Source of the DNA: Verrucomicrobiia bacterium
GTDB taxonomy: Bacteria > Omnitrophota > Omnitrophia > Omnitrophales > Aquincolibacteriaceae
NCBI GenBank assembly: GCA_035495615.1
Contig: DATJFP010000026.1
Coordinates: 15,635 to 79,634, forward strand
Length of the DNA stretch: 64,000 nucleotides
Direction: 5' to 3'
Made by a program: the position numbers and the translations under genes. The notes beneath the pieces are model-generated. The model was given only the letters and a program-made list of their open reading frames with translations. It was not told where the DNA came from and made no database searches. Numbering within the stretch: the first letter of the stretch is position 1; the number at the start of each line of letters is the position of its first letter. Positions 1-64,000 of this stretch are shown here, piece after piece.

Positions 1-554
1 ACAATCTTACCACGGATTTTGTTTCCCCGGCGCGTGGGTTTTTCTTCCGGAAACCGCCGCAGCGTTTTCAGCCGCGGGCCGAGGCTCGCGACGCGTCCGC
101 CGCTGGCAAGATAGGCCGCGGCCGGGGCCATGATGTCCCGGCCGTGAAACGTGTTCGAGATTTTGGCCGCGAAAGCGCGGGAAACCGTATGGGCTTGCAG
201 CTTCGGGAAAAGGCCCGCGAGAAATCCGAGAAGTCCGTTGTCGGGCGCGATAAAAACGTAACGGCCGGTGTCCACGGCCACGATCTTTCTCGCCGTGCCT
301 ACGCCGGGATCGACCACGGCCACGAAAACCGTGCCCTGGGGATAATATTTGAAGCAAGCCTCGAGAAAATAACCGGCCCCGCGAACATCCAGCGGCGTGA
401 TTTCGTGAGAGAGGTCCGTGATCACAGCCTGCGGCGCGCGCAGCCGGAGCACGCCTTTCATGGATGCGGCATAGGGGTCGCGCGTTCCGAAATCGGTCAA
501 AAGCGCGATGGTCCGCGCCCGCGGGCGGGGCCTCATTCCGTTTTTCTCAGCCAT
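1..554 (-). CDS. S-adenosyl-L-methionine hydroxide adenosyltransferase family protein (DUF62/SAM_adeno_trans), 3' end runs off window
   Basis: Own minus-strand translation from ATG at 554: MAEKNG...ALLTDFGTRDPYAASMKGVL...VAVVDPGVGT. LTDFG-DPY-MKGV is the hallmark N-terminal motif of the chlorinase/fluorinase-like SAM hydroxide adenosyltransferase family. Not in the ORF track because no stop lies inside the window. Confidence 0.55.
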   Translation of the reverse strand, partial: MAEKNGMRPRPRARTIALLTDFGTRDPYAASMKGVLRLRAPQAVITDLSHEITPLDVRGAGYFLEACFKYYPQGTVFVAVVDPGVGTARKIVAVDTGRYVFIAPDNGLLGFLAGLFPKLQAHTVSRAFAAKISNTFHGRDIMAPAAAYLASGGRVASLGPRLKTLRRFPEEKPTRRGNKIRGKI

Positions 555-1804
555 TCCGAAGCGTGGACGATTTTCCTTTCCACGGAATCAAAGACGTGGA
601 TGCAGTTGCGGCCCTGACGTTTGGATTCCAGAAGCGCCGCGTCCACCCACTTGATGAGAAAGTCGGTGTCGATCGTCGACTGAGGAATTTCCGTCGTGAC
701 ACCCAGGCTGATCGTAATGTGGAAAGAATCGCGCGACGGCATCACGACGACGAGGTCAGGGTCTTGCTCCACGCTCTGGCGCAGCTGCTCCGCGGCGCGC
801 ACGGCTTCGGGAAGCCTCTGCCCCGGCAGGATGATGCAGAATTCGTCGCCGCCGTAGCGGAAGATGAGATTGCGTTCGGAAAGCGTGTTCTTGACCTTGT
901 GCGCCACCAGCTGGAGGATGCGGTCGCCCTGCTGATGGCCGGCCAGGTCGTTGATGGTCTTGAAGCCGTCCACGTCGAACATGATCAAGGAGAAAACCTG
1001 CAGGCATTCTTTGTCTTTGTAAATCTCGTTGGTCAGCCAGCGGGTCATGTAGCTGCGGTTGTAAGCGCCGGTCAGCGTATCCACGAGCGCGAGCGTCTCC
1101 ACCCTCTCATAGGCGCGCTTCAGGCGGACCTGGTAATCCTGCAAGACGCGGTTTTCCCTCTCGGTCTCGCTTTTCAGCGTGAATTCTTTGAAGCGCATGG
1201 TCTCGTTCATGCGCGACGCGACCATGGAAACGAAGATGAAGAATAGCAGGTAGCTGTTGGACTTGATGAACCAGGCCCATTCCACTTCCTGGCGCCCGAG
1301 CACGATGCCGAGGGGATAGAAAATGTAGAGCGGCACGCATACGCTGGCCGTCGCCGCCGCGCCCCACGGCATCAAAAATCCCATAAGAATAAAAAACAGC
1401 GTGAACGTCACCATCTGGTCGAAGCCCGTCTGGACGTTGAGAATGCGCTGGAGCATGGTGGTGGCGCCGACGAAGATCGCAAGCATGATCGTAAATGCGT
1501 AGCAGCTCTTCCGGAACGGCGGCACGAAGCTGAAGACGCCGAAGCACAGCAGCAGCGCGCTCGAAACGAACTCGATCCGGACGGAAGGATTGATGTTCGG
1601 CGCGGCGTTCGTGTTCCATTCCGTGATGAACGAAATCATGTAAAGCAGGAACAGAAAAACGACGCAAAGACGGAAACGGGGCACGGCAAGCCGTTCGGTT
1701 TCCATCTCGAAGAACGACTTCACTTCGTCGTTGACGGTGGTCTGGGCCTGAAAAAAACGGACCAGATGGGCGGATGTTTTTTTGTTCGCTGCTGCCATGC
1801 GCAC
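533..1804 (-). CDS. membrane-anchored diguanylate cyclase (multi-TM N-terminus + GGDEF domain)
   Basis: 423 aa ORF. Hydrophobic N-terminal half, C-terminal RYGGDEF motif with upstream DVDGFKTINDLAGH. Confidence 0.85.
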   Translation of the reverse strand: MRMAAANKKTSAHLVRFFQAQTTVNDEVKSFFEMETERLAVPRFRLCVVFLFLLYMISFITEWNTNAAPNINPSVRIEFVSSALLLCFGVFSFVPPFRKSCYAFTIMLAIFVGATTMLQRILNVQTGFDQMVTFTLFFILMGFLMPWGAAATASVCVPLYIFYPLGIVLGRQEVEWAWFIKSNSYLLFFIFVSMVASRMNETMRFKEFTLKSETERENRVLQDYQVRLKRAYERVETLALVDTLTGAYNRSYMTRWLTNEIYKDKECLQVFSLIMFDVDGFKTINDLAGHQQGDRILQLVAHKVKNTLSERNLIFRYGGDEFCIILPGQRLPEAVRAAEQLRQSVEQDPDLVVVMPSRDSFHITISLGVTTEIPQSTIDTDFLIKWVDAALLESKRQGRNCIHVFDSVERKIVHASEWLRKTE

Positions 1805-1823
1805 GCTGCGGCAAAGCCGCGGA

Positions 1824-2420
1824 TTATTCTTCCGGTTTGGCCATTTCGGTTTTCATGCTTTTCGTGGTGACGCGGTCCAGGTACGCAAAATCATCGGTGT
1901 CAATGCGCACAAACTCGCCTGTTTTGACGAACTGCGGTACCAGGATTTTGAGGCCGTTCTCGAGCTCCGCCTCTTTGGAGGTTGCGCCGCCGCCCATGGG
2001 AGCAGGCGTGCTCGTCACCTGCAATTCCACGATCTTAGGGAAATCCACGCCGACCGCCTTTCCCTCGACGAAATCCACGCCGATCTCCGAATTCTCTTTG
2101 AGGAAAACCGACTGCTTCCCGACGGCCTTCTCCGGGAGGGAAAATTGCTCGTACGTTTCCATGTTCATGAACACGTACTGGTTCGCGTCTTTGTACGAGT
2201 ACTGCATTTTGACCCGATGCGACTCCAGCGTCTCGATTTTTTCTTCGGCCCGCAGGCTTTTCTCCATCATGTGGCCGTCTTCCAGCGATTTGAGCTTCAT
2301 GTGCATGGTCTTGCCGACCTTGCCGCTGCCTTTCATTTCCTGCGAAATCACCTTGCAGATTTTGCCTTCCAGATTCAGGACATTGCCGACTCTGAGATCC
2401 CCTGCCACCGCCATACGCAC
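1824..2420 (-). CDS. efp: elongation factor P
   Basis: 198 aa. KPGKG-like loop (MKGSGKVGKT) and overall EF-P architecture. Start may be the second Met (2414). Confidence 0.9.
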   Translation of the reverse strand: MRMAVAGDLRVGNVLNLEGKICKVISQEMKGSGKVGKTMHMKLKSLEDGHMMEKSLRAEEKIETLESHRVKMQYSYKDANQYVFMNMETYEQFSLPEKAVGKQSVFLKENSEIGVDFVEGKAVGVDFPKIVELQVTSTPAPMGGGATSKEAELENGLKILVPQFVKTGEFVRIDTDDFAYLDRVTTKSMKTEMAKPEE

Positions 2421-2433
2421 CTCCCTGACTTTT

Positions 2434-3243
2434 CTACAGCAGCTCCTTGTAATCGCGCCATGCGAACGGCGGAGCGCCGCAGACCACGAACTCCGGGTTG
2501 ACCATGTCTTCCCGGTTGTAACGCAAGAGGCCGCCTTCCGCCGTGGCCAGGCTTCCTCCCGCCTCGTTGACCACGCAATGCGCGGCCGCCGTATCCCACT
2601 CCATGGTCGGACTGAGCCGGGGATAAAAATTTGCCTTCCCCTCGGCCACGAGGCAAATCTTGAGCGCGCTTCCCATGCTGATCATGGACGCGTCCGGCAG
2701 CCGGGCCAAAAAGGCCTTGAGCCGTTCGTTCGTATGCGACCGGCTGGCCACGACAATGAGTCCGTCCTTGCGGTAGTCGGAAACAAAAAGGCGCGTTTCG
2801 CCGCCGTTTGCTTTCTTGTAAGCGCCCAAGCCTTGGGCCCCGCTGTACGTCATTCCAAGCACCGGCGCGTGAACGACACCGAGGACCGGATCGCCGCCGC
2901 GCACCAGCGCGATGTTCACTGTAAATTCGCCGTTGCGCTTGATGAATTCCTTGGTGCCGTCCAGAGGATCCACGAGCCAGCACTGGCTCCAGCCCCGCCT
3001 TTTTTCGTACGGAGGAACCGCGGACTCCTCCGAAATCACGGGAATGTCCGGAGAAATCCTGATCAATTCGCCTTGGATCAGCTCGTGCGCGGCCTGGTCG
3101 GCCTTGGTCAACGGCGAGTGATCTTCCTTAAAAGTCGTGCCAAAATCGCCGCCTTCGTAAATCGCTTTGATGGCTCTTCCCGCTTGTTCGGAAATTTCCA
3201 CCACGCGGCGGCGCAAAGCGTCTGTCAGTTCGATAATTTTCAT
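2434..3243 (-). CDS. cysQ: 3'(2'),5'-bisphosphate nucleotidase / inositol monophosphatase family (CysQ-like)
   Basis: WLVDPLDGTKEF metal-binding motif. Longer ORF to 3345 rejected because it overlaps tRNA-Gly. Start taken at MKIIELTDAL. Confidence 0.8.
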   Translation of the reverse strand: MKIIELTDALRRRVVEISEQAGRAIKAIYEGGDFGTTFKEDHSPLTKADQAAHELIQGELIRISPDIPVISEESAVPPYEKRRGWSQCWLVDPLDGTKEFIKRNGEFTVNIALVRGGDPVLGVVHAPVLGMTYSGAQGLGAYKKANGGETRLFVSDYRKDGLIVVASRSHTNERLKAFLARLPDASMISMGSALKICLVAEGKANFYPRLSPTMEWDTAAAHCVVNEAGGSLATAEGGLLRYNREDMVNPEFVVCGAPPFAWRDYKELL

Positions 3244-3311
3244 GATGACCTTGCCTATGGTTATCGGCCGGGAGGGATAAGGAGTGAAGACACCCTTTTG
3301 CATGGTAAATT

Positions 3312-3385
3312 TGGAGCGGGATACGGGAATCGAACCCGTGTCCATAGCTTGGGAAGCTATTGTACTACCATTGTACTAATCCCGC
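3312..3385 (-). tRNA. tRNA-Gly (anticodon CCC), CCA encoded
   Basis: Hand-folded: acceptor GCGGGAT/ATCCCGC, anticodon stem ATAGC/GCTAT with loop TTCCCAA, T-arm CGGGTTCGATTCCCG, 3' TCCA. Confidence 0.8.
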
Positions 3386-3455
3386 TTGAACTGCGAAGGC
3401 ATGCTGCGAGCCTATTTTATGCCGGGCGGCAGGAAAATAAAGGCTTTTTTCAGGA

Positions 3456-4424
3456 TCAAAAGACGGACAGCTTGCGGAAAAGATCGAGGCGCTCTTCAAT
3501 GTCGGAGCGCTTGATGCGGCGCAGCTTTTCAAGCCCGAAATCTTCGACGGCAAAGGAAGCGACCATGCTTCCGTAAGCCGCGGCTTTTTTGATGGCTTCG
3601 AAGCTGACTTCGCCCTGAGACGCGAGATATCCCATGAGACCGCCGGCAAAACTGTCGCCCGCTCCCGTGGGATCAAAGACGCCGTCCAGCGGATACGCCG
3701 GAAGGGCAAAGAAAAGATTGTCCCCCAATATCAGGACCCCGTGCTCGCCTTTCTTGATAATGACGTACTGCGGCCCCCATTCCCGGATCTTCCGCGCGGC
3801 CTTGATCAGGTTCGCCTCGCCTGTCAGCTGGCGCGCCTCGCCGTCATTCAATACCATCGCATCGACGCGGGCCATCACCTTAAGAAGCGCATCGCGCTGG
3901 CTGTCGATCCAGTAATTCATCGTGTCCATGGCCACGAATTTGAGCCGGGGTTTTTCCAGCTGGTCCAGGACTTTTGCCTGCAGATGCGGATCGATGTTCG
4001 CAAGAAAAATAAACGGCGGCTTATTTTCGAATTTGAGCACCGGATCGAAACCCGTGAGCACGTTCAAATGGGTCTCGAGCGTTTTGGCCGAGTTCATGTC
4101 ATGCTCGTAAAAGCCTTTCCAGGAAAACGTCTTTCCTTCGACGACCTGCAAATGGCTGAGGTCGATCGGATGCTCCTTGAGCACGGCGCGATATTCGTCG
4201 GGGAAATCCTTGCCGACCACGCCGACAAGCGCGACGGAAGTAAAAAAACTGGCGGCATAGGAGAAATAAGCCGCGGAGCCGCCGAAGACTTTTTCGCGGA
4301 CGCCGAACGGCGTCTTGATGTTATCGATCGCGACCGTGCCGATGACTGCGAGAGAATTAGGCGACCGCGGTGTTTTCACGGCAAGCGTCGATTTGTTCGC
4401 AAAGCTTTTTTGTGGCTGCATAAA
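3456..4424 (-). CDS. PfkB/ribokinase-family carbohydrate kinase (candidate heptose-7-phosphate kinase, HldA-like)
   Basis: DPTGAGDSFAGG PfkB signature. Start taken at MQPQKSF (internal Met). Context with gmhA and hldC suggests a heptose kinase but specificity is not provable from sequence. Confidence 0.65.
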   Translation of the reverse strand, partial: FMQPQKSFANKSTLAVKTPRSPNSLAVIGTVAIDNIKTPFGVREKVFGGSAAYFSYAASFFTSVALVGVVGKDFPDEYRAVLKEHPIDLSHLQVVEGKTFSWKGFYEHDMNSAKTLETHLNVLTGFDPVLKFENKPPFIFLANIDPHLQAKVLDQLEKPRLKFVAMDTMNYWIDSQRDALLKVMARVDAMVLNDGEARQLTGEANLIKAARKIREWGPQYVIIKKGEHGVLILGDNLFFALPAYPLDGVFDPTGAGDSFAGGLMGYLASQGEVSFEAIKKAAAYGSMVASFAVEDFGLEKLRRIKRSDIEERLDLFRKLSVF

Positions 4425-5034
4425 CGTCCTCCGCGTCGAAGATGGCGCGGACCACGGCAAAACGCCGCGCCCCGCAGGAATAAACCGATGAAAGATTGGA
4501 TGCGTCGATGCCCCCAATGGCGACAAAAGGCCGCGAAATCGCACGCGAAACTTCCCGGACAAGGCTCATACCGACCGGCTCGTACGCGGGTTTCGTCGGC
4601 GTCGAAAAAACGGGACCGACGCCGATGTAATCCACTTCTTCCGCCGCCGTACGAAGCGCCTGCTCGTAACTGTGCGTGGACTTGCCGAGAAACATTTCGG
4701 CGCCTGCCCTCCGCATCAAAGCGCTCACATCCGCGACCGGCATGTCGTCCTGGCCGATGTGAAGGCCGTCGGCCGACGTGGCAAGGGCAATGTCCAGGCG
4801 GTCATTCACAAAATAAAGTTTCCGGCAGCGGTCCGCGATTTCGCGGATCCGGCGCCCGCAGGCGACAAGCTCGCCGTCAGAGAGAGCCTTGGAACGCAGC
4901 TGCACGATGTCCGCGCCGCCGGCATAAGCCGCTTCCACCTTTTTGAAAAAAGAAACATCCCCCGCTTTGATGTCCGTCACCGCGTAAAGCCGGAAATTCC
5001 GGAACACTTCGCTTTTCCAACCGGTCATGGTCAT
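4357..5034 (-). CDS. thiE: thiamine-phosphate synthase
   Basis: 225 aa. LYAVTD, GADIVQLR, IGVGPVFSTPTK motifs typical of ThiE. Confidence 0.85.
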   Translation of the reverse strand: MTMTGWKSEVFRNFRLYAVTDIKAGDVSFFKKVEAAYAGGADIVQLRSKALSDGELVACGRRIREIADRCRKLYFVNDRLDIALATSADGLHIGQDDMPVADVSALMRRAGAEMFLGKSTHSYEQALRTAAEEVDYIGVGPVFSTPTKPAYEPVGMSLVREVSRAISRPFVAIGGIDASNLSSVYSCGARRFAVVRAIFDAEDVYAATKKLCEQIDACRENTAVA

Positions 5035-5519
5035 TGGCCGCTTTTTTCCAGGATCTTGGTGATCACGTTCGTCGTGGAACGCCCCTTCAAAAACGTGATG
5101 CGTTTCACTTTGCCGCCCCAGCTTTTGACTTCAGGTCCGCCGACAATGTCCCCCGTTTTCCAATCCGCGCCTTTCACCAGGACATCGGGACGGATTTTGA
5201 GGATAAGGTTGATAGGCGTGGGTTCGCCGAAAAGGATGACGTTGTCGACACAGGCAAGCGCGGAGAGGACTTCGAGCCGGTCTTCCTGGGGATTCACGGG
5301 ACGGGTCGGGCCTTTGTAAGCGCGCACGGAAGCGTCGTTGTTCACGCCGATGATGAGCACGTCACCCAGCGTGCGGGCTTTGGCCAGGTACCGGACATGT
5401 CCGGCGTGAAGGATGTCGAACGTACCGTTGGTGAACACGATCTTTTTGCGTTTGGCGCGGTACTTGGCGACGGTGCGGGCGAGCGAGGTCTCGGTGAGGA
5501 TCTTCGGCCCGGCTTTCAT
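5031..5519 (-). CDS. hldC: D-glycero-beta-D-manno-heptose 1-phosphate adenylyltransferase (RfaE domain II type)
   Basis: FTNGTFDILHAGHVRYL and VNPQEDRLEVL...VLVKGADW closely match E. coli RfaE C-terminal domain. Start taken at MKAGPKIL. Confidence 0.85.
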   Translation of the reverse strand: MKAGPKILTETSLARTVAKYRAKRKKIVFTNGTFDILHAGHVRYLAKARTLGDVLIIGVNNDASVRAYKGPTRPVNPQEDRLEVLSALACVDNVILFGEPTPINLILKIRPDVLVKGADWKTGDIVGGPEVKSWGGKVKRITFLKGRSTTNVITKILEKSGQ

Positions 5520-5523
5520 GAAC

Positions 5524-6099
5524 TCACGAACCGAAAAGCGTCGCTTCGACCACTTCCGAAACGGCATGCAGGCAGGTAATGTGCATTTCCTGGATGTGCG
5601 GGGTTTTGTCGGATTGGGCGCAGAAGCAGATGTCGGCGAACTTTTTCATTTGCCCGCCGCTCCGGCCCGTGAACGCAATCGTGACCAGCCCCTGAGCTTT
5701 GGCCTTTTCCATCGCCAGAAGCACGTTTTTGGAATTGCCACTCGTGGAAATCCCGATCAGGATGTCGCCTTTCTGGCCGAGGCCTTCCACCTGGCGGGCA
5801 AAAACGACTTCATAATTATAGTCGTTTGCCAGCGCGGTCAGGATGGACGAATCCGTGGTGAGCGCGATCGCGGGCAGGCTCCGTCTTTCCAGCTTGAAGC
5901 GCGCGATGAACTCCGCGGCAATGTGCTGGGAATCCGCCGCGCTTCCGCCGTTACCGCAAAGCAGCAGCTTGTTCCCGGAACGGAAGGCGCGCAGAATTTC
6001 TTTCGCGACTTTTTCCAGCACGGCCACATGCTCGGGAACGAACGTCTTTTCAACGGCGTCCCGGTGATCGTCAAGAATTTGTCCAAGGGGCTTGATCAT
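5524..6099 (-). CDS. gmhA: D-sedoheptulose 7-phosphate isomerase
   Basis: 191 aa SIS-domain protein. LCGNGGSAADSQH and GISTSGNS motifs. Confidence 0.85.
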   Translation of the reverse strand: MIKPLGQILDDHRDAVEKTFVPEHVAVLEKVAKEILRAFRSGNKLLLCGNGGSAADSQHIAAEFIARFKLERRSLPAIALTTDSSILTALANDYNYEVVFARQVEGLGQKGDILIGISTSGNSKNVLLAMEKAKAQGLVTIAFTGRSGGQMKKFADICFCAQSDKTPHIQEMHITCLHAVSEVVEATLFGS

Positions 6100-6101
6100 G
6101 A

Positions 6102-7133
6102 TTATCCGAAGAAGATGCTCGCCATTTCGTAAAAATCAGGCGGCACGGTTTTCAGCTTGCCCACGGCTTCCTGCAGGGAAACGTCGCCGATGTTGCGGCC
6201 CTGAAGGCTGACCATGTGGCCGAACTTCTCGAGCTTCACCAGCTCCACGGCCTTGACGCCGAAACGGGTGCCGAGCACGCGGTCAAACGCGGTCGGTGTG
6301 CCGCCGCGCTGGATGTGGCCGAGCACGGTGACGCGCGTTTCGAAACCGGTCTTCTTTTCGATGAGGTCGCCCAGCAGATTGCCCACCCCGCCGAGACGCA
6401 CGTGGCCGAACTGATCGAGTTTTTCTTCCGCGACCACGTTCTGGTTCTTCATGTGTGCGCCTTCGGCGACAGCCACGATGCTGAACGTCTTGCCGCGGGC
6501 GTGGCGGCGCTTGATGAGGTCGCAGACTTTTTCGATGTCGATCGCAACTTCGGGAATCAGAATCACGTCCGCCCCTCCGGCAAGGCCGGCTTCCAGGGTG
6601 ATCCAGCCGGCATGACGGCCCATGATCTCGACCACCATGACGCGGTTGTGCGATTCCGCCGTCGTATGAAGACGGTCGATGCATTCTGTGGCGATGTTGA
6701 GCGCCGTATCGAAGCCGAACGTGTAGTCGGTGGCGTTCAGGTCGTTATCGATGGTCTTCGGAACGCCTACGACGCGCACGCCTTCCTTATGAAGCCTGAA
6801 GGCCGCGCCGAGCGTGTCTTCGCCGCCGATCGCGATCAGGGCATGGAGATTGTTCTTTTCCATGGTCGCCTTGACCTTGGCAATGTCTTCGGGCTTTTTG
6901 CAGGGGTTCGTACGCGAGGTCCCGAGGATCGTGCCGCCTTTGGGAAGAATGCCGGAAACGGAGTTGTCGTCCAGGACGATGAAATCGCTCTCGAGCATGC
7001 CCCTCCAGCCGTAACGGAATCCGAGCGTCTTCCACTCGTCGCGCTGGGCCGCCTTCACCACCGCGCGGATTACTGCGTTCAATCCGGGGCAATCCCCGCC
7101 GCCTGTCAAAACTCCGATCTGCTTCATTTTCAA
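6102..7133 (-). CDS. pfk: 6-phosphofructokinase (ATP- or PPi-dependent)
   Basis: GVLTGGGDCPGLNAVIR, IGGEDTLG, MGRHAGW motifs. Confidence 0.85.
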   Translation of the reverse strand: MKMKQIGVLTGGGDCPGLNAVIRAVVKAAQRDEWKTLGFRYGWRGMLESDFIVLDDNSVSGILPKGGTILGTSRTNPCKKPEDIAKVKATMEKNNLHALIAIGGEDTLGAAFRLHKEGVRVVGVPKTIDNDLNATDYTFGFDTALNIATECIDRLHTTAESHNRVMVVEIMGRHAGWITLEAGLAGGADVILIPEVAIDIEKVCDLIKRRHARGKTFSIVAVAEGAHMKNQNVVAEEKLDQFGHVRLGGVGNLLGDLIEKKTGFETRVTVLGHIQRGGTPTAFDRVLGTRFGVKAVELVKLEKFGHMVSLQGRNIGDVSLQEAVGKLKTVPPDFYEMASIFFG

Positions 7134-7151
7134 AACTCCTCCTTGAAATAA

Positions 7152-7733
7152 TTAAGCCGAGATCACCTGGTCATTGCTGGCTTCAGTGTTCGGAAGTTCA
7201 CCTTCATGGTCTTCTATTCTGATAACGTCGCAAATCACTTCGAGCCGGTTATCGGGCCCGAGAATTTTCCGCACGCGCTGGCCGACTTCGTCCTGGATTT
7301 CCGCCATGAGCTTGGGCACTCCGGCGCCGGACCAGAGTACGAGACGGATTTTGATCTCGAGATCCTTGCCGTGAATCATGGTCTTGATTTTCCCTTCCTT
7401 GACCATGTGAAAACGCTTGAGCGCCTTCTTGGCAATGTCTTCGACGGCGGTCACGGATACGATCATGGGCCCGATCTCGCTCTGGAAAATGATGGCGTCC
7501 GACTCGCGGCCCTTCTTCACGAGCATCTTGGAAAAAATAAGCCCCACGACGATGAAAAAAAGCCCGACAATTCCGGTTTGCACCGATTTCAACGGGCTGT
7601 CGTAAAGCTCGCGGATCTTGTAGATCGCGTCTTCCACGGAAAGCACGTGAAGGGCCACAATAATAAGAAGGCTTCCCAGCGTCAGGAAGGAAAAAATAGC
7701 GAAAATCTGGGCAAAGACATTGATGACTTTCAT
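7152..7733 (-). CDS. Asp23/Gls24-family (alkaline shock protein-like) protein with N-terminal TM segments
   Basis: Two hydrophobic helices then Asp23-like region (VICDVIRIED, VTAVEDIAKKAL). Confidence 0.45.
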   Translation of the reverse strand: MKVINVFAQIFAIFSFLTLGSLLIIVALHVLSVEDAIYKIRELYDSPLKSVQTGIVGLFFIVVGLIFSKMLVKKGRESDAIIFQSEIGPMIVSVTAVEDIAKKALKRFHMVKEGKIKTMIHGKDLEIKIRLVLWSGAGVPKLMAEIQDEVGQRVRKILGPDNRLEVICDVIRIEDHEGELPNTEASNDQVISA

Positions 7734-7737
7734 GGGA

Positions 7738-9129
7738 TCACCCCGCTGCCGCGGCAGCTTTTCCTTCGGCGGCAGGCGCCTTCGCCGCGGGAGTCAGATA
7801 GGTATCGATAAAGTTGGTCGTCACGGCGCCCTGGCGGAAGCGCGGCCGATTGAGGATTTTCTCGTGGAGCGAAACCGTGGTTTTGATCGGCCCGATCTGC
7901 GTTTCTTTCAGGGCGCGGAGCATGATCTGAATCGCGTCATGGCGGTTTTTGCCGTGCGCGATGAATTTCGCGATCATGGAATCGTAATACGGCGGAATCG
8001 CATAGCCGGCATAGCCCTGGCTGTCGACGCGGAAATGCGGGCCGCCCGGCACCATCCACGTGGTGATCTTGCCCGGCGAAGGCCGGAAATCGTTGTCCGG
8101 ATCTTCGGCATTGATGCGGCACTCGATCGCATGGCCGTTGATCTCGACCTTGTCCTGCGTCAGGCTCAATTTCTCTCCCGCCGCGATGTGGATCTGCTCC
8201 TTGACAATGTCGACGCCCGTCACCATTTCCGTCACCGGATGCTCCACCTGGAGCCTCGTGTTCATTTCCATGAAATAAAAATTATCTTCCGAATCGACGA
8301 GGAATTCAATGGTCCCGGCATTCTCATACTTGAACGTCTTGGCCGCCTTAATCGCAGCTTCGCCGATCTTACGCCGCAATTTCTGAGTCATGCCGGGCGC
8401 CGGAGACTCTTCGATCAGTTTCTGGTGACGGCGCTGCACCGAGCAATCGCGCTCCCCCAGGTGAATGATGTTACCACGGCTGTCCGCCATGATCTGAATT
8501 TCAATGTGCCGCGGGTCCTTCACCAGCTTTTCGATGTAAACTTCGCGGTTGCCGAACGCAGCTTCCGCCTCGGCCTGCGCCGTCAGAAATGCGCTGATCA
8601 GTTTGCCGTCATTGTGCGCGGGCTTAATGCCTTTCCCGCCGCCGCCGGCGGATGCCTTGAGGATGACCGGGTAGCCCATTTTCTTCGCCAGCCGAAGCGC
8701 CTCTTCCTGGTCTTTGATCGTGCCGCGGCTGCCGGGAATGATCGGAACGCCGGCCTTGCGCATTTCCTCGCGGGCCACAGACTTGTCTCCGGCCATGCGG
8801 ATGCTTTCCGGCTTCGGCCCGATAAATTTGATCTGGCAGGATTCGCAGATCTCGGCAAAATGCGCGTTCTCAGCCAAAAAGCCATAGCCGGGATGGATGG
8901 CCTCGACGTCGGCGATTTCCGCCGCAGAGATCAGCGCGGGGATGTTCAGGTAGCTTTCCGAAGAAGGCGCTTCTCCGATGCAGATGGCCTCGTCCGCTAG
9001 CTTGACGTGGAGAGAATCCCGGTCGGCTTTGGAAAAAACGGCCACCGAATAAATGCCCATGTCGCGGCAAGCGCGGATGATGCGCACCGCGACCTCGCCG
9101 CGGTTGGCGATCATGATTTTATGAAACAT
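7738..9129 (-). CDS. accC: acetyl-CoA carboxylase biotin carboxylase subunit
   Basis: 463 aa. [22 protein letters not shown]-terminus and ATP-grasp motifs. Confidence 0.9.
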
Positions 9130-9165
9130 AAACGGTCATTCCGTTGGACGGATGTTTTGTGAGGA

Positions 9166-9630
9166 TCACGCTTTTTTGATCCTGAAAAGAGGCTGGTCGA
9201 ATTCGATCGGGTCGCCATTGTCGACGAGAATTTCTTCGATTACTCCCGACACGTCGGACTTGATTTCATTCATCAGCTTCATCGCCTCGACGATGCACAG
9301 AACGTCCCCTTCCTTAATAGTCTGACCGACCGAAGCATACGGGGGCTGGTCCGGCGCCGGCGCCGAGTAAAAAGTCCCAACCATGGGCGAACGCACGAGA
9401 GTGCCTCCCATCGGCACTTCGGCGGAAGGAACGTCATGAACCTGGGCAGCGCCTCCTTCGTGACGGGGCGCGAATCCCCCCTGCGGCATCGCCATGGGCC
9501 GCTCCATCACGATCTGGCCGGCAATGTTCTTTCTGAGCTTGAGTTTCATGCCTTCTTTCTCGAGCTCGATTTCGCAAAGATCGTGTTCACGCATAAGGCC
9601 GAGTATTTCTTTGATCTCTTTAATATTCAT
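9166..9630 (-). CDS. accB: acetyl-CoA carboxylase biotin carboxyl carrier protein
   Basis: EAMKLMNEI biotinylation motif and Pro/Ala-rich linker. Confidence 0.85.
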   Translation of the reverse strand: MNIKEIKEILGLMREHDLCEIELEKEGMKLKLRKNIAGQIVMERPMAMPQGGFAPRHEGGAAQVHDVPSAEVPMGGTLVRSPMVGTFYSAPAPDQPPYASVGQTIKEGDVLCIVEAMKLMNEIKSDVSGVIEEILVDNGDPIEFDQPLFRIKKA

Positions 9631-9726
9631 CTGCTTCCCTACGGTTGCGGTGGAGAGTCCAAGTCGTTACGCAATAGCTAGTTATATTAGACAGTTTCCT
9701 CTCTTACGTCAAACGGAAACACACGG

Positions 9727-10731
9727 TTAGGCCAGGGGCGGTTCCTGGACCGCAGCTCCCATGCGGGAAATGGTCCCCGGCTTCAGCCCGCCCCTCATGG
9801 CAAAAACAAGGCCTGACGCGATGCCTGACCCGTAAATCAGGATGTTCATCAGCAGCGAATGCGCCAAGGCCATTTCCGACGGCATGTACATGGAAAAAAA
9901 GGCGATCGCGCCCGCCTCACGCACGCCAAGGCCGCCCAGCGACGGCGCCATGCTGGCCACGTTCACCATGGGAACCAGCATGAAGAAGACGATGGGGCTC
10001 AAATCCAGTTTCAGCGCCCTGGCCACCCAATAATACAGCATGATGAGCACAAACTGCCCTGCGATCGAGATCCCTACGCAGAACGCCAGAACCTTGCCAT
10101 GAGCATGACAGCCGTGGATCGCGGAATAAAGCTTGCCGAGAATGTCGCGAATTTTATGCGACGGCACGAGAAAAGCGAATCGTTTGAAGAAAAAGGCCAG
10201 CCGCTCGTTCGCGAAACAAAACAGCATAACTGCGATCACGCCCAGGAACACGAAGGCTACATAGCCGATTCGTGGGTCAGGCAGTTCCCCTTTCAATTGG
10301 AGGCGTAAGATGGCCACCAGCGCAATCAAGCTGATCGCGGTTAGCCCGACAAGCCGGTCGACGAGAATGGCGGTCGCGGTTTCGATTTTTTTTCCTGAGT
10401 GCCTGTACGCATAGTAAAGCTTGGCCACATCTCCGCCCAATGCCGACGGCAGGAAGAGATTGAAAAAAAGGCCGACGACGCATAGATAAAAGGTTTGCCC
10501 GTAAGTCAGGATGACATCCTGGATTCGGAAGATTCGGTACAGCCGGTAGGCCATGATGACCTGCACGATCCAATAGCCCAAGGCTGCCACGCCTAGCCAT
10601 TTCCAATCCACGTCCCCGCGGAGAATGGCAAAGGACTCGTTCAATTTGCCTCGGAGGAAATAACAAATGACGGCAAGGGCCCCGAGGCTCACGGCGATGC
10701 GAAGCAGCGGACCGGTAAGGAGTCGCTTCAT
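9727..10731 (-). CDS. flippase-like domain membrane protein (LPG_synthase_TM / UPF0104 family)
   Basis: 334 aa polytopic membrane protein with N-terminal KLNESF...DWKWL pattern. Resembles the MprF transmembrane flippase domain. Confidence 0.65.
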   Translation of the reverse strand: MKRLLTGPLLRIAVSLGALAVICYFLRGKLNESFAILRGDVDWKWLGVAALGYWIVQVIMAYRLYRIFRIQDVILTYGQTFYLCVVGLFFNLFLPSALGGDVAKLYYAYRHSGKKIETATAILVDRLVGLTAISLIALVAILRLQLKGELPDPRIGYVAFVFLGVIAVMLFCFANERLAFFFKRFAFLVPSHKIRDILGKLYSAIHGCHAHGKVLAFCVGISIAGQFVLIMLYYWVARALKLDLSPIVFFMLVPMVNVASMAPSLGGLGVREAGAIAFFSMYMPSEMALAHSLLMNILIYGSGIASGLVFAMRGGLKPGTISRMGAAVQEPPLA

Positions 10732-11141
10732 GAATGCTGGACGAATTTGAGTTGAAGCTCCGGGAGCACGGCATTGAAAAAATCCGCTTCCTGAGCGCTT
10801 AGGTGGCTTTCAGTCTTTTGTTTGAGGGCAAGAAGAAGCTCGATGATCTCACGCGCCGCGGCAAGGTCCACGTTCGCGGGCGCTCCCGGCGGTCCCTGGA
10901 TTTCACCGAGATGGAACATCACCTGATAAGCCAGCGAGTTCAAAAGCCCCATGAAAGCGGGCGATGTCTGGACTTGGGACTGCGTCTGGGGGCGCGATGC
11001 CGGTTTAGGCGGCGCAGATGCGGCGGGTTTGGATTGCGAAGGCGGGGGTGGGACTTCTTCCCCTCTGTCCTTGGCAACCTGATCCTTCCAGCTTTCGTCC
11101 ACTTTCTTTTCCGAAAACCGGACGTCTTTTGGGTATTCCAT
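10728..11141 (-). CDS. DUF1844 domain protein
   Basis: FMGLLNSLAYQVMFHLGEIQGPPG core and acidic/Pro-rich N-terminus. Confidence 0.5.
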   Translation of the reverse strand: MEYPKDVRFSEKKVDESWKDQVAKDRGEEVPPPPSQSKPAASAPPKPASRPQTQSQVQTSPAFMGLLNSLAYQVMFHLGEIQGPPGAPANVDLAAAREIIELLLALKQKTESHLSAQEADFFNAVLPELQLKFVQHS

Positions 11142-11173
11142 TTACTCTCTCCCGTAATTGCTGCACATGACGT

Positions 11174-11220
11174 AAAAAAAGAGGTTCCTAGCCAGTGGGG
11201 ATCGGTGGGCTAGGAACCTC
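11174..11220 (-). terminator. rho-independent terminator downstream of the STAS-PilZ gene
   Basis: Perfect 13-bp stem GAGGTTCCTAGCC...GGCTAGGAACCTC followed on the minus strand by TTTTTTT. A second small hairpin AGAGACC..GGTCTCT lies at ~11228-11248. Confidence 0.55.
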
Positions 11221-11325
11221 TACAGGTGAGAAGAGACCAGGGGGTCTCTATGGACCAACAGATTTATCACGGGCAAGCAGAAAGTGTCAATCGAAAAGAT
11301 TTATGACCGGAGGGACGGCAAAAGG

Positions 11326-12066
11326 CTAGAGCTTGACTTCGTTATCGGCCTTGAACTCGACACCAAGACCTAACTGCTTCTTGCGCAATTCTTTGCGGGT
11401 AATGATCCCCTTGAGATTGTATTCTTCCGGAAAGTTGGCGCTAGGATAGATATGGACCTCGACATCCATGCCTTTCATGTCATCGACCAGGGTGGCAAGG
11501 TTGTTGCCGATCTCCAGGTCCAGATATTCGGTGAACATGCCGCCTTCGCTGATGTTGGTCGCGATGGCCCGGGTCATGACGGTTTTCCCGTCTTTGAATT
11601 TGAGCTTTAATTCCACGGGAATGGCCACATGCATACGTTTGCTGCGGCGGCGTTCCATCTCGGTGCCGAGCGCCGGCTCGTCTTTGGTGTCGAGAAGGAA
11701 TTCCTTGTCCTTCTCTTTCTCGAGAAGGAAAGGTCCGAAGTCTTCCGCCACTTCTTTTTCTGAGGCGCAAATCCTGACATTGCGCGGAACGTACGTGTCT
11801 TCAAGGCTGTGCAAAAGGCCGTCGGAAGCGCCATAAATAAGACTTTTTTGAGGACGGATGCAGGCTGCCAAAAGTTTACGGAGGCCCAGCGAATCAAGGA
11901 AGTCCACGTACTGGAGATTGATGATAATGCGCTGCAGGCGATGGCGCCGGATATTGCGCTGGATTTTTTCAGCCACTTCCTGGACGGTTTCCTGGGTGGG
12001 CTCGCCTTCTATATCAAACACACAAACGCTTCCGATTTCCCGAGTCGTGACTCTCAGCTTTGCCAT
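11326..12066 (-). CDS. STAS-domain / PilZ-domain fusion protein (putative c-di-GMP receptor)
   Basis: N-terminal STAS-like region (VCVFDIEGEP...INLQYVDFLDSLGL). C-terminal PilZ motifs RRRSKRMHVAIPV and NISEGGMF. Confidence 0.7.
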   Translation of the reverse strand: MAKLRVTTREIGSVCVFDIEGEPTQETVQEVAEKIQRNIRRHRLQRIIINLQYVDFLDSLGLRKLLAACIRPQKSLIYGASDGLLHSLEDTYVPRNVRICASEKEVAEDFGPFLLEKEKDKEFLLDTKDEPALGTEMERRRSKRMHVAIPVELKLKFKDGKTVMTRAIATNISEGGMFTEYLDLEIGNNLATLVDDMKGMDVEVHIYPSANFPEEYNLKGIITRKELRKKQLGLGVEFKADNEVKL

Positions 12067-12325
12067 GTGCTGGTCTTCCCTTTCGGGAAGCCTCCTTGTC
12101 GCGATACTGTGCAGGACTTTTCTCTAACTGTTAGAAAGATAGCTTACGTGTTGTAATTATGCAAATCAAATATCACTTTTTTTTAATTATTTATAGCATC
12201 TAGAGTTACAAAGAAATTCTAAGCATAAAACCTAAGTAATTTCATAGCATCCCCTGTCAATTTGAAGCGTATTTAGGAAGGTTATTTTCCCTTGTGAAAA
12301 AACTGCTAGTTTCCAAAAGGGCCGA

Positions 12326-13660
12326 TTATTTTGCGGGTTTCTGAGGGCGAAGACGATTTAACAGATCGTGGAATTTTTTTTCAAATCCATTTTCGGTAGG
12401 GAAATAATATTGTTTGGACTGCGGCATGTAGGATTGCTTGACCACGTTCCCTGGATAATCATGGGGATAAAGGTAGCCTTCGCCGTGTCCGAGGCGGGCC
12501 GCGCCTTTATAATGAGTGTCACGCAAATGCTGCGGCACTTCTTGGGCCGGTTCTTTTTTGACATCCTCCAAGGCATTACCGATGGCCATGTAACTGGCAT
12601 TACTCTTGGGACACGAGGCAAGGTAGGTGACAAGCTGGCCCAGGATGATTTGCGCTTCGGGCATGCCGACGAATTCGACGGCATGCATTCCCGCGGATGC
12701 AAGGACCAAGGCCTGCGGATCGGCATTGCCAATGTCCTCACTGGCCAGAATGAGCAGACGGCGCACAATAAAACGCGGGTCTTCGCCCGCATAAAGCATC
12801 TTGGCCAGCCAGTAAACCGCCGCGTCGGGATCCGAGCCCCGGACGCTTTTGATGAATGCGCTGATCGTATCGTAATGATAATCCTCGTCGTGATCGTAAT
12901 ACACGACTTTGCGCTGGCAGCTCTCCTCCGCCGCGCCAAGATCGATGACGATGACGCCCGCTTCGTTCTTCGGCGTAGTCAGGACCGCCACTTCCAGAGA
13001 ATTCAGAGCCCGGCGCGCATCGCCGGAAGCCATGCCGACCAGATGCCTCAGCGCGTCTTCGTCCGCTCGAATCTTCAAATGGCCATAGCCTCTTTCGGGA
13101 TCGGCAATCGCGCGTTTCAAAAGTTTAATGAGATCCGCTTCTTCAAGGGGCCTTAATTCAAAAAGAAGCGAACGCGACAAAAGCGGGCCGTTCACGGAAA
13201 AGGAGGGATTGTGCGTCGTGGCGCCGACAAGAATGATCGTTCCATTCTCCACGTCCGGCATGAGAACGTCCTGCTGGGCTTTGTTGAAGCGGTGGATTTC
13301 GTCGACAAAAAGCACGGTCCTCTGCTTCGAAGCCCGCCGCCGCGCATCCTCGATGGCCTTTCTCAATTCCGCGACATTGGAGGTCACGGCATTGACGGCG
13401 ACGAAATGGGCATTGCTGAGCCGTGAAATGAGACGCGCGAGCGTTGTTTTTCCGCATCCGGGAGGACCGTAAAAAATAGCGGAAACGAGACGGTCGGCTT
13501 GAAGCGTACGGCGCAGCAGTTTCCCCTCGCCTAAAAGGTGGGCTTGTCCGACGACTTCGTCCAGCGTCCGCGGACGCATGCGGGCGGCCAAAGGAGCATT
13601 GGGCGAAAGCTCGGAGGAAGCAGACGGCTTGTCCTCGCCGAAGAGGTCTTCCGAATCCAT
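12326..13660 (-). CDS. rarA: replication-associated recombination protein A (AAA+ ATPase)
   Basis: GPPGCGKTTLA Walker A, VLFVDEIHRFNK, C-terminal MgsA-specific region. Confidence 0.9.
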   Translation of the reverse strand: MDSEDLFGEDKPSASSELSPNAPLAARMRPRTLDEVVGQAHLLGEGKLLRRTLQADRLVSAIFYGPPGCGKTTLARLISRLSNAHFVAVNAVTSNVAELRKAIEDARRRASKQRTVLFVDEIHRFNKAQQDVLMPDVENGTIILVGATTHNPSFSVNGPLLSRSLLFELRPLEEADLIKLLKRAIADPERGYGHLKIRADEDALRHLVGMASGDARRALNSLEVAVLTTPKNEAGVIVIDLGAAEESCQRKVVYYDHDEDYHYDTISAFIKSVRGSDPDAAVYWLAKMLYAGEDPRFIVRRLLILASEDIGNADPQALVLASAGMHAVEFVGMPEAQIILGQLVTYLASCPKSNASYMAIGNALEDVKKEPAQEVPQHLRDTHYKGAARLGHGEGYLYPHDYPGNVVKQSYMPQSKQYYFPTENGFEKKFHDLLNRLRPQKPAK

Positions 13661-13684
13661 GGAGGAATCTCCGTTTTCCGGGGG

Positions 13685-15730
13685 CTATTGAAAAGTGGCC
13701 TGAAACTTTTGGGCCACGTTCGAAGCGATCTGCGCGTGAAGCTCTTGAATGTCTTCGGAAACGAGGGTTTTCTGGTCGGACTGGTAGGTGACCCGAAACG
13801 CCATGTTTTTGGAGCCGGCAGGAATCCTTCCGCCGCGGAAAATATCGAAGACGCCGACATCCACGATCAGCCCTTCTCCGTGCGAACGAATTTCCTCGAT
13901 GACTTCGCCGGCATGCACGCTTTCCGCCACAACGACAGCCAAGTCGCGCCGGATCGCCGGGAAACGCGGCAGCGGCTTGAAAGAAGCCACGGCGTGCGTC
14001 CGGCATTCCAGGATTTTTTCCAGCGAGATCTCCGCGAAATAGACGCCCTTTTCAAGGCCCCATTCACGAATGAGAAACGGTGCCGCTTTTCCCAGGCGCC
14101 CCAGGGTCTTCCCGCCTGCCATTATCTCTTCCGAAGTCTCCGCGGCAAAAAAAGGCCAAGGCCGCGGCGCAAAACTGACGCCTCCGATGCCAAGGCGTTC
14201 GAAATAAACCTGCAGAATCCCTTTAAGATCATAGAAACCCGCTTCGCATTCCGGGTCGCGCCAATTCTTTTCCTTAAAAACGCCCGAAAGCGCGAGCGCC
14301 AGGTGCCTTTCTTCTTTCACTTTTTTGGGACCGCTCAGCTGATAGGTATTAGCGATCTCGAAAAAAGCCGCGCCAAGCGCGGAGTGATCGTAATTGCGGC
14401 GGATCACCGTGAGCAGGCTCGTCAGCATGGAAGGCCTGAGCCAGCGCAGTTCTTTATGCTGCGGATTTTCGACCACCACGGCATTTTTGAGCTCTTCTTC
14501 TGGAAATCCGCGATTGGAGATCAAGCTGAACGTCACGCTTTCATAGAGACCGCTGGCCGCCAGGACTTCCCGCGTGCAGTGTTCGAAAGACGGCAAAGGA
14601 TTTTCTTCGAACGTAAGCGGCGCGCGCACCGGCAGCGTCGAAGGGATCTGGTCGTATCCGTAAATGCGGGCGAATTCCTCGACAAGATCCACAGGCGTCA
14701 GGATGTCCGACCTGAAGCTCGGCACTGTCACCTCCCAAGACTGCAACGTGGATTTGACTTCAAATCCGAGCCGGGCAAAAATGGCCGTGACCGCATGCGA
14801 TTTGATTTCCATGCCGAGAATCCGGGTCAAATCCTGCGCGGCCAAATGCACCTTGGTGCCGGTCATTTTGGGAAGCGTTCCCATTTTCAGAATTGTGCTG
14901 ACGAAACGCGGCTTCGCATACCGCTTGATGAGCAGCAGCGCGCGCTGGCGCGCGTAGTCCACGCCGGCCGGATCCACACGGCGCTCGAAGCGGTAGGACG
15001 ATTCGCTCGAAATCTTGTGGGCCCGCGCGCTCTGGCGGACAAAGCGCGGGTTGAAGTAAGCGGATTCGAGAAAAATATTGCGGGTGCGCTCGTTGACTTC
15101 GGAATCCTTGCCGCCCATGATGCCGGCGAGAGCCACGGGCACGTTGGCATCCGCGATGACGACGTCCTGCGGCGTCAGCGCCAGCACTTTACCGTCGATG
15201 GCCGTGAATTTTTCTCCGGGCTTGGCGCGGCGCGCCTGGATTTCCTTGCCCTTCAGCAGATCGGCGTCGAAGGCATGCAGAGGCTGGCCGGTTTCCAGCA
15301 GCACATAATTGGTGATGTCGACAATGACGTTGATCAGGCGGACGCCGCAGGCCTCGAGCCTTTCCCGGATAAAGTCCGGCGTTTCTGCCATTTCAATGCC
15401 TTCGATGACAACTCCGGAATAATAAGGGCAGCCCTCGGGATCTTTGAGATTGACCTTCCAGCCCGAAAGCTGGTGCGTGTCGTGCGTCTCGATTTCCGGA
15501 AGCTTCAGCGGCAGGTTTTCGACCGCCGCGATTTCCCGCGCAACGCCGATATGCGAAAGCCAATCCGGACGGTTTGACGTGATTTCAATTTCGAACAGCG
15601 AGTCTTTTTTGTTCGCGGCCGGATGAATCCCCTTCACTTCCAGTCCGCCCATGGTGAGCTTGTCCGCCACGCTTTCGAGCGGCGGCTTGTAGCCGACATA
15701 GTCTTTGAGCCAAACGGTGCTGACCTTCAT
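13685..15730 (-). CDS. pheT: phenylalanine--tRNA ligase beta subunit
   Basis: 681 aa. tRNA-binding, B3/B4, B5 and FDX-ACB-like order. Conserved operon position after pheS. Confidence 0.9.
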   Translation of the reverse strand: MKVSTVWLKDYVGYKPPLESVADKLTMGGLEVKGIHPAANKKDSLFEIEITSNRPDWLSHIGVAREIAAVENLPLKLPEIETHDTHQLSGWKVNLKDPEGCPYYSGVVIEGIEMAETPDFIRERLEACGVRLINVIVDITNYVLLETGQPLHAFDADLLKGKEIQARRAKPGEKFTAIDGKVLALTPQDVVIADANVPVALAGIMGGKDSEVNERTRNIFLESAYFNPRFVRQSARAHKISSESSYRFERRVDPAGVDYARQRALLLIKRYAKPRFVSTILKMGTLPKMTGTKVHLAAQDLTRILGMEIKSHAVTAIFARLGFEVKSTLQSWEVTVPSFRSDILTPVDLVEEFARIYGYDQIPSTLPVRAPLTFEENPLPSFEHCTREVLAASGLYESVTFSLISNRGFPEEELKNAVVVENPQHKELRWLRPSMLTSLLTVIRRNYDHSALGAAFFEIANTYQLSGPKKVKEERHLALALSGVFKEKNWRDPECEAGFYDLKGILQVYFERLGIGGVSFAPRPWPFFAAETSEEIMAGGKTLGRLGKAAPFLIREWGLEKGVYFAEISLEKILECRTHAVASFKPLPRFPAIRRDLAVVVAESVHAGEVIEEIRSHGEGLIVDVGVFDIFRGGRIPAGSKNMAFRVTYQSDQKTLVSEDIQELHAQIASNVAQKFQATFQ

Positions 15731-16734
15731 CAGAATTGCCTCAGGAAACGGACGTCGTTTTCATAGAAATGGCGGATGTCGTCGATGCCGTGGCGAAGCA
15801 TGGCGATGCGCTCCACGCCCAGGCCAAAGGCGAAACCTTGGACCTGCTTGGGATCGTAGCCCACGGCCTCAAAAACTTTGGGATTCACGCTGCCTGCGCC
15901 GAGGATTTCCAGCCATCCTTTTTTGGACCAGCTGATGTCGATTTCTACACTCGGCTCGGTGAAAGGAAAAAAGTGCGGACGGAACCGGATCTTGGTTTTC
16001 TTGCCAAAAAGCTCCTGCAGAAAAAGGTAGAGCACGCCTTTCAAATCGCTGAAGGTCGTCTGCGTGTCGACCATCAGGCCTTCGATCTGATGGAACATGA
16101 AGGAGTGGCTGGCATCCACGGTGTCGGGCCGGTAAACGCGGCCGGGTGCGATGATCTTGAGCGGAGGCTTGCGCGACTCCATGACGCGGATCTGCACGGT
16201 CGAAGTCTGGGAACGGAGCAAATGGCCGCTCTCGGTATAAAAGGTATCGAAAGAATCGCGGGACGCGTGCTCGAGCGGGATGTTGAGGGCCGTGAAATTG
16301 TGGAATTCGGTTTCCACTTCCGGGCCGCAGACAATTTCGAAACCGAGCCGTTTGAAGATGGCTGTGATCTCGGCAATGGTCTGGGAAATCGGATGGATCC
16401 TGCCGAGCGCGGGCCTTAACCCCGGAAGCGACGGATCGAATGCCGGTTCATTGGCTCCGATTTTAGGCGCGTCGACCAGAGAGTCCTGGCGCGTACTGAA
16501 GGCGTTCTCGAGAAAATCTTTGACGCGGTTGATCTCGCGCCCGAACTCTTTGCGCTCTTCGGGCGGGAGATCCTTCATGCGCTGCATCAGATCCGTGAGC
16601 CTTCCCTTTTTGCCCAGATAGGCAATCCGGAATTGCTCAAGCTCTTCGCGGCTTTTGATCTTCCCGAGATCGGTCTTCGCCTGGTCTTCGAGCGTGGATA
16701 CGAGTTCCTTCATCGGCATGTCCTGAAGCATCAA
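15730..16734 (-). CDS. pheS: phenylalanine--tRNA ligase alpha subunit
   Basis: 334 aa class II aaRS core. FHQIEGL, GAGSVNP-like motifs. Confidence 0.9.
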   Translation of the reverse strand: MMLQDMPMKELVSTLEDQAKTDLGKIKSREELEQFRIAYLGKKGRLTDLMQRMKDLPPEERKEFGREINRVKDFLENAFSTRQDSLVDAPKIGANEPAFDPSLPGLRPALGRIHPISQTIAEITAIFKRLGFEIVCGPEVETEFHNFTALNIPLEHASRDSFDTFYTESGHLLRSQTSTVQIRVMESRKPPLKIIAPGRVYRPDTVDASHSFMFHQIEGLMVDTQTTFSDLKGVLYLFLQELFGKKTKIRFRPHFFPFTEPSVEIDISWSKKGWLEILGAGSVNPKVFEAVGYDPKQVQGFAFGLGVERIAMLRHGIDDIRHFYENDVRFLRQF

Positions 16735-16773
16735 GTTTCTTCCGCGTGGAGGGACCTCGGAGAGGACCGGATC

Positions 16774-17154
16774 CTATTTGGAAGCGGCGCCCGCGGTCAT
16801 CTTTTCTTTACCGACGGCGAGCTCCATGATGGTACGGAAGGCTTCTTCGTCGCGAACCGCGATTTCGGCCAGGCTTTTCCGGTCGAGAGCGATGTTCGCC
16901 TTCTTCAAGCCTGCGATAAAACGCGAATAGCTCACGCCGAACTCCCGGCAGGCCGCGTTGATGCGGACCGTCCAGAGCCTGCGGAATTCACGTTTGCGCA
17001 CGCGGCGGTCACGCGCCGAAAAACGGATGGCGCGCATGACGGTTTCTTTGGCCGAACGGATAAGCTTCCTGCGTCCGCCCCAGAAACCTTTGGCCCTCTT
17101 CAGAATTTTGTTCCGGCGCCTTCTCGACGCGGGATTATTAGTAGCTCTTGGCAT
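16774..17154 (-). CDS. rplT: 50S ribosomal protein L20
   Basis: Basic N-terminus [16 protein letters not shown]. Confidence 0.9.
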
Positions 17155-17183
17155 TCAAAACTCCTTTCATGGAATGATAAATT

Positions 17184-17393
17184 TCACTGGCCCTTAAGGC
17201 CGTAAGGCATGGACCATTTCACACGGTGCGCGTCCGACTTATCGACGGCGTGCCATCCTCTGTTCTGGCGTTTTTTCTTGGATGTGCGGTCCCCAAGAAG
17301 ATGCCGCTTCAAGGCTTTCGACATCAACACTTTTCCGTTTTTGGTAACCCGGAACCGTTTTTTAACAGCTTTGCACGTCTTCATCTTTGGCAT
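17184..17393 (-). CDS. rpmI: 50S ribosomal protein L35
   Basis: MPKMKTCKAVKKRFRVTKNGKV. Confidence 0.9.
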   Translation of the reverse strand: MPKMKTCKAVKKRFRVTKNGKVLMSKALKRHLLGDRTSKKKRQNRGWHAVDKSDAHRVKWSMPYGLKGQ

Positions 17394-17404
17394 TGTCGTT
17401 TCCT

Positions 17405-18016
17405 CTATTCTTGTGAATTTGTACCGGCATTGGCATCTTGATTTGCCGCGGCCTTTTTGCCCGTCGCGGGTTTCGCCGCGAAGTAAATCAGAAAGGCGTT
17501 ACCTTCCAGACCTTCGTTACGCTCGACATCAGCGATATCGGAGATGTCCTGAATGAATTTTTGAATGATCCGATCGCCCAATTCCTTGTGCGTAATTTCT
17601 CTTCCGCGGAAGATCAGGGTCAATTTCACCTTGTCGCCGTTCTCGATGAACTTACGGCTGTTGCGGAGCTTGGTCTGGTAATCATGCTCCTCGATCTTGG
17701 GCGTCATCTTCACTTCTTTGATGTGGATGACTTTTTGCTTCTTCCGCGCCTCTTTTTCCTTCTTATCGAGCGAGTACACGTATTTGCCCAGGTCCATGAG
17801 ACGGCAAACCGGAGGCTTCACGTTAGGTGCCACTTCCACCAGATCCAGGCCTTCTTCTTCCGCCTTGAGCAGGGCGTCCCGCGTGGCAACAATGCCGAGC
17901 TGCGAACCGTCGGAGCCGATGAGGCGCACTTCCGGAACGCGGATTTGATTATTAGCCCTGATTCTTGTCTTGGAATTGGTGTTCAATGAACCTCCATCAT
18001 GGTTAAAAGGTTGCAA
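17405..18016 (-). CDS. infC: translation initiation factor IF-3
   Basis: IRVPEVRLIGSDGSQLGIV...PPVCRLMDLGKYVY matches IF-3. Exact start uncertain: ORF begins with a non-ATG codon, as is usual for infC. Confidence 0.8.
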   Translation of the reverse strand: MQPFNHDGGSLNTNSKTRIRANNQIRVPEVRLIGSDGSQLGIVATRDALLKAEEEGLDLVEVAPNVKPPVCRLMDLGKYVYSLDKKEKEARKKQKVIHIKEVKMTPKIEEHDYQTKLRNSRKFIENGDKVKLTLIFRGREITHKELGDRIIQKFIQDISDIADVERNEGLEGNAFLIYFAAKPATGKKAAANQDANAGTNSQE

Positions 18017-18049
18017 AATCCTATCATAATCCCCCGTAGAATCAAGGGT

Positions 18050-19777
18050 TTATGCAGGGGGCGCCGACTCTTGTTTCAAGAGCTCGATAAACTCGTCGAG
18101 GCTTTTGACGCCCAGGTCGCGCCGGCCGCGGCCTCGCACAGCGACGCCACCGGAAGCGGCTTCCTTGTCGCCGATCACCGCGGCATACGGAATCTTCGAC
18201 GTTTCCGCCTCGCGGATCTTGTAGCCGATTTTTTCCGGCCGCAGGTCTTCTTCGACGCGAAAACCCGCGGCGCGCAATCTCGCCGCGGCATCCTTGGCCG
18301 CCTGTTCCTGTTTTTCTGAAATCGTCAGGATGCGTACCTGCACGGGCGCAAGCCACAGCGGAAATGCTCCGCCAAAATGTTCGATCAGGATTCCCAGGAA
18401 ACGCTCGATCGAGCCATAAATCGCGCGGTGCACCATGACCGGCCGCTTGCGCGACGCATCTTCGGCCACGTACTCCAGGTCGAAACGTTCCGGCATGGAA
18501 AAATCCACCTGGATCGTGCCGCACTGCCACGAGCGTCCCAGGCTGTCGTAAATCACGAACTCGATTTTCGGTCCGTAGAACGCGCCTTCCCCGTCGTGCA
18601 CTTCATACGGGATCTCGCGCTGTTCCAGAGCGCTCTTCAAGGCCTGCGTCGCCTTTTCCCAAATCTCGGAAGATCCAATGGCTTTTGCCGGCCGGGTCGA
18701 GACCGCGACTTCGTATTCGTTGAAACCGAACGCGGTATAGACTTCACGGATGAATTCGATCAGCGCGCCGATTTCGCTTTGAAGCTGGTCTTCGGTGCAA
18801 AAGTGATGCGCGTCGTCCTGCGTGAATGCCCGCACACGCATGAGACCGTGCGTAACCCCCGAACGCTCAAAACGGTGCACCTTGCCGAATTCCGCGATCC
18901 GCAGCGGCAGTTCGCGGTACGAATGCTGACGGCTTTTATAAATGAGCGCATGCCCCGGGCAGTTCATCGGCTTCACAGCATATTCCCGGTTCTCCGCCTT
19001 GGTGAAATACATGGCGTCGTGGAAATTGTCGTAATGCCCGCTTTTTTTCCAAAGATCGTCCGAGAGGACCATCGGGGCCTGGACTTCGTTGTAGCCCCGC
19101 ACGCGCAGCTTCTCGCGCATGAATCCGATCAAAGCGTTGAAAAGAAAAAAACCTTTGTCGTGAAAGAACACCATGGCCGGCGATTCGTCGTGGAAACTGA
19201 AAAGGTCCAGTTCCCGGCCGAGCTTGCGGTGGTCACGCTTCTGCGCTTCTTCCAGACGCTGCAGGTGCTCGTTCAGTTCTTTTTCCGAAAAAAACGCAGT
19301 CCCATAAATCCGCTGCAGCATCTTGTTCTGCTCGCTGCCGCGCCAGTACGCGCCGGCTACGGAAAGCAGCTTGAAGGCCTTCAGCTCATTCGTATTGTGG
19401 ATGTGATTGCCACGGCACAAATCCGTGAACGGTCCGTTCTTGACGAGCGTGATTTCGCCGTCATTGAGGTCCTTCAGGATTTCCAGTTTGTAAGGCTCCT
19501 GCCGCTCTTTGAAATACACTTCCGCATCTTTTTTGGAGATGGGATTCTGCTCAAAGGCCTGGCTTTCCCTGACAATCCTCGCCATTTCGACTTCAAGACG
19601 TTTCAGGTCATCGTCGGTGAACGGCTCGGCCCGGTCAAAATCGTAATAGAATCCGTCCTTGATGGCAGGACCGATCGTCAATTTTGATTCGGGGAATAAT
19701 TTCTGAACAGCTTGTGCCAGGATATGAGCAGCGGAGTGTCGCAGGCGGACAAGTGCTTCTGAATCGGATTTTTTCAT
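18050..19777 (-). CDS. thrS: threonine--tRNA ligase
   Basis: 575 aa class II aaRS with HRAIYGSIERF motif 3 and C-terminal anticodon-binding domain. Confidence 0.9.
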   Translation of the reverse strand: MKKSDSEALVRLRHSAAHILAQAVQKLFPESKLTIGPAIKDGFYYDFDRAEPFTDDDLKRLEVEMARIVRESQAFEQNPISKKDAEVYFKERQEPYKLEILKDLNDGEITLVKNGPFTDLCRGNHIHNTNELKAFKLLSVAGAYWRGSEQNKMLQRIYGTAFFSEKELNEHLQRLEEAQKRDHRKLGRELDLFSFHDESPAMVFFHDKGFFLFNALIGFMREKLRVRGYNEVQAPMVLSDDLWKKSGHYDNFHDAMYFTKAENREYAVKPMNCPGHALIYKSRQHSYRELPLRIAEFGKVHRFERSGVTHGLMRVRAFTQDDAHHFCTEDQLQSEIGALIEFIREVYTAFGFNEYEVAVSTRPAKAIGSSEIWEKATQALKSALEQREIPYEVHDGEGAFYGPKIEFVIYDSLGRSWQCGTIQVDFSMPERFDLEYVAEDASRKRPVMVHRAIYGSIERFLGILIEHFGGAFPLWLAPVQVRILTISEKQEQAAKDAAARLRAAGFRVEEDLRPEKIGYKIREAETSKIPYAAVIGDKEAASGGVAVRGRGRRDLGVKSLDEFIELLKQESAPPA

Positions 19778-19889
19778 TCCAAGGATTTACAATTGACTTA
19801 AGTGGCTCCCGCGTAAAAAGTTAGAGCGAATATCCTATCTAAAACCACGGGAATAGGCAAGTCTTTTCTTCGGGAGCCGCCGGTTGCGG

Positions 19890-19979
19890 TTATTTCGCAG
19901 AGCGGGCAACCTTCCGTTTGCGCTTAATGCGGGCCTTACGTCTCTGACGTTTGATCCGAACTTTGTGGTCGCGTCCCAT
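19890..19979 (-). CDS. small Arg/Lys-rich peptide (29 aa, MGRDHKVRIKRQRRKARIKRKRKVARSAK), possibly ribosome-associated
   Basis: Own translation. Strong RBS AAGGAGA 8 nt upstream of ATG. Sits between tRNA-Val and thrS on the same strand. Confidence 0.3.
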   Translation of the reverse strand: MGRDHKVRIKRQRRKARIKRKRKVARSAK

Positions 19980-20030
19980 GAATTCTCCTTTGTAACGTTA
20001 GAAACTGCTTCAGGATAGGCAAAAAAATTT

Positions 20031-20080
20031 GGGCGGTACAGGACTCGGTTCCGTCCGCTGCGCGGCCGGTAACCGCCCGC
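20031..20080 (-). pseudogene. tRNA-like remnant: acceptor stem plus degenerate T-arm of tRNA-Val fused to a short GC hairpin
   Basis: GGGCGGT...CCTGTACCGCCCA duplicates the 5' and 3' acceptor strands of the adjacent tRNA-Val. D and anticodon arms are replaced by CCGC-GCA-GCGG. Confidence 0.4.
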
Positions 20081-20149
20081 CCCAGCGACATGACCTCTGT
20101 CATGTCGCAAAACAGGGCTCCCTTCGAGGCCTGGTCTTTGGAAAAAATT

Positions 20150-20223
20150 TGGGCGGTACAGGACTCGAACCTGTGACCCCCACCATGTCAAGGTGATGCT
20201 CTAACCAACTGAGCTAACCGCCC
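20150..20223 (-). tRNA. tRNA-Val (anticodon GAC)
   Basis: Hand-folded: acceptor GGGCGGT/ACCGCCC, D-arm GCTCAGTTGGTTAGAGC, anticodon stem TCACC/GGTGG with loop TTGACAT, T-arm ACAGGTTCGAGTCCTGT. CCA not encoded. Confidence 0.8.
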
Positions 20224-20318
20224 AAAAACGGTAGGAAATAAAACCGAGGCTCTTCGGAAAGAACACCCACTATAAGCTTTACGCTTTTATTTTTCAATCA
20301 AATTTTCGGCCAAACCGT

Positions 20319-21386
20319 TCATAAGACCCGGACTTTTTTCATGGCGTCCTTGATGCGTCCAAGCCCTTCCTCGATCTGCTTCACGTCGAGCGCATAGCTC
20401 AAGCGGATGCGGTCCGGCGCACCGAACCATTCGCCAAGATACGTAATCACTTTGTACTCCTGATAAAGAATACTGAGAAACTCACGCGCGTTTTTGCATT
20501 TGGGCAGGATGTAAAAAGCGCCTTCCGGCCGCCAGAGGTCAAATCCCAGATCGCAGAAACCTTTGTAAATGAAATCGCGCCGTTCGCGCCACACCTGCTG
20601 CTGCTTGAGAATGTATTCCTTCGGCGCTTTCATCGCGGACAAGGCCATGTCCTGGCCCGTGAGGTTGGTGTTCATCGAGGTGTGCGTCTTCATCTCGCAG
20701 ACGTTTTCCACGATGGATTTGTCCGCGCTCCAAAGATAGCCGACACGCACGCCGCACATGGCATACGTTTTGGAAAACGAATTGACCGTGATGACGTGAT
20801 CGCCCTGCAGATGATAATTTTCACGTTCGTAGATGAGGTCTTTGTAGACTTCGTCCGAGACCACGTACACGCCGAGTTTCGCCGTGATTTTTTCGATCTC
20901 TTTCAGCGTCTCGATGTCTTCGACGCGCCCCGTGGGATTCGACGGCGAGTTGATCAGCACCGCGCGGCAGCCGTGGACCTTCTTTTTGAAGTCGTCGAGG
21001 TCGATGCGGCCGTCGATCAAGTCCGTGTAGACGGGCTCCATGTTCGCCAGCTCGATAATGGGCGGATAAGAATAATAGTAAGGCCGCGGCAGCAGCACTT
21101 TCCCGCCCTTCCCCCAGCCGCGGAAAATCAGGTCGAGCGCTTCGGACGCGCCGTTGGTGATCACGAAATTGTCCGCGCTCGATCCGGGATATTCTTTGCT
21201 GAGCGCCTCGCGCAGCTTCACCTCGCCCTGGATCAATCCATAGCGGAGGTCTTTGCGCGGGTCAATGTTTTCGAAGGCTTCTTTCGGCGGCGGCAGATCC
21301 GGCTGGCCGGAGCCGAAGCTGATCACGCCGTTGCCTTGCTTGCCAATGAAATCGGCCGGACTTTTTAATTTGAGTATCTGCGTCAT
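20319..21386 (-). CDS. pyridoxal phosphate-dependent aminotransferase (class I/II)
   Basis: 355 aa. SFSKTYAMCGVRVGY with PLP-lysine. NSPSNPTG motif. Confidence 0.8.
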   Translation of the reverse strand: MTQILKLKSPADFIGKQGNGVISFGSGQPDLPPPKEAFENIDPRKDLRYGLIQGEVKLREALSKEYPGSSADNFVITNGASEALDLIFRGWGKGGKVLLPRPYYYSYPPIIELANMEPVYTDLIDGRIDLDDFKKKVHGCRAVLINSPSNPTGRVEDIETLKEIEKITAKLGVYVVSDEVYKDLIYERENYHLQGDHVITVNSFSKTYAMCGVRVGYLWSADKSIVENVCEMKTHTSMNTNLTGQDMALSAMKAPKEYILKQQQVWRERRDFIYKGFCDLGFDLWRPEGAFYILPKCKNAREFLSILYQEYKVITYLGEWFGAPDRIRLSYALDVKQIEEGLGRIKDAMKKVRVL

Positions 21387-21475
21387 AAAATTCCTCGAAT
21401 AAATTAGGGCTATTGTATCGGAAAAGGAACGACAAACAAAGATCGGCTTGAGAAGGGTTCCTCTTTACAGGAAGG

Positions 21476-21835
21476 TCAGCCTAAAATCCATTTGCGCAAA
21501 AGGGCCAGAAACCCTTTACCTTGCGGCGCGGGTTCCTCGGCCGGATCTTCAGCGGCATCTTCGGGGACAAGTTCGGGGTGGGTTTGCTCGGGCATCTGGC
21601 TGCGCGCCAGGGTGGATTCCGCGAGAACGCGGTCCTCGAGACGGACGAAGACCTTGACGGTCCCCAGCAGCGGATTGATGCCTCCGATGCTGCCCATGCC
21701 GAAGAGATTTTGGACGTCCGCGTTTTTGATGTAGCAGGCAATGCCCGCTTCGTCCAAAACGGATTTGACGAGCTCCGCTCGCAGCGGGTCGCCGTCTTCG
21801 TAAATGAGATAGAATTCTTCTTTTTCTTTTTTCAT
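21476..21835 (-). CDS. DUF2007-domain protein (putative signal-transducing protein) with acidic Pro-rich tail
   Basis: Approx. 70 aa N-terminal domain pattern LDEAGIACYIKN...VFVRLEDRVLAE. Confidence 0.45.
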   Translation of the reverse strand: MKKEKEEFYLIYEDGDPLRAELVKSVLDEAGIACYIKNADVQNLFGMGSIGGINPLLGTVKVFVRLEDRVLAESTLARSQMPEQTHPELVPEDAAEDPAEEPAPQGKGFLALLRKWILG

Positions 21836-21853
21836 AGCGGGAACCGGGCCAGG

Positions 21854-22069
21854 CTACTTCTGGTGATAGTCGACGAGCCGTACGGTGGGATTCGGGAGTT
21901 CATCCCCGATGATGATGTTGTTTTCACGGGCCAGCCAGCCGAGCGCCATGTGGATGGTTTCCTTGGGCGCCTTGATGCCGGAAACGATGGCTTTGAATTT
22001 CGCCTCACCGTTGTGGCTTTCGAGGTATCTCCAGACTTCGCCGGCACAAAGGCCGATCCAGGTAATCAT
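21854..22069 (-). CDS. small winged-helix protein (DUF2582-like)
   Basis: 71 aa. ALGWLARENNI motif. Confidence 0.4.
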   Translation of the reverse strand: MITWIGLCAGEVWRYLESHNGEAKFKAIVSGIKAPKETIHMALGWLARENNIIIGDELPNPTVRLVDYHQK

Positions 22070-22127
22070 GATTTTTTTCCTCTCCCCTAAGGGTAAATCG
22101 CAAAACGGGAAAAAGCAAGAACGCGGC

Positions 22128-22739
22128 TCAGCGGCTTTTCTGCCATTCCGCGAAAAACTGCCGGACCCCCTCCAAAGCCTTGGCCCTGTGCGAAACCCGA
22201 TGCTTCATTTCCGGAGAAACCTGCCCGAATGTTTTCTGATAAGGCGGAAAATAAAAAATGGGATCGTAACCGAAACCGCCCGTGCCTGCGCGCTCGCGCG
22301 CGATGACACCGTGCACCTCACCTCGCACGGTGTTCAGCACCTTGCCGTTTTCTACGATAACGACCGCGGAAACATAGTAGGCGCTCCTGCAGTTATCGGG
22401 AAGATTGTGGAGCAGCCGGAGAAGCTTGTCGTTGTTATCCTCGTCACTTTTCCCCTCGCCTGCAAAGCGCGCGGAATAAACGCCGGGCGCGCCCTCGAGC
22501 GCGTCGCAGCACAAACCCGAATCCTCGGCGAGCGTCATGAGCCCGGACTGCGCTGCATATCCTAGCGCTTTCAGCGCCGCATTTTCCTCGAACGTGCGGC
22601 CGGTTTCCGGCACCTCCTGATAACTCGGCAGATCCTTCAGGCCGAGAAGCTGGAACGGCATGTCCTTGAGGAGCTCGCGGAGCTCTTCCAGTTTTTTCTT
22701 ATTCGTGCTCGCGACCAGGAGTTTCTGAGAGGAGTTCAT
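22128..22739 (-). CDS. rdgB: non-canonical purine NTP pyrophosphatase (dITP/XTP pyrophosphatase, RdgB/Ham1 family)
   Basis: [31 protein letters not shown] motifs. Confidence 0.85.
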
Positions 22740-23452
22740 TTCTTGAGTGATTTCCGCTGCGCTTCGATCAATTCGTTGATTCCCTTTTTAGCCAGAAGCA
22801 GCAGGGAGTCCATGTCTTTTTTGGAAAAAGGCTTGCCTTCGGCCGTCCCCTGCAGCTCGATGAATTCGCCGGTGCCCGTCATGACGACGTTCATGTCGAC
22901 TTCGGCCTTGGAATCTTCCTGGTAGCACAAATCAAGGACCGTGCTGCCGCCCACGATGCCCACGCTGACCGCCGCCACGGAATTCACGAAGGGATTCTCG
23001 ATCAGAAGCCCGCCCTTCATGAGCTTGCGCACCGCGTCGGAAACTGCCACATAGCTGCCCGTGATGGCCGCCGTGCGCGTGCCGCCGTCGCCCTGGATCA
23101 CGTCCGCGTCGATCCAGATTGTGCGCTCGCCGAGTTTGGTGAGGTCGATGACCGACCGCAGACTGCGGCCGATCAGACGCTGGATTTCCTGAGTGCGGCC
23201 CGACGGCTTGCCCTTCGAAGACTCGCGCGCGATGCGCTCCGTGCACGACGCAGGAAGCATGCCGTATTCCGCCGTCACCCAGCCTTTCCCCGCCCCCCGC
23301 AGAAACGGGGGCACGCCCTCCTGCACGCTGGCGGTGCAAAGAACTTTGGTGTTTCCCATTTCGATCAGGCAGGAACCCGAAGCGAATTTTAAATAATTGC
23401 GCGTGAATTTTGTTTTTCTCAGTTCATCTTTTTTACGGCCATCGATGCGCAA
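22736..23452 (-). CDS. rph: ribonuclease PH
   Basis: 238 aa. GRKKDELR...FTRNYLK...[18 protein letters not shown]. Confidence 0.9.
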
Positions 23453-23461
23453 AGGAACCTC

Positions 23462-24181
23462 CTAGCGGATGTTGAGTATTCGATGAAGGCGCGGAACGAT
23501 TCTAACGGAAGAAAGTTTGCGGGACGCCAGCGTCTGGAGCTCGCCCAGGAGCTTCATGAGATCGGCGTCCTCGTGCCCTTCGATCTCGGCCGAAATCGGC
23601 TGCAGGATGACGGGCATGGCGGGCGCGAGCCGAGCAACCAGGTTGACCTGATTTTCGAATTCGGAAATCTTGATCTCTTTCGAGAGGACGATTTTGATGA
23701 AGGTTTCTTTGCCGCTGGACAGCGCGGTTTTCAAAAATTCTTCGTGCTCGGTGTCAAAATTCTTTTCGCCGGTCACGCTGGAAGGCTTCAGGTCCATGGC
23801 GATGCAGTCGCAAAGGCCGGCCACCTGCTCGAGCGCGGGCCAGAGGATGCCGTCCGTCTCGAGGTAAACGCGAAAGCCTTCCCGCTTCAAACGTTCCATG
23901 AGCGGCCGCACAAAGCGAAGGTAGAGCAGCGGCTCCCCGCCCGTCAGGCTTACGAACGTGTGCGGGCCTTCCTCTTTTTCCAGGCGCTTCACTTCCGCCA
24001 TCACGCGCCCGATTTCCCATTCCATGGCAGGCTTTCCGAGCTCATCGCAGTAGCGGCAGTGGATGTGACATTCCTCGAAGCGGATGAAGATGTGCCGCTC
24101 CCCCACGTGGACGCCTTCGCCCTGAAGTGAGGAAAAAATTTCGGAAATGCGCGCTTTTTCAGCGGTGGGAGGAAATTGCAT
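23462..24181 (-). CDS. queE: 7-carboxy-7-deazaguanine synthase (radical SAM)
   Basis: ISEIFSSLQGEG, CHIHCRYC cluster motif. Start taken at MQFPPT. Confidence 0.8.
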   Translation of the reverse strand: MQFPPTAEKARISEIFSSLQGEGVHVGERHIFIRFEECHIHCRYCDELGKPAMEWEIGRVMAEVKRLEKEEGPHTFVSLTGGEPLLYLRFVRPLMERLKREGFRVYLETDGILWPALEQVAGLCDCIAMDLKPSSVTGEKNFDTEHEEFLKTALSSGKETFIKIVLSKEIKISEFENQVNLVARLAPAMPVILQPISAEIEGHEDADLMKLLGELQTLASRKLSSVRIVPRLHRILNIR

Positions 24182-24875
24182 AATGAGAAAGAGGATCGGG
24201 AATTCCCGCCTCTTCAAAACCTTTCTTGCGCAGGATGCACGAATCGCATTCCCCGCACGGGATGTCGCCGCCGACGTAGCACGACCAGGTGATTTCAAAC
24301 GGAACCTGCAGGGACTCGCCCAGGCGGACGATCGCCTTTTTGCTGAGCTTCACGAGCGGCGCTTCGATGCGAATATTCTTTCCGTTCACGCCCGCTTTGG
24401 TCCCGCGGCGGATAGCTTCGCAGAACGCGTTCAAAAATTCCGGACGGCAATCCGGATAGCCGCTGTAATCGATTGCGTTGGCGCCGATGAAGATGGCCTC
24501 GGCCCCGCGCGCTTCGGCCAGCGAGGCCGCAAAGGCCAGAAAAATGGAATTGCGCGCGGGCACGTACGTGGAAGGAATATCCCGCGACATGGCGGCTTCG
24601 TCGCGTCCCTGCGGAATGGGCATCTTCTTGTCGATCAAGGAGCTTCCGCCCCACGGCAGAGCGAAATTAACGGTGTGGTGCTCGAGGCCGAGCCGCGCGG
24701 CAAGGGCCTTGGCCGACTGGATTTCGCGGACATGCGACTGGCCGTAAAAAACGGTAAGCGCCGTCACTTCATAACCCTGGCGCACGGCCACGTAAAGCGC
24801 GGTCGCCGAATCCAGTCCCCCTGACAAAAGGCAGACGGCTTTCCTGGGCAAACTTGCTGAATCGGGTTTTTCCAT
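24159..24875 (-). CDS. queC: 7-cyano-7-deazaguanine synthase
   Basis: KAVCLLSGGLDS PP-loop and C-terminal CGECDSC zinc motif. Start at MEKPDS. Confidence 0.85.
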   Translation of the reverse strand: MEKPDSASLPRKAVCLLSGGLDSATALYVAVRQGYEVTALTVFYGQSHVREIQSAKALAARLGLEHHTVNFALPWGGSSLIDKKMPIPQGRDEAAMSRDIPSTYVPARNSIFLAFAASLAEARGAEAIFIGANAIDYSGYPDCRPEFLNAFCEAIRRGTKAGVNGKNIRIEAPLVKLSKKAIVRLGESLQVPFEITWSCYVGGDIPCGECDSCILRKKGFEEAGIPDPLSHYAISSHR

Positions 24876-24946
24876 GACGGCCTCCGGCACAAAAGAATGG
24901 GTTATTTTACAGGATTTTCCGCGGGGCGGCAAAGGGCTTCTTGGGG

Positions 24947-25822
24947 TCAGACGATGACGGATTCGCGCACGACTTTGAGATGCGAAAGCTTCTCGCGCAA
25001 AAAGTTTTCACCGACGCGGACGAAGTTGCGCGGCAGGTCGCTGACAAAAATCTTCAGCTTTCCCCGGATTTTCCGGGAAGCGTCCATCTCGCGGCCCGCA
25101 AGGATGCGCGAAAGATTGGCCACGCAGGGACCCGCCGAATCAATGAGCCGCACGCCGGCGCCCATGTACCGCGCGATGGAGGCTTTGAGCATGGGATAAT
25201 GGGTGCACCCGAGGATGAGCACGTCGATATCTCGCTTTTTGAGCGGCGCCAGATAATACGCCACCATTTCGCCTGCGACCTTTTCCTGCATCATCCCCTC
25301 TTCGACGATGGGCACGAAAAGCGGGCACGCAAGGCTCGTCACTTTCACGCCGGGGCTTCTTTTTTCCAGCGCGCGCTCGTAAGCGCCGCTTTCGACCGTG
25401 GCGGACGTGCCGATCACGCCGACGCGTCCGGTCCTGGTTTCATGCAGGGCGGCTTCGACCGCGGGCGAGATCACGTCGAGCACCGGCACGGGGCAGTAAC
25501 TTTTCAGGAAAGCATACGCCGCGCTGGAAGACGAATTACAGGCGATGACCAGCGCCTTGATGCCTTTGCGCAGCAGGAAATCTGAATTCTCGCGGGAAAA
25601 ACGCTTGATCTGCTCGCGCGATTTCGTGCCGTACGGCAGGCGCGCGATGTCGCCGAAATAAGTAACGGCTTCGAGCGGAAGGCGGTTGCGGAGTTCGCGG
25701 ACGATCGTCAGGCCGCCGAGCCCCGAATCGAAAACACCGATGGGATCATTGCGGGAAAAAAGATGCGTCTCGGTTTTAGGGCGCTTGACGGAAATCGCTT
25801 TGTCCTCAAGGGTGGTTTCCAC
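24947..25822 (-). CDS. murI: glutamate racemase
   Basis: IGVFDSGLGGLTIV and ACNSSS/GCTHYP catalytic cysteine motifs. Confidence 0.85.
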   Translation of the reverse strand: METTLEDKAISVKRPKTETHLFSRNDPIGVFDSGLGGLTIVRELRNRLPLEAVTYFGDIARLPYGTKSREQIKRFSRENSDFLLRKGIKALVIACNSSSSAAYAFLKSYCPVPVLDVISPAVEAALHETRTGRVGVIGTSATVESGAYERALEKRSPGVKVTSLACPLFVPIVEEGMMQEKVAGEMVAYYLAPLKKRDIDVLILGCTHYPMLKASIARYMGAGVRLIDSAGPCVANLSRILAGREMDASRKIRGKLKIFVSDLPRNFVRVGENFLREKLSHLKVVRESVIV

Positions 25823-25835
25823 GGACCTGATGGGA

Positions 25836-26099
25836 TTATTCGTCGTCTTCCTCTTCAGAATCGTCTTCGTCGTCGATGACGCAGAGAACTTCGCCTTTCG
25901 CGACCACTTCGCCTTCGTCGTAATACACCTCGACGAGGACTCCGGAGGCGGGCGCGGGAATCAGAAGGGTACCGTCTTCGGTCGAGAGTTCGACGAGATC
26001 ATCGCCTTCCTGGATCACGTCCCCTTCTTCCGAAAACCAAACCTGGACAGTGGCTTCTTCCACCCGGCTCGAAACTCCTTCCAACGCAACTTCTTTCAT
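25836..26099 (-). CDS. biotinyl/lipoyl-domain-like small acidic protein lacking the modifiable lysine
   Basis: 87 aa. Hybrid-barrel pattern ...EGDDLVELSTEDGTLLIPAPASGVLVEV... aligns with E2 lipoyl domains, but the ETDKA lysine position is Asp. Poly-acidic C-terminus. Confidence 0.45.
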   Translation of the reverse strand: MKEVALEGVSSRVEEATVQVWFSEEGDVIQEGDDLVELSTEDGTLLIPAPASGVLVEVYYDEGEVVAKGEVLCVIDDEDDSEEEDDE

Positions 26100-26126
26100 G
26101 ATGGTCCTCTCCTTTACCGCGAACAG

Positions 26127-26996
26127 TTAAAATGATTTCAGAAAAGTCTCGCCCGCGTGATAAGAACTCCGCACGTACGGCCCGGCAAACACTTCCCGGA
26201 ACCCGTAGGGCCTGATCTCCGCAGCCAGCGACTCGAACGCCTCGGGGCGTATGTATTCGACCAGCTGCAGATGATCCTTCGACGGAGGCAGGTACTGCCC
26301 GATCGTCAGAATGTCGCAGCCCGCCCTCTTTAAATCGGCCGCCGTCTCCAAGACTTCAGTCCTTGTTTCACCCAGCCCCAGCATGATGCCGCTTTTGGCC
26401 ATGACGTCCGGCCTTAAGGACTTCGCGAGCCGCAGCACTTCCAGCGAGCGTTCGTAACGCGCCTGAGGACGGATCTGGCCCTGCAGGCGGCGCACGGTCT
26501 CGATATTATGATTGAAGACATCCGGCCCGCCGGCCAGCACTTCCTGGATGAGCTCGACGCGCGCGTGAAAATCCGGTGTCAGCACTTCCACTTTGCAGCC
26601 CGGAATTCCCGCCTTCAATGCTTCAATGGTCCGGCGGAAATGGCCCGCGCCTTCGTCCTTCAGATCGTCACGCGCGACCGATGTCACGACAATATAATGA
26701 AGCCCCATTTCGCGGGCGGCTTCGGCCACTCGCTGCGGCTCATCCGATTCCACTTCGAGGCCGCGGCCGGTTTTGATCGCGCAAAACCCGCAGCTTCGCG
26801 TGCAAACATCGCCCAGGATCATAAACGTCGCGGTGCGATTCGAATAGCATTCGGCGCGATTGGGGCACACCGCGGATTCGCAGACCGTGTTCAGCCGGTT
26901 TTTGGCTAATACGTCATGTGTTTTTTCCGCCGAGCGCGCGGGAAGCGGGCGCCTTAACCATTCCGGAAGCCGTGTTCTTGAAATCTGGGTTGCCAT
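26127..26996 (-). CDS. lipA: lipoyl synthase
   Basis: CESAVCPN and CTRSCGFC cluster motifs. Confidence 0.9.
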   Translation of the reverse strand: MATQISRTRLPEWLRRPLPARSAEKTHDVLAKNRLNTVCESAVCPNRAECYSNRTATFMILGDVCTRSCGFCAIKTGRGLEVESDEPQRVAEAAREMGLHYIVVTSVARDDLKDEGAGHFRRTIEALKAGIPGCKVEVLTPDFHARVELIQEVLAGGPDVFNHNIETVRRLQGQIRPQARYERSLEVLRLAKSLRPDVMAKSGIMLGLGETRTEVLETAADLKRAGCDILTIGQYLPPSKDHLQLVEYIRPEAFESLAAEIRPYGFREVFAGPYVRSSYHAGETFLKSF

Positions 26997-27145
26997 TTAA
27001 TTATTCCGCGGAGATTGACCGCCATGGAACGGCGGTTTCCATTGTCGGGTGATATCCTAAATAAATTACAGCCGTCGAGTTACAAAAATTTAAACGCGTG
27101 TTTTTAACAAAAAGCCAGCCGGGTGTCAAGAGAAGGCCTCCGCCC

Positions 27146-27793
27146 TTAAGGCAAAAGCTCTCGGGGAATGCCAATATCGATCACGCGTATTTTTCCGGCG
27201 TGGGAAGGCCCGGCACCCGAGAGCAGGCCTTTCTTGACCGCGGCCAAAGTCCCGGTTTCGTGCGCCTTGACGGCAGTCCCCATGACCGCGCCGGTATCAC
27301 CGTGAATGCCCGAGGGAATGTCCACGGCAAGGACATGCGCGCCTGAGGCGCCGGCCCGGTTGATCAGACCGATTAATTCGGCGGGGATTCCGGCCACGGG
27401 CGCGTTTAATCCCACGCCGAAAATCGCATCGACGATCGTGCCGGTTCCCGCGAAAAGTCCGGCCTCGCCGCGGAACACCCGAACAGGAATCTTCAGGGCG
27501 CCGCAGATCTGGAAATTCACGGCCGCATCGCCTTTCAGCGCCGCGGGCGCCGCGGCCATGACGATCTCCACTTCGAGGGAGCGGTTCTTCAAATGGCGCG
27601 CGGCCACAAAGCCGTCGCCGCCGTTATTCCCCTTGCCGCAGACCACTGTGATGCGGCCGGGACGAATTTTTTCAGCGGCCATGTCCGCGATACCGCGCCC
27701 CGCGTTTTCCATGAGCAGCAGCGTGGGAATTCCGTAAATTTCAGCGGCTTTCCGGTCAGCGGCCTGCATTTCTTGAACAGAAACAGCCTTCAT
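27146..27793 (-). CDS. nnrE: NAD(P)H-hydrate epimerase (YjeF N-terminal domain)
   Basis: 215 aa. VVCGKGNNGGDGFV motif. Confidence 0.75.
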   Translation of the reverse strand: MKAVSVQEMQAADRKAAEIYGIPTLLLMENAGRGIADMAAEKIRPGRITVVCGKGNNGGDGFVAARHLKNRSLEVEIVMAAAPAALKGDAAVNFQICGALKIPVRVFRGEAGLFAGTGTIVDAIFGVGLNAPVAGIPAELIGLINRAGASGAHVLAVDIPSGIHGDTGAVMGTAVKAHETGTLAAVKKGLLSGAGPSHAGKIRVIDIGIPRELLP

Positions 27794-27969
27794 TTTTGTC
27801 CTGCGGGATGAGATTTCTACGCGATAGCGCCGTCCTTAACTCCTGTCCGAGTCGGCAAATGGAATCGCTTTTAGCGATAAAAAAAGAGCGTCCGGCCGCG
27901 AATAATAATGAGCCCGAAGCTGTTGCTATTGAATGTTTTGTTAGGTATGTTCTTTTCCAGGGGGTTTGC

Positions 27970-29067
27970 ATGGCAAGCAGCTTAAACCACGAAGGATTCC
28001 TCGAATACGCCAGCAAACGGATGATCCGGTACGCGCACAGCGAAAAATTCATGCGCTGGGTATGCCGCTACCTGATCCTCCATCTCCGCCCCACGCAGGT
28101 TTCGGTCGCGCTCTATGATGCCACGCTGCAATCCTTCTGCATCCAGGTTTCCGAAGGGCATCCGAAGGTTCCCTCGCGCCTGATCAGTCTAAACACAAAC
28201 AGCCCGCTGATCCAATGGTTTTTGAACCGCGGCGAGGCCAGCCACATCCGCCGTTCGCGCCGCGTCGTCACGTCGAGCTGCATGGCGCAAAAAGAAGGGC
28301 CGCGGGAACACGAAATTTACGAAGAGCTCGTCCGCCATCACGTCGAGGCCTGCGTCAGGATCGAGACGCGTGAGCGCCTTGCCGGCTATCTCCTCATCGG
28401 GCCGCGTGAAACCCAGCAGCCGTACAGCAAAGAGGACCTCACGTTTTTTCAGATCCTGGCCAACGACATCGGTATCGAAATCGAAAAGGAAGAATACCTT
28501 CATCATGCCCGCCACGATCCCATCACCGGACTGTATAACCGCGCCACGCTGCAGGAAACGTTGGGGGCCATTTTCGAAAAAGAACGGCACAACGACTTCG
28601 CCGCGGCCATGATCGACATCGACCATTTTAAGTCGGTCAATGACCGGTACGGCCATCTTGCCGGCGACCAGGTCATTCGCTGCGTGGCGGATTTCATCCG
28701 CTCCGGCATCCGCAAAACAGACACGGCCTTCCGCTACGGCGGCGAAGAGTTTCTGGTCTTATTCAAGAAGAACGCGAGAAATCCTGACCGCATCATCTCG
28801 GATGATGAATTTCAAAACGACATCATCCTCGCAGCCGACCGGCTTCGGCAAAAAGTGAACGCCCGCCCCGTGACGTGCCTTCAATACGAAATCCCCCTCA
28901 CCATAAGCATTGGATTGACATTTCTGACTCCCCAAACCCGCAGCACTGCGTCCCTGATTGCCGAAGCCGATCGCGCCCTTTATCAGGCCAAGAACGGCGG
29001 GAGAAACCGCGTGGTCGTATTCGCGGAAAGCGAGAGCCGGCAGCTTATTTCGAGAAGATCCCTTTGA
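27970..29067 (+). CDS. GAF-domain diguanylate cyclase (GGDEF)
   Basis: RYGGEEF motif with upstream DIDHFKSVNDRYGH. N-terminal GAF-like region. Start taken at MASSLNHEGF inside the longer ORF from 27796. Confidence 0.8.
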   Translation: MASSLNHEGFLEYASKRMIRYAHSEKFMRWVCRYLILHLRPTQVSVALYDATLQSFCIQVSEGHPKVPSRLISLNTNSPLIQWFLNRGEASHIRRSRRVVTSSCMAQKEGPREHEIYEELVRHHVEACVRIETRERLAGYLLIGPRETQQPYSKEDLTFFQILANDIGIEIEKEEYLHHARHDPITGLYNRATLQETLGAIFEKERHNDFAAAMIDIDHFKSVNDRYGHLAGDQVIRCVADFIRSGIRKTDTAFRYGGEEFLVLFKKNARNPDRIISDDEFQNDIILAADRLRQKVNARPVTCLQYEIPLTISIGLTFLTPQTRSTASLIAEADRALYQAKNGGRNRVVVFAESESRQLISRRSL

Positions 29068-31600
29068 GGCCGCGGGAATTGAGCGACGCGATGTCGGCCA
29101 GCGCGCGCGGCACGGAAAAGCCGCCGGGAAGGGCAATGTATTTCGGACGCCACTGCGGCCCGAACTTTTCTTTGTAATCGCGAAGGCCTTCGAAGTTGTA
29201 GAAATATTCGCCGCGCGAGAAAATGAAAGCGCCCAGCTTGTTCCACAACGGTGCGAACTCGCGGTTCTCGAGCCCCGCAAGAGGCGCCATGCCCACGTTG
29301 AACCACTGATAGCCCTGCTCTTTTCCCCAGAGGAAAAGATTCAGGAAAAGATAATCCATGGATCCGGCCGGCGCGAGATCCGGGTCATAGCGCATCAAGT
29401 CCACGGACAGTTCGCTTTTCTCCGCGCCCAGCATGACATTGGCAAACGCCACGGGCTTGCCTCCATACCGCATGACTGCCATGGGAAAATGACGCAGATA
29501 CGACACGTCGAAAAATCCGAGCGAGAAGCCTTTTTCCTTGGTGTTTTTCTTGGCGAGCCATGCGTCGGAAATCGTCTTCAGCTCCGCCGCGCGGCCGGGC
29601 ACCGCCTCTTTATCCACCCACTCGAAGGAAGCGCCCTCTTTTTCCATGCGCCGGAGGGTGTAGCGCATTTCTTTGCGCCCGCCGCCTTCCAGTGAAAACG
29701 CGGGAAGGAAAACGCGGCCTTCCTCACCCATCTTGATCAGGGCAAATCCCGCGTCGAGATAAAGCGGCAAATACTGCGGATTCACTTCGTAGAAAACGGG
29801 CATGCCGTCGTGACGGTCGACAAGCATGCGGAAAGACGTGATCAGGTCCAGCCAGGCATTGCTGTCACCAATCGGGTCGCCGAGCGACACCCAGCTCTTG
29901 CCCTGGACGCCGTACATGATGAACGCCAGGCCGTCCCGGCTGAAAAGAAAATTCTTATCGCCGCTCAGGGCGAGATAAGAGGTGGTATTGGACGAGCGCA
30001 CAATGATGTCGAGGGCGCGGGAAAGTTCTTCCGGTGAAGGCGGATGCACTTTGATCGTGGTCGTTCGCATGAGATTGGCGGCGGAAAGGATGCCGGCAAA
30101 GGCCATGACGCCTACCACGGCGCGCATGGAGCGCGCCGCATCCCCGCGCAGGCTGAAGTGCCACCAGAGGTCGCCTGAATAATTGACGTGCTTGAACGCA
30201 AAAAGCCCCAGCCATACGGACACACTGATGACGGTCAGGACCGAAAGAAGCCATGCCGGCGAAAGCGCTTCGCCGAAGAGCGACGCCTTCCGGTAAAAAA
30301 AGGGCCGGCTCGGAACGATCAGCAGGAACATGGCAAACAGGATCACGGCTTCTTCATAGTCAAAACCTTTCATCAGGGAAAACACCATGCCGAAGCCCAG
30401 AAGGATGAGCGCGAAATAATAAGCCGCATCGAGGCGCCGCTGGATGCCCCGCGCGAGGAATAAAAGCAGGACGCCCGCGAGGCTTCCGAGAAAATGCGAA
30501 AGTTCGATGGCCGGAAGAGGCAGGAAGCGCTCCAGCATGGCAAGACGGGAACCGACCGCGGGCGTGGATCCGGAAAGCAGCAGCACCGTGCCTGCAATGA
30601 ACGTGGTCACAGAAAGCAGCGGCGGCACGAACGGCGTCAGAATCTGATTGAAGGCCGCGCCGGCCTTGGCGTATTTCCGCAGATTCTTGAATTCGAGAAC
30701 GGCCAGAAACAGCAGCGACACGAAAAGCGGGAGAAGATAATAGATAAGCCGGTAATAAAGAAGGGAAACGAAAAGCTGGTCCGAAGGGACTCGGTCGGAG
30801 AGCGCGGCCAGAAGCGTCGCTTCGAAAACACCGAGGCCGCCGGGAACCTGGCTGACCATGCCCAGCAAATGCCCGGTGATGAAAAGCCCCACGAAGAAAA
30901 GATAGGACAGCCCATGTCCCTGCGGCAGCAAGACGTAAAGGACGGCCGCGGCCAGCAGCCAATCGGCAAGCGAAAAAAAAGCCTGGCCGAGAGCAAGCCG
31001 CCCTTCCGGCAAACGCAGCTCCCAGTCTTTGATCTTAAAGGAGCGGCGAACGAAGCCGCAGGCCAAAAGATAACTCAGGACTGCAGCGAGAAAGGCAATG
31101 CCCAGCATGCGCACCATTTCGGGACTCAGAAATTGCAGGCCCGGCAAAAGACGGCCGGGAGCGGTCACGAAAGAAAAACCGAGGAGCGCGATAAGGCCCA
31201 GAAAAAAACTCACGCTGTAAAACAGGATAACTTGGGCGGTTTCCAGCGCCGAGAGTCCCCACGTGGAGTACATGCGGTAGCGTACGGCAGCTCCGGAAAG
31301 CGCGACCGCGCCGAAATTATTTCCCAGCGCGCTGGCGATAAACGAGGCCGGAAAAATCTTGGCGTACTTCATGGGCTTGCGGATGTAGCGCAGACCCAGC
31401 CATTCGTAGGACGTCAGCGCCGCGTAATTGAAGGCCGTAAACAGCGCCGCCGCCAGCAGCGGACGCTTGGGGAAATCGGCAAAGTTATGCGTGACGTCGT
31501 TAAAGTGGTGGCCGCCAAGCTCGCGGTAAAGCACCCACAATCCCCCGATAAAAAAAACGAATCCGAGGGAATGAAAAACGCGAAGAAGGAATTTTTTCAT
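29045..31600 (-). CDS. mprF: bifunctional lysylphosphatidylglycerol flippase/synthetase (phosphatidylglycerol aminoacyltransferase)
   Basis: 851 aa. ~14 TM N-terminal flippase domain plus C-terminal synthase domain (DUF2156-like, FANVMLG...YDPDLAPAGSMDYLFLNLFLWGKEQGY). Confidence 0.85.
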   Translation of the reverse strand: MKKFLLRVFHSLGFVFFIGGLWVLYRELGGHHFNDVTHNFADFPKRPLLAAALFTAFNYAALTSYEWLGLRYIRKPMKYAKIFPASFIASALGNNFGAVALSGAAVRYRMYSTWGLSALETAQVILFYSVSFFLGLIALLGFSFVTAPGRLLPGLQFLSPEMVRMLGIAFLAAVLSYLLACGFVRRSFKIKDWELRLPEGRLALGQAFFSLADWLLAAAVLYVLLPQGHGLSYLFFVGLFITGHLLGMVSQVPGGLGVFEATLLAALSDRVPSDQLFVSLLYYRLIYYLLPLFVSLLFLAVLEFKNLRKYAKAGAAFNQILTPFVPPLLSVTTFIAGTVLLLSGSTPAVGSRLAMLERFLPLPAIELSHFLGSLAGVLLLFLARGIQRRLDAAYYFALILLGFGMVFSLMKGFDYEEAVILFAMFLLIVPSRPFFYRKASLFGEALSPAWLLSVLTVISVSVWLGLFAFKHVNYSGDLWWHFSLRGDAARSMRAVVGVMAFAGILSAANLMRTTTIKVHPPSPEELSRALDIIVRSSNTTSYLALSGDKNFLFSRDGLAFIMYGVQGKSWVSLGDPIGDSNAWLDLITSFRMLVDRHDGMPVFYEVNPQYLPLYLDAGFALIKMGEEGRVFLPAFSLEGGGRKEMRYTLRRMEKEGASFEWVDKEAVPGRAAELKTISDAWLAKKNTKEKGFSLGFFDVSYLRHFPMAVMRYGGKPVAFANVMLGAEKSELSVDLMRYDPDLAPAGSMDYLFLNLFLWGKEQGYQWFNVGMAPLAGLENREFAPLWNKLGAFIFSRGEYFYNFEGLRDYKEKFGPQWRPKYIALPGGFSVPRALADIASLNSRGLKGIFSK

Positions 31601-31604
31601 AGGA

Positions 31605-32225
31605 TCAGGTTTTTCCCAGCGGCCAGCACATGCCGCTCAGTACGCCGAAAAAGAAAGCAGTCAGATGCGCGAGATCCGCGTGTTTTTTGACCAGCGGATT
31701 TTCGCCTGCGGCCGCGGGCCTGCAAAAAACCACGATGAGGCCCGCGAATACAGCCGCAATCGCCGGCCACCGCCAGGCCCCCAGTCCGAGCATCAGAGCG
31801 CCCAGACAGCCGAAATACCCTGCGGATGGGCCGACGTCGCGGACAAGTTTGAGCTCCTCGCCAAAGAAATCTGTAAGCGGGCGCAGCGGAAGAAGCATCA
31901 GGACAGACAAGAACAGAAGAGTCAGAGTATGGGCACCCCAGAAGGTCAGTACGGCGCGTGCCGTACCGGCCACGCGTTCCAGGCCGCCGACAGCCAGCAG
32001 CGTCACGGCCATGGCCAGGACGAGGGATTTCGGGCCATCCGTAAAAAAAGTCGACACGAACATCCGGCCCAGGCGCCCTGCCCCCAAATCGGCCGGGGCA
32101 TAGCCGATTTTTTCGAGCCAGGGATCGGACAAAACGCCGGTATGCGTGCCGGCCCAGAAACCGGCGGCGGCAACGACTGCGAGTAAGATGAATGTAAACG
32201 GGAGCATAATGGAAAACCTTTTCAC
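31605..32225 (-). CDS. rhomboid-family-like small polytopic membrane protein (possible rhombosortase-type)
   Basis: 206 aa, ~6 TM. GPSAGYFGCLGA resembles the rhomboid GxSG serine motif and AHLTAFFFGVLSG the His-helix. Assignment tentative. Confidence 0.4.
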   Translation of the reverse strand: MKRFSIMLPFTFILLAVVAAAGFWAGTHTGVLSDPWLEKIGYAPADLGAGRLGRMFVSTFFTDGPKSLVLAMAVTLLAVGGLERVAGTARAVLTFWGAHTLTLLFLSVLMLLPLRPLTDFFGEELKLVRDVGPSAGYFGCLGALMLGLGAWRWPAIAAVFAGLIVVFCRPAAAGENPLVKKHADLAHLTAFFFGVLSGMCWPLGKT

Positions 32226-32275
32226 TAAAATACGGCTTTCCCGAAAATATCATGAGAGGCGGAACAGGGGGAGGC

Positions 32276-33643
32276 CTAAAGACGTTCTGCGATCAGCGTG
32301 TCGTGCGCCAAGCCGACGACGCGGACTTTCACAAAACTCCCAAGCAATTCGCGGGGACCCTCGAATACGACTTTCTTCTCCTGGTGCGACCGCCCGGTCA
32401 GCTGGGCGGCATCCTTCGCTCCCGGGGCTTCGGCGAAAACTTCCAATTCACGGCCGAGCCATTGCCGGTTGCTTTCTTCCGTAATTTTTTTCTGCAGCTG
32501 CAGAAGTTCCTGGTTGCGGGTTTCCTTGGTTTCGAGCGGGACGTCGTCTTCGAGCTTCGCGGCCGGAGTGCCGGGACGCACGGAATACTTATATATGTAG
32601 GCGCCGTCGTAACGGATTTCTTCCAGCGCACGCATCGTGGCTTCGTGGTCCTCCGGCGTTTCACCCGAAAAACCGGCGATGATGTCGGTGGTCACCGAGA
32701 CATCCGGAATCATGGCGCGCATGGCCCGGATCTTTTCCAGGTACTCCGCATATGTGTGAAGGCGCTTCATGCGCTTCAGCATCCTGTCGGAACCGGATTG
32801 AAGCGGAAGATGAAAACGGCGAGACAACTTCGGATTGCGCGCGATGACCCGGTACAGTTCCGGCGTGGCATCGTGCGGATGCGATGTGGTAAAAGAAATC
32901 CGCTCGACACCCGGGATCTCGCACAGCATTTCCAGGAGTTCGGGAAATCCCGTCTGCTTGGCGTCCGCGTCTCTCCCGCTGCCCGTGTATGAATTGACGT
33001 TCTGCCCGAGAAGCGTGATCCATTTGACGCCCTCGCCCGCGAGACGGCCGGCCTCGCGGTAGACTTCCCGAGCCGGCATGGAAACTTCGCTGCCGCGCGT
33101 GATGGGCACGATGCAAAACGTGCAGACCTTGTTGCATCCGGTCATGATGGGCAGCCAGGCGTGATGATGGCCCTGGCGCTGGATTTGGTCCGTATATTCA
33201 ATGGAAACGCCATCCTGCTTGATCTTGGAAACCTGGCGGCGGGTCCTGCGGACTTCTTCGACCAGCGCGGGAAGGTCCGCGATGTTGCGCGTGCCGACCA
33301 TGAGGTCGAGCTGGGGAAAACGCCGGAACAATTTCTCTTTGTGCTCTTCCACCATGCAGCCCATGAGGCCGACGATGAGCTCCGGATTCGTTTCCTTGGC
33401 CTTGCCGAGCATTCCAAGCCGCCCATAAACGCGGTCTTCCGCGTGCTCGCGCACCGAACACGTGTTCATGAGCACCACGTCCGCCGCAGGAAGCAGCTTG
33501 CGGCCGTCCCCGGAGCGTTCCCATTCTTCGGGAATGATCTCGAAGCCCTTCGCGGACAAAAGACCTCCGGCCACTTCGCTGTCATACATGTTCATCTGAC
33601 AGCCGAACGTCTTGATCGAAACTTTTAACTTCTGCTCGCTCAT
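32276..33643 (-). CDS. miaB: tRNA-2-methylthio-N6-dimethylallyladenosine synthase (radical SAM methylthiotransferase)
   Basis: N-terminal MTTase domain (FGCQMN), radical SAM CxxxCxxC, C-terminal TRAM. Confidence 0.8.
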   Translation of the reverse strand: MSEQKLKVSIKTFGCQMNMYDSEVAGGLLSAKGFEIIPEEWERSGDGRKLLPAADVVLMNTCSVREHAEDRVYGRLGMLGKAKETNPELIVGLMGCMVEEHKEKLFRRFPQLDLMVGTRNIADLPALVEEVRRTRRQVSKIKQDGVSIEYTDQIQRQGHHHAWLPIMTGCNKVCTFCIVPITRGSEVSMPAREVYREAGRLAGEGVKWITLLGQNVNSYTGSGRDADAKQTGFPELLEMLCEIPGVERISFTTSHPHDATPELYRVIARNPKLSRRFHLPLQSGSDRMLKRMKRLHTYAEYLEKIRAMRAMIPDVSVTTDIIAGFSGETPEDHEATMRALEEIRYDGAYIYKYSVRPGTPAAKLEDDVPLETKETRNQELLQLQKKITEESNRQWLGRELEVFAEAPGAKDAAQLTGRSHQEKKVVFEGPRELLGSFVKVRVVGLAHDTLIAERL

Positions 33644-34332
33644 TGTATCCCTCGATCGCGGACCAGCGTTTCAGAACCGACCTGGTCGGAAGACTGGCTA
33701 GCCCACCGCCCGATTAATTCATCGCCCTTAATCTCATAATAAATAACACCGGCACCGATTCCCCATCCCACGAACAGGAAATCACCCCGTAAGAGGCCGA
33801 CTCCAGTATACACAATATTATTGATGTGCCATGTCAGTCGGTAAATCTGGCCGCTCGGACGGATCTCCACCGTGCCGGAATAAGCGGCTCCTCCATCCTC
33901 CCCGGCGGCATCGACGATCTGATAGACGCCATTCAGGCCGGACGGCCCCTCGAGCGATTCCGTGCCCAAGTCGAATTCCGTCGTGTTCGAGATCCAATCA
34001 CCATAGAGCTTCCCGCCTTCCACTTTATAGATCACAAGGCCGTAGGAATCCGCATCGCTCCAGGCGGCCGCGAGCCCGTTCTGATCATGAAGCCCAATGC
34101 CGTGATAGGCGGTTCCGCCGCCTGTATTCCAACCCACGGAAAAAACCTCATCCCCGAGATCTTCAATCTCGACTTCGCCGGAGTATTCAGAGCCCCCCGG
34201 GCCCATGCCGTGGCTGATCGAATAGGATCCGGCAGGATTCAACGGTGCTTGGGCATTCGCAGGCGTTTGTTGAAGCGCGCCGAACAGGGCGATTGTGACG
34301 CACCCGGCGAAAGTTTTAAAGGGCGGTTTCAT
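33640..34332 (-). CDS. secreted protein with two internal ~75-aa repeats
   Basis: Signal peptide ending ANAQA. Repeat starts YSGEVEIE and YSGTVEIR, each ending in a G-rich beta-like segment. Confidence 0.45.
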   Translation of the reverse strand: MKPPFKTFAGCVTIALFGALQQTPANAQAPLNPAGSYSISHGMGPGGSEYSGEVEIEDLGDEVFSVGWNTGGGTAYHGIGLHDQNGLAAAWSDADSYGLVIYKVEGGKLYGDWISNTTEFDLGTESLEGPSGLNGVYQIVDAAGEDGGAAYSGTVEIRPSGQIYRLTWHINNIVYTGVGLLRGDFLFVGWGIGAGVIYYEIKGDELIGRWASQSSDQVGSETLVRDRGIQ

Positions 34333-34525
34333 GAGTGGGATTTTATATCAAATCGCGGCTTTTGGCATCAGCCTTTTGGAGCTGCGGGAACCCGAGAAAT
34401 CATTCGTTCGAAGGCGGGATAAGAAGGAATAGACACAGGAAGCCTGACAAAAAGTGCCGCTGCAGGAGCCGAGGCCATGAAGACCCATGCGGCCCCTGCA
34501 GCGGCGCAGAAAGCGTAGGTACAGG

Positions 34526-34867
34526 TCAGTCGACCGCCACTTCCCCGTTTTCACCCGTGCGGATGCGGATCGCGTCATCAATCGTCGTGATGAAGATCTT
34601 GCCGTCTCCGACCGAGTTGGTGCTTGCGGTGCGCACGATGGCCTCAACGATTTTTTTCACCTGCGTATCGCGCGCAACGATTTCGATCTTGGTTTTCGGC
34701 AGGAGGTCGACTTTGAATTCTCTGCCGCGGAATTGCTCCGTGATCCCGGCCTGCTTGCCGTGCCCGACGATTTCCCACACTTGCATGCCTGGGCAGCTGA
34801 TGCCGTCAAGCGCCTGCTTCACATCGCCGAGTCTTTCCCTGCGAATGATAGCTTGAATCATCTTCAT
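34526..34867 (-). CDS. glnK: nitrogen regulatory protein P-II
   Basis: Aligns along full length with E. coli GlnB. T-loop reads GHGKQAGITEQFRGREF, so Phe replaces Tyr51. Start taken at MKMIQAII. Confidence 0.85.
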   Translation of the reverse strand: MKMIQAIIRRERLGDVKQALDGISCPGMQVWEIVGHGKQAGITEQFRGREFKVDLLPKTKIEIVARDTQVKKIVEAIVRTASTNSVGDGKIFITTIDDAIRIRTGENGEVAVD

Positions 34868-34871
34868 TTGA

Positions 34872-36491
34872 TTATCTCCCTTTCCCGACACTAGCCGGCT
34901 CGTTATAAACGTAATTGCTCTTCGGGCCGGGGCCGTTCTTGCGTGTAGACAGCGGTGTCTCTGAAAACTTGTCCAGCTTCACGCCCACATAACCCGGAAC
35001 GCCCATTTCGGGAATGTCCAAACCTTCGACTTCGTCATCCGGCCGGACACGCAGCCCGATCGTGACATCGATCGCCTTAAGCACAATGTAGCCGATGACG
35101 CCCACGTAAACCACGTTTGCAAGAACGCCGATGCAGGAAGCCACAAACTGACTGGGATCGCCATAAAAAAGTCCGCGAACCGTTCCCGCAACGCCGTTCC
35201 AGCCGTCGCCGTACGTTCCGTCGGCGAAAAGGCCCGTGGCCAGAATGCCCCATGCGCCGTTCACGCCATGAACCGCTACGGCGCCGACGGGATCATCGAT
35301 CTTAAGCACGCCTTCAAAGAAATACACGGCTTCGACGACGAGCAGGCCCGAAACCGCGCCGATGATGCAGGCGTTCACCGAATTCACGAAAGCGCAGGGC
35401 GCCGTGATGGCGACAAGGCCCGCGAGCATACCGTTGCACATCATGCTGGGATCCGGCTTCTTGGTGCGGACTAGCCACATCCAAAGCGTTGCGACGAGCG
35501 CGCCGGTCATGGAGGCCAGCATCGTGTTCGTAGCCACGACGGAAATACGCAGGTCCGTGCCCGCCAGCGTGGAGCCGGGATTAAATCCGAACCATCCGAA
35601 GGCGAGAATGAACGTGCCGACAATGGCCATCGGGATATTATGCCCGGGAATCGCGTTGGGAGTTCCGTCCGCATTGAACTTCCCGATCCTGGGGCCAATG
35701 AGTTTCGCGCCCACGAAAGCCAGGACGCCGCCCGTCAAATGCACCACCGAAGAGCCTGCGAAGTCCACATGCCCATGGCCCAGACCGAAATTCTGGCCGA
35801 GCATGGCCAGCCAGCCGCCGCCCCAGGTCCAGTTGCCATAAATCGGATAGATGATGCTGCCCACGAAAAGGCCGTACACGACAAACGCCGAAAATTTCCA
35901 ACGCTCGGCCATGGATCCCGTAGGAATCGTTGCGGTCGTGTCCATGAACACCATCTGGAAAAGGAACATCGCGAAGATCGCGGCGTCATAGGATTGTCCC
36001 GTCAGGAAAAAGCCTTTCATGCCGAAAAGGCCGAAACTTTTTCCGAAAAGGTGCAGCGTAAACTCATGGTTCAGGACATCCACGCCTCCCAGCGTGCCAA
36101 ACGCTCCGATGCCTCCGAACATTAACGCAAACCCGCACACGTAGAAACCCAGCATGCCCAAGGGATAGATCATGAAGTTCATGGACATCGTATGCGCCGC
36201 GTTTTTTGCGCGGCAAAGCCCGGTTTCCACCATGGCAAAACCCGCTTGCATGAACATCACGAGAAATCCGGTGATTAGCGTCCATACAAAGTTAATCGAG
36301 ACCTTGTTATGGCCCACTGCGGTCGCGAGTTCTTGGAGAGTCGGCGCGCCCGCCGTGGCAGCCGTAACGTCAGCAGCAGTTCCGGTCAGTGCGCCGCTCG
36401 GATCGGCATCCTTGGCGAAAGCCAGGACCGGCACTATCAGCCCGAAAGCGAATAGCCCTAGGAAAAAAAGACTCACTAATTTCTTTTGCAT
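34872..36491 (-). CDS. amtB: ammonium transporter
   Basis: 539 aa Amt/MEP family with cleavable signal peptide and 11 TM core. Immediately upstream of glnK on the same strand. Confidence 0.85.
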   Translation of the reverse strand: MQKKLVSLFFLGLFAFGLIVPVLAFAKDADPSGALTGTAADVTAATAGAPTLQELATAVGHNKVSINFVWTLITGFLVMFMQAGFAMVETGLCRAKNAAHTMSMNFMIYPLGMLGFYVCGFALMFGGIGAFGTLGGVDVLNHEFTLHLFGKSFGLFGMKGFFLTGQSYDAAIFAMFLFQMVFMDTTATIPTGSMAERWKFSAFVVYGLFVGSIIYPIYGNWTWGGGWLAMLGQNFGLGHGHVDFAGSSVVHLTGGVLAFVGAKLIGPRIGKFNADGTPNAIPGHNIPMAIVGTFILAFGWFGFNPGSTLAGTDLRISVVATNTMLASMTGALVATLWMWLVRTKKPDPSMMCNGMLAGLVAITAPCAFVNSVNACIIGAVSGLLVVEAVYFFEGVLKIDDPVGAVAVHGVNGAWGILATGLFADGTYGDGWNGVAGTVRGLFYGDPSQFVASCIGVLANVVYVGVIGYIVLKAIDVTIGLRVRPDDEVEGLDIPEMGVPGYVGVKLDKFSETPLSTRKNGPGPKSNYVYNEPASVGKGR

Positions 36492-36683
36492 TTCGTTGGC
36501 TCCTTCTGTTTGCGAGACAAATCTGTGAATTTGACGAGGTCTTAATCAAGGTTCATGCCATCGACTTTTTTATTGATGCCATATTGATATCAATGCTTGA
36601 AACTTTCTTTTTAGAAGCAATGCTTTTATGTCACGAAAATCGGGCGGGCTTACAAAAATGAAGACAAACACAAAATTGACTGC

Positions 36684-37412
36684 TTAGGCGGGGACGGAAA
36701 TGGACGGAGGATCAATACGAAGACGATATCCCACGGCGGGCTCCGTGAGAATATAAATAGGACGCGCCGGGTCGGGCTCGAGTTTCTTGCGCAGGTTATA
36801 AATAACGACACGCAAAAGATGGTCCATCCGATGGACACTCTGATCATTATTCCAAACTTGTTTGTAGAGCTGCTCCGTTCTGACGATTTTACCCGCGCTC
36901 AAAACCAGGGCCTTCAGCACATCGTATTCCGTCGGCGTGAGATGCTGCGTGCGGTCCCCGACTTTGACGATACGCTGCTCGCCATCGAAAACAAGTTCGC
37001 CGGTCTTGAAAATCGGAGTTCCGCCTTTCGGCAGCCAGCGGCGCATGAGCGCTCGAACGCGGGCTAGAAACTCCGAAGGGCTGAAGGGCTTGGTGACATA
37101 GTCGTCGGCGCCTGCGTCAAGCGCCGCCACTTTATCCGCTTCGTCTCCGCGGACCGAGAGAATCATGATGGGTGTAGCCGCGCGCTGGCGTATCTCTCTG
37201 GCCACCTCGACTCCGCTGATATCGGGCAGTTTCAAATCCAGAATAATCGCATCAGGATGCGCTTTTACCGCGGCTTTCAAAGCCGCGCGGCCGTTAGCCG
37301 CTTCAAAGGTGCGGTACCCCTGGGATTGGAGCATTCTTTTGAGAACGCGCCTCAGCGGACGTTCGTCATCCACGATCAAAATACGCACCCCGTCTTTTTT
37401 AGGCCTAAGCAT
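36684..37412 (-). CDS. OmpR-family response regulator, KdpE-like (pair 1)
   Basis: Receiver domain (ILIVDDE...DLKLPD...DYVTKPF) plus winged-helix output (LTPTEYDVL, GYRL). Confidence 0.8.
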   Translation of the reverse strand: MLRPKKDGVRILIVDDERPLRRVLKRMLQSQGYRTFEAANGRAALKAAVKAHPDAIILDLKLPDISGVEVAREIRQRAATPIMILSVRGDEADKVAALDAGADDYVTKPFSPSEFLARVRALMRRWLPKGGTPIFKTGELVFDGEQRIVKVGDRTQHLTPTEYDVLKALVLSAGKIVRTEQLYKQVWNNDQSVHRMDHLLRVVIYNLRKKLEPDPARPIYILTEPAVGYRLRIDPPSISVPA

Positions 37413-38541
37413 GGGGCTTCTCGATGCAAAAAGGCAATTCCACAATCATTTTCGTCCCCTTTTCCGGCAGATTTTCGGCCCAGATTTTTCCTTGGTGCGC
37501 CTCAACAATTCCTTGGCAAATCGAGAGGCCGAGACCTGTACCCGGAATTTTCTGCGTTCGTTCACCGCGGTAGAACTTATCAAAGATACGATGCAATTCC
37601 CGTTCCGGAATGCCCGGGCCCTCGTCAGAAATTTCAATACGGACGCTTTGCATCGAGGTTTTGATCTCGAGCAAAACCAAAGAACCCCTGGGCGAATACT
37701 TCAGGGCATTGTCGATCACATTGACTAAGACTTTCAGCATCAGGTCGTAGTCGACGCAGGCTTCCGGGAGCTCATCCGGAAGAAGGACGCGCACACGATA
37801 TCCTTCCTCCCCCCGGGATAACTGCTGCAATGCCACTCCGATGAGATCGCTTAAGTCGCATGGTTTCCGGGTCAGCTCTAAAATGCCTCCCTCGACCTTG
37901 GTCATGTCCAATAAATTTTCAACGAGCTGACTGAGTCTCCCCGCCTCCGCGTTGGCTGTCGTAATGAGCTGCCGGCGGGAGGATTCATCCAGGTCCATGT
38001 TGTGGTGCATCAGATTCCCCAGGGCCGCAGTGATCGAGGACAACGGCGTTTTTAGATCATGAGAGATCGAGTTCAACAAAGTTGAATACAGTTTCTCCTT
38101 CTCCCGCAAAAGCTCCATCTGCTGAGTTTTCATGAGGCTGCGTCGGAGGCGCGTCGTCAAAGTGCTGATCGTGATTCCTACAATCAAGAATCCGGCCAGG
38201 GTGACGAAATCGTGCTGACTGAATGTGGCGAAGCTGAATTGCGGCGGGATGAAAAGGTAATCAAAAGCCAGCACGCTGGCGATCGAAGAGGCGATTGCGG
38301 GGCCACGGCCCCATTTGAGCGCAATAATTACGACCCCTAAGAGATAAAAAATAATGAGGTCGGTTGTGATCAGAAAGGCTTTGGCATAGGCAATCCAACC
38401 CGCAAGAAAAGCCGCTGCCACCAACATCAGGCTCAGGATATATGGCATGACGCGATCGGTTTTTTTTCCACCCCACTTCATGGTCATGAGAGCCCCTACG
38501 GATCGATAATTGTATCGAACGTCAGGGAAAGAAAATATCAA
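37405..38541 (-). CDS. sensor histidine kinase, KdpD C-terminal type (4-TM + HisKA + HATPase only)
   Basis: TM block LAFDYLFIPPQFSFATFSQHDFVTLAGFLIVG matches the KdpD membrane domain. LLNSISHDLKTPL H-box. No N-terminal KdpD/Usp domain and no GAF linker. Confidence 0.8.
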   Translation of the reverse strand: MIFSFPDVRYNYRSVGALMTMKWGGKKTDRVMPYILSLMLVAAAFLAGWIAYAKAFLITTDLIIFYLLGVVIIALKWGRGPAIASSIASVLAFDYLFIPPQFSFATFSQHDFVTLAGFLIVGITISTLTTRLRRSLMKTQQMELLREKEKLYSTLLNSISHDLKTPLSSITAALGNLMHHNMDLDESSRRQLITTANAEAGRLSQLVENLLDMTKVEGGILELTRKPCDLSDLIGVALQQLSRGEEGYRVRVLLPDELPEACVDYDLMLKVLVNVIDNALKYSPRGSLVLLEIKTSMQSVRIEISDEGPGIPERELHRIFDKFYRGERTQKIPGTGLGLSICQGIVEAHQGKIWAENLPEKGTKMIVELPFCIEKPHA

Positions 38542-38654
38542 AATTTGATCAAATCCGCAAAACCCGGCGCAAAATATTAAAAATGGGGATGTTGCTGAGA
38601 AGTCCTTTTGCTAAAATGGCCCATCACCGGACCGTGAACTGTCGGTAAACGCAC

Positions 38655-39728
38655 ATGCAGAGACAAGACTCGCCGATCAAATATCATTTTATCTGGCACG
38701 GTTATGCCCAGAGCCTTCTCATGGTGGTTCTGGTCACGCTTGGCGGGGAACTACTCAAGCGCACGATCGAGCCCATCAACCTTATCATGTTCTATCTTTT
38801 GGCCGTGATCGTCGCGGGCATCCGCTGGGGCCACGGCCCCGCTGTCCTGACTTCCGTTCTGAGCGTGCTTGCCTTTGATTTTTTTCTCATCCCTCCCTAT
38901 CTGACTTTCGGCGTCGAAGATTTCCAGTACGTCTTTACCTTCGCGGGTTTTCTCATTGTAGGTCTGATCACAAGCGAACTGATGACAAAAACAAAGGAGC
39001 AGGCGCGCAAAGCGCGGCAATTGGAACTGCTTCGAGCGACAAAAAAACTGCAGACAGCGCTCCTCAATTCAGTCTCGCACGACTTGCGCACGCCGCTGGC
39101 TTCGATCATCGGATCCATCAGCATGCTCCTGCAAGACGAGCCTTCCCTCGCCGAAGAAACCATAAAGGGGCTGCTCCGGGACGCCTATGGGGAATCGCTG
39201 CGCTTGAATCGCTTGGTCGGGAACCTCCTCGACATGACGCGGCTTGAAGCCGGCGCTCTGAATCTTTCTTTTAAATCCTGCGATTTAAGAGACGTGCTCG
39301 GCGTGGCTTTGCAGGAGCTCGCCGACAAATTGGAGCAGCGCCGAATTAAAACCCAGATCCCTCACGACCTCCCGGAAATCAGCGCGGACTTTTCTTTGAT
39401 CATGAAGGTGCTCGTGAATTTAATCGATAATGCGGCGAAATATTCGTCTGAGGACACACCGATCCGCATTGCCGCCAAAACGCAGGGCGACCGGATTAAA
39501 ATTGAAATCATGGACGAGGGAATTGGAATTGCCCCCAAAGACTTGAAACCTATCTTCGACAAATTTTACCGCGCTTCCCATCCGTCGACGGTCGAGGGTC
39601 TCGGGCTTGGGCTCTCGATAGCGAAAGGAATCGTGGAGGCGCATCATGGCGAAATCTGGGCGGAAAGCGGCGCGGGAAAAGGGACGACATTCGTCGTGCT
39701 TTTGCCTTACTCCAAGGAGACCGCATGA
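38655..39728 (+). CDS. sensor histidine kinase, KdpD C-terminal type (pair 2, paralog of 37405-38541)
   Basis: LAFDFFLIPPYLTFGVEDFQYVFTFAGFLIVG TM block. LLNSVSHDLRTPL H-box. About 50% identical to the divergent paralog. Confidence 0.8.
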   Translation: MQRQDSPIKYHFIWHGYAQSLLMVVLVTLGGELLKRTIEPINLIMFYLLAVIVAGIRWGHGPAVLTSVLSVLAFDFFLIPPYLTFGVEDFQYVFTFAGFLIVGLITSELMTKTKEQARKARQLELLRATKKLQTALLNSVSHDLRTPLASIIGSISMLLQDEPSLAEETIKGLLRDAYGESLRLNRLVGNLLDMTRLEAGALNLSFKSCDLRDVLGVALQELADKLEQRRIKTQIPHDLPEISADFSLIMKVLVNLIDNAAKYSSEDTPIRIAAKTQGDRIKIEIMDEGIGIAPKDLKPIFDKFYRASHPSTVEGLGLGLSIAKGIVEAHHGEIWAESGAGKGTTFVVLLPYSKETA

Positions 39729-40426
39729 AGGAGCAGCACGCCTTGCGCGCGTTGATTGTCGATGACGAGAAGGCCTTGCGCCGTTTTCTCAAGACCGCAC
39801 TGTCGTCCCACGGCTATCAAGTGTTCGAAGCCGGCAACGGCCTAGAGGCCCTCGAAGAATCCGTATCCTGCCATCCCGACGTCATCATCATCGACCTGGG
39901 CCTGCCCGACAAGGACGGCATCGAGGTCACGCGCGAGATCCGCCGGCGCACGAAGACGCCCATCATCATTTTGTCGGTGCGCGACCGCGAAGAGGACAAA
40001 ATCCAGGCGCTCGACGCGGGCGCGGACGACTACCTCACCAAGCCTTTCAGCGCAGGCGAATTGATGGCGCGTCTGCGGGCCGTCATCCGCCGCCTAGTTC
40101 CGCAAAACGAAACCACATTTTTTAAAGCCGGCAAATTAGCGATCGATATCGGCAAGCACACGGTGGAATTAAACGGCCGCGCCCTCCAGCTCTCGCCGAC
40201 CGAATTCGACATCGTTAAAGTGCTGGTCATGAACGCCGGAAAAGTCGTGACTCAAAAGCAGATCTTGAAAGAAGTCTGGAACAAAACCGAAGAAATGGAA
40301 GGGGCTTCCCATCTTCTCCGCGTCACCATCAGCAATCTGCGCAACAAAATCGAGCCCAATCCCGACCGTCCCACCTATCTTCTCACCGAGCCGGGCGTGG
40401 GATACCGCCTTCATACCGAAGATTGA
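39725..40426 (+). CDS. OmpR-family response regulator, KdpE-like (pair 2)
   Basis: ALIVDDEKALRRFL...DLGLPDKDG...DYLTKPF receiver. LSPTEFDIVKVL...GVGYRL winged helix. ATGA overlap with upstream kinase. Confidence 0.85.
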   Translation: MKEQHALRALIVDDEKALRRFLKTALSSHGYQVFEAGNGLEALEESVSCHPDVIIIDLGLPDKDGIEVTREIRRRTKTPIIILSVRDREEDKIQALDAGADDYLTKPFSAGELMARLRAVIRRLVPQNETTFFKAGKLAIDIGKHTVELNGRALQLSPTEFDIVKVLVMNAGKVVTQKQILKEVWNKTEEMEGASHLLRVTISNLRNKIEPNPDRPTYLLTEPGVGYRLHTED

Positions 40427-40459
40427 TTTGAAAGATTTTCCGCTTACCCATTTCCTCTT

Positions 40460-40504
40460 TTGACTCTCTTTTGACTTGGCCTTCCTTTGCCTCACGGCTA
40501 TCTT
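40460..40504 (+). promoter_or_regulatory. activator-type promoter: 11-bp-phased direct repeat TTGACTC-N4-TTGACTT, then TATCTT -10 element 22 nt downstream, no canonical -35
   Basis: Same architecture with identical spacings recurs at 43682-43726, upstream of the second riboswitch. Confidence 0.35.
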
Positions 40505-40514
40505 TTGCATAGAT

Positions 40515-40695
40515 CGAACAAGCCGAATCCGGATGACGGATCGGGGGACCCAGAGAAGGCTCCGGAGCTCGATGCTTCGGGGCGATAAGCAGCTCGAAAC
40601 TTGGTGTTTTTAGCTATCGGGGCGAATCACTGCAAAGTGAAAGGTTTCCACTCGACCTTAGCCCGACAGCTAACCCCGTAGGCGAAACGGAGAGA
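40515..40695 (+). promoter_or_regulatory. c-di-AMP riboswitch (ydaO/kimA class) in leader of ptsN-like/kimA operon
   Basis: GAAUCCGGAUGACGGAUCGGGGGACCCAG ... GGGGCGAAUC ... GUUUCCACUC ... AGCCCGACAGCUAACCCCGUAGGCGAAACGGAGAG. Conserved blocks remembered from the ydaO motif (GAAUC, ACGG..GGGGGACCCA, GGGGxGAAUC, CCCGAAGG-GCAA-like 3' end). Confidence 0.75.
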
Positions 40696-40796
40696 ACTGT
40701 GCACCGCATTTTCGAACCGCGCTTTTCAATCCTTTCCGTTTCCCCTGGTTTCACCGCCGAAGCGTTCCGCGCAGACGGGCTTTCAAGGAGGACGCC

Positions 40797-41381
40797 ATGG
40801 TTTCACTCATCGTGTTAGGAGGAGCAAAAATGCTGTCGTTTCGAAAGCAAAGGCAGGAAACATCATTAAGGCGCGGGCAGGCCGCCGCGAATCAGAGCTT
40901 AGGCCAAGCGGCGTTAAAAATTTCCGACTACCTGACGTCCGAACAGATTTGTTTTTTCCCCGAGGGAACAAACGCGCTCAGGGTATTCTCGGATTTGATA
41001 GGCACTCTCTCGATACCAAACCGGGAGTTCGCTTTGGAAGCCGTTCTTCGCAGGGAACAAGTCGGCGGGACGATCGTGGCTCCGGGAATCGCGCTTCCCC
41101 ATGCTCGGATTGACGGCACGGACCGGTTGCATTCGGCTCTCGCTCTTTGCCCAAGCGGTATCAAGCTCAGCGAAGACGAACCGGCGATCCGCCTGCTCCT
41201 CCTTTTTGTCAGCCCTTTTACCGAACTGAAAAACCACTTACGCTTTCTGGCCGCGGCAGCAGCTTTATTTCAAGACGAAATGCTTTGCGGCGACATGATC
41301 GCGCTGAAGTCGAGCGATGCCATTTTGGAAAAACTAAAACACAAAGAAATGAAAACCCATGCCGAACATTCCACAAAATAA
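40797..41381 (+). CDS. PTS EIIA type-2 protein, EIIA(Ntr)/PtsN-like
   Basis: ALEAVLRREQVGGTIVAPGIALPHARIDG...LLLLFVSPFTELKNHLRFL aligns with E. coli PtsN around the phosphorylatable His (GIAIPHG). AGGAGG RBS 7 nt upstream. Confidence 0.75.
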   Translation: MVSLIVLGGAKMLSFRKQRQETSLRRGQAAANQSLGQAALKISDYLTSEQICFFPEGTNALRVFSDLIGTLSIPNREFALEAVLRREQVGGTIVAPGIALPHARIDGTDRLHSALALCPSGIKLSEDEPAIRLLLLFVSPFTELKNHLRFLAAAAALFQDEMLCGDMIALKSSDAILEKLKHKEMKTHAEHSTK

Positions 41382-43389
41382 GTCGGTCCCTCGAAACGTC
41401 GTCATTGTGACGACCGCCATGCTGAGCTTTATCAGTTTCTGGCGGGCCGCCGCGATCGTGCTTTGCGATATTGCCTCCACGGTTTATTACATCGGCGGCA
41501 TTGCCGAGCATGCCATCGGAAAAGCCGCTCCGTGGTTTATTTTGGGCGTGATGCTCTTTTCCTACACGGTACGCGCCATTTACATCGAGTCTTGCGGCAT
41601 GTTTGTCCGCGGCGGCGTATACCGCGTCGTCAAGGAGGCTATGGGAGGAACGCTCGCCAAACTTTCCGTCTCGGCCCTGATGTTTGACTATGTCTTGACC
41701 GGGCCCATCAGCGCGGTTTCGGCAGGCCAATACATGGTCGGCCTTTTGAACACGACGTTTCCACACTTCGGCTTACCGTGGCATTTTCGCGCTGATATTT
41801 TTTCCGTTTTGTTCGCCGTCGCCGTCACGCTCTATTTCTGGTGGGAAAACGTTAAAGGCATTCCCGAGTCGAGCGACAAAGCCCTCAAAATCATGATCGC
41901 CACGACGATCATGGGCATCACCATGATCATTTGGAGCGTGACGACGCTCCTCGTGCGAGGCATCCACTGGCCCCCTTTCACTCCCGTCTTTAACGAAGAC
42001 TCGCTGGGCTGGCTGTATTCTCTGAAAGACAAGATCAAACCTCTGGGCGTCCTCGGCCTCACCATCGCCTTCGGCCATTCGCTGCTCGCCATGTCCGGCG
42101 AAGAATCCCTTGCCCAGGTCTACCGGGAAATCAAAGCGCCCAAGCTCAAGAATCTCGAAAAAGCAGCCTTCATCGTCTTTCTCTACAGCATGCTGTTGAC
42201 CACGCTGGGAAGTTTTTTCGCGATCATGATCATTCCCGATTCCGTGCGCATGAGCCAATACTCCGACAATCTGATAAGCGGCCTTGCGATGTATTTCGTC
42301 GGCCCGCTCCAACTCAGACTCCTTTATCAAGCCTTCGTGGTCTTCGTCGGATTTTTAATTCTTGCCGGCGCGGTGAATACGTCCATTATCGGGTCGAACG
42401 GGGTCCTCAATCGGCTGGGAGAAGACGGCATCCTGCCCGAGTTCCTCAGAAAGCCTCATGCCCGTTTCGGCACGTCTTCGCGGCTCATCAATATGACAGT
42501 AGGACTTCAACTGCTGACGATCGTACTCTGCCGGGGGAATATTTACGTGCTCGGTGAGGCCTATGCCTTCGGCGTCATCTGGAGCTTCGTATTCAAGGCC
42601 CTGGCCGTCCTCATCCTCCGCTATAAAGACAAGATGCCGCGCGAATGGAAAGTGCCCTTGAATATCAAAATCAAAGGCCTGGAATTCCCGGTCGGAATCG
42701 CCGCTATTTTTCTGATCCTTCTCCTTACCGCCAGCGCGAACCTTGTGACGAAAAAGGTCGCCACAATTTCCGGCTCCCTTTTTGCCCTTGTCTTTTTTGC
42801 CGTATTTGTGGCTTCGGAAAAGATCAACAAGCGGAAGCATCATGCCCTTCATGGCCAGCATGACATTCACGCGGGCCACATCGACCGGGTCAATCTGAAT
42901 GAGATCGAAAATCTCAGCCCCGAAAGTTGCGGCTGCACGAAACCCCGAAGGGTCATTGTTGCCGTACGAGGCCCGCACAGCCTCAGCCATCTCGAAAAAA
43001 CGCTCCATCAGATCCATCCGGAAGACACCGATGTCGTGGTGCTGACTTCGAAAGTCGGCAAGGGCTACCAGTTGGAAGGCGATTTGAGCCGTGTCGCGCC
43101 GGAGGAAGAAAAGCTCTTTACCCGCGTGATTGAAGTGGCAGAGAAAGTCGGCCGAACCGTCATCCTGCTGTCGGTCCCGACGAACGATCCTTACTACGTG
43201 ATGGCGCGCATCGCGCACGAGTTAAAAGCGCAGGAACTCGTGGTCGGAAAATCTGAAAAATTTTCCCCCGAAGTTCAGATGGAGGAAATCGCGATTGCCT
43301 GGGGCGCCGTGACGCCGCCGCGCCAGCATGTGCCGCCTCTGATGATTCGGATTCTGTGGGATGGGAAAGAAATGACCGAAATGTTCTAA
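41359..43389 (+). CDS. kimA: KimA-family K+ importer (APC superfamily) with C-terminal cytoplasmic Usp-like domain
   Basis: 676 aa, 12-TM APC fold. SGEESLAQV region corresponds to KimA SGVEAISN. C-terminal RRVIVAVRGPHSLSHLEK...VVVLTS...VILLSVP resembles the B. subtilis KimA cytoplasmic domain. Preceded by ydaO-class riboswitch. Confidence 0.75.
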   Translation: MPNIPQNKSVPRNVVIVTTAMLSFISFWRAAAIVLCDIASTVYYIGGIAEHAIGKAAPWFILGVMLFSYTVRAIYIESCGMFVRGGVYRVVKEAMGGTLAKLSVSALMFDYVLTGPISAVSAGQYMVGLLNTTFPHFGLPWHFRADIFSVLFAVAVTLYFWWENVKGIPESSDKALKIMIATTIMGITMIIWSVTTLLVRGIHWPPFTPVFNEDSLGWLYSLKDKIKPLGVLGLTIAFGHSLLAMSGEESLAQVYREIKAPKLKNLEKAAFIVFLYSMLLTTLGSFFAIMIIPDSVRMSQYSDNLISGLAMYFVGPLQLRLLYQAFVVFVGFLILAGAVNTSIIGSNGVLNRLGEDGILPEFLRKPHARFGTSSRLINMTVGLQLLTIVLCRGNIYVLGEAYAFGVIWSFVFKALAVLILRYKDKMPREWKVPLNIKIKGLEFPVGIAAIFLILLLTASANLVTKKVATISGSLFALVFFAVFVASEKINKRKHHALHGQHDIHAGHIDRVNLNEIENLSPESCGCTKPRRVIVAVRGPHSLSHLEKTLHQIHPEDTDVVVLTSKVGKGYQLEGDLSRVAPEEEKLFTRVIEVAEKVGRTVILLSVPTNDPYYVMARIAHELKAQELVVGKSEKFSPEVQMEEIAIAWGAVTPPRQHVPPLMIRILWDGKEMTEMF

Positions 43390-43400
43390 GCGAGAAAAGG

Positions 43401-43685
43401 ATGGATTTCTTTTTAAAATTCACTCTCATCTCTTATGCCTCGATTTTCTTTTTCACACTGGGATTGCGCCTGGCTGTTTCCAGCGAATTGGACTTGCGGG
43501 TCATCCAACTTTTTCTTATTTTTGCCGCTGTCTCGCTTCCTTTGTCTCTGACCTTCAAATCCCAGCCTTTGTATAGCCGTTTTCTGATGTCCCTGACCTG
43601 CACCTCCCTCATTCTGACCGGTTTCCGTTTCGGCAGGAAAATAAAGCGTTTGGGTGAAGAAAATCCCCTCAAACGTCATTTTTGA
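43401..43685 (+). CDS. small 3-TM membrane protein ending ...GFRFGRKIKRLG (paralog of 45622-45891)
   Basis: 94 aa. RBS GAAAAGG. Shares FFLxFxLxSYAxIFFFxxGL...FKSxPL...GFRFGRKI with the ORF following the second kimA. Confidence 0.5.
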   Translation: MDFFLKFTLISYASIFFFTLGLRLAVSSELDLRVIQLFLIFAAVSLPLSLTFKSQPLYSRFLMSLTCTSLILTGFRFGRKIKRLGEENPLKRHF

Positions 43686-43736
43686 CTCGTTTTTGACTCG
43701 TCCAATGCCCTCTCCCCGAGTATTTTGTCACGATTA

Positions 43737-43880
43737 ACGACAAGCCGAATCCCGACAGGGATCGGGGGACCCGATAAAGCGGCTCTCAAAGTTTTGAGCC
43801 ATGGGCGAATCCGCCGGAGCGCGGAGAGGTTTCCACTCAACCTCAGCCCGTCAGCTAACCCCGAAGGCGCAACGGAGAGG
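43737..43880 (+). promoter_or_regulatory. c-di-AMP riboswitch (ydaO/kimA class), second copy, abutting the kimA2 start codon
   Basis: ACAAGCCGAAUCCCGACAGGGAUCGGGGGACCCGA ... GGGCGAAUCC ... GUUUCCACUC ... AGCCCGUCAGCUAACCCCGAAGGCGCAACGGAGAGG. Co-linear with the first copy. The conserved 3' AACGGAGAGG contains the RBS for ATG at 43885. Confidence 0.75.
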
Positions 43881-43884
43881 TGTT

Positions 43885-45612
43885 ATGTCTTTGATGCTCA
43901 AAAAAGTCGATCGCCCGCGCGAATTGAAGTGGTATCAGGCGGGCGCCATGCTGTACGGCGATTGGGGAACCAGCAAGGCCTATGTGCTTGGCATCGCCTT
44001 CGCTCTTGCCGGCCACGCTTCCTGGTTTTTCCTCGGCCTCATGTCCGCGCTTACGGCCCTCATCGGCGTCTGCTACATGGTGATTTGCCGCGTGTATCCG
44101 GACGGCGGCGGCGTTTATTCTTCCGTGAAGCATCGCCACCGCCTGCTCGCGGTGATCGGCGCGTTTCTTTTGATCGCGGATTACGTGATTACCGCGTCGC
44201 TCAGCACGCTCGACGCCTTCCATTATTTCAACGCGCCGCATCCGGAAATCTGGGCCGTGGCCACGATCCTCGTCATCGGCGCCATCAACTGGCTCGGGCC
44301 CAGCAAATCCAGCACGATCGCGTCTTACATCGCCGTCGTGGCCTCGGCGGGCGCCCTGATTCTTTTCGCGGCAACCGTTCCCTCGCTCTCCCATGTGCAT
44401 CTGACCTGGCCCGGCAGCGACTGGCCCAAAAATTGGACGGTTTTCGTCGGCATCGTGCTCGCGCTTTCCGGCGTGGAAGCCATTGCCAACATGACGGGCA
44501 TCATGGAAGAGCCCGTCGAAAAAACATCCAAGCGCGCGATCTGGCCCGTGCTCCTGGAAGTTTCCGTGCTGACCTTTCTGCTTGGCATTGCCATGAATGC
44601 CATCCCGAACCTCAAAGACCATACCGAAGACATGCTCCGCGTCCTGGCCACGCATTATATCGGGCCTTGGTACGGCGCCTTCATCTCGCTCGCGTTCGGC
44701 TTCCTGCTGCTTTCGGCGACCAACACCGCCATCGGCGACCTGGTCAGCATCCAGTTTTTGATGGCCAAAGACCGCGAGCTGCCCGAAGCTTTCTCAAAGC
44801 TAAACCGCTTTGGCATGCCGGGCCTTGCGCTGATCATCGCCACGGCGATCCCCGCGGGCGTTTTAATCTTCGAGCACGATCTGGTTAAACTCGCGGCACT
44901 CTATGCCATCGGCGTGATCGGTGCCATCACGATCAATCTCGGCGCCTGCGCGACCAACTTCAAGATCCCGCTGAGCCGGAAGGAACGCATCCTCCTCGGC
45001 ATCGGCGCGGTCATCCTTTTTTTTATTGAATTGACGATCGCCTTCGAAAAGCACCACGCCCTGATTTTCGCGCTCACGGTCCTCGCGGTCGGATTGTCGC
45101 TGCGCTATGCCGCCAAGACGTTCCTGCCGATTCCGGTGCCGGCGCTTGCGCCCACGGTCAATCTGCTCACCGTTTCCGAAGCCAGAGAAATAGCGCCGCT
45201 TTACAAAAGCTCGTCGCTTGTCGCGATCCGCAGCTTTAATCCCGCGGTGCTCGACGAAGCCGCGCTGCGCGTGAAGGCCCTCAAGGAAAACGCGGTTTAT
45301 TTGAGCTACATCGAGGAAACTCCCACCGTGGCGGAATTGCCGGATGAAATCGAACCGTCCTCTCACTCCCTCGAAGTCCTGGGAGAGGCTCAGAAGGCCA
45401 TGGAGGAACGCGGGGTCACCGGCATCCCGGTCTGGCAGATCGGCGATGATCCCGGCCGCATGATCGCCAAAGCCGCGGCCGAACTTGGAGTCAATACGGT
45501 CATGATCGGGACGACGAGGCGCAGCGCGCTGGTCAACCTTCTCCGCGGCGACGTGCTGCGAACGCTCGCCCGTCATTTACCCAGAGAATGCCGCCTGGTG
45601 ATCAGCGGCTAG
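43885..45612 (+). CDS. kimA: KimA-family K+ importer, second paralog
   Basis: CYMVICRVYPDGGGVYSSVKH matches KimA YRQIIYAYPQGGGAYIVSKE. LALSGVEAIANMTG matches SGVEAISN. C-terminal Usp-like domain. Start moved from ORF-track 43801 to 43885 to clear the riboswitch. Confidence 0.8.
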   Translation: MSLMLKKVDRPRELKWYQAGAMLYGDWGTSKAYVLGIAFALAGHASWFFLGLMSALTALIGVCYMVICRVYPDGGGVYSSVKHRHRLLAVIGAFLLIADYVITASLSTLDAFHYFNAPHPEIWAVATILVIGAINWLGPSKSSTIASYIAVVASAGALILFAATVPSLSHVHLTWPGSDWPKNWTVFVGIVLALSGVEAIANMTGIMEEPVEKTSKRAIWPVLLEVSVLTFLLGIAMNAIPNLKDHTEDMLRVLATHYIGPWYGAFISLAFGFLLLSATNTAIGDLVSIQFLMAKDRELPEAFSKLNRFGMPGLALIIATAIPAGVLIFEHDLVKLAALYAIGVIGAITINLGACATNFKIPLSRKERILLGIGAVILFFIELTIAFEKHHALIFALTVLAVGLSLRYAAKTFLPIPVPALAPTVNLLTVSEAREIAPLYKSSSLVAIRSFNPAVLDEAALRVKALKENAVYLSYIEETPTVAELPDEIEPSSHSLEVLGEAQKAMEERGVTGIPVWQIGDDPGRMIAKAAAELGVNTVMIGTTRRSALVNLLRGDVLRTLARHLPRECRLVISG

Positions 45613-45621
45613 AGGTTCGAA

Positions 45622-45891
45622 ATGCCGGTTTCGAATATCGCTTTCTTCCTGAGGTTTGGGCTCACCTCGTATGCCGCCATTTTCTTCTTTGCCGCGGGGC
45701 TCGGGTTTGCCTTGTCTTATGCCGGCAGCCTGAAACACACGGATTTCGGCCTGCTTTTTTTCTTCATGGCCGCGGCCCTGTGTTTCAGTTTCAAGTCCGA
45801 ACCCCTTCAAGGCCGCCTGATCATCGCCGCCATCTGGGCCTCGATCGTTTGGGCCGGCTTCCGCTTCGGCCGGAAGATCCGGATGCGCTGA
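45622..45891 (+). CDS. small 3-TM membrane protein ending ...GFRFGRKIRMR (paralog of 43401-43685)
   Basis: 89 aa. RBS AGAGG. Conserved blocks shared with 43401-43685. Confidence 0.5.
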   Translation: MPVSNIAFFLRFGLTSYAAIFFFAAGLGFALSYAGSLKHTDFGLLFFFMAAALCFSFKSEPLQGRLIIAAIWASIVWAGFRFGRKIRMR

Positions 45892-45934
45892 TTTCCCTTC
45901 CCGCCTCGCTTCCTTCCTAAATACAGAGCACACG

Positions 45935-45962
45935 TTGCATTACGCCAAAATTTGTGTACAAT
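45935..45962 (+). promoter_or_regulatory. sigma70-type promoter (TTGCAT-16-TACAAT) for the flippase-like gene
   Basis: Near-consensus hexamers about 85 nt upstream of ATG at 46046. Confidence 0.4.
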
Positions 45963-46045
45963 CATACTTTCTCTGGTAGCGTTCCGGCTCAGGCCGGGAT
46001 TCCAGACACCGATTCAGGACTTGATGCGAGCCCAATAAGAACTCG

Positions 46046-47068
46046 ATGTCGACAAACGATCAGCCCTCAACTGCGCCCGCGGGCAAAAAACCCAAGATCA
46101 ACGCCCGCTTTCTCAGCCTGGGCAATTTGCTTCTGCCCGTCCTTCTGGTCATCATCGCGCTTCACTGGGGAGACGGCCGGGTTTTTGCCGAGCTGCTGCT
46201 GAAGATCAAGCCCCAATGGCTTGTCCTGGCCGCCCTCTGCCAGATCGGGACTTACCTCTGCGTAACCATGATCTGGCGCACGGTGTTCCGCCGCTGCGGC
46301 ATCCCCATCCGCTCTTATCAATTGTTTGCGCTCAGCATTGCCAAGCTTTTCTTCGACCAGACCCTGCCTTCCTTCGGCGTGAGCGGCAGCGTCATGGCCA
46401 TGCGCGGGTTCATCCGCCGGCAAAGCTCCAAGGGCGCGGCCGCCGCGGCGGTCATCATCAATACCACGAGCCGCTACCTGCCCTACGTGCTGCTGTTCAC
46501 GGCGGCCCTGGCCATCCTCTGGAAACACCACATGCTCAGCAAGCCGCTGGAATACACGGCGGCTCTTTTCATCGCAGTCATCGTCATGCTCATGGCCGCG
46601 ATCCCCGCGCTCGTGCAGCTGGCCATCAATCATAAAACACCGTCCTGGGTGCACCGGTTTGGCTGGCTCGAGAAGGTCCTGAAAACCTTGCGCGAGATCC
46701 CGGTCGAGATCATTGGGGACTGGCGCCTGTGGCTTGTGGCGTGCCTTGCGAACGCCTGCATTTTTCTGCTGGATTCGACGACGCTTTGGAGTCTGTTGTC
46801 GTCCCTCGGCATCGGGACCCATCCCTGGTTCCACGCCTACGTCAGCGACATGGTGTCGTCCGTCGTGACCGACCTGGCCATGGTGCCGGGAAAAATCGGG
46901 GTTTTCGAAGGAAGCTCCGTCACCATGCTGCGGCTCTTCAAATATCCGCTCGAAGAAGCCGTGGCCGCGACGCTCCTTTTCCGCGGCTTCACCTACTGGC
47001 TGCCCATGATCCCGGGATTTATTATCACCCGCCGCGAGCTCGGACAGCACCCTCACGAATCCCGCTGA
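46046..47068 (+). CDS. flippase-like domain membrane protein (LPG_synthase_TM / UPF0104 family), second stand-alone copy
   Basis: 340 aa polytopic. Same family pattern as 9727-10731 and the MprF N-terminal domain. Confidence 0.65.
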   Translation: MSTNDQPSTAPAGKKPKINARFLSLGNLLLPVLLVIIALHWGDGRVFAELLLKIKPQWLVLAALCQIGTYLCVTMIWRTVFRRCGIPIRSYQLFALSIAKLFFDQTLPSFGVSGSVMAMRGFIRRQSSKGAAAAAVIINTTSRYLPYVLLFTAALAILWKHHMLSKPLEYTAALFIAVIVMLMAAIPALVQLAINHKTPSWVHRFGWLEKVLKTLREIPVEIIGDWRLWLVACLANACIFLLDSTTLWSLLSSLGIGTHPWFHAYVSDMVSSVVTDLAMVPGKIGVFEGSSVTMLRLFKYPLEEAVAATLLFRGFTYWLPMIPGFIITRRELGQHPHESR

Positions 47069-47181
47069 TTCCCTTCCGCTTTCCGACGCATAGAACGGAT
47101 TTACAAAAAAGATTTGTCCGGCGGGAAATAGAACGCTGCCCGGCTTTTTCCAGAACTTGACTCGAGTTTTAAGATCGGGAA

Positions 47182-47955
47182 TTACGCCCGGGAAGCTTGC
47201 TTGCGCGGGAAAGGGAAGCGTTCGGAAATCAGATTCAGGCAAAGCCACAGGCCGCAGCCCGTGACGGTCAGGATCAGGTACCATTTGCCGTAGATTCCGT
47301 CACTCGAAAAAGGCTCGGTCGCGGCATGGAGCACTTCGCTGTTGGGAAGAACGCCGCCTTCGGCGAATTCATGGAAGGATTGCACTGCGATCTGGACCGT
47401 GAAAAGCAGCAGGTAAACGGCCGTGACCTGGAAAAAATGCTTGAGGTTGATAAGATAGCCGAACTGCTGCCAGAGATAGGCGACCAGGCCCGCCGCGGCA
47501 ACGCCAAGCAGGACACCGGTCACGATCTGCGCGTCCTGCACCTGGAGCAGGAGAAGGGCGGTTTCCATCCCCTCGCGGCTGATCATGAGAAGCGTAAACA
47601 GGAACACGCCCCAAAGCGAGCCTTTCAGGGTCGGTGCCGCGGAAGCTTTGGAAAGCTGGCTTTCCATTTCCTGCTTCATGGTCGGGCCGACCTTCATCAT
47701 GTGCACGACGAGCGTGGCCACAAGTACGGCGGTGATCAGCCCGAAGGCCCCTTCGATCACAGGCTGATGCTGCCCTTCAGTGATCCACAGAAAATAGCCG
47801 AGCAGGCCGCTCACGACAATGGAGCCGACGATGCCGGCGACAAGCGCGGGAATCAAATGGCCCTGGCAGGTTTTACGCAAATAGGCGGCGGTGATTGCGA
47901 CCATAAGAAAGGCTTCGACGCCTTCCCGTAAAACAATGAAAAATGCCTGGAGCAT
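47182..47955 (-). CDS. FTR1/EfeU-family high-affinity iron permease
   Basis: Two REGxE motifs (REGVEA in TM1, REGMET in TM4) diagnostic of FTR1. Confidence 0.8.
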   Translation of the reverse strand: MLQAFFIVLREGVEAFLMVAITAAYLRKTCQGHLIPALVAGIVGSIVVSGLLGYFLWITEGQHQPVIEGAFGLITAVLVATLVVHMMKVGPTMKQEMESQLSKASAAPTLKGSLWGVFLFTLLMISREGMETALLLLQVQDAQIVTGVLLGVAAAGLVAYLWQQFGYLINLKHFFQVTAVYLLLFTVQIAVQSFHEFAEGGVLPNSEVLHAATEPFSSDGIYGKWYLILTVTGCGLWLCLNLISERFPFPRKQASRA

Positions 47956-48106
47956 GAATTTCCTTCCAATTAGTATGAATTCTGAATCAGACAGAATCTT
48001 AATTGAAAACCTGTGGAAGTCAATGGCTTTCTTTGGGACGAATTTGGGGAAGAAGCGGCGGGAAAGAACCGCCGGGGCTGGGAACAGTCCCAGCCCCGGC
48101 GTAACC

Positions 48107-48853
48107 TTAAATGTATTTGACGCCCGGCTTTTCCCAGACGTATTCGGGATAAACCAGAGGCGCTTTGCCTTTGACGGGAAAATCGAACGGGAACGTCACG
48201 ACATCGAGAAGCCCGACGCCGATGCGGACCACGCCCTGCCCGAAGCCCCGGATGAGACCCACCGTCCAGCCGTACGCAAGGCTGTTCTCCTGTGAATCGA
48301 CCTGGATCGACCGGATGATTTCCACGGGCGAGCTGACGACATTCAGCGCGCCGCGGCCGAGCTTGTCATACCACTTGTAGCCCGTCTTTTCCACCGGCGC
48401 CTTTTCCGCTGCCCGGCTGCCTGCGGTTTCGTCGGCTGCGCTCTTGGTTTCACCAGTCGCATACGTGCCGAAAGCGCGTGACGTGCGCCTTCCCTTGCCG
48501 TCGGTGTAATTTTCCGAAGCGCTTTCATTTTCGCCGATCAGGCTGCGAAGCTGCGTGTCGGTTTCCGTCTCGGGCACGCGCAAGACTACCGGTTCGAAAC
48601 CCGTTTTCGTTTTTTCTCCTTCAAGGACCACGTCCTCGCCGACCTGAAGCTGGTCCAGCGAAGAAATGCCCTGGAAGTCCACCCGGTCGGGCGCCACGCT
48701 CATCTGGTCAGGCAAATCTCCCGCGTCCTTGGGAGCCACCACCAGGGAATTGTCCTGCGAATTCACGTAAGTCACCGTGGCATGCACGGTCTCCGCAAAG
48801 GCGGGAACCGAAAGCGCGAAAAGCATCGCCACTGCCGTCGTTAGAGTTTTCAT
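48107..48853 (-). CDS. secreted acidic protein with conserved C-terminal GWTVGLIRGFGQGVVRIGVGLLDVVTFPF block
   Basis: Signal peptide ending PAFA. Low-complexity acidic middle. Family not firmly recognised. Confidence 0.45.
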   Translation of the reverse strand: MKTLTTAVAMLFALSVPAFAETVHATVTYVNSQDNSLVVAPKDAGDLPDQMSVAPDRVDFQGISSLDQLQVGEDVVLEGEKTKTGFEPVVLRVPETETDTQLRSLIGENESASENYTDGKGRRTSRAFGTYATGETKSAADETAGSRAAEKAPVEKTGYKWYDKLGRGALNVVSSPVEIIRSIQVDSQENSLAYGWTVGLIRGFGQGVVRIGVGLLDVVTFPFDFPVKGKAPLVYPEYVWEKPGVKYI

Positions 48854-48977
48854 GCTCGGCCTCCTTCTATTAAGTCCGTTAACCGGGCTTATTATGGCTG
48901 AGGCCGCGCCCGAGAGCCTATCAGGGCGAGTCTGATTTTCCGATCAGGCTCCTGCTCGACGCCATGGGATTTTCATT

Positions 48978-49721
48978 TTGCCGCGGCGGGTTTTTAGCAT
49001 AAAATCGGCGGCTCAGGAGAGTGCAATGACCGATATGGACGCCTTCATGGCGCAGGTGAAAGCCTTCAAATCCCCAGGTGTTTTCAACCCGTGGCGGGAC
49101 GTGGACCGCGAAAACGATCGGGGTCCCTCGGGCCCGAAGATCCGTGCGGAGCAGCTCGAACATTACCTGGCCGCGCGCCGGGACAAAGCGCGCATCTGCC
49201 TGCTCGGCGAAGCCGTCGGCTATCAAGGCGGCCACTTCTCCGGCATTGCCATGATGTCGGAAAGAATCCTGCTGGGTCATTGCCGGGAAAAAGGACTGCG
49301 GCCCGAAGATGTGCTGCCGGATCTGGAGCCGAGGCGCACGAGCAAGCCTGCCATCATGGAGAAAGGATTCGCCGAGCCCACGGCCACCATGGTCTGGGGC
49401 CTGATGAAGGCCTCGGGGCATCCCCCGCTTGAATTCGTCACGTGGAATTCGTTTGCCTGGCATCCCTATCATCCGGCCAGGGGCCCGCTCACCAACCGCA
49501 GGCCCACACCGAAAGAATCGCAGGCCGGGCTTGGCGTGCTGCGCCTTTTTTTGAAGCTCTTTCCGCGGGCCAGGATCATTGCGCTGGGAAGGGTCGCGGA
49601 GGCATGCCTTGCCGATCTCGGCATCGCCGCGGAAGGCGTAAGGCATCCCGCGCAGGGCGGGTCCGTTAAATTTCGCAGTCAGATGGCGCGTATCCTCGAA
49701 GACGAAAAAGCGCGCGCCTGA
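48978..49721 (+). CDS. uracil-DNA glycosylase superfamily protein
   Basis: GEAVGYQGGHFSGIAM (motif A-like) and HPAQGG (motif B-like). Real start may be the internal Met at 49026. Confidence 0.55.
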   Translation: MPRRVFSIKSAAQESAMTDMDAFMAQVKAFKSPGVFNPWRDVDRENDRGPSGPKIRAEQLEHYLAARRDKARICLLGEAVGYQGGHFSGIAMMSERILLGHCREKGLRPEDVLPDLEPRRTSKPAIMEKGFAEPTATMVWGLMKASGHPPLEFVTWNSFAWHPYHPARGPLTNRRPTPKESQAGLGVLRLFLKLFPRARIIALGRVAEACLADLGIAAEGVRHPAQGGSVKFRSQMARILEDEKARA

Positions 49722-49731
49722 TTCCGGAGAA

Positions 49732-50262
49732 TTATTGGCAGGCGTTCCGTTTGGCCCGGAACCGGTCCTCGGCCTGGCGGATGATCTGGATCGCATCTTC
49801 CCTGTCGTGCCATCCCTCCACGCCCGTCTTCTTCTTTTCCAGCTCTTTGTAGATCTTGAAGAAGTGCTCGATCTCCTTGAGCAGATGCGGCGGAACGTCG
49901 GAAAGCCCGTTGATGTAATTCCAAAACGGCTCATGCACGGGCACACAGAGGATTTTTTCGTCCGGCCCCTTTTCGTCCCACATCTTGAAAAGCCCGACGG
50001 GCTTGGCCTCGATCAGGCATCCGGGGAACGTCGGCTCCCAGACTAAGACCAGCGCGTCGAGCGGGTCCCCGTCCTGGGCCAGCGTATCAAAAATAAAACC
50101 GTAATCGCTCGGGTAATGCACAGCGGAAAAAAGCATACGGTCGAATTTGACCGCTTTCTTTTCCGCGTCGTATTCATACTTATTCCGGCTCCCTTTCGGG
50201 ATTTCGATCATGACCGATAAGGTCACGTTTCCATTGTCTTCGACTTGCATAAGGCTCCTCAA
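49732..50262 (-). CDS. ppa: inorganic pyrophosphatase
   Basis: 176 aa family I PPase. EIPKGSRNKYEYD, DPLDALV motifs. Confidence 0.9.
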   Translation of the reverse strand: MRSLMQVEDNGNVTLSVMIEIPKGSRNKYEYDAEKKAVKFDRMLFSAVHYPSDYGFIFDTLAQDGDPLDALVLVWEPTFPGCLIEAKPVGLFKMWDEKGPDEKILCVPVHEPFWNYINGLSDVPPHLLKEIEHFFKIYKELEKKKTGVEGWHDREDAIQIIRQAEDRFRAKRNACQ

Positions 50263-50526
50263 TTGATTGGATTTTTACCGCTTAGGGCCTGCCCTCAACC
50301 GCTTGTCGGGATTGAGTCGAAATCCGGCCATGCACCTGCTTTACTTGAATCAGAAGGGGGAACGCCATGAGAAACATCCAGACACGCTTCCCAGACGCCC
50401 ATCAAGGGGGGAATTCCGGAACTGAAAAACGGCAGGAATGGTCCAACGAACGCGCCGCCTTCCTGAGAAAGCATTATCCGCTGCGCTACCTGCGCTTCCT
50501 CAATGAAATTCTGGCGATCGCGGAAA

Positions 50527-50760
50527 CTACATGTGCTTGACAGCTTCCTGAATGAATGGAAGCACGGCTTCGAGCTCTTCCTTGCTCATCCGGCCGAGCT
50601 TGGCAAAGCGGTATTCGCCTTCCGCCGTCTTGCCTTCCCTGCTGATCTGCAGTTTCTTGGCGGCTTTATTATAGGAAAAGACGGCCACGACCAACCGGGT
50701 GTTGTCGTTTTCCCAGGTTTTGGAAAAAAGGCATTCATCAAGACTGGCGTTGTACGGCAT
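50527..50760 (-). CDS. small PC4/YdbC-like (DUF2128-type) putative ssDNA-binding protein
   Basis: 77 aa. VVAVFSYNKAAKKLQISREG...FAKLGRMSKEELEAVLPFIQEA resembles bacterial PC4-like proteins. Tentative. Confidence 0.35.
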   Translation of the reverse strand: MPYNASLDECLFSKTWENDNTRLVVAVFSYNKAAKKLQISREGKTAEGEYRFAKLGRMSKEELEAVLPFIQEAVKHM

Positions 50761-50784
50761 GTCTCCTCCTTGTTGGGTCCGGCG

Positions 50785-51180
50785 CTAAAACAAATGAGAA
50801 AAGTGCTTTGCGTATTTGGCGATCCAGGCGCGCGCAGCTTCTTCTTCCGTGATCTCTTCGTTGCGTTCCTGCGACAGTTTTTCCTGGTAAGCCTTGATCA
50901 AATGGATCTGTTCCGCCAGCTTGGCGTTGAAAGCGCTCGTGGGATCGCGGAAGGCCAGGCCCGTACGGTACCGGCCCGATTCGGTGACGCGGTTGCAGTA
51001 AGCCACCTGGCCGTGGATGCGGAACACTTCCTCTTTCACCGGGATCGACACGTCCATCAGCGTTCCCTTCGAGAAAAAGCGCTCGGCCATGAAACTCAGC
51101 CCGCCTTGGGAAAGATCAATGGACGACGAATTGTCGATCGTATGCGAGCGGACTTCGTAATACTGGATCGGGACCTGAAG
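50785..51180 (-). CDS. PilZ-domain protein (stand-alone c-di-GMP receptor)
   Basis: MEKRRFFRHPLQVPIQYY (RxxxR) and DLSQGGLSF (DxSxxG). Upstream part of the ORF-track entry rejected because it reads through gene 51318-51806. Confidence 0.65.
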   Translation of the reverse strand, partial: LQVPIQYYEVRSHTIDNSSSIDLSQGGLSFMAERFFSKGTLMDVSIPVKEEVFRIHGQVAYCNRVTESGRYRTGLAFRDPTSAFNAKLAEQIHLIKAYQEKLSQERNEEITEEEAARAWIAKYAKHFSHLF

Positions 51181-51317
51181 GGGGTGTCTGAAAAAACGCC
51201 TTTTTTCCATACGGTACGAGTTAACCTCCGAGCGGCCCACAGTATACGCCGCCCGCACGCGGAAAGCAATTTCCGGCAAAAAAAATGATCGCGGCCACTT
51301 CAAATCGATCCAAGGCT

Positions 51318-51806
51318 CTACAAGACCTTGCACGAAACCGCGCCCCCGGCCTTCTGCTGGAAAGCCGGGTCTTCCATGCAGGCTTTTTCCAGTTCTTTCA
51401 GCTCGTCCAGAAGGATTTCGCGGGATAAACGGTATTTGTTCTTGCCATCTTTGACCCAGATCAGCACCCCGTTGGGCACGGTGACATTGCACCATTTCAT
51501 GATCCATTCCACCGGGCGTTCTTTGCGGTACTGAACCCCCAAAAACCATTTGGCCAGGCGCGCGGCCATCGGCGCCGGAAAATAGTGGCCGTCATACACA
51601 ATGTCGAGCTCCGCTTCTTTGAAACGGTCGATCAGGTAAATGAGGACTGATAAGTCCGAAAAGGGCCGCTGCTGGAATTGCCCATAAGCCTTCGACTGCT
51701 CGATCGGCGGAAGGCCGGGGTCAAACGCGTGCGCGGCCGGCGCGGCAAAAAAGAGCGCTGCCTGCGCGCAGATCAGGAGTGAAATCGGGAGCACCAAACG
51801 TTTCAT
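51318..51806 (-). CDS. secreted hypothetical protein
   Basis: Signal peptide ending AAHA. No recognisable domain. Confidence 0.45.
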   Translation of the reverse strand: MKRLVLPISLLICAQAALFFAAPAAHAFDPGLPPIEQSKAYGQFQQRPFSDLSVLIYLIDRFKEAELDIVYDGHYFPAPMAARLAKWFLGVQYRKERPVEWIMKWCNVTVPNGVLIWVKDGKNKYRLSREILLDELKELEKACMEDPAFQQKAGGAVSCKVL

Positions 51807-51844
51807 CGGGTGGGGATTCTACTAGAAGACGCGGAAGAAAACAA

Positions 51845-53371
51845 TCAGACAGGTTTAGATAAAGCCGAAGGCTCGGAAGACGGCACGGACTGCGGAACCG
51901 TGACTCCGATCCTGGCGATGCAGGCCGACCAGGCGCCCATATTCACCCCCGCACTGCCCGAAAAATTCCCGCCGTCGGCATGCGCTTCCCCGGCGGAAAA
52001 CTGGAGGCTCATGCCTGAGGCCGTCCGGCCTTCGGCAAGCCTTTGCAGTTCAATCCTGCCTTTCGCCGGGTGTTCGGAATAATTCACGGCGACAAGACGG
52101 CCTTCCTCGCCCAGGATCCATACCCATGCCAGGATACTTTTGGAAATGCCGCCGAAAGCGGGGTCCATCACTTCCAGGCTGGCCCATTGCCCTTGATGGA
52201 AACACGGCGTGTTCACGCAGTCCCAAAGCTCGCGGTAAAAAACCATGGTTTCAACGTCCGGCTTTTCCGCGGGTTCGCGAACCAGCTGCACGGGCAGCCG
52301 CTTTTTTTTGCCCTCGGCCTGGCCGTCGTGAAAAAAACGCAAACCGGGCAGCGTGGCGACCATGACGGCCGCGGCCATGGATTTTTTAGGTCCGAACGCC
52401 TTGACCGCGCGCTGCTCGTCGTGATTTTCGATGAAACGCATGCACTGTTCCTGGAAGGCCGGCGCCGCTTCCAGATGCGTCCGGATCCCGGCGACGTCGC
52501 CGGAAAGGAGGTGGTCGTAAAAGGGTTTGTCGTACGCGTAATCAAAACCCAGCTCGTGCAGCGGCCATTCGAGCCCCCAATACGCTTCCGCGAGAAAAAG
52601 GAAAGAAGCGTTCTCTTCCTTGATGCGCCGGATCGCCTGCGTCCAGAATTCGGATTGGACCGGGGCGGCATTGGCCGCAAAAGGCGACCAAACCCGATCG
52701 AACACGGCGTTCATGGCGAGCATGGCCATGTCGCAGCGCACGCCGTCGGCCAGCTTCGAAATGTGTCCCAGCTCCTGGATCATGACTTGGCGCAGTTCCG
52801 CGGAAAAATAATTCAGCTGCGCGGAATCCGTCCAGGGCGGGAAATAAGGATCCCGGCCATGCGCGAGGTCGATGCCGTGGCGGGTTTTGAAAAACCAGTC
52901 GGGATGCTCCCCCAACGCCTCGCTTTTAGGGCGCACGAACCATTCGGGATGCGAGAGCGTCCAGGGATGATCGAGCGCCACGTGGTTCGGCACGAAATCC
53001 ACGATCAGCTTCATGCCGAGATAGTTGAGCCGTTTTTTCAGCTCGAGCAGCTCTTCATGGCGGCCGAGAGCCGGATCCAGCATGTACGAATAAACCGCAT
53101 ACGGCGAACCTTCGATATCTTTGTCGCTGAGGTCGGGCAGGGCTTCAGGAAAGTGGCGGCGCAGGGCCTCATGTCGGAGCGCGACCTGGGCGGCGCCCGG
53201 ACTTCTCTGCCACGCGCCCATCAGCCAGATGAGGTCAAAGCCTCTCTCACGGATCTTTTCCCATTCTTCTTCGGGAACCGTGGAAAGCGTCAGGCGGCTG
53301 TTGTGCTTCCGCGACAGGCGCTCCAGAAAAATTCTTGCATTAGCCTCGAACAAATGAGGATGACGTCGCAT
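51845..53371 (-). CDS. alpha-amylase-family glycoside hydrolase (GH13-like)
   Basis: GFDLIWLMGAW and LIVDFVPNH conserved regions I/II of the alpha-amylase catalytic domain. Confidence 0.7.
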   Translation of the reverse strand: MRRHPHLFEANARIFLERLSRKHNSRLTLSTVPEEEWEKIRERGFDLIWLMGAWQRSPGAAQVALRHEALRRHFPEALPDLSDKDIEGSPYAVYSYMLDPALGRHEELLELKKRLNYLGMKLIVDFVPNHVALDHPWTLSHPEWFVRPKSEALGEHPDWFFKTRHGIDLAHGRDPYFPPWTDSAQLNYFSAELRQVMIQELGHISKLADGVRCDMAMLAMNAVFDRVWSPFAANAAPVQSEFWTQAIRRIKEENASFLFLAEAYWGLEWPLHELGFDYAYDKPFYDHLLSGDVAGIRTHLEAAPAFQEQCMRFIENHDEQRAVKAFGPKKSMAAAVMVATLPGLRFFHDGQAEGKKKRLPVQLVREPAEKPDVETMVFYRELWDCVNTPCFHQGQWASLEVMDPAFGGISKSILAWVWILGEEGRLVAVNYSEHPAKGRIELQRLAEGRTASGMSLQFSAGEAHADGGNFSGSAGVNMGAWSACIARIGVTVPQSVPSSEPSALSKPV

Positions 53372-53459
53372 GATGTCACTCGAATCGGTCGCGTCTTAAA
53401 TAAAAGTAAGAAATGAATGCACCTATGATACCCCTTAACGCAAGCGGCCCCAAATCTTT

Positions 53460-53825
53460 TCACTTCAGGATCTCTCGCATCGCCGTGAGAAGGATATCGA
53501 CGTCCAGCGGCTTTTCGAAAACCCGCGCCGCGCCGACTTTCATGGCCAGCTCGAGATACCCTCTGGCCTCGATGCGTCCCCCGCCCGACATCGCGAAAAT
53601 TTTGGCGTCGGGGGATTCCTTGCGCATCACGCGGATGGTCTCGATGCCTTCCTGTTCCGGCATGATGATGTCGGTAATGACCAGATCGATTTCATTTTCA
53701 CGGAAACATTTCAGGCCTTCGCGGCCGTTCGCGGCCACGCTCACCTTGTAGCCTTCGGATTCCAAAAGGTCGCCCAGAGCTTCGCGGATGCCGGATTCGT
53801 CGTCGATGATCAGGATATGCGCCAC
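53460..53825 (-). CDS. single-domain response regulator (CheY-like receiver)
   Basis: ILIIDDE...DLVITDIIMP...KPL receiver residues. Confidence 0.8.
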   Translation of the reverse strand: MAHILIIDDESGIREALGDLLESEGYKVSVAANGREGLKCFRENEIDLVITDIIMPEQEGIETIRVMRKESPDAKIFAMSGGGRIEARGYLELAMKVGAARVFEKPLDVDILLTAMREILK

Positions 53826-53834
53826 GGCCTCTCC

Positions 53835-54725
53835 TTATTTGGCGATCTTGCCATACGAATTGCCCTCGGGCTCGGGTTCCCGCGGCGCCCTGGAAATCTT
53901 CATGGTCCGGAAATTGGGATCGCCCGCGCGGAAATAGCTGATGATCAGCCGGACCGGAAACTTCGGAAATTTTCCGGCATCCATGCCGTGAATCAATTTG
54001 TCCAGCGCCCCGCGTACGGTAAATGCGCGCTTGCGGTAAGGACGGTCCGCGACAAGGGCGTCGAAGATGTCGATGATGGCCACGATCTTCGTGTACTTGC
54101 TCAGTTTCTTGATGCCTTTGGGATAGCCGCTGCCGTCGAGCGTTTCATGGTGTTCATAAGCCACGCGGCAGGCCTCGGTGCCGCCGCGCCCCAGGTAATA
54201 GCGCAGCAGTAAGAGGCTGTTCAGCGGATAGCTGTGCAGGATGCGGTACTCGTTCGAGGTCAGCCGCCCCTTTTTGTTCAGAACGCTTTTTGAAAGGCGC
54301 GTTTTTCCGATGTCATGGACCAAGCCGTAAACAAAGGCCAGGCGCGGATCATAGCCGTAGCTGCGCAGGTCGAGGGCCATCTTCGCCGAAAGCGCCGCGA
54401 TCAGCACAAAATGGCGGTAAGTGTAGGGTGATGTTTTTTTCAGCCGCCGGATTTCGCGGTACAATGAAGACTGGAGGCGGCATTTTTTCGAAATTTCCAG
54501 AATCTTCCGGCGAATCGCGGGAGTCTCGAATACTTTGGCGTAAAGCGGCTCCTCGACCGCTTTTTCCACGTCGCGGGAAAATTCTTTGCTGTTGAGCGAC
54601 CGCAGATCCCGGCAATGGCCTTCGCCTTCGCGGGTCACGCGGCGGATCAAAGCACCGTCCATTTCGGAACCCGCTTTGGCAATCATCCGTCCGTCGATGT
54701 CCCGTAAGTCCGCTAAAATCTTCAT
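53835..54725 (-). CDS. HD-GYP domain c-di-GMP phosphodiesterase
   Basis: LVHDIGK and HHETLDGSGYPKG motifs. Confidence 0.85.
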   Translation of the reverse strand: MKILADLRDIDGRMIAKAGSEMDGALIRRVTREGEGHCRDLRSLNSKEFSRDVEKAVEEPLYAKVFETPAIRRKILEISKKCRLQSSLYREIRRLKKTSPYTYRHFVLIAALSAKMALDLRSYGYDPRLAFVYGLVHDIGKTRLSKSVLNKKGRLTSNEYRILHSYPLNSLLLLRYYLGRGGTEACRVAYEHHETLDGSGYPKGIKKLSKYTKIVAIIDIFDALVADRPYRKRAFTVRGALDKLIHGMDAGKFPKFPVRLIISYFRAGDPNFRTMKISRAPREPEPEGNSYGKIAK

Positions 54726-54865
54726 GCTTCCCCCTGGGTCCCCGCCCCTGGGCCGGGACCGCTTCTAATATTGTCGGAATTTCGCTCCAAAACCTGACTC
54801 CGGTGCGGTTTAGGGCTCATGAGATAAAGATACCCCGGGGGGAAAGCAAATACAAAAGCAGGCGG

Positions 54866-55654
54866 TCAGGAAGCTGAGACGGATTCGCCGGAGGCCTCGT
54901 AAACCGGGCTCTGGGGCCCGGCAGGCTTGTCCTTCTCGGCATGGATGGCGGCATTCTTATCGATGAAAAAGTGGCGAAGCCCCAGGGAGGGTTCTACAGG
55001 ATCGGCATTGATGCCCGGCTCCGGTTCCTCGGAAATCAGCGAAAATTTGTATTTCCCATAGACACCTTTCGCATAACGATCGGGAAGACTGCCCGTTTGC
55101 ACGAGCTGCTCGAGACTGGCGGGACGCTGCCCTTTCTGGCTGGCGAAAGTCGAACCTGCCTGGTAAATCTGCATGAGGTCCGTAACCGCGATCCGTTCCC
55201 AAAGGTCGGCTTTAGCCTGGCCGCGGGGTGCGTTCTGCTTTTGGGGAAATGTCCCCTCCCACCACGCCTTCAGCGCTTCCTGCCATGACGGCTTCGGAGC
55301 CTCAGGCAAAGGCGCGGCGGACTGAGCCGCAGCGGCTTCAGTTACGTCGAGCCGGACTTCTGCCCCGCCCGCTTCAGGCGCCGTGAAAACGCAATTTCTT
55401 TCCACGCGCAGGATTTTCTGTCCGTCCACGACTTGCCCCGCGCGGACAGCCTGGCCATTGATGAGAGCGAGAGAAGCTGAGGGATCGGCGTCGTCAAACA
55501 TCACGCCTTCGAGGCGGAGGTCCGAAGCGGCTAGCGAGGCACTGAGAAAAAAAAGAACGGCGGCCAAAACCAGAAGGGCGCACGCCGCGCTGCGGGACAA
55601 GGGCTGCCCCGCCCTTTTAATGCGCATGCCCGCCTTCGCCATGGGCATGGCCAT
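54866..55654 (-). CDS. secreted or membrane-anchored hypothetical protein
   Basis: Signal/anchor MRIKRAGQPLSRSAACALLVLAAVLFFLSASLAA. Ala/Pro/Gln-rich. Start ambiguous (Met at 55654 or 55627). ORF-track extension to 55900 rejected. Confidence 0.4.
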   Translation of the reverse strand: MAMPMAKAGMRIKRAGQPLSRSAACALLVLAAVLFFLSASLAASDLRLEGVMFDDADPSASLALINGQAVRAGQVVDGQKILRVERNCVFTAPEAGGAEVRLDVTEAAAAQSAAPLPEAPKPSWQEALKAWWEGTFPQKQNAPRGQAKADLWERIAVTDLMQIYQAGSTFASQKGQRPASLEQLVQTGSLPDRYAKGVYGKYKFSLISEEPEPGINADPVEPSLGLRHFFIDKNAAIHAEKDKPAGPQSPVYEASGESVSAS

Positions 55655-56087
55655 GCTGGATTTCTTCCGAAGTGGCATCGCGAACGTCGGTGATCTCGAC
55701 GTCGAAAAAAAGATTTTTCCCCGCCAGAGGATGATTGCCGTCCAGCGTGACCTCGGTCTCGCTGACGTCCACCACGGTAAAAATCCGGGCTTCTTCCTCC
55801 TGGCCCGCGCGGAAGCGGTCGCCCACGCGCACGCCGGCCTCGCCGAATTTATCGCGGGGTTCCCGGATGATGAGTTCTTCGTCCCTTTCGCCGTAAGCAT
55901 CCGCGGCCAGGACAGTAATGTTCTTGCGGCTGCCCTTTTCGAGGCTGGAGATCTGGTCTTCCAGGCCGGGGATGATTTGCCGGGATCCGGTCATGAACGC
56001 GAAAGGCTCCGCGGACCTGGACGAGTCGAGAACTTTTCCGGCTTCGTCGGTAAGCGTGTAGTGAAAGGAAATGACGCGGTAATCCAT
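55617..56087 (-). CDS. slyD: FKBP-type peptidyl-prolyl cis-trans isomerase SlyD-like with His-rich metal-binding tail
   Basis: MDYRVISFHYTLTDEAGKVLDSS...LAGKNLFFDVEITDVR and C-terminal HGHAHGEGGHAH. Confidence 0.8.
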   Translation of the reverse strand: MDYRVISFHYTLTDEAGKVLDSSRSAEPFAFMTGSRQIIPGLEDQISSLEKGSRKNITVLAADAYGERDEELIIREPRDKFGEAGVRVGDRFRAGQEEEARIFTVVDVSETEVTLDGNHPLAGKNLFFDVEITDVRDATSEEIQHGHAHGEGGHAH

Positions 56088-56169
56088 AAAACCTCCGTTG
56101 GCAAACCCAATGAAAAGTTGAGGGGGGCATTTTATACCCCGCTTCGGAAGAAAGATAGGGCAAAGAGCG

Positions 56170-57102
56170 TTAACTCGAGCGGGCGTCTGCGGCCAGGATG
56201 CGGCGGAAGGAATCCGGAAGCGGTGTTTCGAACGCGAGCGGTTTGCCGGTGGCCGGATGGCGGAATGCAAGCTTGAAGGCATGAAGCGCCAGGCGTCCCG
56301 CCGGGTCGGTTCGCGCGCCGTAGTCCTTGTCTCCCGCGATGGGAGTACCGAGATCCGAAAGGTGCACGCGGATCTGATGCTTGCGCCCGGTCTCGAGCCG
56401 CACGCGCAAAAGCGTGTAGCGAGGCGAACCTTCGAGCGTTTCATAATGCGTGACCGAAAGCTTGCCTTCGCGTTTGTCCGTCGTGCTGAAGACGCGCAGG
56501 ATTTTATTTTCACGAAGGTAGCTTTCCACCGTGCCCGCGGGCCGGGCAGGCGCGCCTTCCACGACCGCGTAATAAAATTTTTCCACCTGGTCCCAATTTC
56601 CCTGCAGCGCCAGCTTCATGTCTTCGGTACGCGCAAAAACCAGCAGGCCGGAGGCATCGCGGTCCAGGCGGTGCACGATGAACGCCTGTTTGCCGGTCAC
56701 CCGGCGCGCGCTGCCCCGCTTTCCGGCGGCGCGGGCATTTTGATTTTCCGCGCGCTGGCGCAGATAATCCTGAACCGCGGCCATGGCCGTCCGGTTCTGG
56801 ATCTTGTCTGTGGCCACGGTCAAAAGGCGCGGCGGCTTTTCCACGACTACGAGAAAGTCGTCTTCGTAAATCATGCGGAGGCCCCACAGCGGTTCGACGT
56901 GAGACGACCTTTCCTGGCGCGTGAGTAGCGATACCTTATCGCCGCTTTTCAGCCGCTGGCGGTATTGCGTGGTCATGCGGCCGTTCACGGACACGCTGCC
57001 GAATTTCAACCATTGCTTGACGCGGGTTTTGTTCGCGCCTTCCACGGAGCCTAGCAGAAAATCCGCCAGCTCCATGTCTTCCCGCACGGTCATGATTTTC
57101 AT
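56170..57102 (-). CDS. RluA-family 23S rRNA/tRNA pseudouridine synthase with N-terminal S4 domain
   Basis: HRLDRDASGLLVFAR catalytic Asp motif. Start taken at MKIMTVRED. Upstream ORF-track extension rejected. Confidence 0.8.
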   Translation of the reverse strand: MKIMTVREDMELADFLLGSVEGANKTRVKQWLKFGSVSVNGRMTTQYRQRLKSGDKVSLLTRQERSSHVEPLWGLRMIYEDDFLVVVEKPPRLLTVATDKIQNRTAMAAVQDYLRQRAENQNARAAGKRGSARRVTGKQAFIVHRLDRDASGLLVFARTEDMKLALQGNWDQVEKFYYAVVEGAPARPAGTVESYLRENKILRVFSTTDKREGKLSVTHYETLEGSPRYTLLRVRLETGRKHQIRVHLSDLGTPIAGDKDYGARTDPAGRLALHAFKLAFRHPATGKPLAFETPLPDSFRRILAADARSS

Positions 57103-59135
57103 GGCGTCTTGGCCTCCGGTGCCGCGGCTTTCAGGCGTTCCACTTCTTTCAGCCCCGCGGCCGCGCCCGCATGAGCGGGATCGATCCGGAGCGCCTGGGA
57201 GAAATAAAGCCCGGCAGCGCGCAGGTCGCCCGCGCGCGCAAAGGCAAGGCCGAGATTGTAATGGTATTGCGCATTCATGGGGTCCAGGCGGATCGCCTGT
57301 GAAAACGCGCGCTGCGATTCCCGGAAGCGTCCGAGCGAAGAAAGCGCGATGCCGAGATTCGAATAGAGTACGGGATTCGTCCTGTCCAGCTGGAGGCCCT
57401 TGTTCAGAACAGCCGCGGCCTGTCCGAATTGTTTGAGGCCGATGAGTGCCGCGCCCCAATCACGGTAGGCTTCCGGCGCCGCGGGCATCAAGGCCGCGGC
57501 ACGCTGGAGATAAGGCAAAGCCTCCGCGGATTTTCCCTGGGACTGCAGCGCGCTTCCCAGCCCCAGCGATGCGGGACCCACATCGGGATTGATTTCGAGC
57601 GCCCTGCGGTAATGCGCGGCGGCCGCGTCCTTGTCGCCGGCCAGCAGGAAATAAAATCCAAGATTCGTCTGCAGGTCGGCATCGGCCGGATCGCGCCTCA
57701 GGATTTCATCGAAATACGGCTTGGCTTCATCCATGCGCCCTTCTTTGGCCAGCAGGCTTCCTGTGCGCGCGTAAGCCGTCGTGTTCCGCGGATTGAGCGC
57801 GATCGCCTTCGACAAATGTTCGAGCCCTTCCTCGGTGCGGCCTTCGCCTGCCAGCCAGGCGCCCAGCAGCATCTGGCCATGATCATTCTCAGGATCACGC
57901 GCGAGCGCCTGGCGAAAAAGGCTTTCGGTGTCCTTCCATGTCCGGATCTGCGCGGACGACAGGGTCCCGTAAAAAAAGCATGCCGCGCATCCGGCCGCGC
58001 AGGCCAGGGCCGAAAGAACCCGCGATTTCTCCGCCCAAGCTGCCACGGTCCAGATCACCATAATCCCCAGGCCGAGCAGCGGTACGTACATGAAACGGTC
58101 GGAGAAGGCCATAAAACCCGAGACGGGCAGAAGGAAAATCAAATACCAGAGCCAGCCGGCCGCGGCATGACCGGCTTTCCGCGCGGCGAACGCGGCAAGC
58201 GAGACTCCGGCCAAAAAAAAGGCGGCCGAAGCAAGCGAAGACGCCGAAGGATAGTCATACCATGACGGCGCAATCCCCAGGCGCAGCGGCACGAAAAAAA
58301 GCCGCACGCCTTCGAAATAAGCCACGAGCACGTTCGCGGCTTGAACGCCCCACGGCAAATGTCCGAGGGCTTCGGGGCGGCGAATCGCGTCAAGTAAAGC
58401 CAGCCCGGCCGGCGGCAGCAGCATGAGAAGCCGAGCAGCCAGAACTTCCCTGCGTGGGCCCAGGCTCTCCTGCGTGCGCAGCGGCCAAAAGTCCAGCACG
58501 TAAAGCGCAAACGGCAGCGGCGCGAAGACCGGTTTCGCGGCCAGCGAGGCAAGATAAAAAACATAAAACCACCCGCCATGGCCGGGAAGATTTTTTTTTC
58601 GACGGCGCGCGTAAGCCAGCAAGGCCAGGAAGCCGAAAAAAGACGCGGCCAGATCTTTCCGCGCTGTCACCCAGGCCGCGGCCTCGACCTGGTATGGATG
58701 CACGGCGAACAAAAGCGCGAGGAAAAAAGAGCGTCCCGGCTTCCCCGTCATCAGGGAAAATAAAAGAAAGACCAGGACCGCGTTGGACGCGTGATAAATC
58801 ACGTTCATGACGTGATGCATCGCAGGCCGCATGCCGAACAGCGCGGCGTCGAAGATGCGGGACACAAGCGTGACCGGCTGGTAATAATCCGCGTAAAACG
58901 AATCGTTATAAGAATCCGCGGTCAAAGCCCATGAGAAAGTCCGCAGGGAAAGAGGCTCGGCCAGATAGGGATTGTCCACGATGTAGCGGGTATCGTCGTA
59001 GCCGACGAATTGGAGCGTTGGCGCTTCACGGTAAACCGCCGCGGCCGCCAGGACCAGCAACGCGGCAAGGACGGCCTTCAAATATTTAGGACGCGCAGAA
59101 ACAACAGCCGGCCCCTGGGAGGCCGCGGGGCTCAT
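57099..59135 (-). CDS. membrane protein with N-terminal glycosyltransferase-39/PMT-like 9-11 TM domain and C-terminal TPR repeats
   Basis: 678 aa. Polytopic N-half. C-half shows repeated TPR 34-mers (AxxYxxLGxAL...G...EA). Confidence 0.65.
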   Translation of the reverse strand: MSPAASQGPAVVSARPKYLKAVLAALLVLAAAAVYREAPTLQFVGYDDTRYIVDNPYLAEPLSLRTFSWALTADSYNDSFYADYYQPVTLVSRIFDAALFGMRPAMHHVMNVIYHASNAVLVFLLFSLMTGKPGRSFFLALLFAVHPYQVEAAAWVTARKDLAASFFGFLALLAYARRRKKNLPGHGGWFYVFYLASLAAKPVFAPLPFALYVLDFWPLRTQESLGPRREVLAARLLMLLPPAGLALLDAIRRPEALGHLPWGVQAANVLVAYFEGVRLFFVPLRLGIAPSWYDYPSASSLASAAFFLAGVSLAAFAARKAGHAAAGWLWYLIFLLPVSGFMAFSDRFMYVPLLGLGIMVIWTVAAWAEKSRVLSALACAAGCAACFFYGTLSSAQIRTWKDTESLFRQALARDPENDHGQMLLGAWLAGEGRTEEGLEHLSKAIALNPRNTTAYARTGSLLAKEGRMDEAKPYFDEILRRDPADADLQTNLGFYFLLAGDKDAAAAHYRRALEINPDVGPASLGLGSALQSQGKSAEALPYLQRAAALMPAAPEAYRDWGAALIGLKQFGQAAAVLNKGLQLDRTNPVLYSNLGIALSSLGRFRESQRAFSQAIRLDPMNAQYHYNLGLAFARAGDLRAAGLYFSQALRIDPAHAGAAAGLKEVERLKAAAPEAKTP

Positions 59136-60049
59136 GCGGACGGAGCGGGCGCGGGGGTTTCGGCCGGAGGCGTTACCGCGGCTTCAGCCGGAGCCGCCGC
59201 CGCAGCGTCGGCAGGAGGCGCAGCAACAGCTTCACCGCTGGACTCCGCGATGTCTTCCGCGCCCACAGGAGCGACCTTGGAGTATCCGGTGTAGCGCCAA
59301 TGCCACGGCTCGTACGTGATGCCCGGCTTGTCGCGCGGATACGAAAGCTCGAAATCGTATTCACCGGCGTGCTTCTGCAGCCAGGCGTACTCGGGCAATT
59401 CCTCGAAGTCTTCGACGCGGTCTTCGCCGTTCACGCCGTAGGGATTGATGAAATCAATCGCCTGCAGCTGCGGCGCGCCGTGCTCGCTGTAGCCCGGCAG
59501 AGCGACCCAGTGGCCGGTCTCGACGAGCGAATAGTTGTGCTTGGGCATGTAAAAAAGATACGTGTATAACTGGTAAGCCGGCGAACGGTACCCGGATTCC
59601 ACGAGAAGATGGCGACCCAGGTCCTGGTTCATGGCCGCCATCATTTTATCGTAGGCCTGGAAAACCTCCACGGGCAGGTACTGAGGCGCGAGCGTTTCCT
59701 TATTGCCGTTCTTGGTGACCTGCTGGCCTTCGATCTGGCGCATGCGGAAGCCTTCCCGCGATTCTCCCAGGTACTCGCCCTGGAAATTAAAACTTTCCTT
59801 GGGATTGATTTTCCGCACGCGGTCGAGAAAACCGCTCTCTTCCGGGCTCAGCCCTTTGTAGAGATCTTCGAAGGTGACCAGCGGCGCGGTGCCGTCGGCT
59901 TTTTTGGCCGGCATCCACGTTTCCCATTGCGCCAGCACCTTGTCCAGCGTCGCCTTTTCGGAATCGGACAGCACGTTCCACACGTCTTCGGCGCGCGCCG
60001 CGGGCACGATGAGAAGCTGCAACACGACAAACCCTATGAGCCACCGCAT
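59132..60049 (-). CDS. D-alanyl-D-alanine carboxypeptidase family protein (peptidase M15B, VanY-like), secreted
   Basis: ESGYRSPAYQ, PGYSEHGAPQLQAIDF and EPWHWRY motifs. Signal peptide. Ala/Pro-rich C-terminal tail. Confidence 0.7.
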   Translation of the reverse strand: MRWLIGFVVLQLLIVPAARAEDVWNVLSDSEKATLDKVLAQWETWMPAKKADGTAPLVTFEDLYKGLSPEESGFLDRVRKINPKESFNFQGEYLGESREGFRMRQIEGQQVTKNGNKETLAPQYLPVEVFQAYDKMMAAMNQDLGRHLLVESGYRSPAYQLYTYLFYMPKHNYSLVETGHWVALPGYSEHGAPQLQAIDFINPYGVNGEDRVEDFEELPEYAWLQKHAGEYDFELSYPRDKPGITYEPWHWRYTGYSKVAPVGAEDIAESSGEAVAAPPADAAAAAPAEAAVTPPAETPAPAPSA

Positions 60050-60612
60050 CAAGAACCTCCTTTGGCAAGCGCCGGAGCGCGCCATGATTGGATGGATTTC
60101 AAAATCTCTTCCGTGGGCGGATTGCCCCGTTTACCATACCGGACAAGCCCCTGCTTGTCGATAACGTAGACCGTACGATTGGCAAGCAGCCCGCCGAAGC
60201 CAAGCGAACGGTAATCCCGGCAGGTCTTCTTCGCCGGATCGCTGAGCAGGGGAAATTTCAAATGGGAATTATCGCAAAACGAGGCGTGGTTTTTCTGAGA
60301 TTCCGGATTGATGGCCAGCACTTCGGTGTCCAGATCGTGGAACGAGGCGAGCTTCGCATTGAGCGACGCAAGCTGACGGGAGCAGGTAAACGACTTGTCT
60401 TTCGGATAAAAAACGATCACGACGTTTTTCTTGCCCAGGAAATCCGCAAGGCACACGACCCGGCCGCTGGCGTCTTTCAGGGAAAAATGCGGCGCCTTGG
60501 CAAAAAGCGGAAGCGGACCTTTTTCGTCCGGACGCTTGTAGGTCAGGGCCATGAGGGCAAAGATTCCGCCGAAAGCGGAAAAGGTCAGAAAGAAAGCAAA
60601 GTCGTGCGTCAT
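60049..60612 (-). CDS. peroxiredoxin / redoxin-family thiol peroxidase (AhpC/TSA, Bcp-like) with N-terminal membrane anchor
   Basis: VVIVFYPKDKSFTCSRQ peroxidatic-Cys motif. Confidence 0.7.
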   Translation of the reverse strand: MTHDFAFFLTFSAFGGIFALMALTYKRPDEKGPLPLFAKAPHFSLKDASGRVVCLADFLGKKNVVIVFYPKDKSFTCSRQLASLNAKLASFHDLDTEVLAINPESQKNHASFCDNSHLKFPLLSDPAKKTCRDYRSLGFGGLLANRTVYVIDKQGLVRYGKRGNPPTEEILKSIQSWRAPALAKGGS

Positions 60613-60716
60613 GAAGCGTATTGTATTTTGTTATCTTCCCGGCGTCAAACCGTTGGTGGACTTCAGGAGATTATGGCTTTAGACTTTAAGTGACGGCTAT
60701 TCGGGAGAGAATCTTC

Positions 60717-62066
60717 ATGAAGCTTCGATATTTTTTTTCGGTCCTGTTTCTGAGCCTTTCCTGCGCCTCGGTGCCGCGCCTGGTGCCCCAGCCTCAGGCT
60801 GCCGGCGGCTTTGAGCGCACGCCTGTCATCTTGATCCCGGGCACGACGCGCAGCATGCTTTTCAATCCCGAGCGCCAGGACATCGTGTGGGGCGTCCTCG
60901 CCAATTTCACGGGTCCGGCCCGCACGGACGAGCTGTCGCTTCCCATCGACTCCACGGACCTGCGCGAAAACCGGGACAGCCTGATTCCCGCCGGGCTTCT
61001 GGACCACATCACCATCATTCCCGGCCTCGTGGAAATGCAGCTGTACACGCGGTTCCTCAAGACGATGAAGAACCACGGCTACGTGATCGGCGACATCAAC
61101 CATCCGCGTCCCGGCGACAATTTTTTCATTTTCTATTACGATTGGCGCCGCCCTTTTGATGAGAATGCCCTTCGCCTGGCCGAAACCGTGAACAGGCTCA
61201 AACAAATGCCGGGGCGCGAAAACGCAAAGTTCGACGTCATCGCGCATTCGTCCGCCGTGTTCCTCGCTCGTTATTACGCCCTGTACGGAGGCCGCGACCT
61301 CCGCAGTGAAAAAAATCCCGCGCCCGATTATGAAGGCGCTAAAAATATCCGTAAACTCATCCTGATCAATCCCGCGCACGAGGGCCTGCTCTACGTCTTC
61401 CGCATCTTGAACGAAGGCTTCACTCCGGCCAAGGGGCCGCTTTTCCGCAGGTTCACGCCCCAAGAACTTTTCACTATGCCCGCGTTTTTCGGACTGCTCC
61501 CGCGTTATGACACCCAGCCGTTCGTGGATGCTTCCGGCAACGTCGCGGACCTCGACCTCTACGATGCCGGGAACTGGGTGCGTTACGGATGGTCGGTCTT
61601 CAGCCCGGCGCAGCAGGCGCTTCTCGAAAGCCAGATGAAGCGCCGCTTCCCGCTTACGTGGCAAGAGGAAATGAAATCCGAGAACGAGAAGCGGAAACGC
61701 TATCTTGAGGCGGCGCTGGCGTGGGCCAAATTCATCCAAAGCGCGGTCAGCGAGAAACTGCACCCGCTGCCGGCTGAAGTGAAGACTTATGTTTTTGCGA
61801 CCGAGTGGGGACCGACGCCGGAGCGCGTCTGCATCATGAAAGAGGATAAGAAACTGGACTTCGGGGACGGCAAGAGCTGCAACGCGCAGCTTTTTTCTTC
61901 AGGCGACAACATGGTGACCAGCTCGAGCCTGCGCGGGCATTACACGGAAAATCCGCCGCAGTACATTTTCCTGAAGGAACAGCACCGCAAGATCGCCAAC
62001 AACAAGAAGATCCACCGGCACATCATCCGCATTCTCTGGGATTCGAAAGAGGACGGAAAAAGCTAA
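60717..62066 (+). CDS. secreted/lipoprotein alpha/beta-hydrolase, LCAT/PGAP1-like lipase family
   Basis: Signal peptide with LSLSC. VIAHSSAV nucleophile-elbow-like motif. Assignment moderate. Confidence 0.5.
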   Translation: MKLRYFFSVLFLSLSCASVPRLVPQPQAAGGFERTPVILIPGTTRSMLFNPERQDIVWGVLANFTGPARTDELSLPIDSTDLRENRDSLIPAGLLDHITIIPGLVEMQLYTRFLKTMKNHGYVIGDINHPRPGDNFFIFYYDWRRPFDENALRLAETVNRLKQMPGRENAKFDVIAHSSAVFLARYYALYGGRDLRSEKNPAPDYEGAKNIRKLILINPAHEGLLYVFRILNEGFTPAKGPLFRRFTPQELFTMPAFFGLLPRYDTQPFVDASGNVADLDLYDAGNWVRYGWSVFSPAQQALLESQMKRRFPLTWQEEMKSENEKRKRYLEAALAWAKFIQSAVSEKLHPLPAEVKTYVFATEWGPTPERVCIMKEDKKLDFGDGKSCNAQLFSSGDNMVTSSSLRGHYTENPPQYIFLKEQHRKIANNKKIHRHIIRILWDSKEDGKS

Positions 62067-63901
62067 CCCTGCCCGATTTTTTTCTTCAGCTTCTCGAGCT
62101 GGGCCTGCAGCTTGTACCAGGCGTCTTCTTCCTCTTCCAGCTTCGCGGTCACGCGCTTGATGTTCTCGTTCCGCTCGCGCGAGAAATTGAAGGGATTTTC
62201 CTTCATGTCCTTCAAAAGCCGGTCGCGTTCCTGGGTGAGATTCTGCACGCGCGTCTCGGCCTTCTTGATCTTTTGCGTCAGCTTGGTCATGTCGGACTTG
62301 AGCTGCTTGAAATCCTCGTAAGAGCCGGCTTTTTCTCCCGCGCCGCCCTCGCGTTCCGGCTTTGCGGCCTGGGCCGGCGCTCCGCCGTCTTCTTCCGCGG
62401 CCCCGCCCATCTCTTCCCGCGCGCGCGCCTCAAGCGAATACACGTAGTCTTCGTAGGTGCCGGGATAGGCCGTGATGCGGCCGTCTTTCACGTCCACGAT
62501 CTTGGTCGCGATCAGGTTCACGAACGTGCGGTCGTGACTGATAAAAAAAACCGTGCCGTTAAATTCCCGCAGCGCGTCGGCCAGCGCTTCAACGGTTTCG
62601 AAGTCCAAGTGGTTGGTGGGCTCGTCGAGCATCAGCACGTGGCTGCGAGACAAAAGAAGCCCGGCCAGCACGCAGCGCGCCCTCTCGCCGCCGCTCAGGA
62701 CCGAAATCCTTTTCTTCACTTCGTCGCCGCGGAACAGAAAGCTTCCGGCCAGGTTCAGGACGTCCTGCGTGGTCACGCCCTGGGACGCTTCCCTTTGAAG
62801 GTGCGTGAACACGTCGTCCTGCGGGTGAAGCGAGGTAAAGACATGCTGCGCGTAATACGCGACGCGAAGGCCCGTGCCCCAACGGAAGGAACCCGCCAGC
62901 GGCTGAAGGTCGGAGGCCAGCGTGCGCAAGAAAGTGGTCTTCCCCTGCCCGTTGTCGCCTAGAATCGCGATGCGGTCCCCGCGTTCGAACTCCATCTCGA
63001 TGCCGCGGGCGACGGTCCGGTCCGGATAACCGACGGAAAGCCCGCTGCACTGGAGCGCGATGCCCGCTTTGTTTTCCACGCTCGGGATCCGGATCTTGGC
63101 CGCGGCCAGGGTGTGCGCGATTTCAATCGTTTTGAGTTTGGAGATCTGCTTCATCTTGGATTTGGCGCGGGTCGCCGTGGACGCCTTGGCTTTGAACCGG
63201 TCCACGAATTCCTGGAGCTGCTCGCGCTTTTTTTCCACGGTGCGGTTGTAGGCAATCTGCTGGGCGCGGTTTTCCTCTTTGAATTCGAAATAGTCCTCGA
63301 TGTTGCCCGGGTAAAGCGACAGCCTTCCGTTTTCGATTTCCAGCGTGTGGTCGCAGGTGCGCTTCAGGAATTCGCGGTCGTGCGACACGATGAGGTAGCC
63401 GCCGTTGAAGTCCTGGAGGAAATTTTCGAGGATGATGAGCGTGCTGAGGTCCAGGTAGTTCGTCGGTTCGTCGAGGATCAGGAAGTTCGGGTCGCGCAGC
63501 AGCATGGCCGCCAGCTTCACGCGCGTCCGATACCCGCCGGGGAGCGTTCCGATCGCCGCGTGCTGTTTTTCGTATGGCAGCTGGAATTTGCCCGCCATCT
63601 CCCCGCATTCCCATTCCTCTTTGCCTGTGTAGCGCACGAGGAAGTCGAGCACGGTCTCGTCGGTCTTATACGGGTCGTGCTGCTCGAGGTAGCTGAGTTT
63701 CAACTCCGAATTCTTGATCACGCTGCCCGAGTCCATGGTCTCATGGCCCGTGATGATGCGGCAAAGCGTGGACTTGCCCGCGCCGTTTCGCCCGATGACA
63801 CCGATCTTCTGGTCGTGGGCAAAGGAGGCGCTGGCGTCCTCCAGGAGCACCGCATGTCCGTAGGTTTTCCGTATGCCTTTCAATTGCAGTAAAACGCTCA
63901 T
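62063..63901 (-). CDS. ABC-F family ATPase (two ABC domains, Uup/EttA-like, C-terminal coiled coil)
   Basis: Two Walker A motifs (GRNGAGKST, GDNGQGKTT), two LSGGE signatures, K/E-rich C-terminal coiled coil. Confidence 0.85.
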   Translation of the reverse strand: MSVLLQLKGIRKTYGHAVLLEDASASFAHDQKIGVIGRNGAGKSTLCRIITGHETMDSGSVIKNSELKLSYLEQHDPYKTDETVLDFLVRYTGKEEWECGEMAGKFQLPYEKQHAAIGTLPGGYRTRVKLAAMLLRDPNFLILDEPTNYLDLSTLIILENFLQDFNGGYLIVSHDREFLKRTCDHTLEIENGRLSLYPGNIEDYFEFKEENRAQQIAYNRTVEKKREQLQEFVDRFKAKASTATRAKSKMKQISKLKTIEIAHTLAAAKIRIPSVENKAGIALQCSGLSVGYPDRTVARGIEMEFERGDRIAILGDNGQGKTTFLRTLASDLQPLAGSFRWGTGLRVAYYAQHVFTSLHPQDDVFTHLQREASQGVTTQDVLNLAGSFLFRGDEVKKRISVLSGGERARCVLAGLLLSRSHVLMLDEPTNHLDFETVEALADALREFNGTVFFISHDRTFVNLIATKIVDVKDGRITAYPGTYEDYVYSLEARAREEMGGAAEEDGGAPAQAAKPEREGGAGEKAGSYEDFKQLKSDMTKLTQKIKKAETRVQNLTQERDRLLKDMKENPFNFSRERNENIKRVTAKLEEEEDAWYKLQAQLEKLKKKIGQG

Positions 63902-64000
63902 GAAGCCTTCTTCCTTTCGTTTATGATTATTAAAAAGATACCACGATCAGCGCGCGAGCAAGTCCGGATTTTCGAAACGGTTGCCGAGCACTTCGAATTC

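Follow-up and report, generated by a model that had tools for sequence, protein, structure and literature searches.

Partner switching by STAS domains and c-di-GMP sensing by PilZ domains both belong to the commonest signalling devices of bacteria, and work on the two has treated them as separate systems. The closest described STAS proteins, SpoIIAA, RsbV and RsbS, stand alone and share with the STAS half of the protein reported here the fold, a length of ~110 residues and a conserved surface at the α2 loop. The new protein differs from them in its fusion to PilZ, in the Pro that forms the family consensus at the position of the switch serine, in its sub-cut-off score against the anti-sigma-factor antagonist model TIGR00377, and in having no kinase or phosphatase gene nearby. 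The HsbA-HsbD/HptB system of Pseudomonas aeruginosa likewise connects c-di-GMP signalling with an anti-anti-sigma protein of the STAS type. That protein undergoes phosphorylation and binds FlgM or a diguanylate cyclase; c-di-GMP is the output and not the ligand of the STAS protein, which, unlike the one described here, is not fused to a PilZ domain.

On the PilZ side, the nearest architectures are those of YcgR (PilZN-PilZ), PlzD/VCA0042 and MotI/DgrA, which are of similar size and have the same order of an N-terminal domain, an RxxxR linker and a C-terminal PilZ barrel. Their N-terminal domain is a PilZ-like barrel, whereas that of the present protein has the STAS α/β fold; the mechanism that they would be expected to share is a c-di-GMP-induced change of domain arrangement. 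The cohesion of a regulatory protein pair also depends on c-di-GMP in Streptomyces, where it glues the anti-sigma/sigma complex of RsiG and sigma WhiG (PMC13232838); the folds involved are others, neither STAS nor PilZ. The published fusion partners of PilZ are PilZN, PilZNR, HlyD, REC, GGDEF, EAL, HD-GYP, MCP and CheC, and STAS is absent from among them (10.1101/814665). In the Omnitrophota, giant genes are adjoined by small stand-alone pilZ genes, which belong to the same phylum and messenger as the protein described here, while being single-domain and ~120 aa long; a STAS fusion is not mentioned in that paper (10.1101/2023.11.21.568195). A full-text literature search led to a paper that mentions STAS and PilZ only separately.

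We identified a fusion of the two domains in the window (the whole 64-kb stretch of DNA analysed here). The first-pass annotation had proposed a STAS domain fused to a PilZ c-di-GMP receptor, and this was confirmed: a single ORF of 246 aa carries both domains and the full c-di-GMP motifs.

11326..12066, minus strand: STAS-PilZ coding sequence, 246 aa (ORF; both Pfam domains above gathering)
11725..12066, minus strand: STAS domain, residues 1-114 (Pfam, AlphaFold2 fold, Foldseek)
11350..11655, minus strand: PilZ domain, residues 138-239 (Pfam, motif conservation, barrel fold matches)

A Pfam profile search, which had been suggested as a check, supported both domains, with STAS (PF01740) matching residues 6-103 at 34.9 bits (gathering score 22.6, E = 1.4e-8) and PilZ (PF07238) matching residues 138-239 at 28.1 bits (gathering score 22.5, E = 2.7e-6). 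The protein gave no Pfam match to PilZN, the N-terminal domain of YcgR; its N-terminal domain is STAS. The AlphaFold2 model (mean pLDDT 87.2, pTM 0.84) shows a STAS α/β fold at residues 1-114 and a six-stranded PilZ β-barrel at residues 149-238 (pLDDT 86-94). The interdomain linker (residues 115-147) has low pLDDT and includes the RRSKR sequence at 140-144, directly ahead of the strand 149-156. When Foldseek was run on this model, the N-terminal half matched SpoIIAA (1til_B, E = 1e-5, target TM 0.76) as well as RsbS, RsbV and TM1442. Target TM is about 0.7-0.8 and E about 1e-5 for SpoIIAA, RsbV and RsbS, with target TM values of 0.76-0.80 for SpoIIAA, TM1442 and RsbV. The PilZ half matched BcsA (5ej1/4p00), MotI (5vx6) and VCA0042 (2rde), including c-di-GMP-bound VCA0042 and BcsA, and superposes on VCA0042 and MotI. 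No solved chain spanning both STAS and PilZ was found in this search; the two halves match separately.

A total of 272 homologues were found at 57-80% identity, and every named one is from the Omnitrophota. As judged from these sequences, the STAS-PilZ combination is seen so far only in this uncultivated phylum and forms a small family. Relatives of STAS-PilZ are on average 58% identical to the window protein, compared with 63% for RarA and 43% for DUF1844, the products of the two neighbouring genes; STAS-PilZ is about as well conserved as RarA, and these values indicate strong purifying selection.

The PilZ motifs of the window protein are R140-R141-x-x-R144 (R140-R-S-K-R144) and N171-I-S173-E-G175-G176. 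Residues R140, R141, R144, N171, G175 and G176 are identical in 121/121 orthologues, and S173 is found in 112/121. The RRxxR and NxSxxG patterns are also kept in two-domain relatives at only 15-35% identity. The PilZ half carries every sequence hallmark of c-di-GMP binding, and is predicted to bind this nucleotide.

The STAS half presents a different picture at its switch position. In a profile alignment to 1AUZ, Ser59 occupies the position equivalent to Ser58 in the DSSG motif of SpoIIAA. This column contains Pro in 66 of the 121 orthologues, followed by Ala (18), Ser (10), Gln (7), Asp (6), Glu (4), His (3), Leu (3), Tyr (3) and Thr (1). The serine of the window protein is thus a minority state (10/121), as the column is mostly Pro or Ala; Ser or Thr occurs in 11/121 orthologues, which are scattered, and, P0001 aside, the closest relatives carry Pro or Ala. 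A phosphorylatable Ser/Thr at the N-terminus of helix α2 is not conserved across the orthologue set, though the window protein does have Ser59, and phosphorylation in this one organism may occur. Around this position, little or no variation is seen at L57, L60, G61, R63, K64, L65 and R71-P72, and the loop and N-terminus of helix α2, the site of the switch residue, form the best-conserved STAS surface. Helix α1 is arginine-rich (IRRHRLQR). The STAS fold and the conserved α2 surface are compatible with the binding of a protein partner.

The gene is preceded by an AT-rich spacer, which contains the following features.

12067..12325, minus strand: AT-rich spacer from the rarA stop to the STAS-PilZ start, with the promoter region and a ~62-nt 5' UTR (259 bp, 36% GC)
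12136..12164, minus strand: sigma-70-like promoter, -35 TTGCAT (12164-12159), 17-nt spacer, -10 TATCTT (12141-12136) (conservation)
12123..12135, minus strand: perfect 6-1-6 palindrome TCTAAC-A-GTTAGA over the inferred start, a possible operator (read from sequence)
12072..12092, minus strand: 5' UTR hairpin, flanked by the AAGGAGG box and the start codon (MFE fold)

The AT-richness reported earlier for 12067-12325 holds, as its GC content is the lowest among the window's 27 intergenic regions with a length of 40 bp or more, though others are close, at 38-40%. The minimum GC over 200 bp is 31.5%, and the two A/T-rich strings quoted from this region, TTATAGCAT and TTGTAATTATGC, are both present. 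The GC background had been given as 60%, a value that needs correcting, as the window averages ~57% (53-61% per 2 kb). In 14 aligned related spacers, the only invariant columns are those of the -35/-10 pair (T162, G164, T185, A186 and T191, numbered on the window row), with a mean column identity of 37%; an A-tract lies just upstream of this pair. It should be noted that a consensus promoter scan picked 12245-12216 instead. This candidate was rejected in favor of 12164-12136, as its pair is not conserved in relatives. STAS-PilZ transcription probably starts near 12129, within the palindrome TCTAAC-A-GTTAGA, which is common to the window and to loci L001 and L007. The 3' arm of the 5' UTR hairpin contains GGGAAG closest to the ATG; the hairpin is kept in four related loci with different stem sequences, and 2/6 pairs are compensatory in this small sample. 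With this promoter and a ~62-nt 5' UTR, STAS-PilZ of the window would form a separate transcription unit.

Downstream, the gene is followed by a structured RNA with its own promoter. The features flanking STAS-PilZ on both sides are as follows.

11261..11290, minus strand: near-consensus promoter of the ~82-nt RNA, -35 TTGACA (11290-11285), extended -10 GTGATAAATC (hexamer 11266-11261)
11173..11254, minus strand: conserved structured RNA, ~82 nt, in the downstream spacer (fold, covariation)
10728..11141, minus strand: DUF1844 gene, downstream neighbour and first gene past the RNA element (Pfam DUF1844, 60.6 bits)
12326..13660, minus strand: rarA/mgsA (AAA+ recombination factor), upstream neighbour (Pfam MgsA_C, 237 bits)

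The RNA consists of a 5' hairpin (11232-11249), a single-stranded CUCACCU (11224-11230) and a 14-bp hairpin with a AUCCCCACU loop (11180-11221), followed by U7. Its fold has a z-score of -4.78, and 93% of the cells of its alignment are paired, versus 86% when shuffled (0/500); in helix 2 pairing reaches 99.4%, and 7/14 pairs are compensatory. Searches with its covariance model recovered the element once in each of 32 loci, and the window has no further copy. In its promoter, TTGAC is invariant in 24/24 loci, with the consensus GTGATATAA 17-18 nt further on. The region 11173-11254 matches no Rfam family, a scan of 11000-12500 at E ≤ 10 having given only chance-level matches (E of at least 2.9), and a scan of the whole window at gathering returned only two c-di-AMP riboswitches and two tRNAs, all elsewhere. 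The view of the downstream hairpin as the terminator of STAS-PilZ itself had to be revised. Indeed, the RNA stays with DUF1844 in L048, where STAS-PilZ is 3 kb away, and in L058 and L059, where STAS-PilZ is absent; the hairpin therefore belongs to the DUF1844 unit. It is still predicted to serve as an intrinsic terminator of STAS-PilZ transcripts, which would end at the strong hairpin-U7 forming the 3' end of this RNA. This uncatalogued element before DUF1844-accBC, with its strong covariation, may interest RNA biologists more than the protein does.

STAS-PilZ sits in a housekeeping array with the gene order infC-rpmI-rplT-pheS-pheT-rarA-X-DUF1844-flippase-accB-accC-pfkA, in which it lies at X. 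The rarA gene lies upstream on the same strand in 50/53 loci and DUF1844 downstream in 31-32 loci, and 28-33 loci show STAS-PilZ in a collinear order with DUF1844, a flippase-like gene (LPG_synthase_TM), accB and accC. As the infC-to-pfkA array is collinear throughout, adjacency says little about the function of STAS-PilZ, and a functional tie to rarA drawn from synteny was discarded as uninformative. Roughly half of the loci encode, upstream of STAS-PilZ, a translationally coupled basic protein of ~55 aa (for example at 5834-6004 in L042). Locus L004 departs completely from the array on the downstream side, where its genes include two stand-alone PilZ genes and a YajQ gene, and a gene for a 58,784-aa protein is located ~6.5 kb upstream of STAS-PilZ. 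The window itself encodes two GGDEF proteins and one HD_5 (HD-GYP-type) protein, so that c-di-GMP is plausibly both made and degraded in this organism.

We favor, with moderate confidence, an explanation in which STAS-PilZ is a core, vertically inherited protein of the Omnitrophota, namely a soluble two-domain c-di-GMP receptor acting as a phosphorylation-independent STAS partner switch that is set by c-di-GMP. The steps that we infer are nucleotide binding, re-orientation of the domains and binding of a partner. The PilZ barrel and the RRxxR of the flexible interdomain linker would bind c-di-GMP; the nucleotide at the linker-barrel junction would then alter the seating of the STAS domain on the barrel, by analogy with YcgR, PlzD/VCA0042 and MotI; and the c-di-GMP level, not a kinase/phosphatase pair, would decide whether the STAS surface holds a protein partner. 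Independence from phosphorylation is likely, as the serine is dispensable (mostly Pro) and the helix α2 surface and Arg-rich α1 are strongly conserved. The first-pass annotation had suggested c-di-GMP-gated partner switching, and this idea is partly supported: the STAS fold and the conserved α2 surface fit it, but the unconserved serine, the TIGR00377 score and the gene content of the window speak against a classical, phosphorylation-driven switch.

These last points bear directly on the possibility that STAS-PilZ is a classical RsbV/SpoIIAA antagonist, in which an RsbW-like kinase/anti-sigma factor would phosphorylate Ser59, a PP2C phosphatase from elsewhere in the genome would reverse this, and c-di-GMP would be modulatory. 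The window sequence D58-S59-L-G61 does align with the SpoIIAA DSSG, SpoIIAA, RsbV and RsbS are the best structural matches, and the DSLG serine is kept in a distant two-domain sub-branch (P0134, P0137-P0139, P0146 and P0178). However, we consider this explanation improbable, in view of the few, scattered orthologues with Ser/Thr and the Pro or Ala of the nearest relatives. In addition, the NCBIfam model TIGR00377 matched residues 3-69 only, at 37.8 bits, below its cut-off of 53.45, and the proposed search for RsbW/RsbU-like partners was negative: no RsbW/SpoIIAB-like (HATPase_c_2-type) kinase, SpoIIE/PP2C phosphatase or sigma factor was found in the ~40 ORFs of the window or, across 52 loci, among the genes conserved around STAS-PilZ. 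It also seems unlikely that the STAS domain binds a small molecule or a lipid carrier, as in SLC26/SulP transporters or MlaB, rather than a switchable protein partner, and that the protein links c-di-GMP to the lipid/fatty-acid genes downstream. Those genes are collinear with STAS-PilZ, as described above, and STAS domains that are not phosphorylated exist, such as E. coli YchM, which binds ACP, and MlaB, which binds an ABC ATPase. Adjacency within a collinear array is nevertheless weakly informative, STAS-PilZ of the window has its own promoter and a strong terminator before these genes, the downstream genes of L004 are wholly different, and the closest folds are those of the stand-alone antagonists rather than of transporter STAS domains. 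The PilZ half could, finally, be a structural or adaptor domain that does not bind c-di-GMP, like PilZ domains of Xanthomonas or Pseudomonas, leaving the protein constitutive. Such domains exist (10.1101/814665) and the Pfam score is modest, but non-binders have lost RxxxR and/or DxSxxG, and both motifs are kept here in 121 orthologues and in distant paralogues, which makes this very unlikely.

A further alternative concerns the spacer, which had been suggested to hide a small RNA or to be typical of a heavily regulated, nucleoid-protein-bound promoter. Besides the low GC content, the palindrome at the inferred start and the hairpin beside the ribosome-binding region, an 11-nt motif, TTyATAGCATC, is duplicated at 12190-12200 and 12241-12251, and palindromes of the ATAGC-N4-GCTAT type occur in related spacers. 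These short palindromes weakly support a heavily regulated or nucleoid-protein-bound promoter. Against this, GATGCTAT is a poor candidate for an operator, as it has two copies in the window, both in the spacer, yet 22/100 shuffles of the window reach two. The spacer is found in 15/50 informative loci, only in the sub-clade nearest the window; in the other relatives the place is taken by coding sequence, with a paralogue, a small ORF or both. We rejected a small RNA or riboswitch in 12067-12325, as the Rfam scan at E ≤ 10 gave nothing for this region, shuffled sequences fold just as well (z = -0.48) and conservation is limited to the promoter hexamers. No terminator-like site lies inside the spacer. 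A hidden small ORF was rejected as well, as each of the three frames is interrupted by stops, and the seven small-ORF sequences of relatives, used as tblastn queries, matched neither the spacer nor any other part of the window. We regard a small RNA, a riboswitch or an unusually regulated promoter as highly improbable here, and the spacer is best read as an ordinary promoter region.

The phosphorylation-independent switch that we favor may also be given a more specific form, which we put forward only tentatively. STAS-PilZ could be part of a phosphorylation-free switching module peculiar to the Omnitrophota, in which c-di-GMP gates the STAS domain, which sequesters or releases a conserved partner and so controls a core process. 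The partner would possibly be the ~55-aa basic upstream protein or an anti-sigma-like factor, and c-di-GMP in the Omnitrophota is also linked with the giant 'Archaeovorin' genes and the pilZ genes beside them. If true, the STAS switch would here be wired in a new way, a nucleotide second messenger taking the place of the kinase/phosphatase pair, and the module would act in ultra-small, probably host-dependent bacteria. Housekeeping-level purifying selection on the fusion, the loss of the phospho-serine and the perfect c-di-GMP motifs together suggest that such a pair can be replaced by the messenger. STAS-PilZ adds a core, predicted c-di-GMP receptor to the Omnitrophota, a phylum of nanobacteria with giant genes and a probable predatory or parasitic lifestyle, known almost entirely from what genomes suggest.

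The gene under study encodes a single protein in which a STAS domain is fused to a PilZ domain.

11326-12066, minus strand: STAS-PilZ coding sequence, an ORF of 246 aa

Both domains named in the first-pass annotation scored above their Pfam gathering scores, STAS at residues 6-103 (34.9 bits; gathering score 22.6) and PilZ at residues 138-239 (28.1 bits; gathering score 22.5), and the ORF was as that annotation had described it. The AlphaFold2 model, with 121 homologues as input, was confident (mean pLDDT 87.2, pTM 0.84) and consisted of a beta-alpha STAS fold (residues 1-114), a low-confidence linker (115-147), and a beta-barrel (149-238). When the PDB was searched with Foldseek, the N-terminal half matched SpoIIAA, RsbV, RsbS, and TM1442 (E of about 1e-5, target TM 0.7-0.8), the C-terminal half matched the PilZ domains of BcsA, MotI, and VCA0042, and no solved chain spanned both halves. 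The overall plan of an N-terminal domain, an RxxxR linker, and a PilZ barrel is that of YcgR, PlzD, and MotI, except that here the N-terminal position is filled by a STAS domain.

A word-indexed search retrieved 272 homologues. The best 120 of these were all about 240 aa long and 57-80% identical, and those with names all came from Candidatus Omnitrophota/Omnitrophica, with no database annotation beyond "PilZ domain-containing protein" or "anti-anti-sigma regulatory factor". Exhaustive profile searching of 1.84 billion cluster representatives gave only 84 matches at E<=1e-3, of which about 45 were full-length proteins with both domains (225-270 aa). When distant members of this set were used as seeds for a further search, the names returned were again all from Omnitrophica, and the named loci among the 51 found in a one-genome-per-species scan were all from Omnitrophota. 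The family is thus small and, within the data searched, restricted to a single phylum. The fusion partners given in the main survey of PilZ architectures are PilZN, PilZNR, HlyD, REC, GGDEF, EAL, HD-GYP, MCP, and CheC, and STAS is not among them (10.1101/814665). Full-text literature searches found no publication describing a STAS-PilZ fusion.

The genomic context is conserved: in 50 of 53 loci the gene is preceded by rarA in the same orientation, and in about 32 it is followed by DUF1844. A specific link of STAS-PilZ to these neighbors was rejected, as the whole array is collinear across loci: infC-rpmI-rplT-pheS-pheT-rarA-[X]-DUF1844-flippase-like-accB-accC-(191 aa)-pfkA, where [X] is the slot of STAS-PilZ and the labels are from Pfam. 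This synteny makes STAS-PilZ a core, vertically inherited gene. On average, STAS-PilZ proteins are 58% identical to the window's own, compared with 63% for RarA and 43% for DUF1844. The flippase-like gene that follows DUF1844 in the array (9727-10731, -) encodes an LPG_synthase_TM-only protein, separate from a full MprF-like lysyl-phosphatidylglycerol synthase (LPG_synthase_TM + LPG_synthase_C) encoded at 29045-31600 (-).

The window also encodes a GGDEF protein (533-1804, -), a GAF-GGDEF protein (27796-29067, +), and a REC protein followed by an HD_5/HD-GYP-type protein (53460-54725, -). For a small genome, two GGDEF proteins and an HD-GYP-type protein within 64 kb make up a dense set of c-di-GMP functions. 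Signaling by c-di-GMP has already been noted in Omnitrophota, where small pilZ genes follow giant genes (10.1101/2023.11.21.568195). A related locus, L004, resembles this published association: the end of a called 58,784-residue gene that continues upstream (1-1467) lies about 6.5 kb upstream of STAS-PilZ, and on the downstream side there are a YajQ gene and two genes for stand-alone PilZ proteins. Two c-di-AMP (ydaO-type) riboswitches above gathering score were also found in the window, at 40511-40699 (+) and 43733-43884 (+), in front of genes for a PTS_EIIA_2 protein and an amino-acid-permease-family protein and for a Usp-domain protein; this region adjoins two DUF4118-HisKA-HATPase kinases with OmpR-type regulators.

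The spacer between rarA and STAS-PilZ (12067-12325, 259 bp) had been described as an AT-rich island in a 60% GC genome. Its GC content of 36% is indeed the lowest among the 27 intergenic regions of the window, three others being at 38-40%, while the window mean is about 57% rather than 60%. Across loci, this interval takes three forms. In 15 loci, including the window, it is a short AT-rich spacer of 133-266 bp (mean GC 0.31 vs 0.51 for the locus). In 25 loci it holds a conserved ORF of 52-60 aa with the motif ...KGGP...LSGYMYPxLHRxLRRxERxRKRK, a basic C-terminus, and no Pfam family. In 18 loci it is occupied by a second, paralogous STAS-PilZ gene in tandem (product about 250 aa), and 8 of these 18 also carry the small ORF.

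L042 5834-6004, L048 5835-6008, L053 5843-6004, L036 5835-6008, and about 20 other related loci: 52-60-aa ORF
L011 5253-6008, L015 839-1579, L032 2808-3560, L055 5113-5841, and others: tandem paralogue, between rarA and the orthologue

PilZ scored above the gathering score in 3 of 4 paralogues tested, and their STAS match was sub-threshold. The stop codon of the small ORF overlaps the STAS-PilZ ATG in most loci, which suggests translational coupling and makes its product a candidate partner protein. The window spacer has no trace of this ORF, with stops in all frames; loss in the window's sub-clade would be the more parsimonious history, as the ORF is present in the most divergent loci too.

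Alignment of 14 short spacers gave a mean column identity of 37%, the sole invariant columns being TTG...(17-18 nt)...TA...T, which correspond to a predicted promoter.

12164-12159 and 12141-12136: predicted STAS-PilZ promoter, -35 TTGCAT and -10 TATCTT, preceded by an A-tract
12123-12135: perfect 6-1-6 palindrome TCTAAC-A-GTTAGA, at the inferred transcription start
12190-12200 and 12241-12251: duplicated 11-mer TTyATAGCATC, 51 bp apart
12072-12092, minus strand: 5' UTR hairpin, between AAGGAGG and the STAS-PilZ ATG

It had been proposed that this spacer is a heavily regulated island or hides a small RNA. This does not seem to be the case, and we consider it very unlikely: the predicted folding of the spacer is on a par with that of shuffled sequence (z = -0.48), Rfam gave no match even with the limit relaxed to E<=10, no terminator-like site lies within it, and its conservation is confined to the promoter columns. 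The palindrome, the 11-mer, and the ATAGC-N4-GCTAT palindromes of related spacers are possible operator sites, with weak statistics. The hairpin, which four related loci keep with stems that differ in sequence (compensatory changes at 2 of 6 pairs), may modulate STAS-PilZ translation. These elements may allow some regulation without demonstrating it, and the simplest reading of the spacer is a predicted promoter with an UP-like A-tract, followed by about 62 nt of 5' UTR.

The 184 nt from the STAS-PilZ stop to the DUF1844 start, on the other hand, fold far above chance (z = -4.78).

11261-11290, minus strand: near-consensus promoter of the RNA below, TTGACA then extended -10
11173-11254 (5' end 11254), minus strand: structured RNA of about 82 nt, directly upstream of DUF1844

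In a 24-locus alignment, an invariant TTGAC(A) is followed 17-18 nt on by the extended -10 GTGATATAA. Next come a 5' hairpin (GAGAC-loop-GUCUC), an unpaired CUCACCU that never varies, a hairpin of 14 bp carrying AUCCCCACU in its loop, and a run of 6-9 U; the hairpin-U7 sequence is conserved across loci whose proteins share only 53-72% identity. The proposed structure has 93.2% of cells paired vs 85.8 +/- 0.7% in shuffles (reached in 0/500) and 13 double-change pairs vs 6.5 expected (0/500), and pairing drops to 31-58% in slid-partner controls. Helix 2, recovered independently by RNAalifold, is 99.4% paired, with 7 of 14 pairs compensatory. With a covariance model, 32 Omnitrophota loci, 8 of which had not contributed to the seed alignment, each gave a single copy, and neither the window nor about 570 kb of flanks yielded a second one; Rfam has no such family. 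Locus L048 has 3 kb between the element and STAS-PilZ but 59 nt between it and the DUF1844 gene that follows, and two metagenome contigs carry it ahead of DUF1844 with neither STAS-PilZ nor rarA nearby. This distribution indicates that the RNA unit belongs to DUF1844, not STAS-PilZ. It would be either an sRNA whose unpaired motifs are C-rich and anti-Shine-Dalgarno-like, or a leader-attenuator for the DUF1844-flippase-accBC genes. The latter is favored because the RNA ends 8-77 nt before the DUF1844 ATG in 20 of 21 measured loci (148 nt in L013), a gap that in most cases could hardly accommodate a further promoter. Its hairpin and U-run are predicted to terminate STAS-PilZ transcripts, which would make the window gene monocistronic. 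This incidental, uncatalogued RNA is well supported and deserves separate follow-up.

The residues conserved in STAS-PilZ bear on how the protein might work. In the PilZ domain, R140, R141, and R144 of RxxxR and N171, G175, and G176 of N-x-S-x-x-G are identical in 121/121 orthologues, and S173 is found in 112/121. A PilZ domain that does not bind c-di-GMP is thus hard to credit, as both motifs are also kept by two-domain relatives at only 15-35% identity. In the STAS domain, Ser59 of the window protein aligns by profile with the phosphorylated Ser58 of SpoIIAA, but across the 121 orthologues this column is most often Pro (66), followed by Ala (18), Ser (10), Gln (7), and Asp (6), with other residues making up the last 14. 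Ser59 is therefore a minority state, shared among the closest relatives only by the homologous protein P0001. Little or no variation is seen at the flanking L57, L60, G61, R63, K64, L65, R71, and P72 or in the arginine-rich part of helix alpha1 (I39-R-R-H-R-L-Q-R46), a pattern pointing to selection on the STAS surface and not on a phospho-switch. Two STAS cysteines, C100 (121/121 orthologues) and C69 (at least 90%), form a possible redox or metal site.

The partner switching gated by c-di-GMP that the first-pass annotation had suggested thus survives in its PilZ motifs and conserved STAS surface, but not in its classical form. A phospho-dependent, RsbV-like switch is unlikely: the serine is variable, the NCBIfam anti-sigma-antagonist model scored 37.8 (cut-off 53.45), and no RsbW/SpoIIAB-like kinase, PP2C phosphatase, or sigma factor was found among about 40 scanned window ORFs. 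The only points in its favor are the window's own Ser59 and a distant two-domain sub-branch (P0134, P0137, P0138, P0139, P0146, and P0178) that keeps a D-S-L-G serine at this position, possibly the ancestral phosphorylatable state. A STAS domain linked to a ligand or lipid is equally improbable. The best-supported reading, which we find somewhat probable, is that STAS-PilZ is a soluble receptor that would bind c-di-GMP; as the switch serine is dispensable and the STAS surface conserved, we infer that this binding and an ensuing domain movement, rather than phosphorylation, would set whether STAS engages a partner. STAS-PilZ is an undescribed, phylum-specific pairing of two well-known domains, with a serine-less STAS, and the idea is cleanly testable in vitro.

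Follow-up and report, generated by a model that had tools for sequence, protein, structure and literature searches.

RtT repeats and the RttR small RNA (Rfam RF00391) of the E. coli tyrT-tyrV operon have been described previously (Bosl and Kersten 1991, as cited in PMC3318445), and, according to a preprint, RtT takes part in tyrT transcript processing and probably modulates the stringent response (bioRxiv 10.1101/2024.07.17.603846). In the E. coli K-12 genome (NC_000913), the last 19 nt of tRNA-Tyr together with the trailer recur once in the tyrT-tyrV interval and three times downstream of tyrV, with a period of 178 nt (3.1 copies with 95% matches according to TRF), and each unit matches the Rfam RtT model, of which four copies were found in this control. 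The annotation lists the first of these units as the small RNA RttR (171 nt), within which lies tpr, a protamine-like ORF of 29 aa. In the predicted fold of RttR, the tRNA-derived segment AAUCCUUCCCC pairs with the upstream segment GGGGAAGGAU and closes a multi-hairpin domain, and CACCACCA is left free. RtT has so far stood as an isolated enterobacterial case. A small RNA is also derived from the 3' external transcribed spacer of a tRNA in the case of E. coli 3'ETS-leuZ, and RNAs of this type are short, Hfq-bound sponges. Acceptor/T-arm minihelices and hairpin substrates of RNase P include the tRNA-like domain of tmRNA and the 4.5S RNA precursor. Finally, tyrosine integrases that target tRNA genes leave attL/attR duplications, and this also applies to integrase-less cis-mobilizable relics.

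Here, we analysed a 64,000-nt stretch of DNA, referred to as the window, in which the 3' end of a tRNA-Val(GAC) gene and its trailer recur downstream of the gene. We propose with moderate confidence, and by analogy with RtT, that the repeat is the end of a conserved, structured, non-coding element of approximately 130 nt that trails tRNA-Val in some members of the Omnitrophota, is RtT-like, was born by duplication and is probably released by tRNA-end processing. Both the RtT unit and the Omnitrophota element lie in a tRNA trailer and run from within the T-arm region through the trailer to an exact copy of the tRNA 3' end and trailer. Tandem repetition is seen in both (in Omnitrophota, 2.0 x 118 nt in the relative L081 and 1.2 copies in the window), the tRNA-derived 3' segment is predicted to pair upstream and thereby close a structured domain (window, the relative L100 and RttR), and a 29-aa basic ORF is found nearby in E. 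coli and in the window. However, the E. coli repeat involves tRNA-Tyr and a 178-nt unit, whereas tRNA-Val and a unit of 118-120 nt are involved in Omnitrophota, a different phylum. In the closing stem, the Omnitrophota element would pair the acceptor 3' strand with the tRNA's own first 9 nt, whereas RtT pairs the T-stem and acceptor 3' strand, and the basic ORF lies inside the unit in E. coli but outside the repeat, where it is independently conserved, in Omnitrophota. Neither at the gathering threshold nor at E<=10 did the Rfam RtT model match the window. The element is of RtT-like architecture and not a member of the RtT family; moreover, RtT is known as a released RNA, whereas release of the Omnitrophota element is putative.

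The element shares with 3'ETS-leuZ the (here putative) excision of a functional RNA from the trailer of a tRNA operon by the tRNA processing machinery, but the 3'ETS RNAs do not carry a tRNA-end mimic. As in the minihelices and RNase P substrates, a non-tRNA insert is closed by an acceptor-like stem of 7 bp that carries a discriminator base and, in the relatives L002 and L100, a CCA end; on the other hand, the Omnitrophota mimic has at most a degenerate T-arm and is not recognised by the Rfam tRNA model, and cleavage is putative. With att duplications it has in common a direct repeat of a tRNA 3' segment that reaches from within a tRNA loop to beyond the 3' end, but it differs from these by the absence of an integrase, the presence of the 5' acceptor strand, a conserved covarying interior and a species-specific repeat extent.

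Architecture of the tRNA-Val trailer

On the minus strand of the window, a promoter is followed by tRNA-Val(GAC), a U-rich trailer (AAUUUUUU), a conserved box (GCCUCGAAGGGAGC), the P2 hairpin, a 49-nt tRNA-like segment, hereafter mini-tRNA, AA-U7, a 29-aa basic ORF and the thrS-infC-rpmI-rplT genes (Table 1). The repeat is an exact 26-mer, AAAAAATTTGGGCGGTACAGGACTCG, of which the window holds two copies spaced 120 nt apart and separated by a non-coding gap of 94 bp; no third copy was found at up to three mismatches, and zero matches are expected from 100 shuffles. A promoter resembling that of the window (TTGAAA-17-TAAATT) is found at the equivalent position in the relative L088, and the tRNA-Val of the window is 100% identical to that of the closest relative.

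The mini-tRNA is composed of the first 9 nt of the tRNA (GGGCGGTTA; also written GGGCGGUUA), a GC-rich hairpin (P4) and the last 18 nt of the tRNA, so that the first 9 nt of the tRNA form a second direct repeat family. A sequence-only reading of this locus had recognised the tRNA-Val, the pseudo-tRNA, the trailer-including repeat and the palindrome between its copies, and this description is right; the repeat itself is exact and above chance when compared with shuffled sequence. Its details need adjustment: the repeated trailer comprises 8 nt and not 9 nt, the remnant is 49 nt and not 50 nt long, the copies lie 94 bp and not approximately 95 bp apart, and the palindrome, placed at 20085-20107, has two 10-bp arms and reaches to 20108. 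That reading had also noted the acceptor portion within the remnant, without pointing out the second direct repeat.

Table 1. Features of the tRNA-Val locus in the window and corresponding features in related loci (handles beginning with L).
Feature	Coordinates	Strand	Remarks
Sigma-70-like promoter, TTGAAA-17-TATAGT	20269..20297	-	Upstream of tRNA-Val; sole promoter-like site in 19700-20500
tRNA-Val(GAC), 74 nt	20150..20223 (Rfam); 20149-20224 (ARAGORN)	-	CCA not encoded
Direct repeat copy 1	20142..20167	-	Last 18 nt of tRNA (T-loop CGAGU to discriminator A) and 8-nt trailer AAUUUUUU
Conserved box GCCUCGAAGGGAGC, core CUC-GAAGG-GAG	20117..20130	-	Nearly invariant in four species
P2 bulged hairpin	20079..20118	-	Predicted folds and covariation
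P2 outer stem	20113-20118 with 20079-20084	-	
P2 UUUU bulge	20109-20112	-	
P2 inner stem, 10-bp palindrome, loop AGAG	20099-20108 with 20085-20094	-	
Mini-tRNA, 49 nt	20030..20078	-	Discriminator A at 20030
P3 acceptor-stem mimic, 7 bp	20072-20078 with 20031-20037	-	Encloses P4 and degenerate T-loop segment 20038-20047
P4 GC-rich hairpin, CCG-G-CCGC[GCA]GCGG-A-CGG	20051..20069	-	Predicted folds
Direct repeat copy 2	20022..20047	-	3' end of mini-tRNA and copy of tRNA trailer
U7 tract	20021..20027	-	3 nt past P3 stem
29-aa Lys/Arg-rich ORF, MGRDHKVRIKRQRRKARIKRKRKVARSAK	19890-19979	-	Shine-Dalgarno AAAGGAG at 19985-19991; starts 50 nt after mini-tRNA
thrS	18050..19777	-	Followed by infC, rpmI, rplT
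Basic ORF in relatives	L001 2860-2949, L002 2800-2889, L081 473-562, L085 3850-3939, L090 64-177, L099 4883-4972		
tRNA-Val in relatives	L001 2577-2653, L087 100-175, L089 1-37, L091 642-718, L103 98-174		Loci behind the observations on orientation and HSP20

The T-loop of tRNA-Val and the 3' strand of its T-stem have a complement in the 5' part of the box, with 12 of 12 positions agreeing in L081 and 10 of 12 in the window, and the box could, as far as complementarity suggests, pair with tRNA-Val or with the acceptor mimic as a pseudoknot. As the T-arm is nearly palindromic, a direct and an inverted origin of the box from the T-arm are indistinguishable. The U7 tract could bring about partial termination or be a U-rich, single-stranded site of cleavage. 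The mini-tRNA is not recognised as a tRNA: ARAGORN calls only the full tRNA-Val, and the Rfam tRNA model has no match in 19880-20160 at E<=10. Only chance-level matches were obtained with Rfam at permissive thresholds on the window, L100 and L002, and no family of Rfam 15 fits the element.

Two other readings of the spacer were discarded. A version of the hairpin hp1 with a 4-bp outer stem was dropped because this outer stem pairs poorly in L002 and L100, whereas the outer stem of P2 pairs and covaries in all four species. A 55-aa ORF starting from an ATG within the palindrome was rejected as a coding interpretation because the equivalent frame stops after two codons in L002.

The window pre-tRNA-Val also has a peculiarity of its own. 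The UUU of its leader pairs with the AAA of its trailer (20217-20226 with 20148-20157), and it resembles an intrinsic terminator because this pairing gives a 10-bp acceptor stem directly before U6. The extension is not kept in L081.

Distribution and covariation in Omnitrophota

Related loci were found with thrS as an anchor. The window ThrS protein, which stands in NCBI under a 'Verrucomicrobiae' MAG label and is P0001 in the protein search, though its exact sequence is missing from the contig index, falls within Candidatus Omnitrophota; its nearest homologue, P0002, is 82% identical and the next group 73-77%. A neighbour-joining tree of ThrS sequences contains four groups: clade A (the window and P0002), its sister clade B (P0003, P0005, P0008 and P0019), clade C (P0010 and relatives) and a fourth group, clade D. 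The element follows tRNA-Val in three further Omnitrophota species, namely the P0002 species (L081/L088/L082), L002 and L100, and the clade C cases were found with a script that searched for second copies of tRNA 3' ends near the 48 tRNAs of the fetched loci.

In L081, an ENA contig of the P0002 species, tRNA-Val is followed by a spacer and a mini-tRNA as in the window, then by a second spacer and a second mini-tRNA, which is cut short after GACGGA. TRF assigns a 118-nt period with 2.0 copies and 99% matches to this array, and 1.2 copies of the unit are present in the window. Independent contigs confirm both ends of the L081 array: L088 covers the left side (rdgB, tRNA and first unit) and L082 the right junction. 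The junction GACGGAACCGAGUCC (GACGGAAC joined to CGAGUCC) is identical in the window and L081, and the duplication is therefore older than the split of these two species. The 118-nt repeat interrupts independent metagenome assemblies of the P0002 species, in that L088 ends at position 3296 and L082 and L083 start inside the repeat; loci with such a tandem repeat will be under-represented or truncated in short-read assemblies.

The two more distant relatives, L002 and L100 of clade C, have a larger domain that is closed by an equivalent acceptor-mimic stem. In L002, a tRNA-Val with an encoded CCA is followed by the box CUCGAAGGGAG, a P2 core (ACAUGAC...GUCAUGU) and a domain that ends with GUCCUGUACCGCCCACCA. 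In L100, the box CUCGACGGGAG and P2 are followed by GGGCGGCUACC, approximately 150 nt with more hairpins, GUACCGCCCACCA and then a copy of this species' own tRNA trailer, CUUUC[C/A]AUUUCU. A REP-like hairpin (GCACTTGAACC-N4/5-GTTCAAGTGC) is found inside the expanded element of L100 (228-251) and upstream of tRNA-Val in L099 (4696-4720), which suggests a small dispersed repeat in the clade of L099 and L100.

The element is absent from the examined members of clade B (L001, L085, L091) and clade D (L087, L089, L090) and from part of clade C (L099, L101, L103, L104). Due to this patchy distribution, with the sister clade B and several members of clade C lacking it, the element is dispensable. A search of the window and 31 loci with a covariance model (R1) composed of the box, P2 and the P3 5' strand gave no copies beyond the known ones, and a metagenome scan for the mini-tRNA junction returned one contig only, from an already-known species. 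Among other tRNA-Val loci, L104 (clade C) carries the 3' half of a tRNA-Val(UAC) at the start of the contig (1-48), where others have tRNA-Val(GAC). An independent case was seen in an 'Ignavibacteria' MAG with a ThrS that is 52% identical (L073, 2191-2440), in which a pseudo-tRNA-Val lies 109 nt after tRNA-Val(GAC). There, a 9-bp GC hairpin with an AUA triloop replaces the anticodon arm, the spacer segment AUACUGGGAUC pairs with the 3' half of the pseudo-tRNA's T-arm, and short CAGTATA-type repeats come next, approximately 400 nt upstream of thrS.

Between the window and L081, identity is 100% for the tRNA, 92% for the mini-tRNA and 74% for the spacer, compared with 74.5% for thrS DNA, 71% for the small ORF and 48% and 57% for two other intergenic stretches. 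Between clades with only 75% identity of the ThrS proteins, the box hardly varies. Across the four species, the sequences show that the box, P2, the predicted P3-closed domain around P4 and, at its end, the exact copy of the tRNA 3' end are kept. For P2 and hp1, 95% of the cells of the four-species alignment are paired and five pairs have changed on both sides; the covariation score of 0.269 compares with 0.122 in shuffled alignments (0 of 500 as high) and at most 0.077 in controls with slid partners, statistics that are thin because only four species from two clades contribute. The outer stem of P2 reads GCCCUG/UGGGGC, GCCUUG/UAAGGC, GCACCU/AGGUGC and GCAUCUG/UAGAUGC in the four species, and the three outer pairs of the inner stem are also altered on both sides. 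In segments chosen by hand, the apical stem of P4 differs in all four species and always pairs (CCGC/GCGG, CCGU/ACGG, CGGC/GCCG and GUCC/GGAC), with a GCA or GAA triloop.

P3 cannot covary, since its 3' strand is tied to the tRNA sequence. The predicted minimum-energy folds contain the P3 closing stem in the window and L100, and the mini-tRNA takes other pairings in those of L081 and L002. Whether the 3' copy carries a CCA follows the species' own tRNA (none in the window and L081, present in L002 and L100), and the species-specific trailer is also copied in three of the four, namely the window, L081 and L100, whereas L002 copies the tRNA 3' end only. The exact identity of the 3' copy could stem from gene conversion by the adjacent tRNA rather than from selection.

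Gene neighbourhood

A basic ORF is conserved upstream of thrS in the Omnitrophota relatives, with or without the trailer element. It encodes 29-37 aa (MGRD[HW]K.R.KR.RR...), has a strong Shine-Dalgarno sequence and is located between tRNA-Val and thrS in all Omnitrophota relatives that were examined. No Pfam or NCBIfam match was obtained for the 29-aa product. We take its composition to recall the tiny ribosomal proteins eL41 or bS22, and it may be an unannotated ribosome-associated protein. No promoter-like site was detected between tRNA-Val and the 29-aa ORF in a scan of the window, and in L090 and L099 tRNA-Val and the ribosome-binding site of the ORF are only approximately 40 nt apart, a spacing that implies co-transcription of the tRNA and the ORF.

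The surroundings of tRNA-Val differ between species. In the window, genes for a DUF2582 winged-helix protein, a DUF2007 protein and a class I/II aminotransferase (20319-22069, minus strand) lie between rdgB/Ham1 (22128-22739) and tRNA-Val; rdgB directly adjoins tRNA-Val in L088, L085, L001, L099 and L101. The genes at 20319-22069 are a local insertion or rearrangement 5' of tRNA-Val with no repeat signature. In several relatives tRNA-Val is inverted relative to thrS, and in others (L087, L100-L104) an HSP20 gene lies between the tRNA and the small ORF (Table 1). The intergenic neighbourhood of tRNA-Val and thrS rearranges often. Elsewhere in the window, Rfam identifies two c-di-AMP (ydaO-type) riboswitches with scores above the gathering threshold (40511-40699 and 43733-43884, both on the plus strand), near two DUF4118/HisKA histidine kinase genes (37405-38541 and 38655-39728).

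Origin and possible role of the element

The headline of the sequence-only reading, that the repeat is the scar of a tRNA-targeting integrase, is not supported, as relatives, structure and gene content are all contrary to it, whereas the tandem slip that it offered as a fallback is supported by comparative data such as the 118-nt tandem repeat of L081. The scar hypothesis would have a tyrosine-integrase element enter the T-loop region of tRNA-Val and later shrink to a remnant of approximately 94 bp between attL and attR, similar to the relic of a cis-mobilizable element. The direct repeat indeed begins in the T-loop and extends past the tRNA 3' end, the ACGGA that precedes the distal copy bears a weak similarity to ACAGG of the 5' T-stem strand, as expected of a core-type inverted repeat, some relatives have an 'empty' site, and phages use tRNA-Val 3' halves as att sites. 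We nevertheless consider this origin very improbable. The reading had itself named an unvarying arrangement in related genomes, or a remnant that belongs to a longer structured leader, as counter-evidence, and such counter-evidence was found: the arrangement is kept in L081/L088/L082, L002 and L100 with no integrated element between the repeats, and the remnant proved to be part of a longer conserved structured element with compensatory changes, the DNA between the repeats being a covarying hairpin set. In all four species, the element neither contains nor adjoins an integrase or other mobile gene, and none is listed in the gene tables of the relatives. In the window, the repeat is accompanied by aminotransferase, DUF2007, DUF2582, Ham1 and thrS genes, and a Pfam scan of 24 ORFs, none of which lies between the repeats, revealed no integrase, with no Phage_integrase match in the 20 of them scanned beyond the neighbourhood. 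The distal copy contains the 5' acceptor strand (the first 9 nt of the tRNA) and an inner GC hairpin, whereas an att duplication is a bare 3' fragment. Five viral contigs (L092-L095 and L097) served as a positive control; their tRNA-Val(TAC) fragments extend without interruption from the anticodon loop to the 3' end and directly adjoin a tyrosine integrase in both of the two contigs checked; these att fragments have neither the 5' acceptor strand nor the GC hairpin of the window's distal copy. The box-P2 motif is absent from 2.9 million viral contigs. In addition, the L081 array is a plain 118-nt tandem repeat whose last unit has no att-like end, and the limits of the repeat are species-specific with each copy matching the trailer of its own host, which argues for duplication in place and not for a shared attP. 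The repeat is thus most likely not an integrase scar, and a false lead has most likely been removed, namely that of a lost mobile element at the tRNA-Val locus.

From the repeat structure we infer that the element originated by partial tandem duplication, in which the duplicated unit would have comprised the tRNA from the T-loop through the trailer together with the downstream spacer. The main rival of the RtT-like interpretation accepts this origin and denies a function: the tRNA-Val 3' region and spacer would have been partly duplicated by slippage or unequal crossing-over, and gene conversion would have homogenised the parts identical to the tRNA. Copy number and end point of the array do vary (1.2 units in the window and 2.0 in L081), many relatives lack the element, L100 tolerates an insert of approximately 150 nt with a REP-like hairpin that also occurs elsewhere in L099, and the pseudo-tRNA-Val of the unrelated 'Ignavibacteria' MAG, being an independent copy, indicates that such duplications arise readily. 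We still regard a functionless relic as unlikely, since it offers no account of the compensatory substitutions by which P2 and P4 change. Parts that do not derive from the tRNA are conserved well above other intergenic DNA, the box is near-invariant across clades with 75% ThrS identity, and the 9-nt 5' strand and P4 are out of reach of gene conversion. A mainly transcriptional role, with the acceptor mimic and U tract as a second intrinsic terminator or attenuator that insulates the basic ORF and the thrS operon from the strong tRNA promoter, seems improbable to us as well. AAA-U7 comes after the GC-rich 7-bp stem in the window and G-U6 in L081, tRNA-Val itself ends alike in the window with its 10-bp extended stem directly before U6, and T runs follow tRNA-Val in L085, L099 and L002. 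However, a terminator scan of 19700-20500 (GC-rich hairpin with a U tract within 0-2 nt) gave no sites, because the 3-nt spacer AAA parts the stem from U7, and the mimics of L002 and L100 have no U tract; termination can therefore not be the conserved role, and it would also leave the conservation of the box and P2 unexplained. The lack of a detectable separate promoter for the ORF can be read either way: it is in line with such a role, but efficient termination would then silence the ORF. Weak or partial termination may nevertheless occur at the mimic and U7 in the window. A thrS operator or T-box was rejected, as an anticodon arm is missing from the mimic, a promoter-like site for thrS itself follows the small ORF, and a convergent gene lies between the element and thrS in L002.

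For the RtT-like element, we envisage that it would be co-transcribed with tRNA-Val from the promoter upstream of the tRNA and, because its 3' end repeats the tRNA 3' processing signal, would be released by the tRNA-trimming nucleases as a discrete, folded trailer RNA. RNase P may cut at the G+1 of the mimic, and release of the trailer RNA would also give the small-ORF mRNA a defined 5' end. In the window, some of the strong transcription of the tRNA may also be terminated at the P3 stem with AAA-U7, ahead of the basic ORF and thrS. Processing and release are proposed by analogy with the RtT units of the E. coli tyrT operon. More tentatively, and as a suggestion we hold to be possible but doubtful, the element could represent an undescribed Omnitrophota family of tRNA-trailer small RNAs that are matured via a mimic of the tRNA-Val end and in which the box and P2 have a regulatory or tRNA-linked function.

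Taken together, this work adds a candidate structured RNA motif without an Rfam 15 family from a poorly studied, uncultured phylum. In the RtT design, a tRNA gene gives rise to an adjacent small RNA through a copy of the gene's own 3' end and processing signal, and the Omnitrophota element, if it is processed and stable, would be a second, independent instance of it. A convergent RtT-like case would make this design, and its link to tRNA maturation and translation-gene operons, testable by comparison. If true, the element would, along with E. coli RtT, point to the duplication of tRNA 3' ends as a recurrent bacterial route to new processed RNAs.

Follow-up and report, generated by a model that had tools for sequence, protein, structure and literature searches.

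KimA-like transporters of an uncultured bacterium apparently switched on by a KdpD/KdpE-type pair and off by a riboswitch

Within a 9-kb locus, an uncultured bacterium encodes two distant relatives of the potassium symporter KimA and two cut-down KdpD/KdpE-type kinase/regulator pairs, and the sequence of the locus suggests that the transporters are apparently turned on through such a pair and turned off through a riboswitch. We consider it fairly probable that the locus serves K+ uptake and that each transporter operon is controlled in two layers, through activation by a KdpE paralogue and shut-off by a c-di-AMP riboswitch. The locus spans positions 36684-45891 of the DNA analysed (64 kb, hereafter the window), where domain, Rfam and open reading frame (ORF) analysis recovered every element listed in a preliminary description. 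The two pairs, each a DUF4118 kinase with an OmpR-type regulator, are indeed paralogous and divergently oriented (the kinases are 46% identical, the regulators RR1 and RR2 54%), and 3' of them two tandem plus-strand units each open with a c-di-AMP riboswitch, the first consisting of EIIA, T1 and S1 and the second of T2 and S2. The features, in order of position, are:

36684-37412, minus strand: RR1, OmpR/KdpE-like response regulator, 242 aa (Response_reg and Trans_reg_C)
37405-38487, minus strand: HK1, minimal KdpD-like kinase (DUF4118, HisKA and HATPase_c only)
38509-38553, minus strand: HK1-RR1 promoter, TTTGAT-CAAAT-TTTGAT (38553-38537), 22 nt, TACAAT (38514-38509)
38655-39728, plus strand: HK2, minimal KdpD-like kinase, 357 aa (DUF4118, HisKA and HATPase_c)
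39725-40426, plus strand: RR2, KdpE-paralogue response regulator, 233 aa (Response_reg and Trans_reg_C)
40459-40504, plus strand: unit-1 promoter, TTTGAC-TCTCT-TTTGAC (40459-40475), 23 nt, TATCTT (40499-40504)
40511-40699, plus strand: c-di-AMP riboswitch 1, full-length match to RF00379 (75.1 bits, E=1.3e-15)
40699-40818, plus strand: possible upstream ORF of 39 codons, with its GTG 4 nt past the GGAGAG tail of the aptamer
40797-41381, plus strand: EIIA_2-domain protein, 194 aa (PF00359, 49.6 bits), overlapping the T1 start by 23 nt
41359-43389, plus strand: T1, KimA-like transporter with Usp-like C-terminal domain, 676 aa (AA_permease_2, E=4e-50)
43401-43685, plus strand: S1, small protein, three hydrophobic segments by hydropathy, 94 aa
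43681-43726, plus strand: unit-2 promoter, TTTGAC-TCGTT-TTTGAC (43681-43697), 23 nt, TATTTT (43721-43726)
43733-43884, plus strand: c-di-AMP riboswitch 2, RF00379 (76.3 bits)
43885-45612, plus strand: T2, KimA/KUP-like transporter with Usp C-terminal domain (PF00582), 575 aa
45622-45891, plus strand: S2, small membrane protein with three hydrophobic segments, 89 aa, 43% identical to S1

As in the KdpD/KdpE-kdpFABC system of E. coli and many other bacteria, the kinase gene precedes the regulator gene, the kinase combines DUF4118 with a HisKA/HATPase core, and the OmpR-type regulator best matches KdpE. Unlike KdpD, HK1 and HK2 lack the N-terminal, Usp and GAF domains (Pfam), so that what appears to be kept is the membrane domain and the kinase core. 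The best NCBIfam models for kinases and regulators are KdpD (C-terminal part) and KdpE, all far under the curated equivalog cut-offs: HK1 matches KdpD in its C-terminal part only (220 bits against 1123), and RR1 and RR2 score 204 and 224 bits against 325 for KdpE. HK2 shares 60-67% identity with the kinases that precede T1 orthologues in the related loci L004, L089 and L090, and 40% with the C-terminal region of a complete KdpD. RR2 shares 78-79% with the T1-linked regulators of the same three loci and 68% with the second regulator of a fourth, L091. To the bona fide KdpE of L091, both RR1 and RR2 are 45% identical. RR1 is without a close orthologue, its best match among metagenome contigs being 52% identical. 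An ammonium transporter gene adjoins RR1.

The preliminary description had given the two units a common promoter architecture, and both leaders do carry TTTGAC-N5-TTTGAC, 23 nt and a -10 hexamer, with the S1 stop codon falling within the first half-site of the unit-2 promoter. More generally, a TTTGAY-N5-TTTGAY direct repeat with KdpE geometry lies 22-23 nt upstream of the -10 hexamer at all three promoters. The copy before HK1-RR1 is a zero-mismatch match to TTTGAYN5YTTGAY with the same geometry as in the transporter leaders, so this operon is probably autoregulated; because the repeat sits upstream of the ATG at 38487, that codon is the probable HK1 start, the ORF itself reaching a TTG at 38541. 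The string TTGAC-N6-TTGAC occurs three times in 64 kb against 0.08 expected, at 40460, at 43682 and once in the T1 coding sequence, where it represents codons of the conserved MFDYVLT motif. No sigma-70 -35/-10 pair at 16-18 nt spacing was found in the unit leaders. The first layer of control would then act on transcription initiation, at promoters without a usable -35 where the repeats stand in: their half-site geometry is that of KdpE sites, a pair of T-rich 6-bp direct repeats 5 bp apart, although the half-site is TTTGAC and not TTTAYA, and their position is that of a class-II OmpR-family activator. RR2, and probably RR1, would bind them once phosphorylated by the minimal kinases, which presumably report K+ limitation.

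On four other contig types the repeat is found again before T1 or T2 orthologues, and its distance to the -10 is 22-23 nt in every leader of the window clade in which the -10 is readable. The order is HK-RR-[repeat]-T1-S, without a riboswitch, in L004 and L090, HK-RR-[repeat + riboswitch]-T1-S in L089, [repeat + riboswitch]-T2 in L085 and kdpABC-kdpD-kdpE-S-RR-[repeats + riboswitch]-EIIA-T1 in L091. Relatives thus repeatedly encode a two-component system with a KdpE paralogue immediately before T1 orthologues, and with it comes a conserved repeat of KdpE geometry. In the relatives compared, the kind of repeat goes with the kind of regulator. Where acidobacterial T1 homologues adjoin KdpDE-like pairs, in two cases in a locus that also contains kdp genes, the repeats are TTTAC/TTTAT (classic TTTAYR) with an 11-bp period, the type of the E. 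coli KdpE site (PMC3264566). In L091 the kdp and S promoters carry TTTAAT-N5-TTTAAT, whereas the EIIA-T1 promoter carries TTGAC/TTGAT repeats. At the HK promoters of L089, L090 and L004 the repeat was not found. L085 keeps it upstream of an 84%-identical T2 orthologue with a diverged spacer, although no two-component system is encoded on this 11.6-kb contig (~5 kb either side of the T2 gene), and the link between repeat and regulator is therefore correlative.

That last case is also in keeping with a different explanation, which we regard as unlikely: the pairs could be ordinary, split or truncated KdpDE serving a kdpFABC operon elsewhere in the genome, clustered loosely with other K+ genes, and the TTTGAC repeats could be promoter elements or sites for another factor. 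IMG names the proteins KdpD and KdpE, and in L052 a KdpD split into separate N-terminal and DUF4118-kinase genes occurs together with kdpABC. As the preliminary description had stated, kdpFABC is missing from the window (there are no homologues of KdpA, KdpB, KdpC or the KdpD N-terminal part among ORFs of at least 40 aa, with Pfam used for the large ORFs), and the ~9 kb beyond the right end likewise contains no kdp genes; the inspection covered these 64 kb and ~9 kb of a 96-kb contig. Against ordinary KdpDE speak the RR2 clade (68-79% identity), which always adjoins T1 and is distant from the KdpE beside the kdpFABC of L091, the two promoter types within L091, the OmpR/KdpE-type repeat geometry without a correctly spaced -35, and the presence of the same repeat at the HK1-RR1 promoter. 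For the reading that a KdpE paralogue activates the transporter operons, the apparent targets are KimA-like symporters and not a P-type ATPase.

Public annotation goes no further than "APC permease" and "universal stress protein" for T1 and T2. A profile of the T1/T2 family matched KimA (6S3K) in the PDB at E=9e-27, the next PDB match being at 0.011, and the top three Foldseek matches of both AF2 models (of moderate confidence, pLDDT 75 and 79) were KimA structures, for T2 8b70, 8b71 and 6s3k. Pairwise phmmer searches of the PDB with either transporter did not reach KimA at E<=0.01, and identity to KimA is ~16-19%. The eight residues experimentally defined for K+ and H+ in KimA (PMC6994465) fall in columns that are invariant in 39 sequences of the family, with T230 replaced by Ser: D37, Y44, D110, T114, S118, S246, E249 and Y402 in T1, and D26, Y33, D99, T103, S107, S195, E198 and Y340 in T2. 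In its first transmembrane segment T2 has 'LYGD', a KUP-type motif. We infer that T1 and T2 are distant KimA relatives that probably act as K+/H+ symporters, with a LeuT-fold membrane domain and a Usp-like cytosolic domain. At only 24% identity to each other, the "two kimA" genes of the preliminary description are both of the KimA type but distant paralogues.

Could they carry something else, such as an amino acid, a polyamine, an osmolyte or NH4+, with c-di-AMP control reflecting general osmoregulation? This would agree with public names such as 'amino acid transporter' and 'APC family permease', with the strong AA_permease_2 match of T1, with the ammonium transporter gene mentioned above and with the T2 orthologue of L087, which lies between amt-glnB operons; c-di-AMP riboswitches, moreover, also control non-K+ genes. 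We nevertheless think it improbable, more so than ordinary KdpDE, since KimA too was deposited under the name 'APC family permease', the family profile favours KimA over any amino-acid transporter by ~25 orders of magnitude, the K+-coordinating and proton-coupling residues are invariant, T2 keeps the KUP 'YGD' motif, and T1 homologues are embedded in kdp loci. Profile, Foldseek and residue mapping all point to the KimA type rather than a non-K+ APC subfamily.

K+/H+ symport by T1 and T2 would place them beside Bacillus subtilis KimA (YdaO), a KUP-family symporter under ydaO/c-di-AMP riboswitch control that c-di-AMP also inhibits. In common with KimA, they have a LeuT-fold domain with a cytosolic domain of the alpha/beta nucleotide-binding type after it, the eight conserved residues, and an RF00379 riboswitch before the gene. 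They differ in that the C-terminal domain is Usp-like (Pfam Usp matches residues 483-594 of a longer ORF for T2) where that of KimA has been described as PPAT-like, and in the non-conserved position of Arg337, which contacts c-di-AMP in KimA (PMC10284832) and aligns with Glu in both T1 and T2. Their riboswitch, too, looks translational and not terminator-based, and the locus adds a two-component input and genes for EIIA and S.

Both leaders are c-di-AMP riboswitches, as proposed earlier, scoring about twice the RF00379 gathering score of 38, and at least nine further loci from several phyla have such riboswitches before T1 homologues. An aptamer would start each transcript and provide the second layer of control. 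For T2, the 3' tail of the aptamer (GGAGAGG) is the Shine-Dalgarno sequence of the ATG at 43885, and no terminator-like site was found between either aptamer and its downstream gene, so the most likely effect of high c-di-AMP is a block of translation initiation. The EIIA gene of unit 1 is preceded by a ribosome-binding site of its own, ~90 nt past the aptamer, and neither a terminator nor an obvious sequestering helix was found in the leader. The GTG of the possible upstream ORF is spaced from riboswitch 1 as the T2 ATG is from riboswitch 2, and the ORF terminates just within the EIIA gene; any function for it would be speculative. Convergence of c-di-AMP and Kdp-type regulation on the expression of high-affinity K+ uptake has precedents in Bacillus thuringiensis, where a c-di-AMP riboswitch precedes kdpFABC (PMC6488665), and in S. 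aureus, where the Usp domain of KdpD binds c-di-AMP (PMC4686210). Unlike those cases, the two inputs would here act in series on a single leader, regulator-type repeat first and aptamer second, and on a symporter; because the kinases have no Usp domain, the c-di-AMP input would not pass through such a domain as in S. aureus but is placed in the mRNA.

The EIIA protein had been called PtsN-like, which holds for fold and active site, the His of its PHARxxG motif being invariant in eight T1-linked orthologues, but not for orthology: PtsN models score 38-42 bits where the cut-off is 138.7, and the window contains neither rpoN nor a PTS-Ntr partner. E. coli EIIA-Ntr (PtsN) regulates KdpD and TrkA. 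As there, an EIIA_2-fold protein with a phosphorylatable His has a genetic link to K+ uptake; unlike there, its gene appears co-transcribed with, and overlaps, a transporter gene instead of lying in an rpoN operon. S1 has no Pfam or NCBIfam match, and the S family comprises 29 clusters in 5.8 billion proteins. Solely because their adjacency is conserved, EIIA and S are proposed as post-translational partners of the transporter.

We think it very improbable that this is an island, recently acquired or decaying, with redundant or partly non-functional copies. GC content is lower from 36 to 44 kb (0.526-0.539) than in the flanks (0.57-0.59), and RR1 lacks a close orthologue, but no ORF is broken, the catalytic and phospho-acceptor motifs are complete, both aptamers score far above threshold, and the paralogues are old (24-54% identity) and not recent copies.

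Under the two-layer scheme, the transporters would be made only if the kinase signals a need for K+ and c-di-AMP is low. The proposal that Kdp circuitry has been rewired onto KimA-type symporters appears well supported by the comparative evidence, in that T1-linked KdpE paralogues and repeats of KdpE geometry recur in relatives; the 64 kb and ~9 kb inspected do not allow the further step of a move away from kdpFABC for this genome, and in relatives the module adjoins a complete kdpFABC-kdpDE operon (L091) or lies inside kdp loci (L052 and L062). The parts are known, and what appears new is their combined wiring, of which our literature search found no published account and which the preliminary description took to be undescribed. 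The history is better described as an extension of the KdpE regulon, in which a dedicated paralogue branched off, than as a replacement of Kdp.

The locus at 36684-45891, on a 96-kb contig of a MAG named 'Verrucomicrobiae bacterium' (proteins HTL47057-47065), was laid out from the ORF list and from Pfam, NCBIfam and Rfam matches, and it contains every item that the preliminary description had listed: two divergent histidine kinase-response regulator (HK-RR) pairs, two tandem riboswitch-led units and the accessory genes.

36684-37412, minus strand: RR1, regulator (Pfam/NCBIfam)
37405-38541, minus strand: HK1, kinase, probable ATG at 38487 (Pfam/NCBIfam)
38655-39728, plus strand: HK2, kinase (Pfam/NCBIfam)
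39725-40426, plus strand: RR2, regulator (Pfam/NCBIfam)
40511-40699, plus strand: c-di-AMP riboswitch 1 (RF00379; Rfam 75.1 bits), opening unit 1
40797-41381, plus strand: EIIA_2 protein, overlapping the start of T1
41359-43389, plus strand: T1, permease, 676 aa
43401-43685, plus strand: S1, hydrophobic protein, 94 aa
43733-43884, plus strand: c-di-AMP riboswitch 2 (RF00379; Rfam 76.3 bits), opening unit 2
43885-45612, plus strand: T2, permease, 575 aa
45622-45891, plus strand: S2, 89 aa

The two kinases are 46% identical, the regulators 54%, S1 and S2 43%, and T1 and T2 only 24%; judged by their sequences, the HK-RR pairs are old paralogues. The reported absence of kdp genes holds for the window, where no KdpA, KdpB, KdpC or KdpD N-terminal homologue occurs among all ORFs of at least 40 aa, and no kdp genes were found in the ~9 kb past its right end. 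The flanking genes are housekeeping genes, an ammonium transporter gene (34872-36491) and MprF-like genes.

Our results make T1 and T2 distant members of the KimA/KUP superfamily and probable K+/H+ symporters, on the combined evidence of a family profile, structural comparison and a set of functional residues. For both families, public annotation goes no further than 'APC family permease', 'amino acid transporter' or 'universal stress protein', and pairwise phmmer searches of the PDB with T1 and T2 retrieved no KimA entry at E<=0.01; the relationship emerged only with a family profile. This profile, constructed from 39 T1- and T2-family members, matched KimA (6S3K) over the whole membrane domain with E=9e-27, against E=0.011 for the next-best PDB entry, a cationic amino-acid transporter; the preliminary description had allowed that homology searches might assign the transporters to a non-K+ APC subfamily, and this is not where the search placed them. 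For the AlphaFold models (pLDDT 75 and 79), KimA entries occupy Foldseek ranks 1-3 for both T1 and T2, in alignments that span ~600-670 columns and therefore include the cytosolic domain. In KimA, D36, Y43, T121, S125, T230 and Y377 surround the occluded K+, D117 lies in the cytoplasmic tunnel and E233 is the proton-coupling residue, with D36, Y43 and E233 being essential (PMC6994465). HMMER alignment maps these eight residues to D37, Y44, D110, T114, S118, S246, E249 and Y402 of T1 and to D26, Y33, D99, T103, S107, S195, E198 and Y340 of T2, and all eight positions are invariant columns across both families (39 sequences). The sole substitution is Ser for T230, a residue whose replacement by Ala is tolerated in KimA (PMC6994465). 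T2 also has 'LYGD' in TM1, a KUP-type motif (VFGD/IYGD) that KimA itself lacks (PMC6994465). The C-terminal domain of the transporters is alpha/beta and Usp-like, since Pfam Usp matches T2 and the family profile reaches MJ0577, a Usp-type protein, as well. Broadly classed, Usp-like and PPAT-like folds are both nucleotide-binding alpha/beta domains. The cytosolic domain of KimA, unlike that of T1 and T2, is described as PPAT-like, and its Arg337 contacts c-di-AMP (PMC10284832); the equivalent position is Glu in the T1/T2 alignment.

The two-component systems resemble KdpD and KdpE at a distance. HK1 and HK2 consist of three parts, a DUF4118 membrane domain, HisKA and HATPase_c, in this order, and Pfam finds in them neither the KdpD N-terminal domain (PF02702) nor a Usp domain; they also lack the GAF domain that a canonical KdpD (that of the related locus L091) has between DUF4118 and HisKA. 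KdpD is the best NCBIfam model for the kinases (220 and 262 bits) and KdpE for the regulators (204 and 224 bits), well short of the respective equivalog cut-offs of 1123 and 325. In S. aureus, KdpD binds c-di-AMP through its Usp domain (PMC4686210), whereas in the present locus, with Usp missing from both kinases, the second-messenger input appears in cis on the mRNA.

Each unit is preceded by the direct repeat TTTGAC-N5-TTTGAC, at 40459-40475 in unit 1 (TTTGACTCTCTTTTGAC) and at 43681-43697 in unit 2 (TTTGACTCGTTTTTGAC), exactly 23 nt from TATCTT and TATTTT, respectively, and in both leaders the Rfam model starts ~7 nt after this -10 hexamer. Because neither leader contains, by consensus scan, a sigma-70 promoter with 16-18 nt spacing, the two promoters look activator-dependent. 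A relaxed search (TTTGAY-N5-YTTGAY) added one more site, matched without mismatch at 38553-38537 of the minus strand (TTTGATCAAATTTTGAT), 22 nt upstream of TACAAT and just upstream of the in-frame ATG of HK1 (38487); given this repeat at its promoter, the HK1-RR1 operon is probably part of one regulon with the two units, and would then be autoregulated. The E. coli KdpE site is TTTATA-N5-TTTACA (PMC3264566), and the candidate sites described here share its exact geometry of two T-rich 6-bp direct repeats with a 5-bp gap. In all, three promoters have candidate sites of this geometry, and such sites are conserved in related loci. The core TTGAC-N6-TTGAC occurs three times in the 64 kb, against 0.08 expected. 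Its third copy, at 41684, was rejected as an internal operator because it falls on the codons for the conserved motif MFDYVLT and is found again in coding sequences of homologues, and near-matches within HK coding sequence (38265, and 1353 of L090) were dropped on the same grounds.

Both riboswitches match RF00379 over its full length (positions 1-134 of 134; 75.1 and 76.3 bits, gathering threshold 38), and no intrinsic terminator was found between either aptamer and its downstream gene. For T2, the conserved 3' tail of the aptamer doubles as the Shine-Dalgarno sequence (GGAGAGG), 4 nt ahead of the ATG, and the same arrangement is seen in the related loci L085 and L089; for this reason, translational control is the likeliest mode by which the riboswitch would act on T2. 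Unit 1 has a GTG at the corresponding place, the start of a 39-codon upstream ORF (40699-40818) that ends in the EIIA start region, and L091 has a comparable ORF of 23 codons (11275-11346) with an ATG start, the upstream ORF's Shine-Dalgarno sequence being the aptamer's GAGAG tail. The ORF is thus present in the two EIIA-containing leaders inspected for it, both with a long gap between aptamer and EIIA, and we speculate that riboswitch control of unit 1 could be relayed through its translation.

Among the 80 genome loci from several phyla in our survey of the T1 family, a DUF4118 kinase and regulator lie within ~2 kb of T1, mostly adjoining it, in six (L023, L048, L056, L062, L077 and L079), and 8 kb away in L052. 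An EIIA gene is directly upstream of T1 in six loci (Elusimicrobiota, Deltaproteobacteria, Binatia), and an Rfam-confirmed c-di-AMP riboswitch precedes T1 in at least nine, a count that is a lower bound because our own covariance model (R1, from 3 sequences) gave real riboswitches 16-34 bits where Rfam gives 72-90. As a rough background, at least 20 of the 80 loci retrieved with a generic KdpE-like query carry kdpABC and 3 a KimA-like or APC-type gene. Gene orders in the most relevant loci are as follows; the first four entries are the window's own clade (T1 at least 76% identical).

L003/L004 and L090: HK-RR, repeat TTTGAC-N5-CTTGAC, 23 nt, TAATTT, T1-S, without a riboswitch
L089: HK-RR, repeat TTTGAC-N5-CTTGAC, 23 nt, TAAATT, riboswitch, T1-S
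L085: repeat TTTGAC-GCGTT-TTTGAC, 22 nt, TAAGCT, riboswitch, T2 (orthologue, 84% identical)
L091: kdpA-kdpB-kdpC-kdpD-kdpE-S-RR, two TTGAC-N6-TTGAT units, riboswitch, EIIA-T1
L052: HK-RR...kdpA-kdpB-kdpC-kdpD_N-T1
L062: HK-RR-T1...kdpA

In L085 the repeat has been kept and the spacer has diverged relative to the window. RR2 shares 78-79% identity with the regulators found in L004, L089 and L090, 68% with L091's second regulator, but only 45% with the KdpE beside kdpFABC in L091. When metagenomes were scanned with RR1, generic OmpR-family patterns dominated the output; with a best match of only 52% identity, the scan identified neither an RR1 orthologue nor a T2 partner; the intergenic region of L096 held nothing informative. 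L091, whose kdpD is full length (894 aa), has near-identical classic TTTAAT-N5-TTTAAT...TTTTAATTAGC elements in its kdp promoter (1440-1500) and in the promoter of S (9925-9985). This shared element appears to place S in the classic KdpE regulon of L091, probably together with the orphan regulator downstream, and suggests a cascade in which KdpE acts on the second regulator and the latter on EIIA-T1. As called, that second regulator (10299-10970) begins MVDKEK, without the usual N-terminal acidic 'DDE' receiver pocket, and has either a miscalled start or an atypical receiver. In Acidobacteriota, T1 adjoins more distantly related KdpDE-like pairs, with kdp genes in the same locus in L052 and L062, and the T1 leaders have TTTACG/TTTATG-type repeats with an 11-bp period. 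Across the window's clade and the acidobacterial loci, operator type therefore co-varies with regulator type, the strongest argument available that these regulators would read these repeats. The earlier proposal that Kdp-type circuitry was 'rewired' onto KimA-type symporters is reasonably phrased, provided it is kept in mind that in relatives the module lies beside a complete Kdp system.

Other features of the surveyed loci are as follows. Acidobacterial T1 leaders have short tandem repeats just upstream of the KdpE-type repeats (L023 9470-9590; L056 8100-8270 and 9760-9885; L052 9812-9850), namely inverted GTGAACA/TGTTCAC runs, CCTGCCT runs and the 11-mer AGCTAATCCCA in three copies. T1-family genes form back-to-back tandem paralogues in L025, L035, L059, L061, L065 and L083 (Acidobacteriota/Bryobacterales), the first of them preceded by a riboswitch in L025, L059, L065 and L083. 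In loci of the Deltaproteobacteria/Binatia type (L009, L011, L013-L016 and L020), a receiver-domain regulator of ~440 aa, possibly NtrC-like, lies divergently before the T1 homologue (~8360-9690, minus strand) and would represent a third control mode of T1-type transporters. The metagenomic locus L095 (6171-12971), with kdpC/kdpA, a distant APC/KimA-like gene and two convergent DUF4118-kinase/regulator pairs, is a further instance in which a non-ATPase transporter is surrounded by Kdp-type two-component systems in duplicate. An Rfam match to the 5' ureB sRNA in L065 (408-701; 81.6 bits, gathering threshold 40), on a contig labelled Verrucomicrobiia, is probably the ureB gene region and not the Helicobacter sRNA.

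The accessory proteins are candidate partners of the transporter. The protein that the preliminary description called PtsN-like has an EIIA_2 fold (PF00359, 49.6 bits against a cut-off of 27), and the phospho-acceptor His of its PHAR motif is invariant in 8 of 8 T1-linked EIIA orthologues. The name is apt for fold and conserved His; it does not extend to the PtsN equivalog, where the score of 42.4 bits is far from the cut-off of 138.7, or to a PTS-Ntr linkage, as the annotated ORFs of the window include neither rpoN nor PTS genes. Family S, with three hydrophobic segments and a basic GFRFGRKI tail, comprises only 29 clusters among 5.8 billion proteins, and in every inspected member locus its gene lies directly after T1/T2 or directly after kdpE.

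Several features of the surroundings deserve mention. An MprF-like lysyl-phosphatidylglycerol synthase gene (851 aa; 29045-31600, minus strand) lies upstream of the K+ locus, and a second, stand-alone LPG_synthase_TM protein is encoded directly 3' of S2 (46046-47068, plus strand). GC content is 0.526-0.539 over 36000-44000, the two-component and unit-1 region, against 0.57-0.59 on both sides, and is back at 0.594 in the T2 region (44-46 kb), a dip that may reflect horizontal acquisition of part of the locus. The ammonium transporter gene (34872-36491, minus strand) is immediately downstream of RR1, and its leader (36492-36683) has a sigma-54-like TGGCAT-N5-TTGAT element; in L087 (8276-13680), a T2 orthologue (77% identical) without a riboswitch lies between two amt-glnB (P-II) operons. 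This proximity may point to a physiological link between K+ and NH4+, or to NH4+ as an alternative substrate. Control of the downstream amt by HK1-RR1 was discarded, because the leader is sigma-54-like and the only repeat match (36530-36546) has one mismatch and lies on the strand opposite to amt.

Taken together, the reading we favour, with moderate confidence as a whole, is that the minimal kinases would sense K+ limitation through the KdpD-type membrane and kinase core and phosphorylate the KdpE paralogues, which in turn would act from a site over the -35 region to activate the promoters of both units and of HK1-RR1, while c-di-AMP bound to the leader would block expression. A tentative proposal, which we consider rather doubtful, is that the locus forms a self-contained K+ uptake module with three inputs: minimal kinases with a dedicated KdpE paralogue, translational riboswitches, and the EIIA and S partners. 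In such a module, a membrane domain and kinase core alone would suffice as a K+ sensor, the KdpE paralogue would have changed its DNA specificity (to TTTGAC), the target mRNAs would have taken over the c-di-AMP input that the KdpD Usp domain receives in Firmicutes, and EIIA and S would serve as regulatory or structural subunits, analogous to PtsN-TrkA and KdpF-KdpABC.

Taken singly, the parts are of known kinds or resemble them: a c-di-AMP riboswitch, a KimA/KUP symporter, a KdpDE-like two-component system and the EIIA fold. The view that the architecture is undescribed agrees with our literature search, including the Caulobacter KdpE regulon, which found no case of KimA-like symporters served by a dedicated KdpDE paralogue whose kinase is truncated, no response regulator operator in series with a c-di-AMP aptamer on one leader, and no EIIA and S accessories of this kind.

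Our results give a probable function, K+/H+ symport, to two large and widespread families, with more than 8000 T1/T2 homologues, now called 'amino acid permease' or 'universal stress protein', which occur in Omnitrophota/Verrucomicrobiota-like MAGs, Elusimicrobiota, Acidobacteriota, Binatia and Deltaproteobacteria, and add two candidate accessory proteins of KUP-type transporters. The succession of a two-component activator site and a second-messenger riboswitch on one leader would constitute a natural serial AND gate, reusable in synthetic biology. Our results also extend the KdpDE paradigm beyond the Kdp ATPase, to a minimal paralogous system with its own candidate operator that appears dedicated to KimA-like symporters. 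If minimal DUF4118 kinases do sense K+ alone, this would bear on the long-running question of the K+-sensing site of KdpD.
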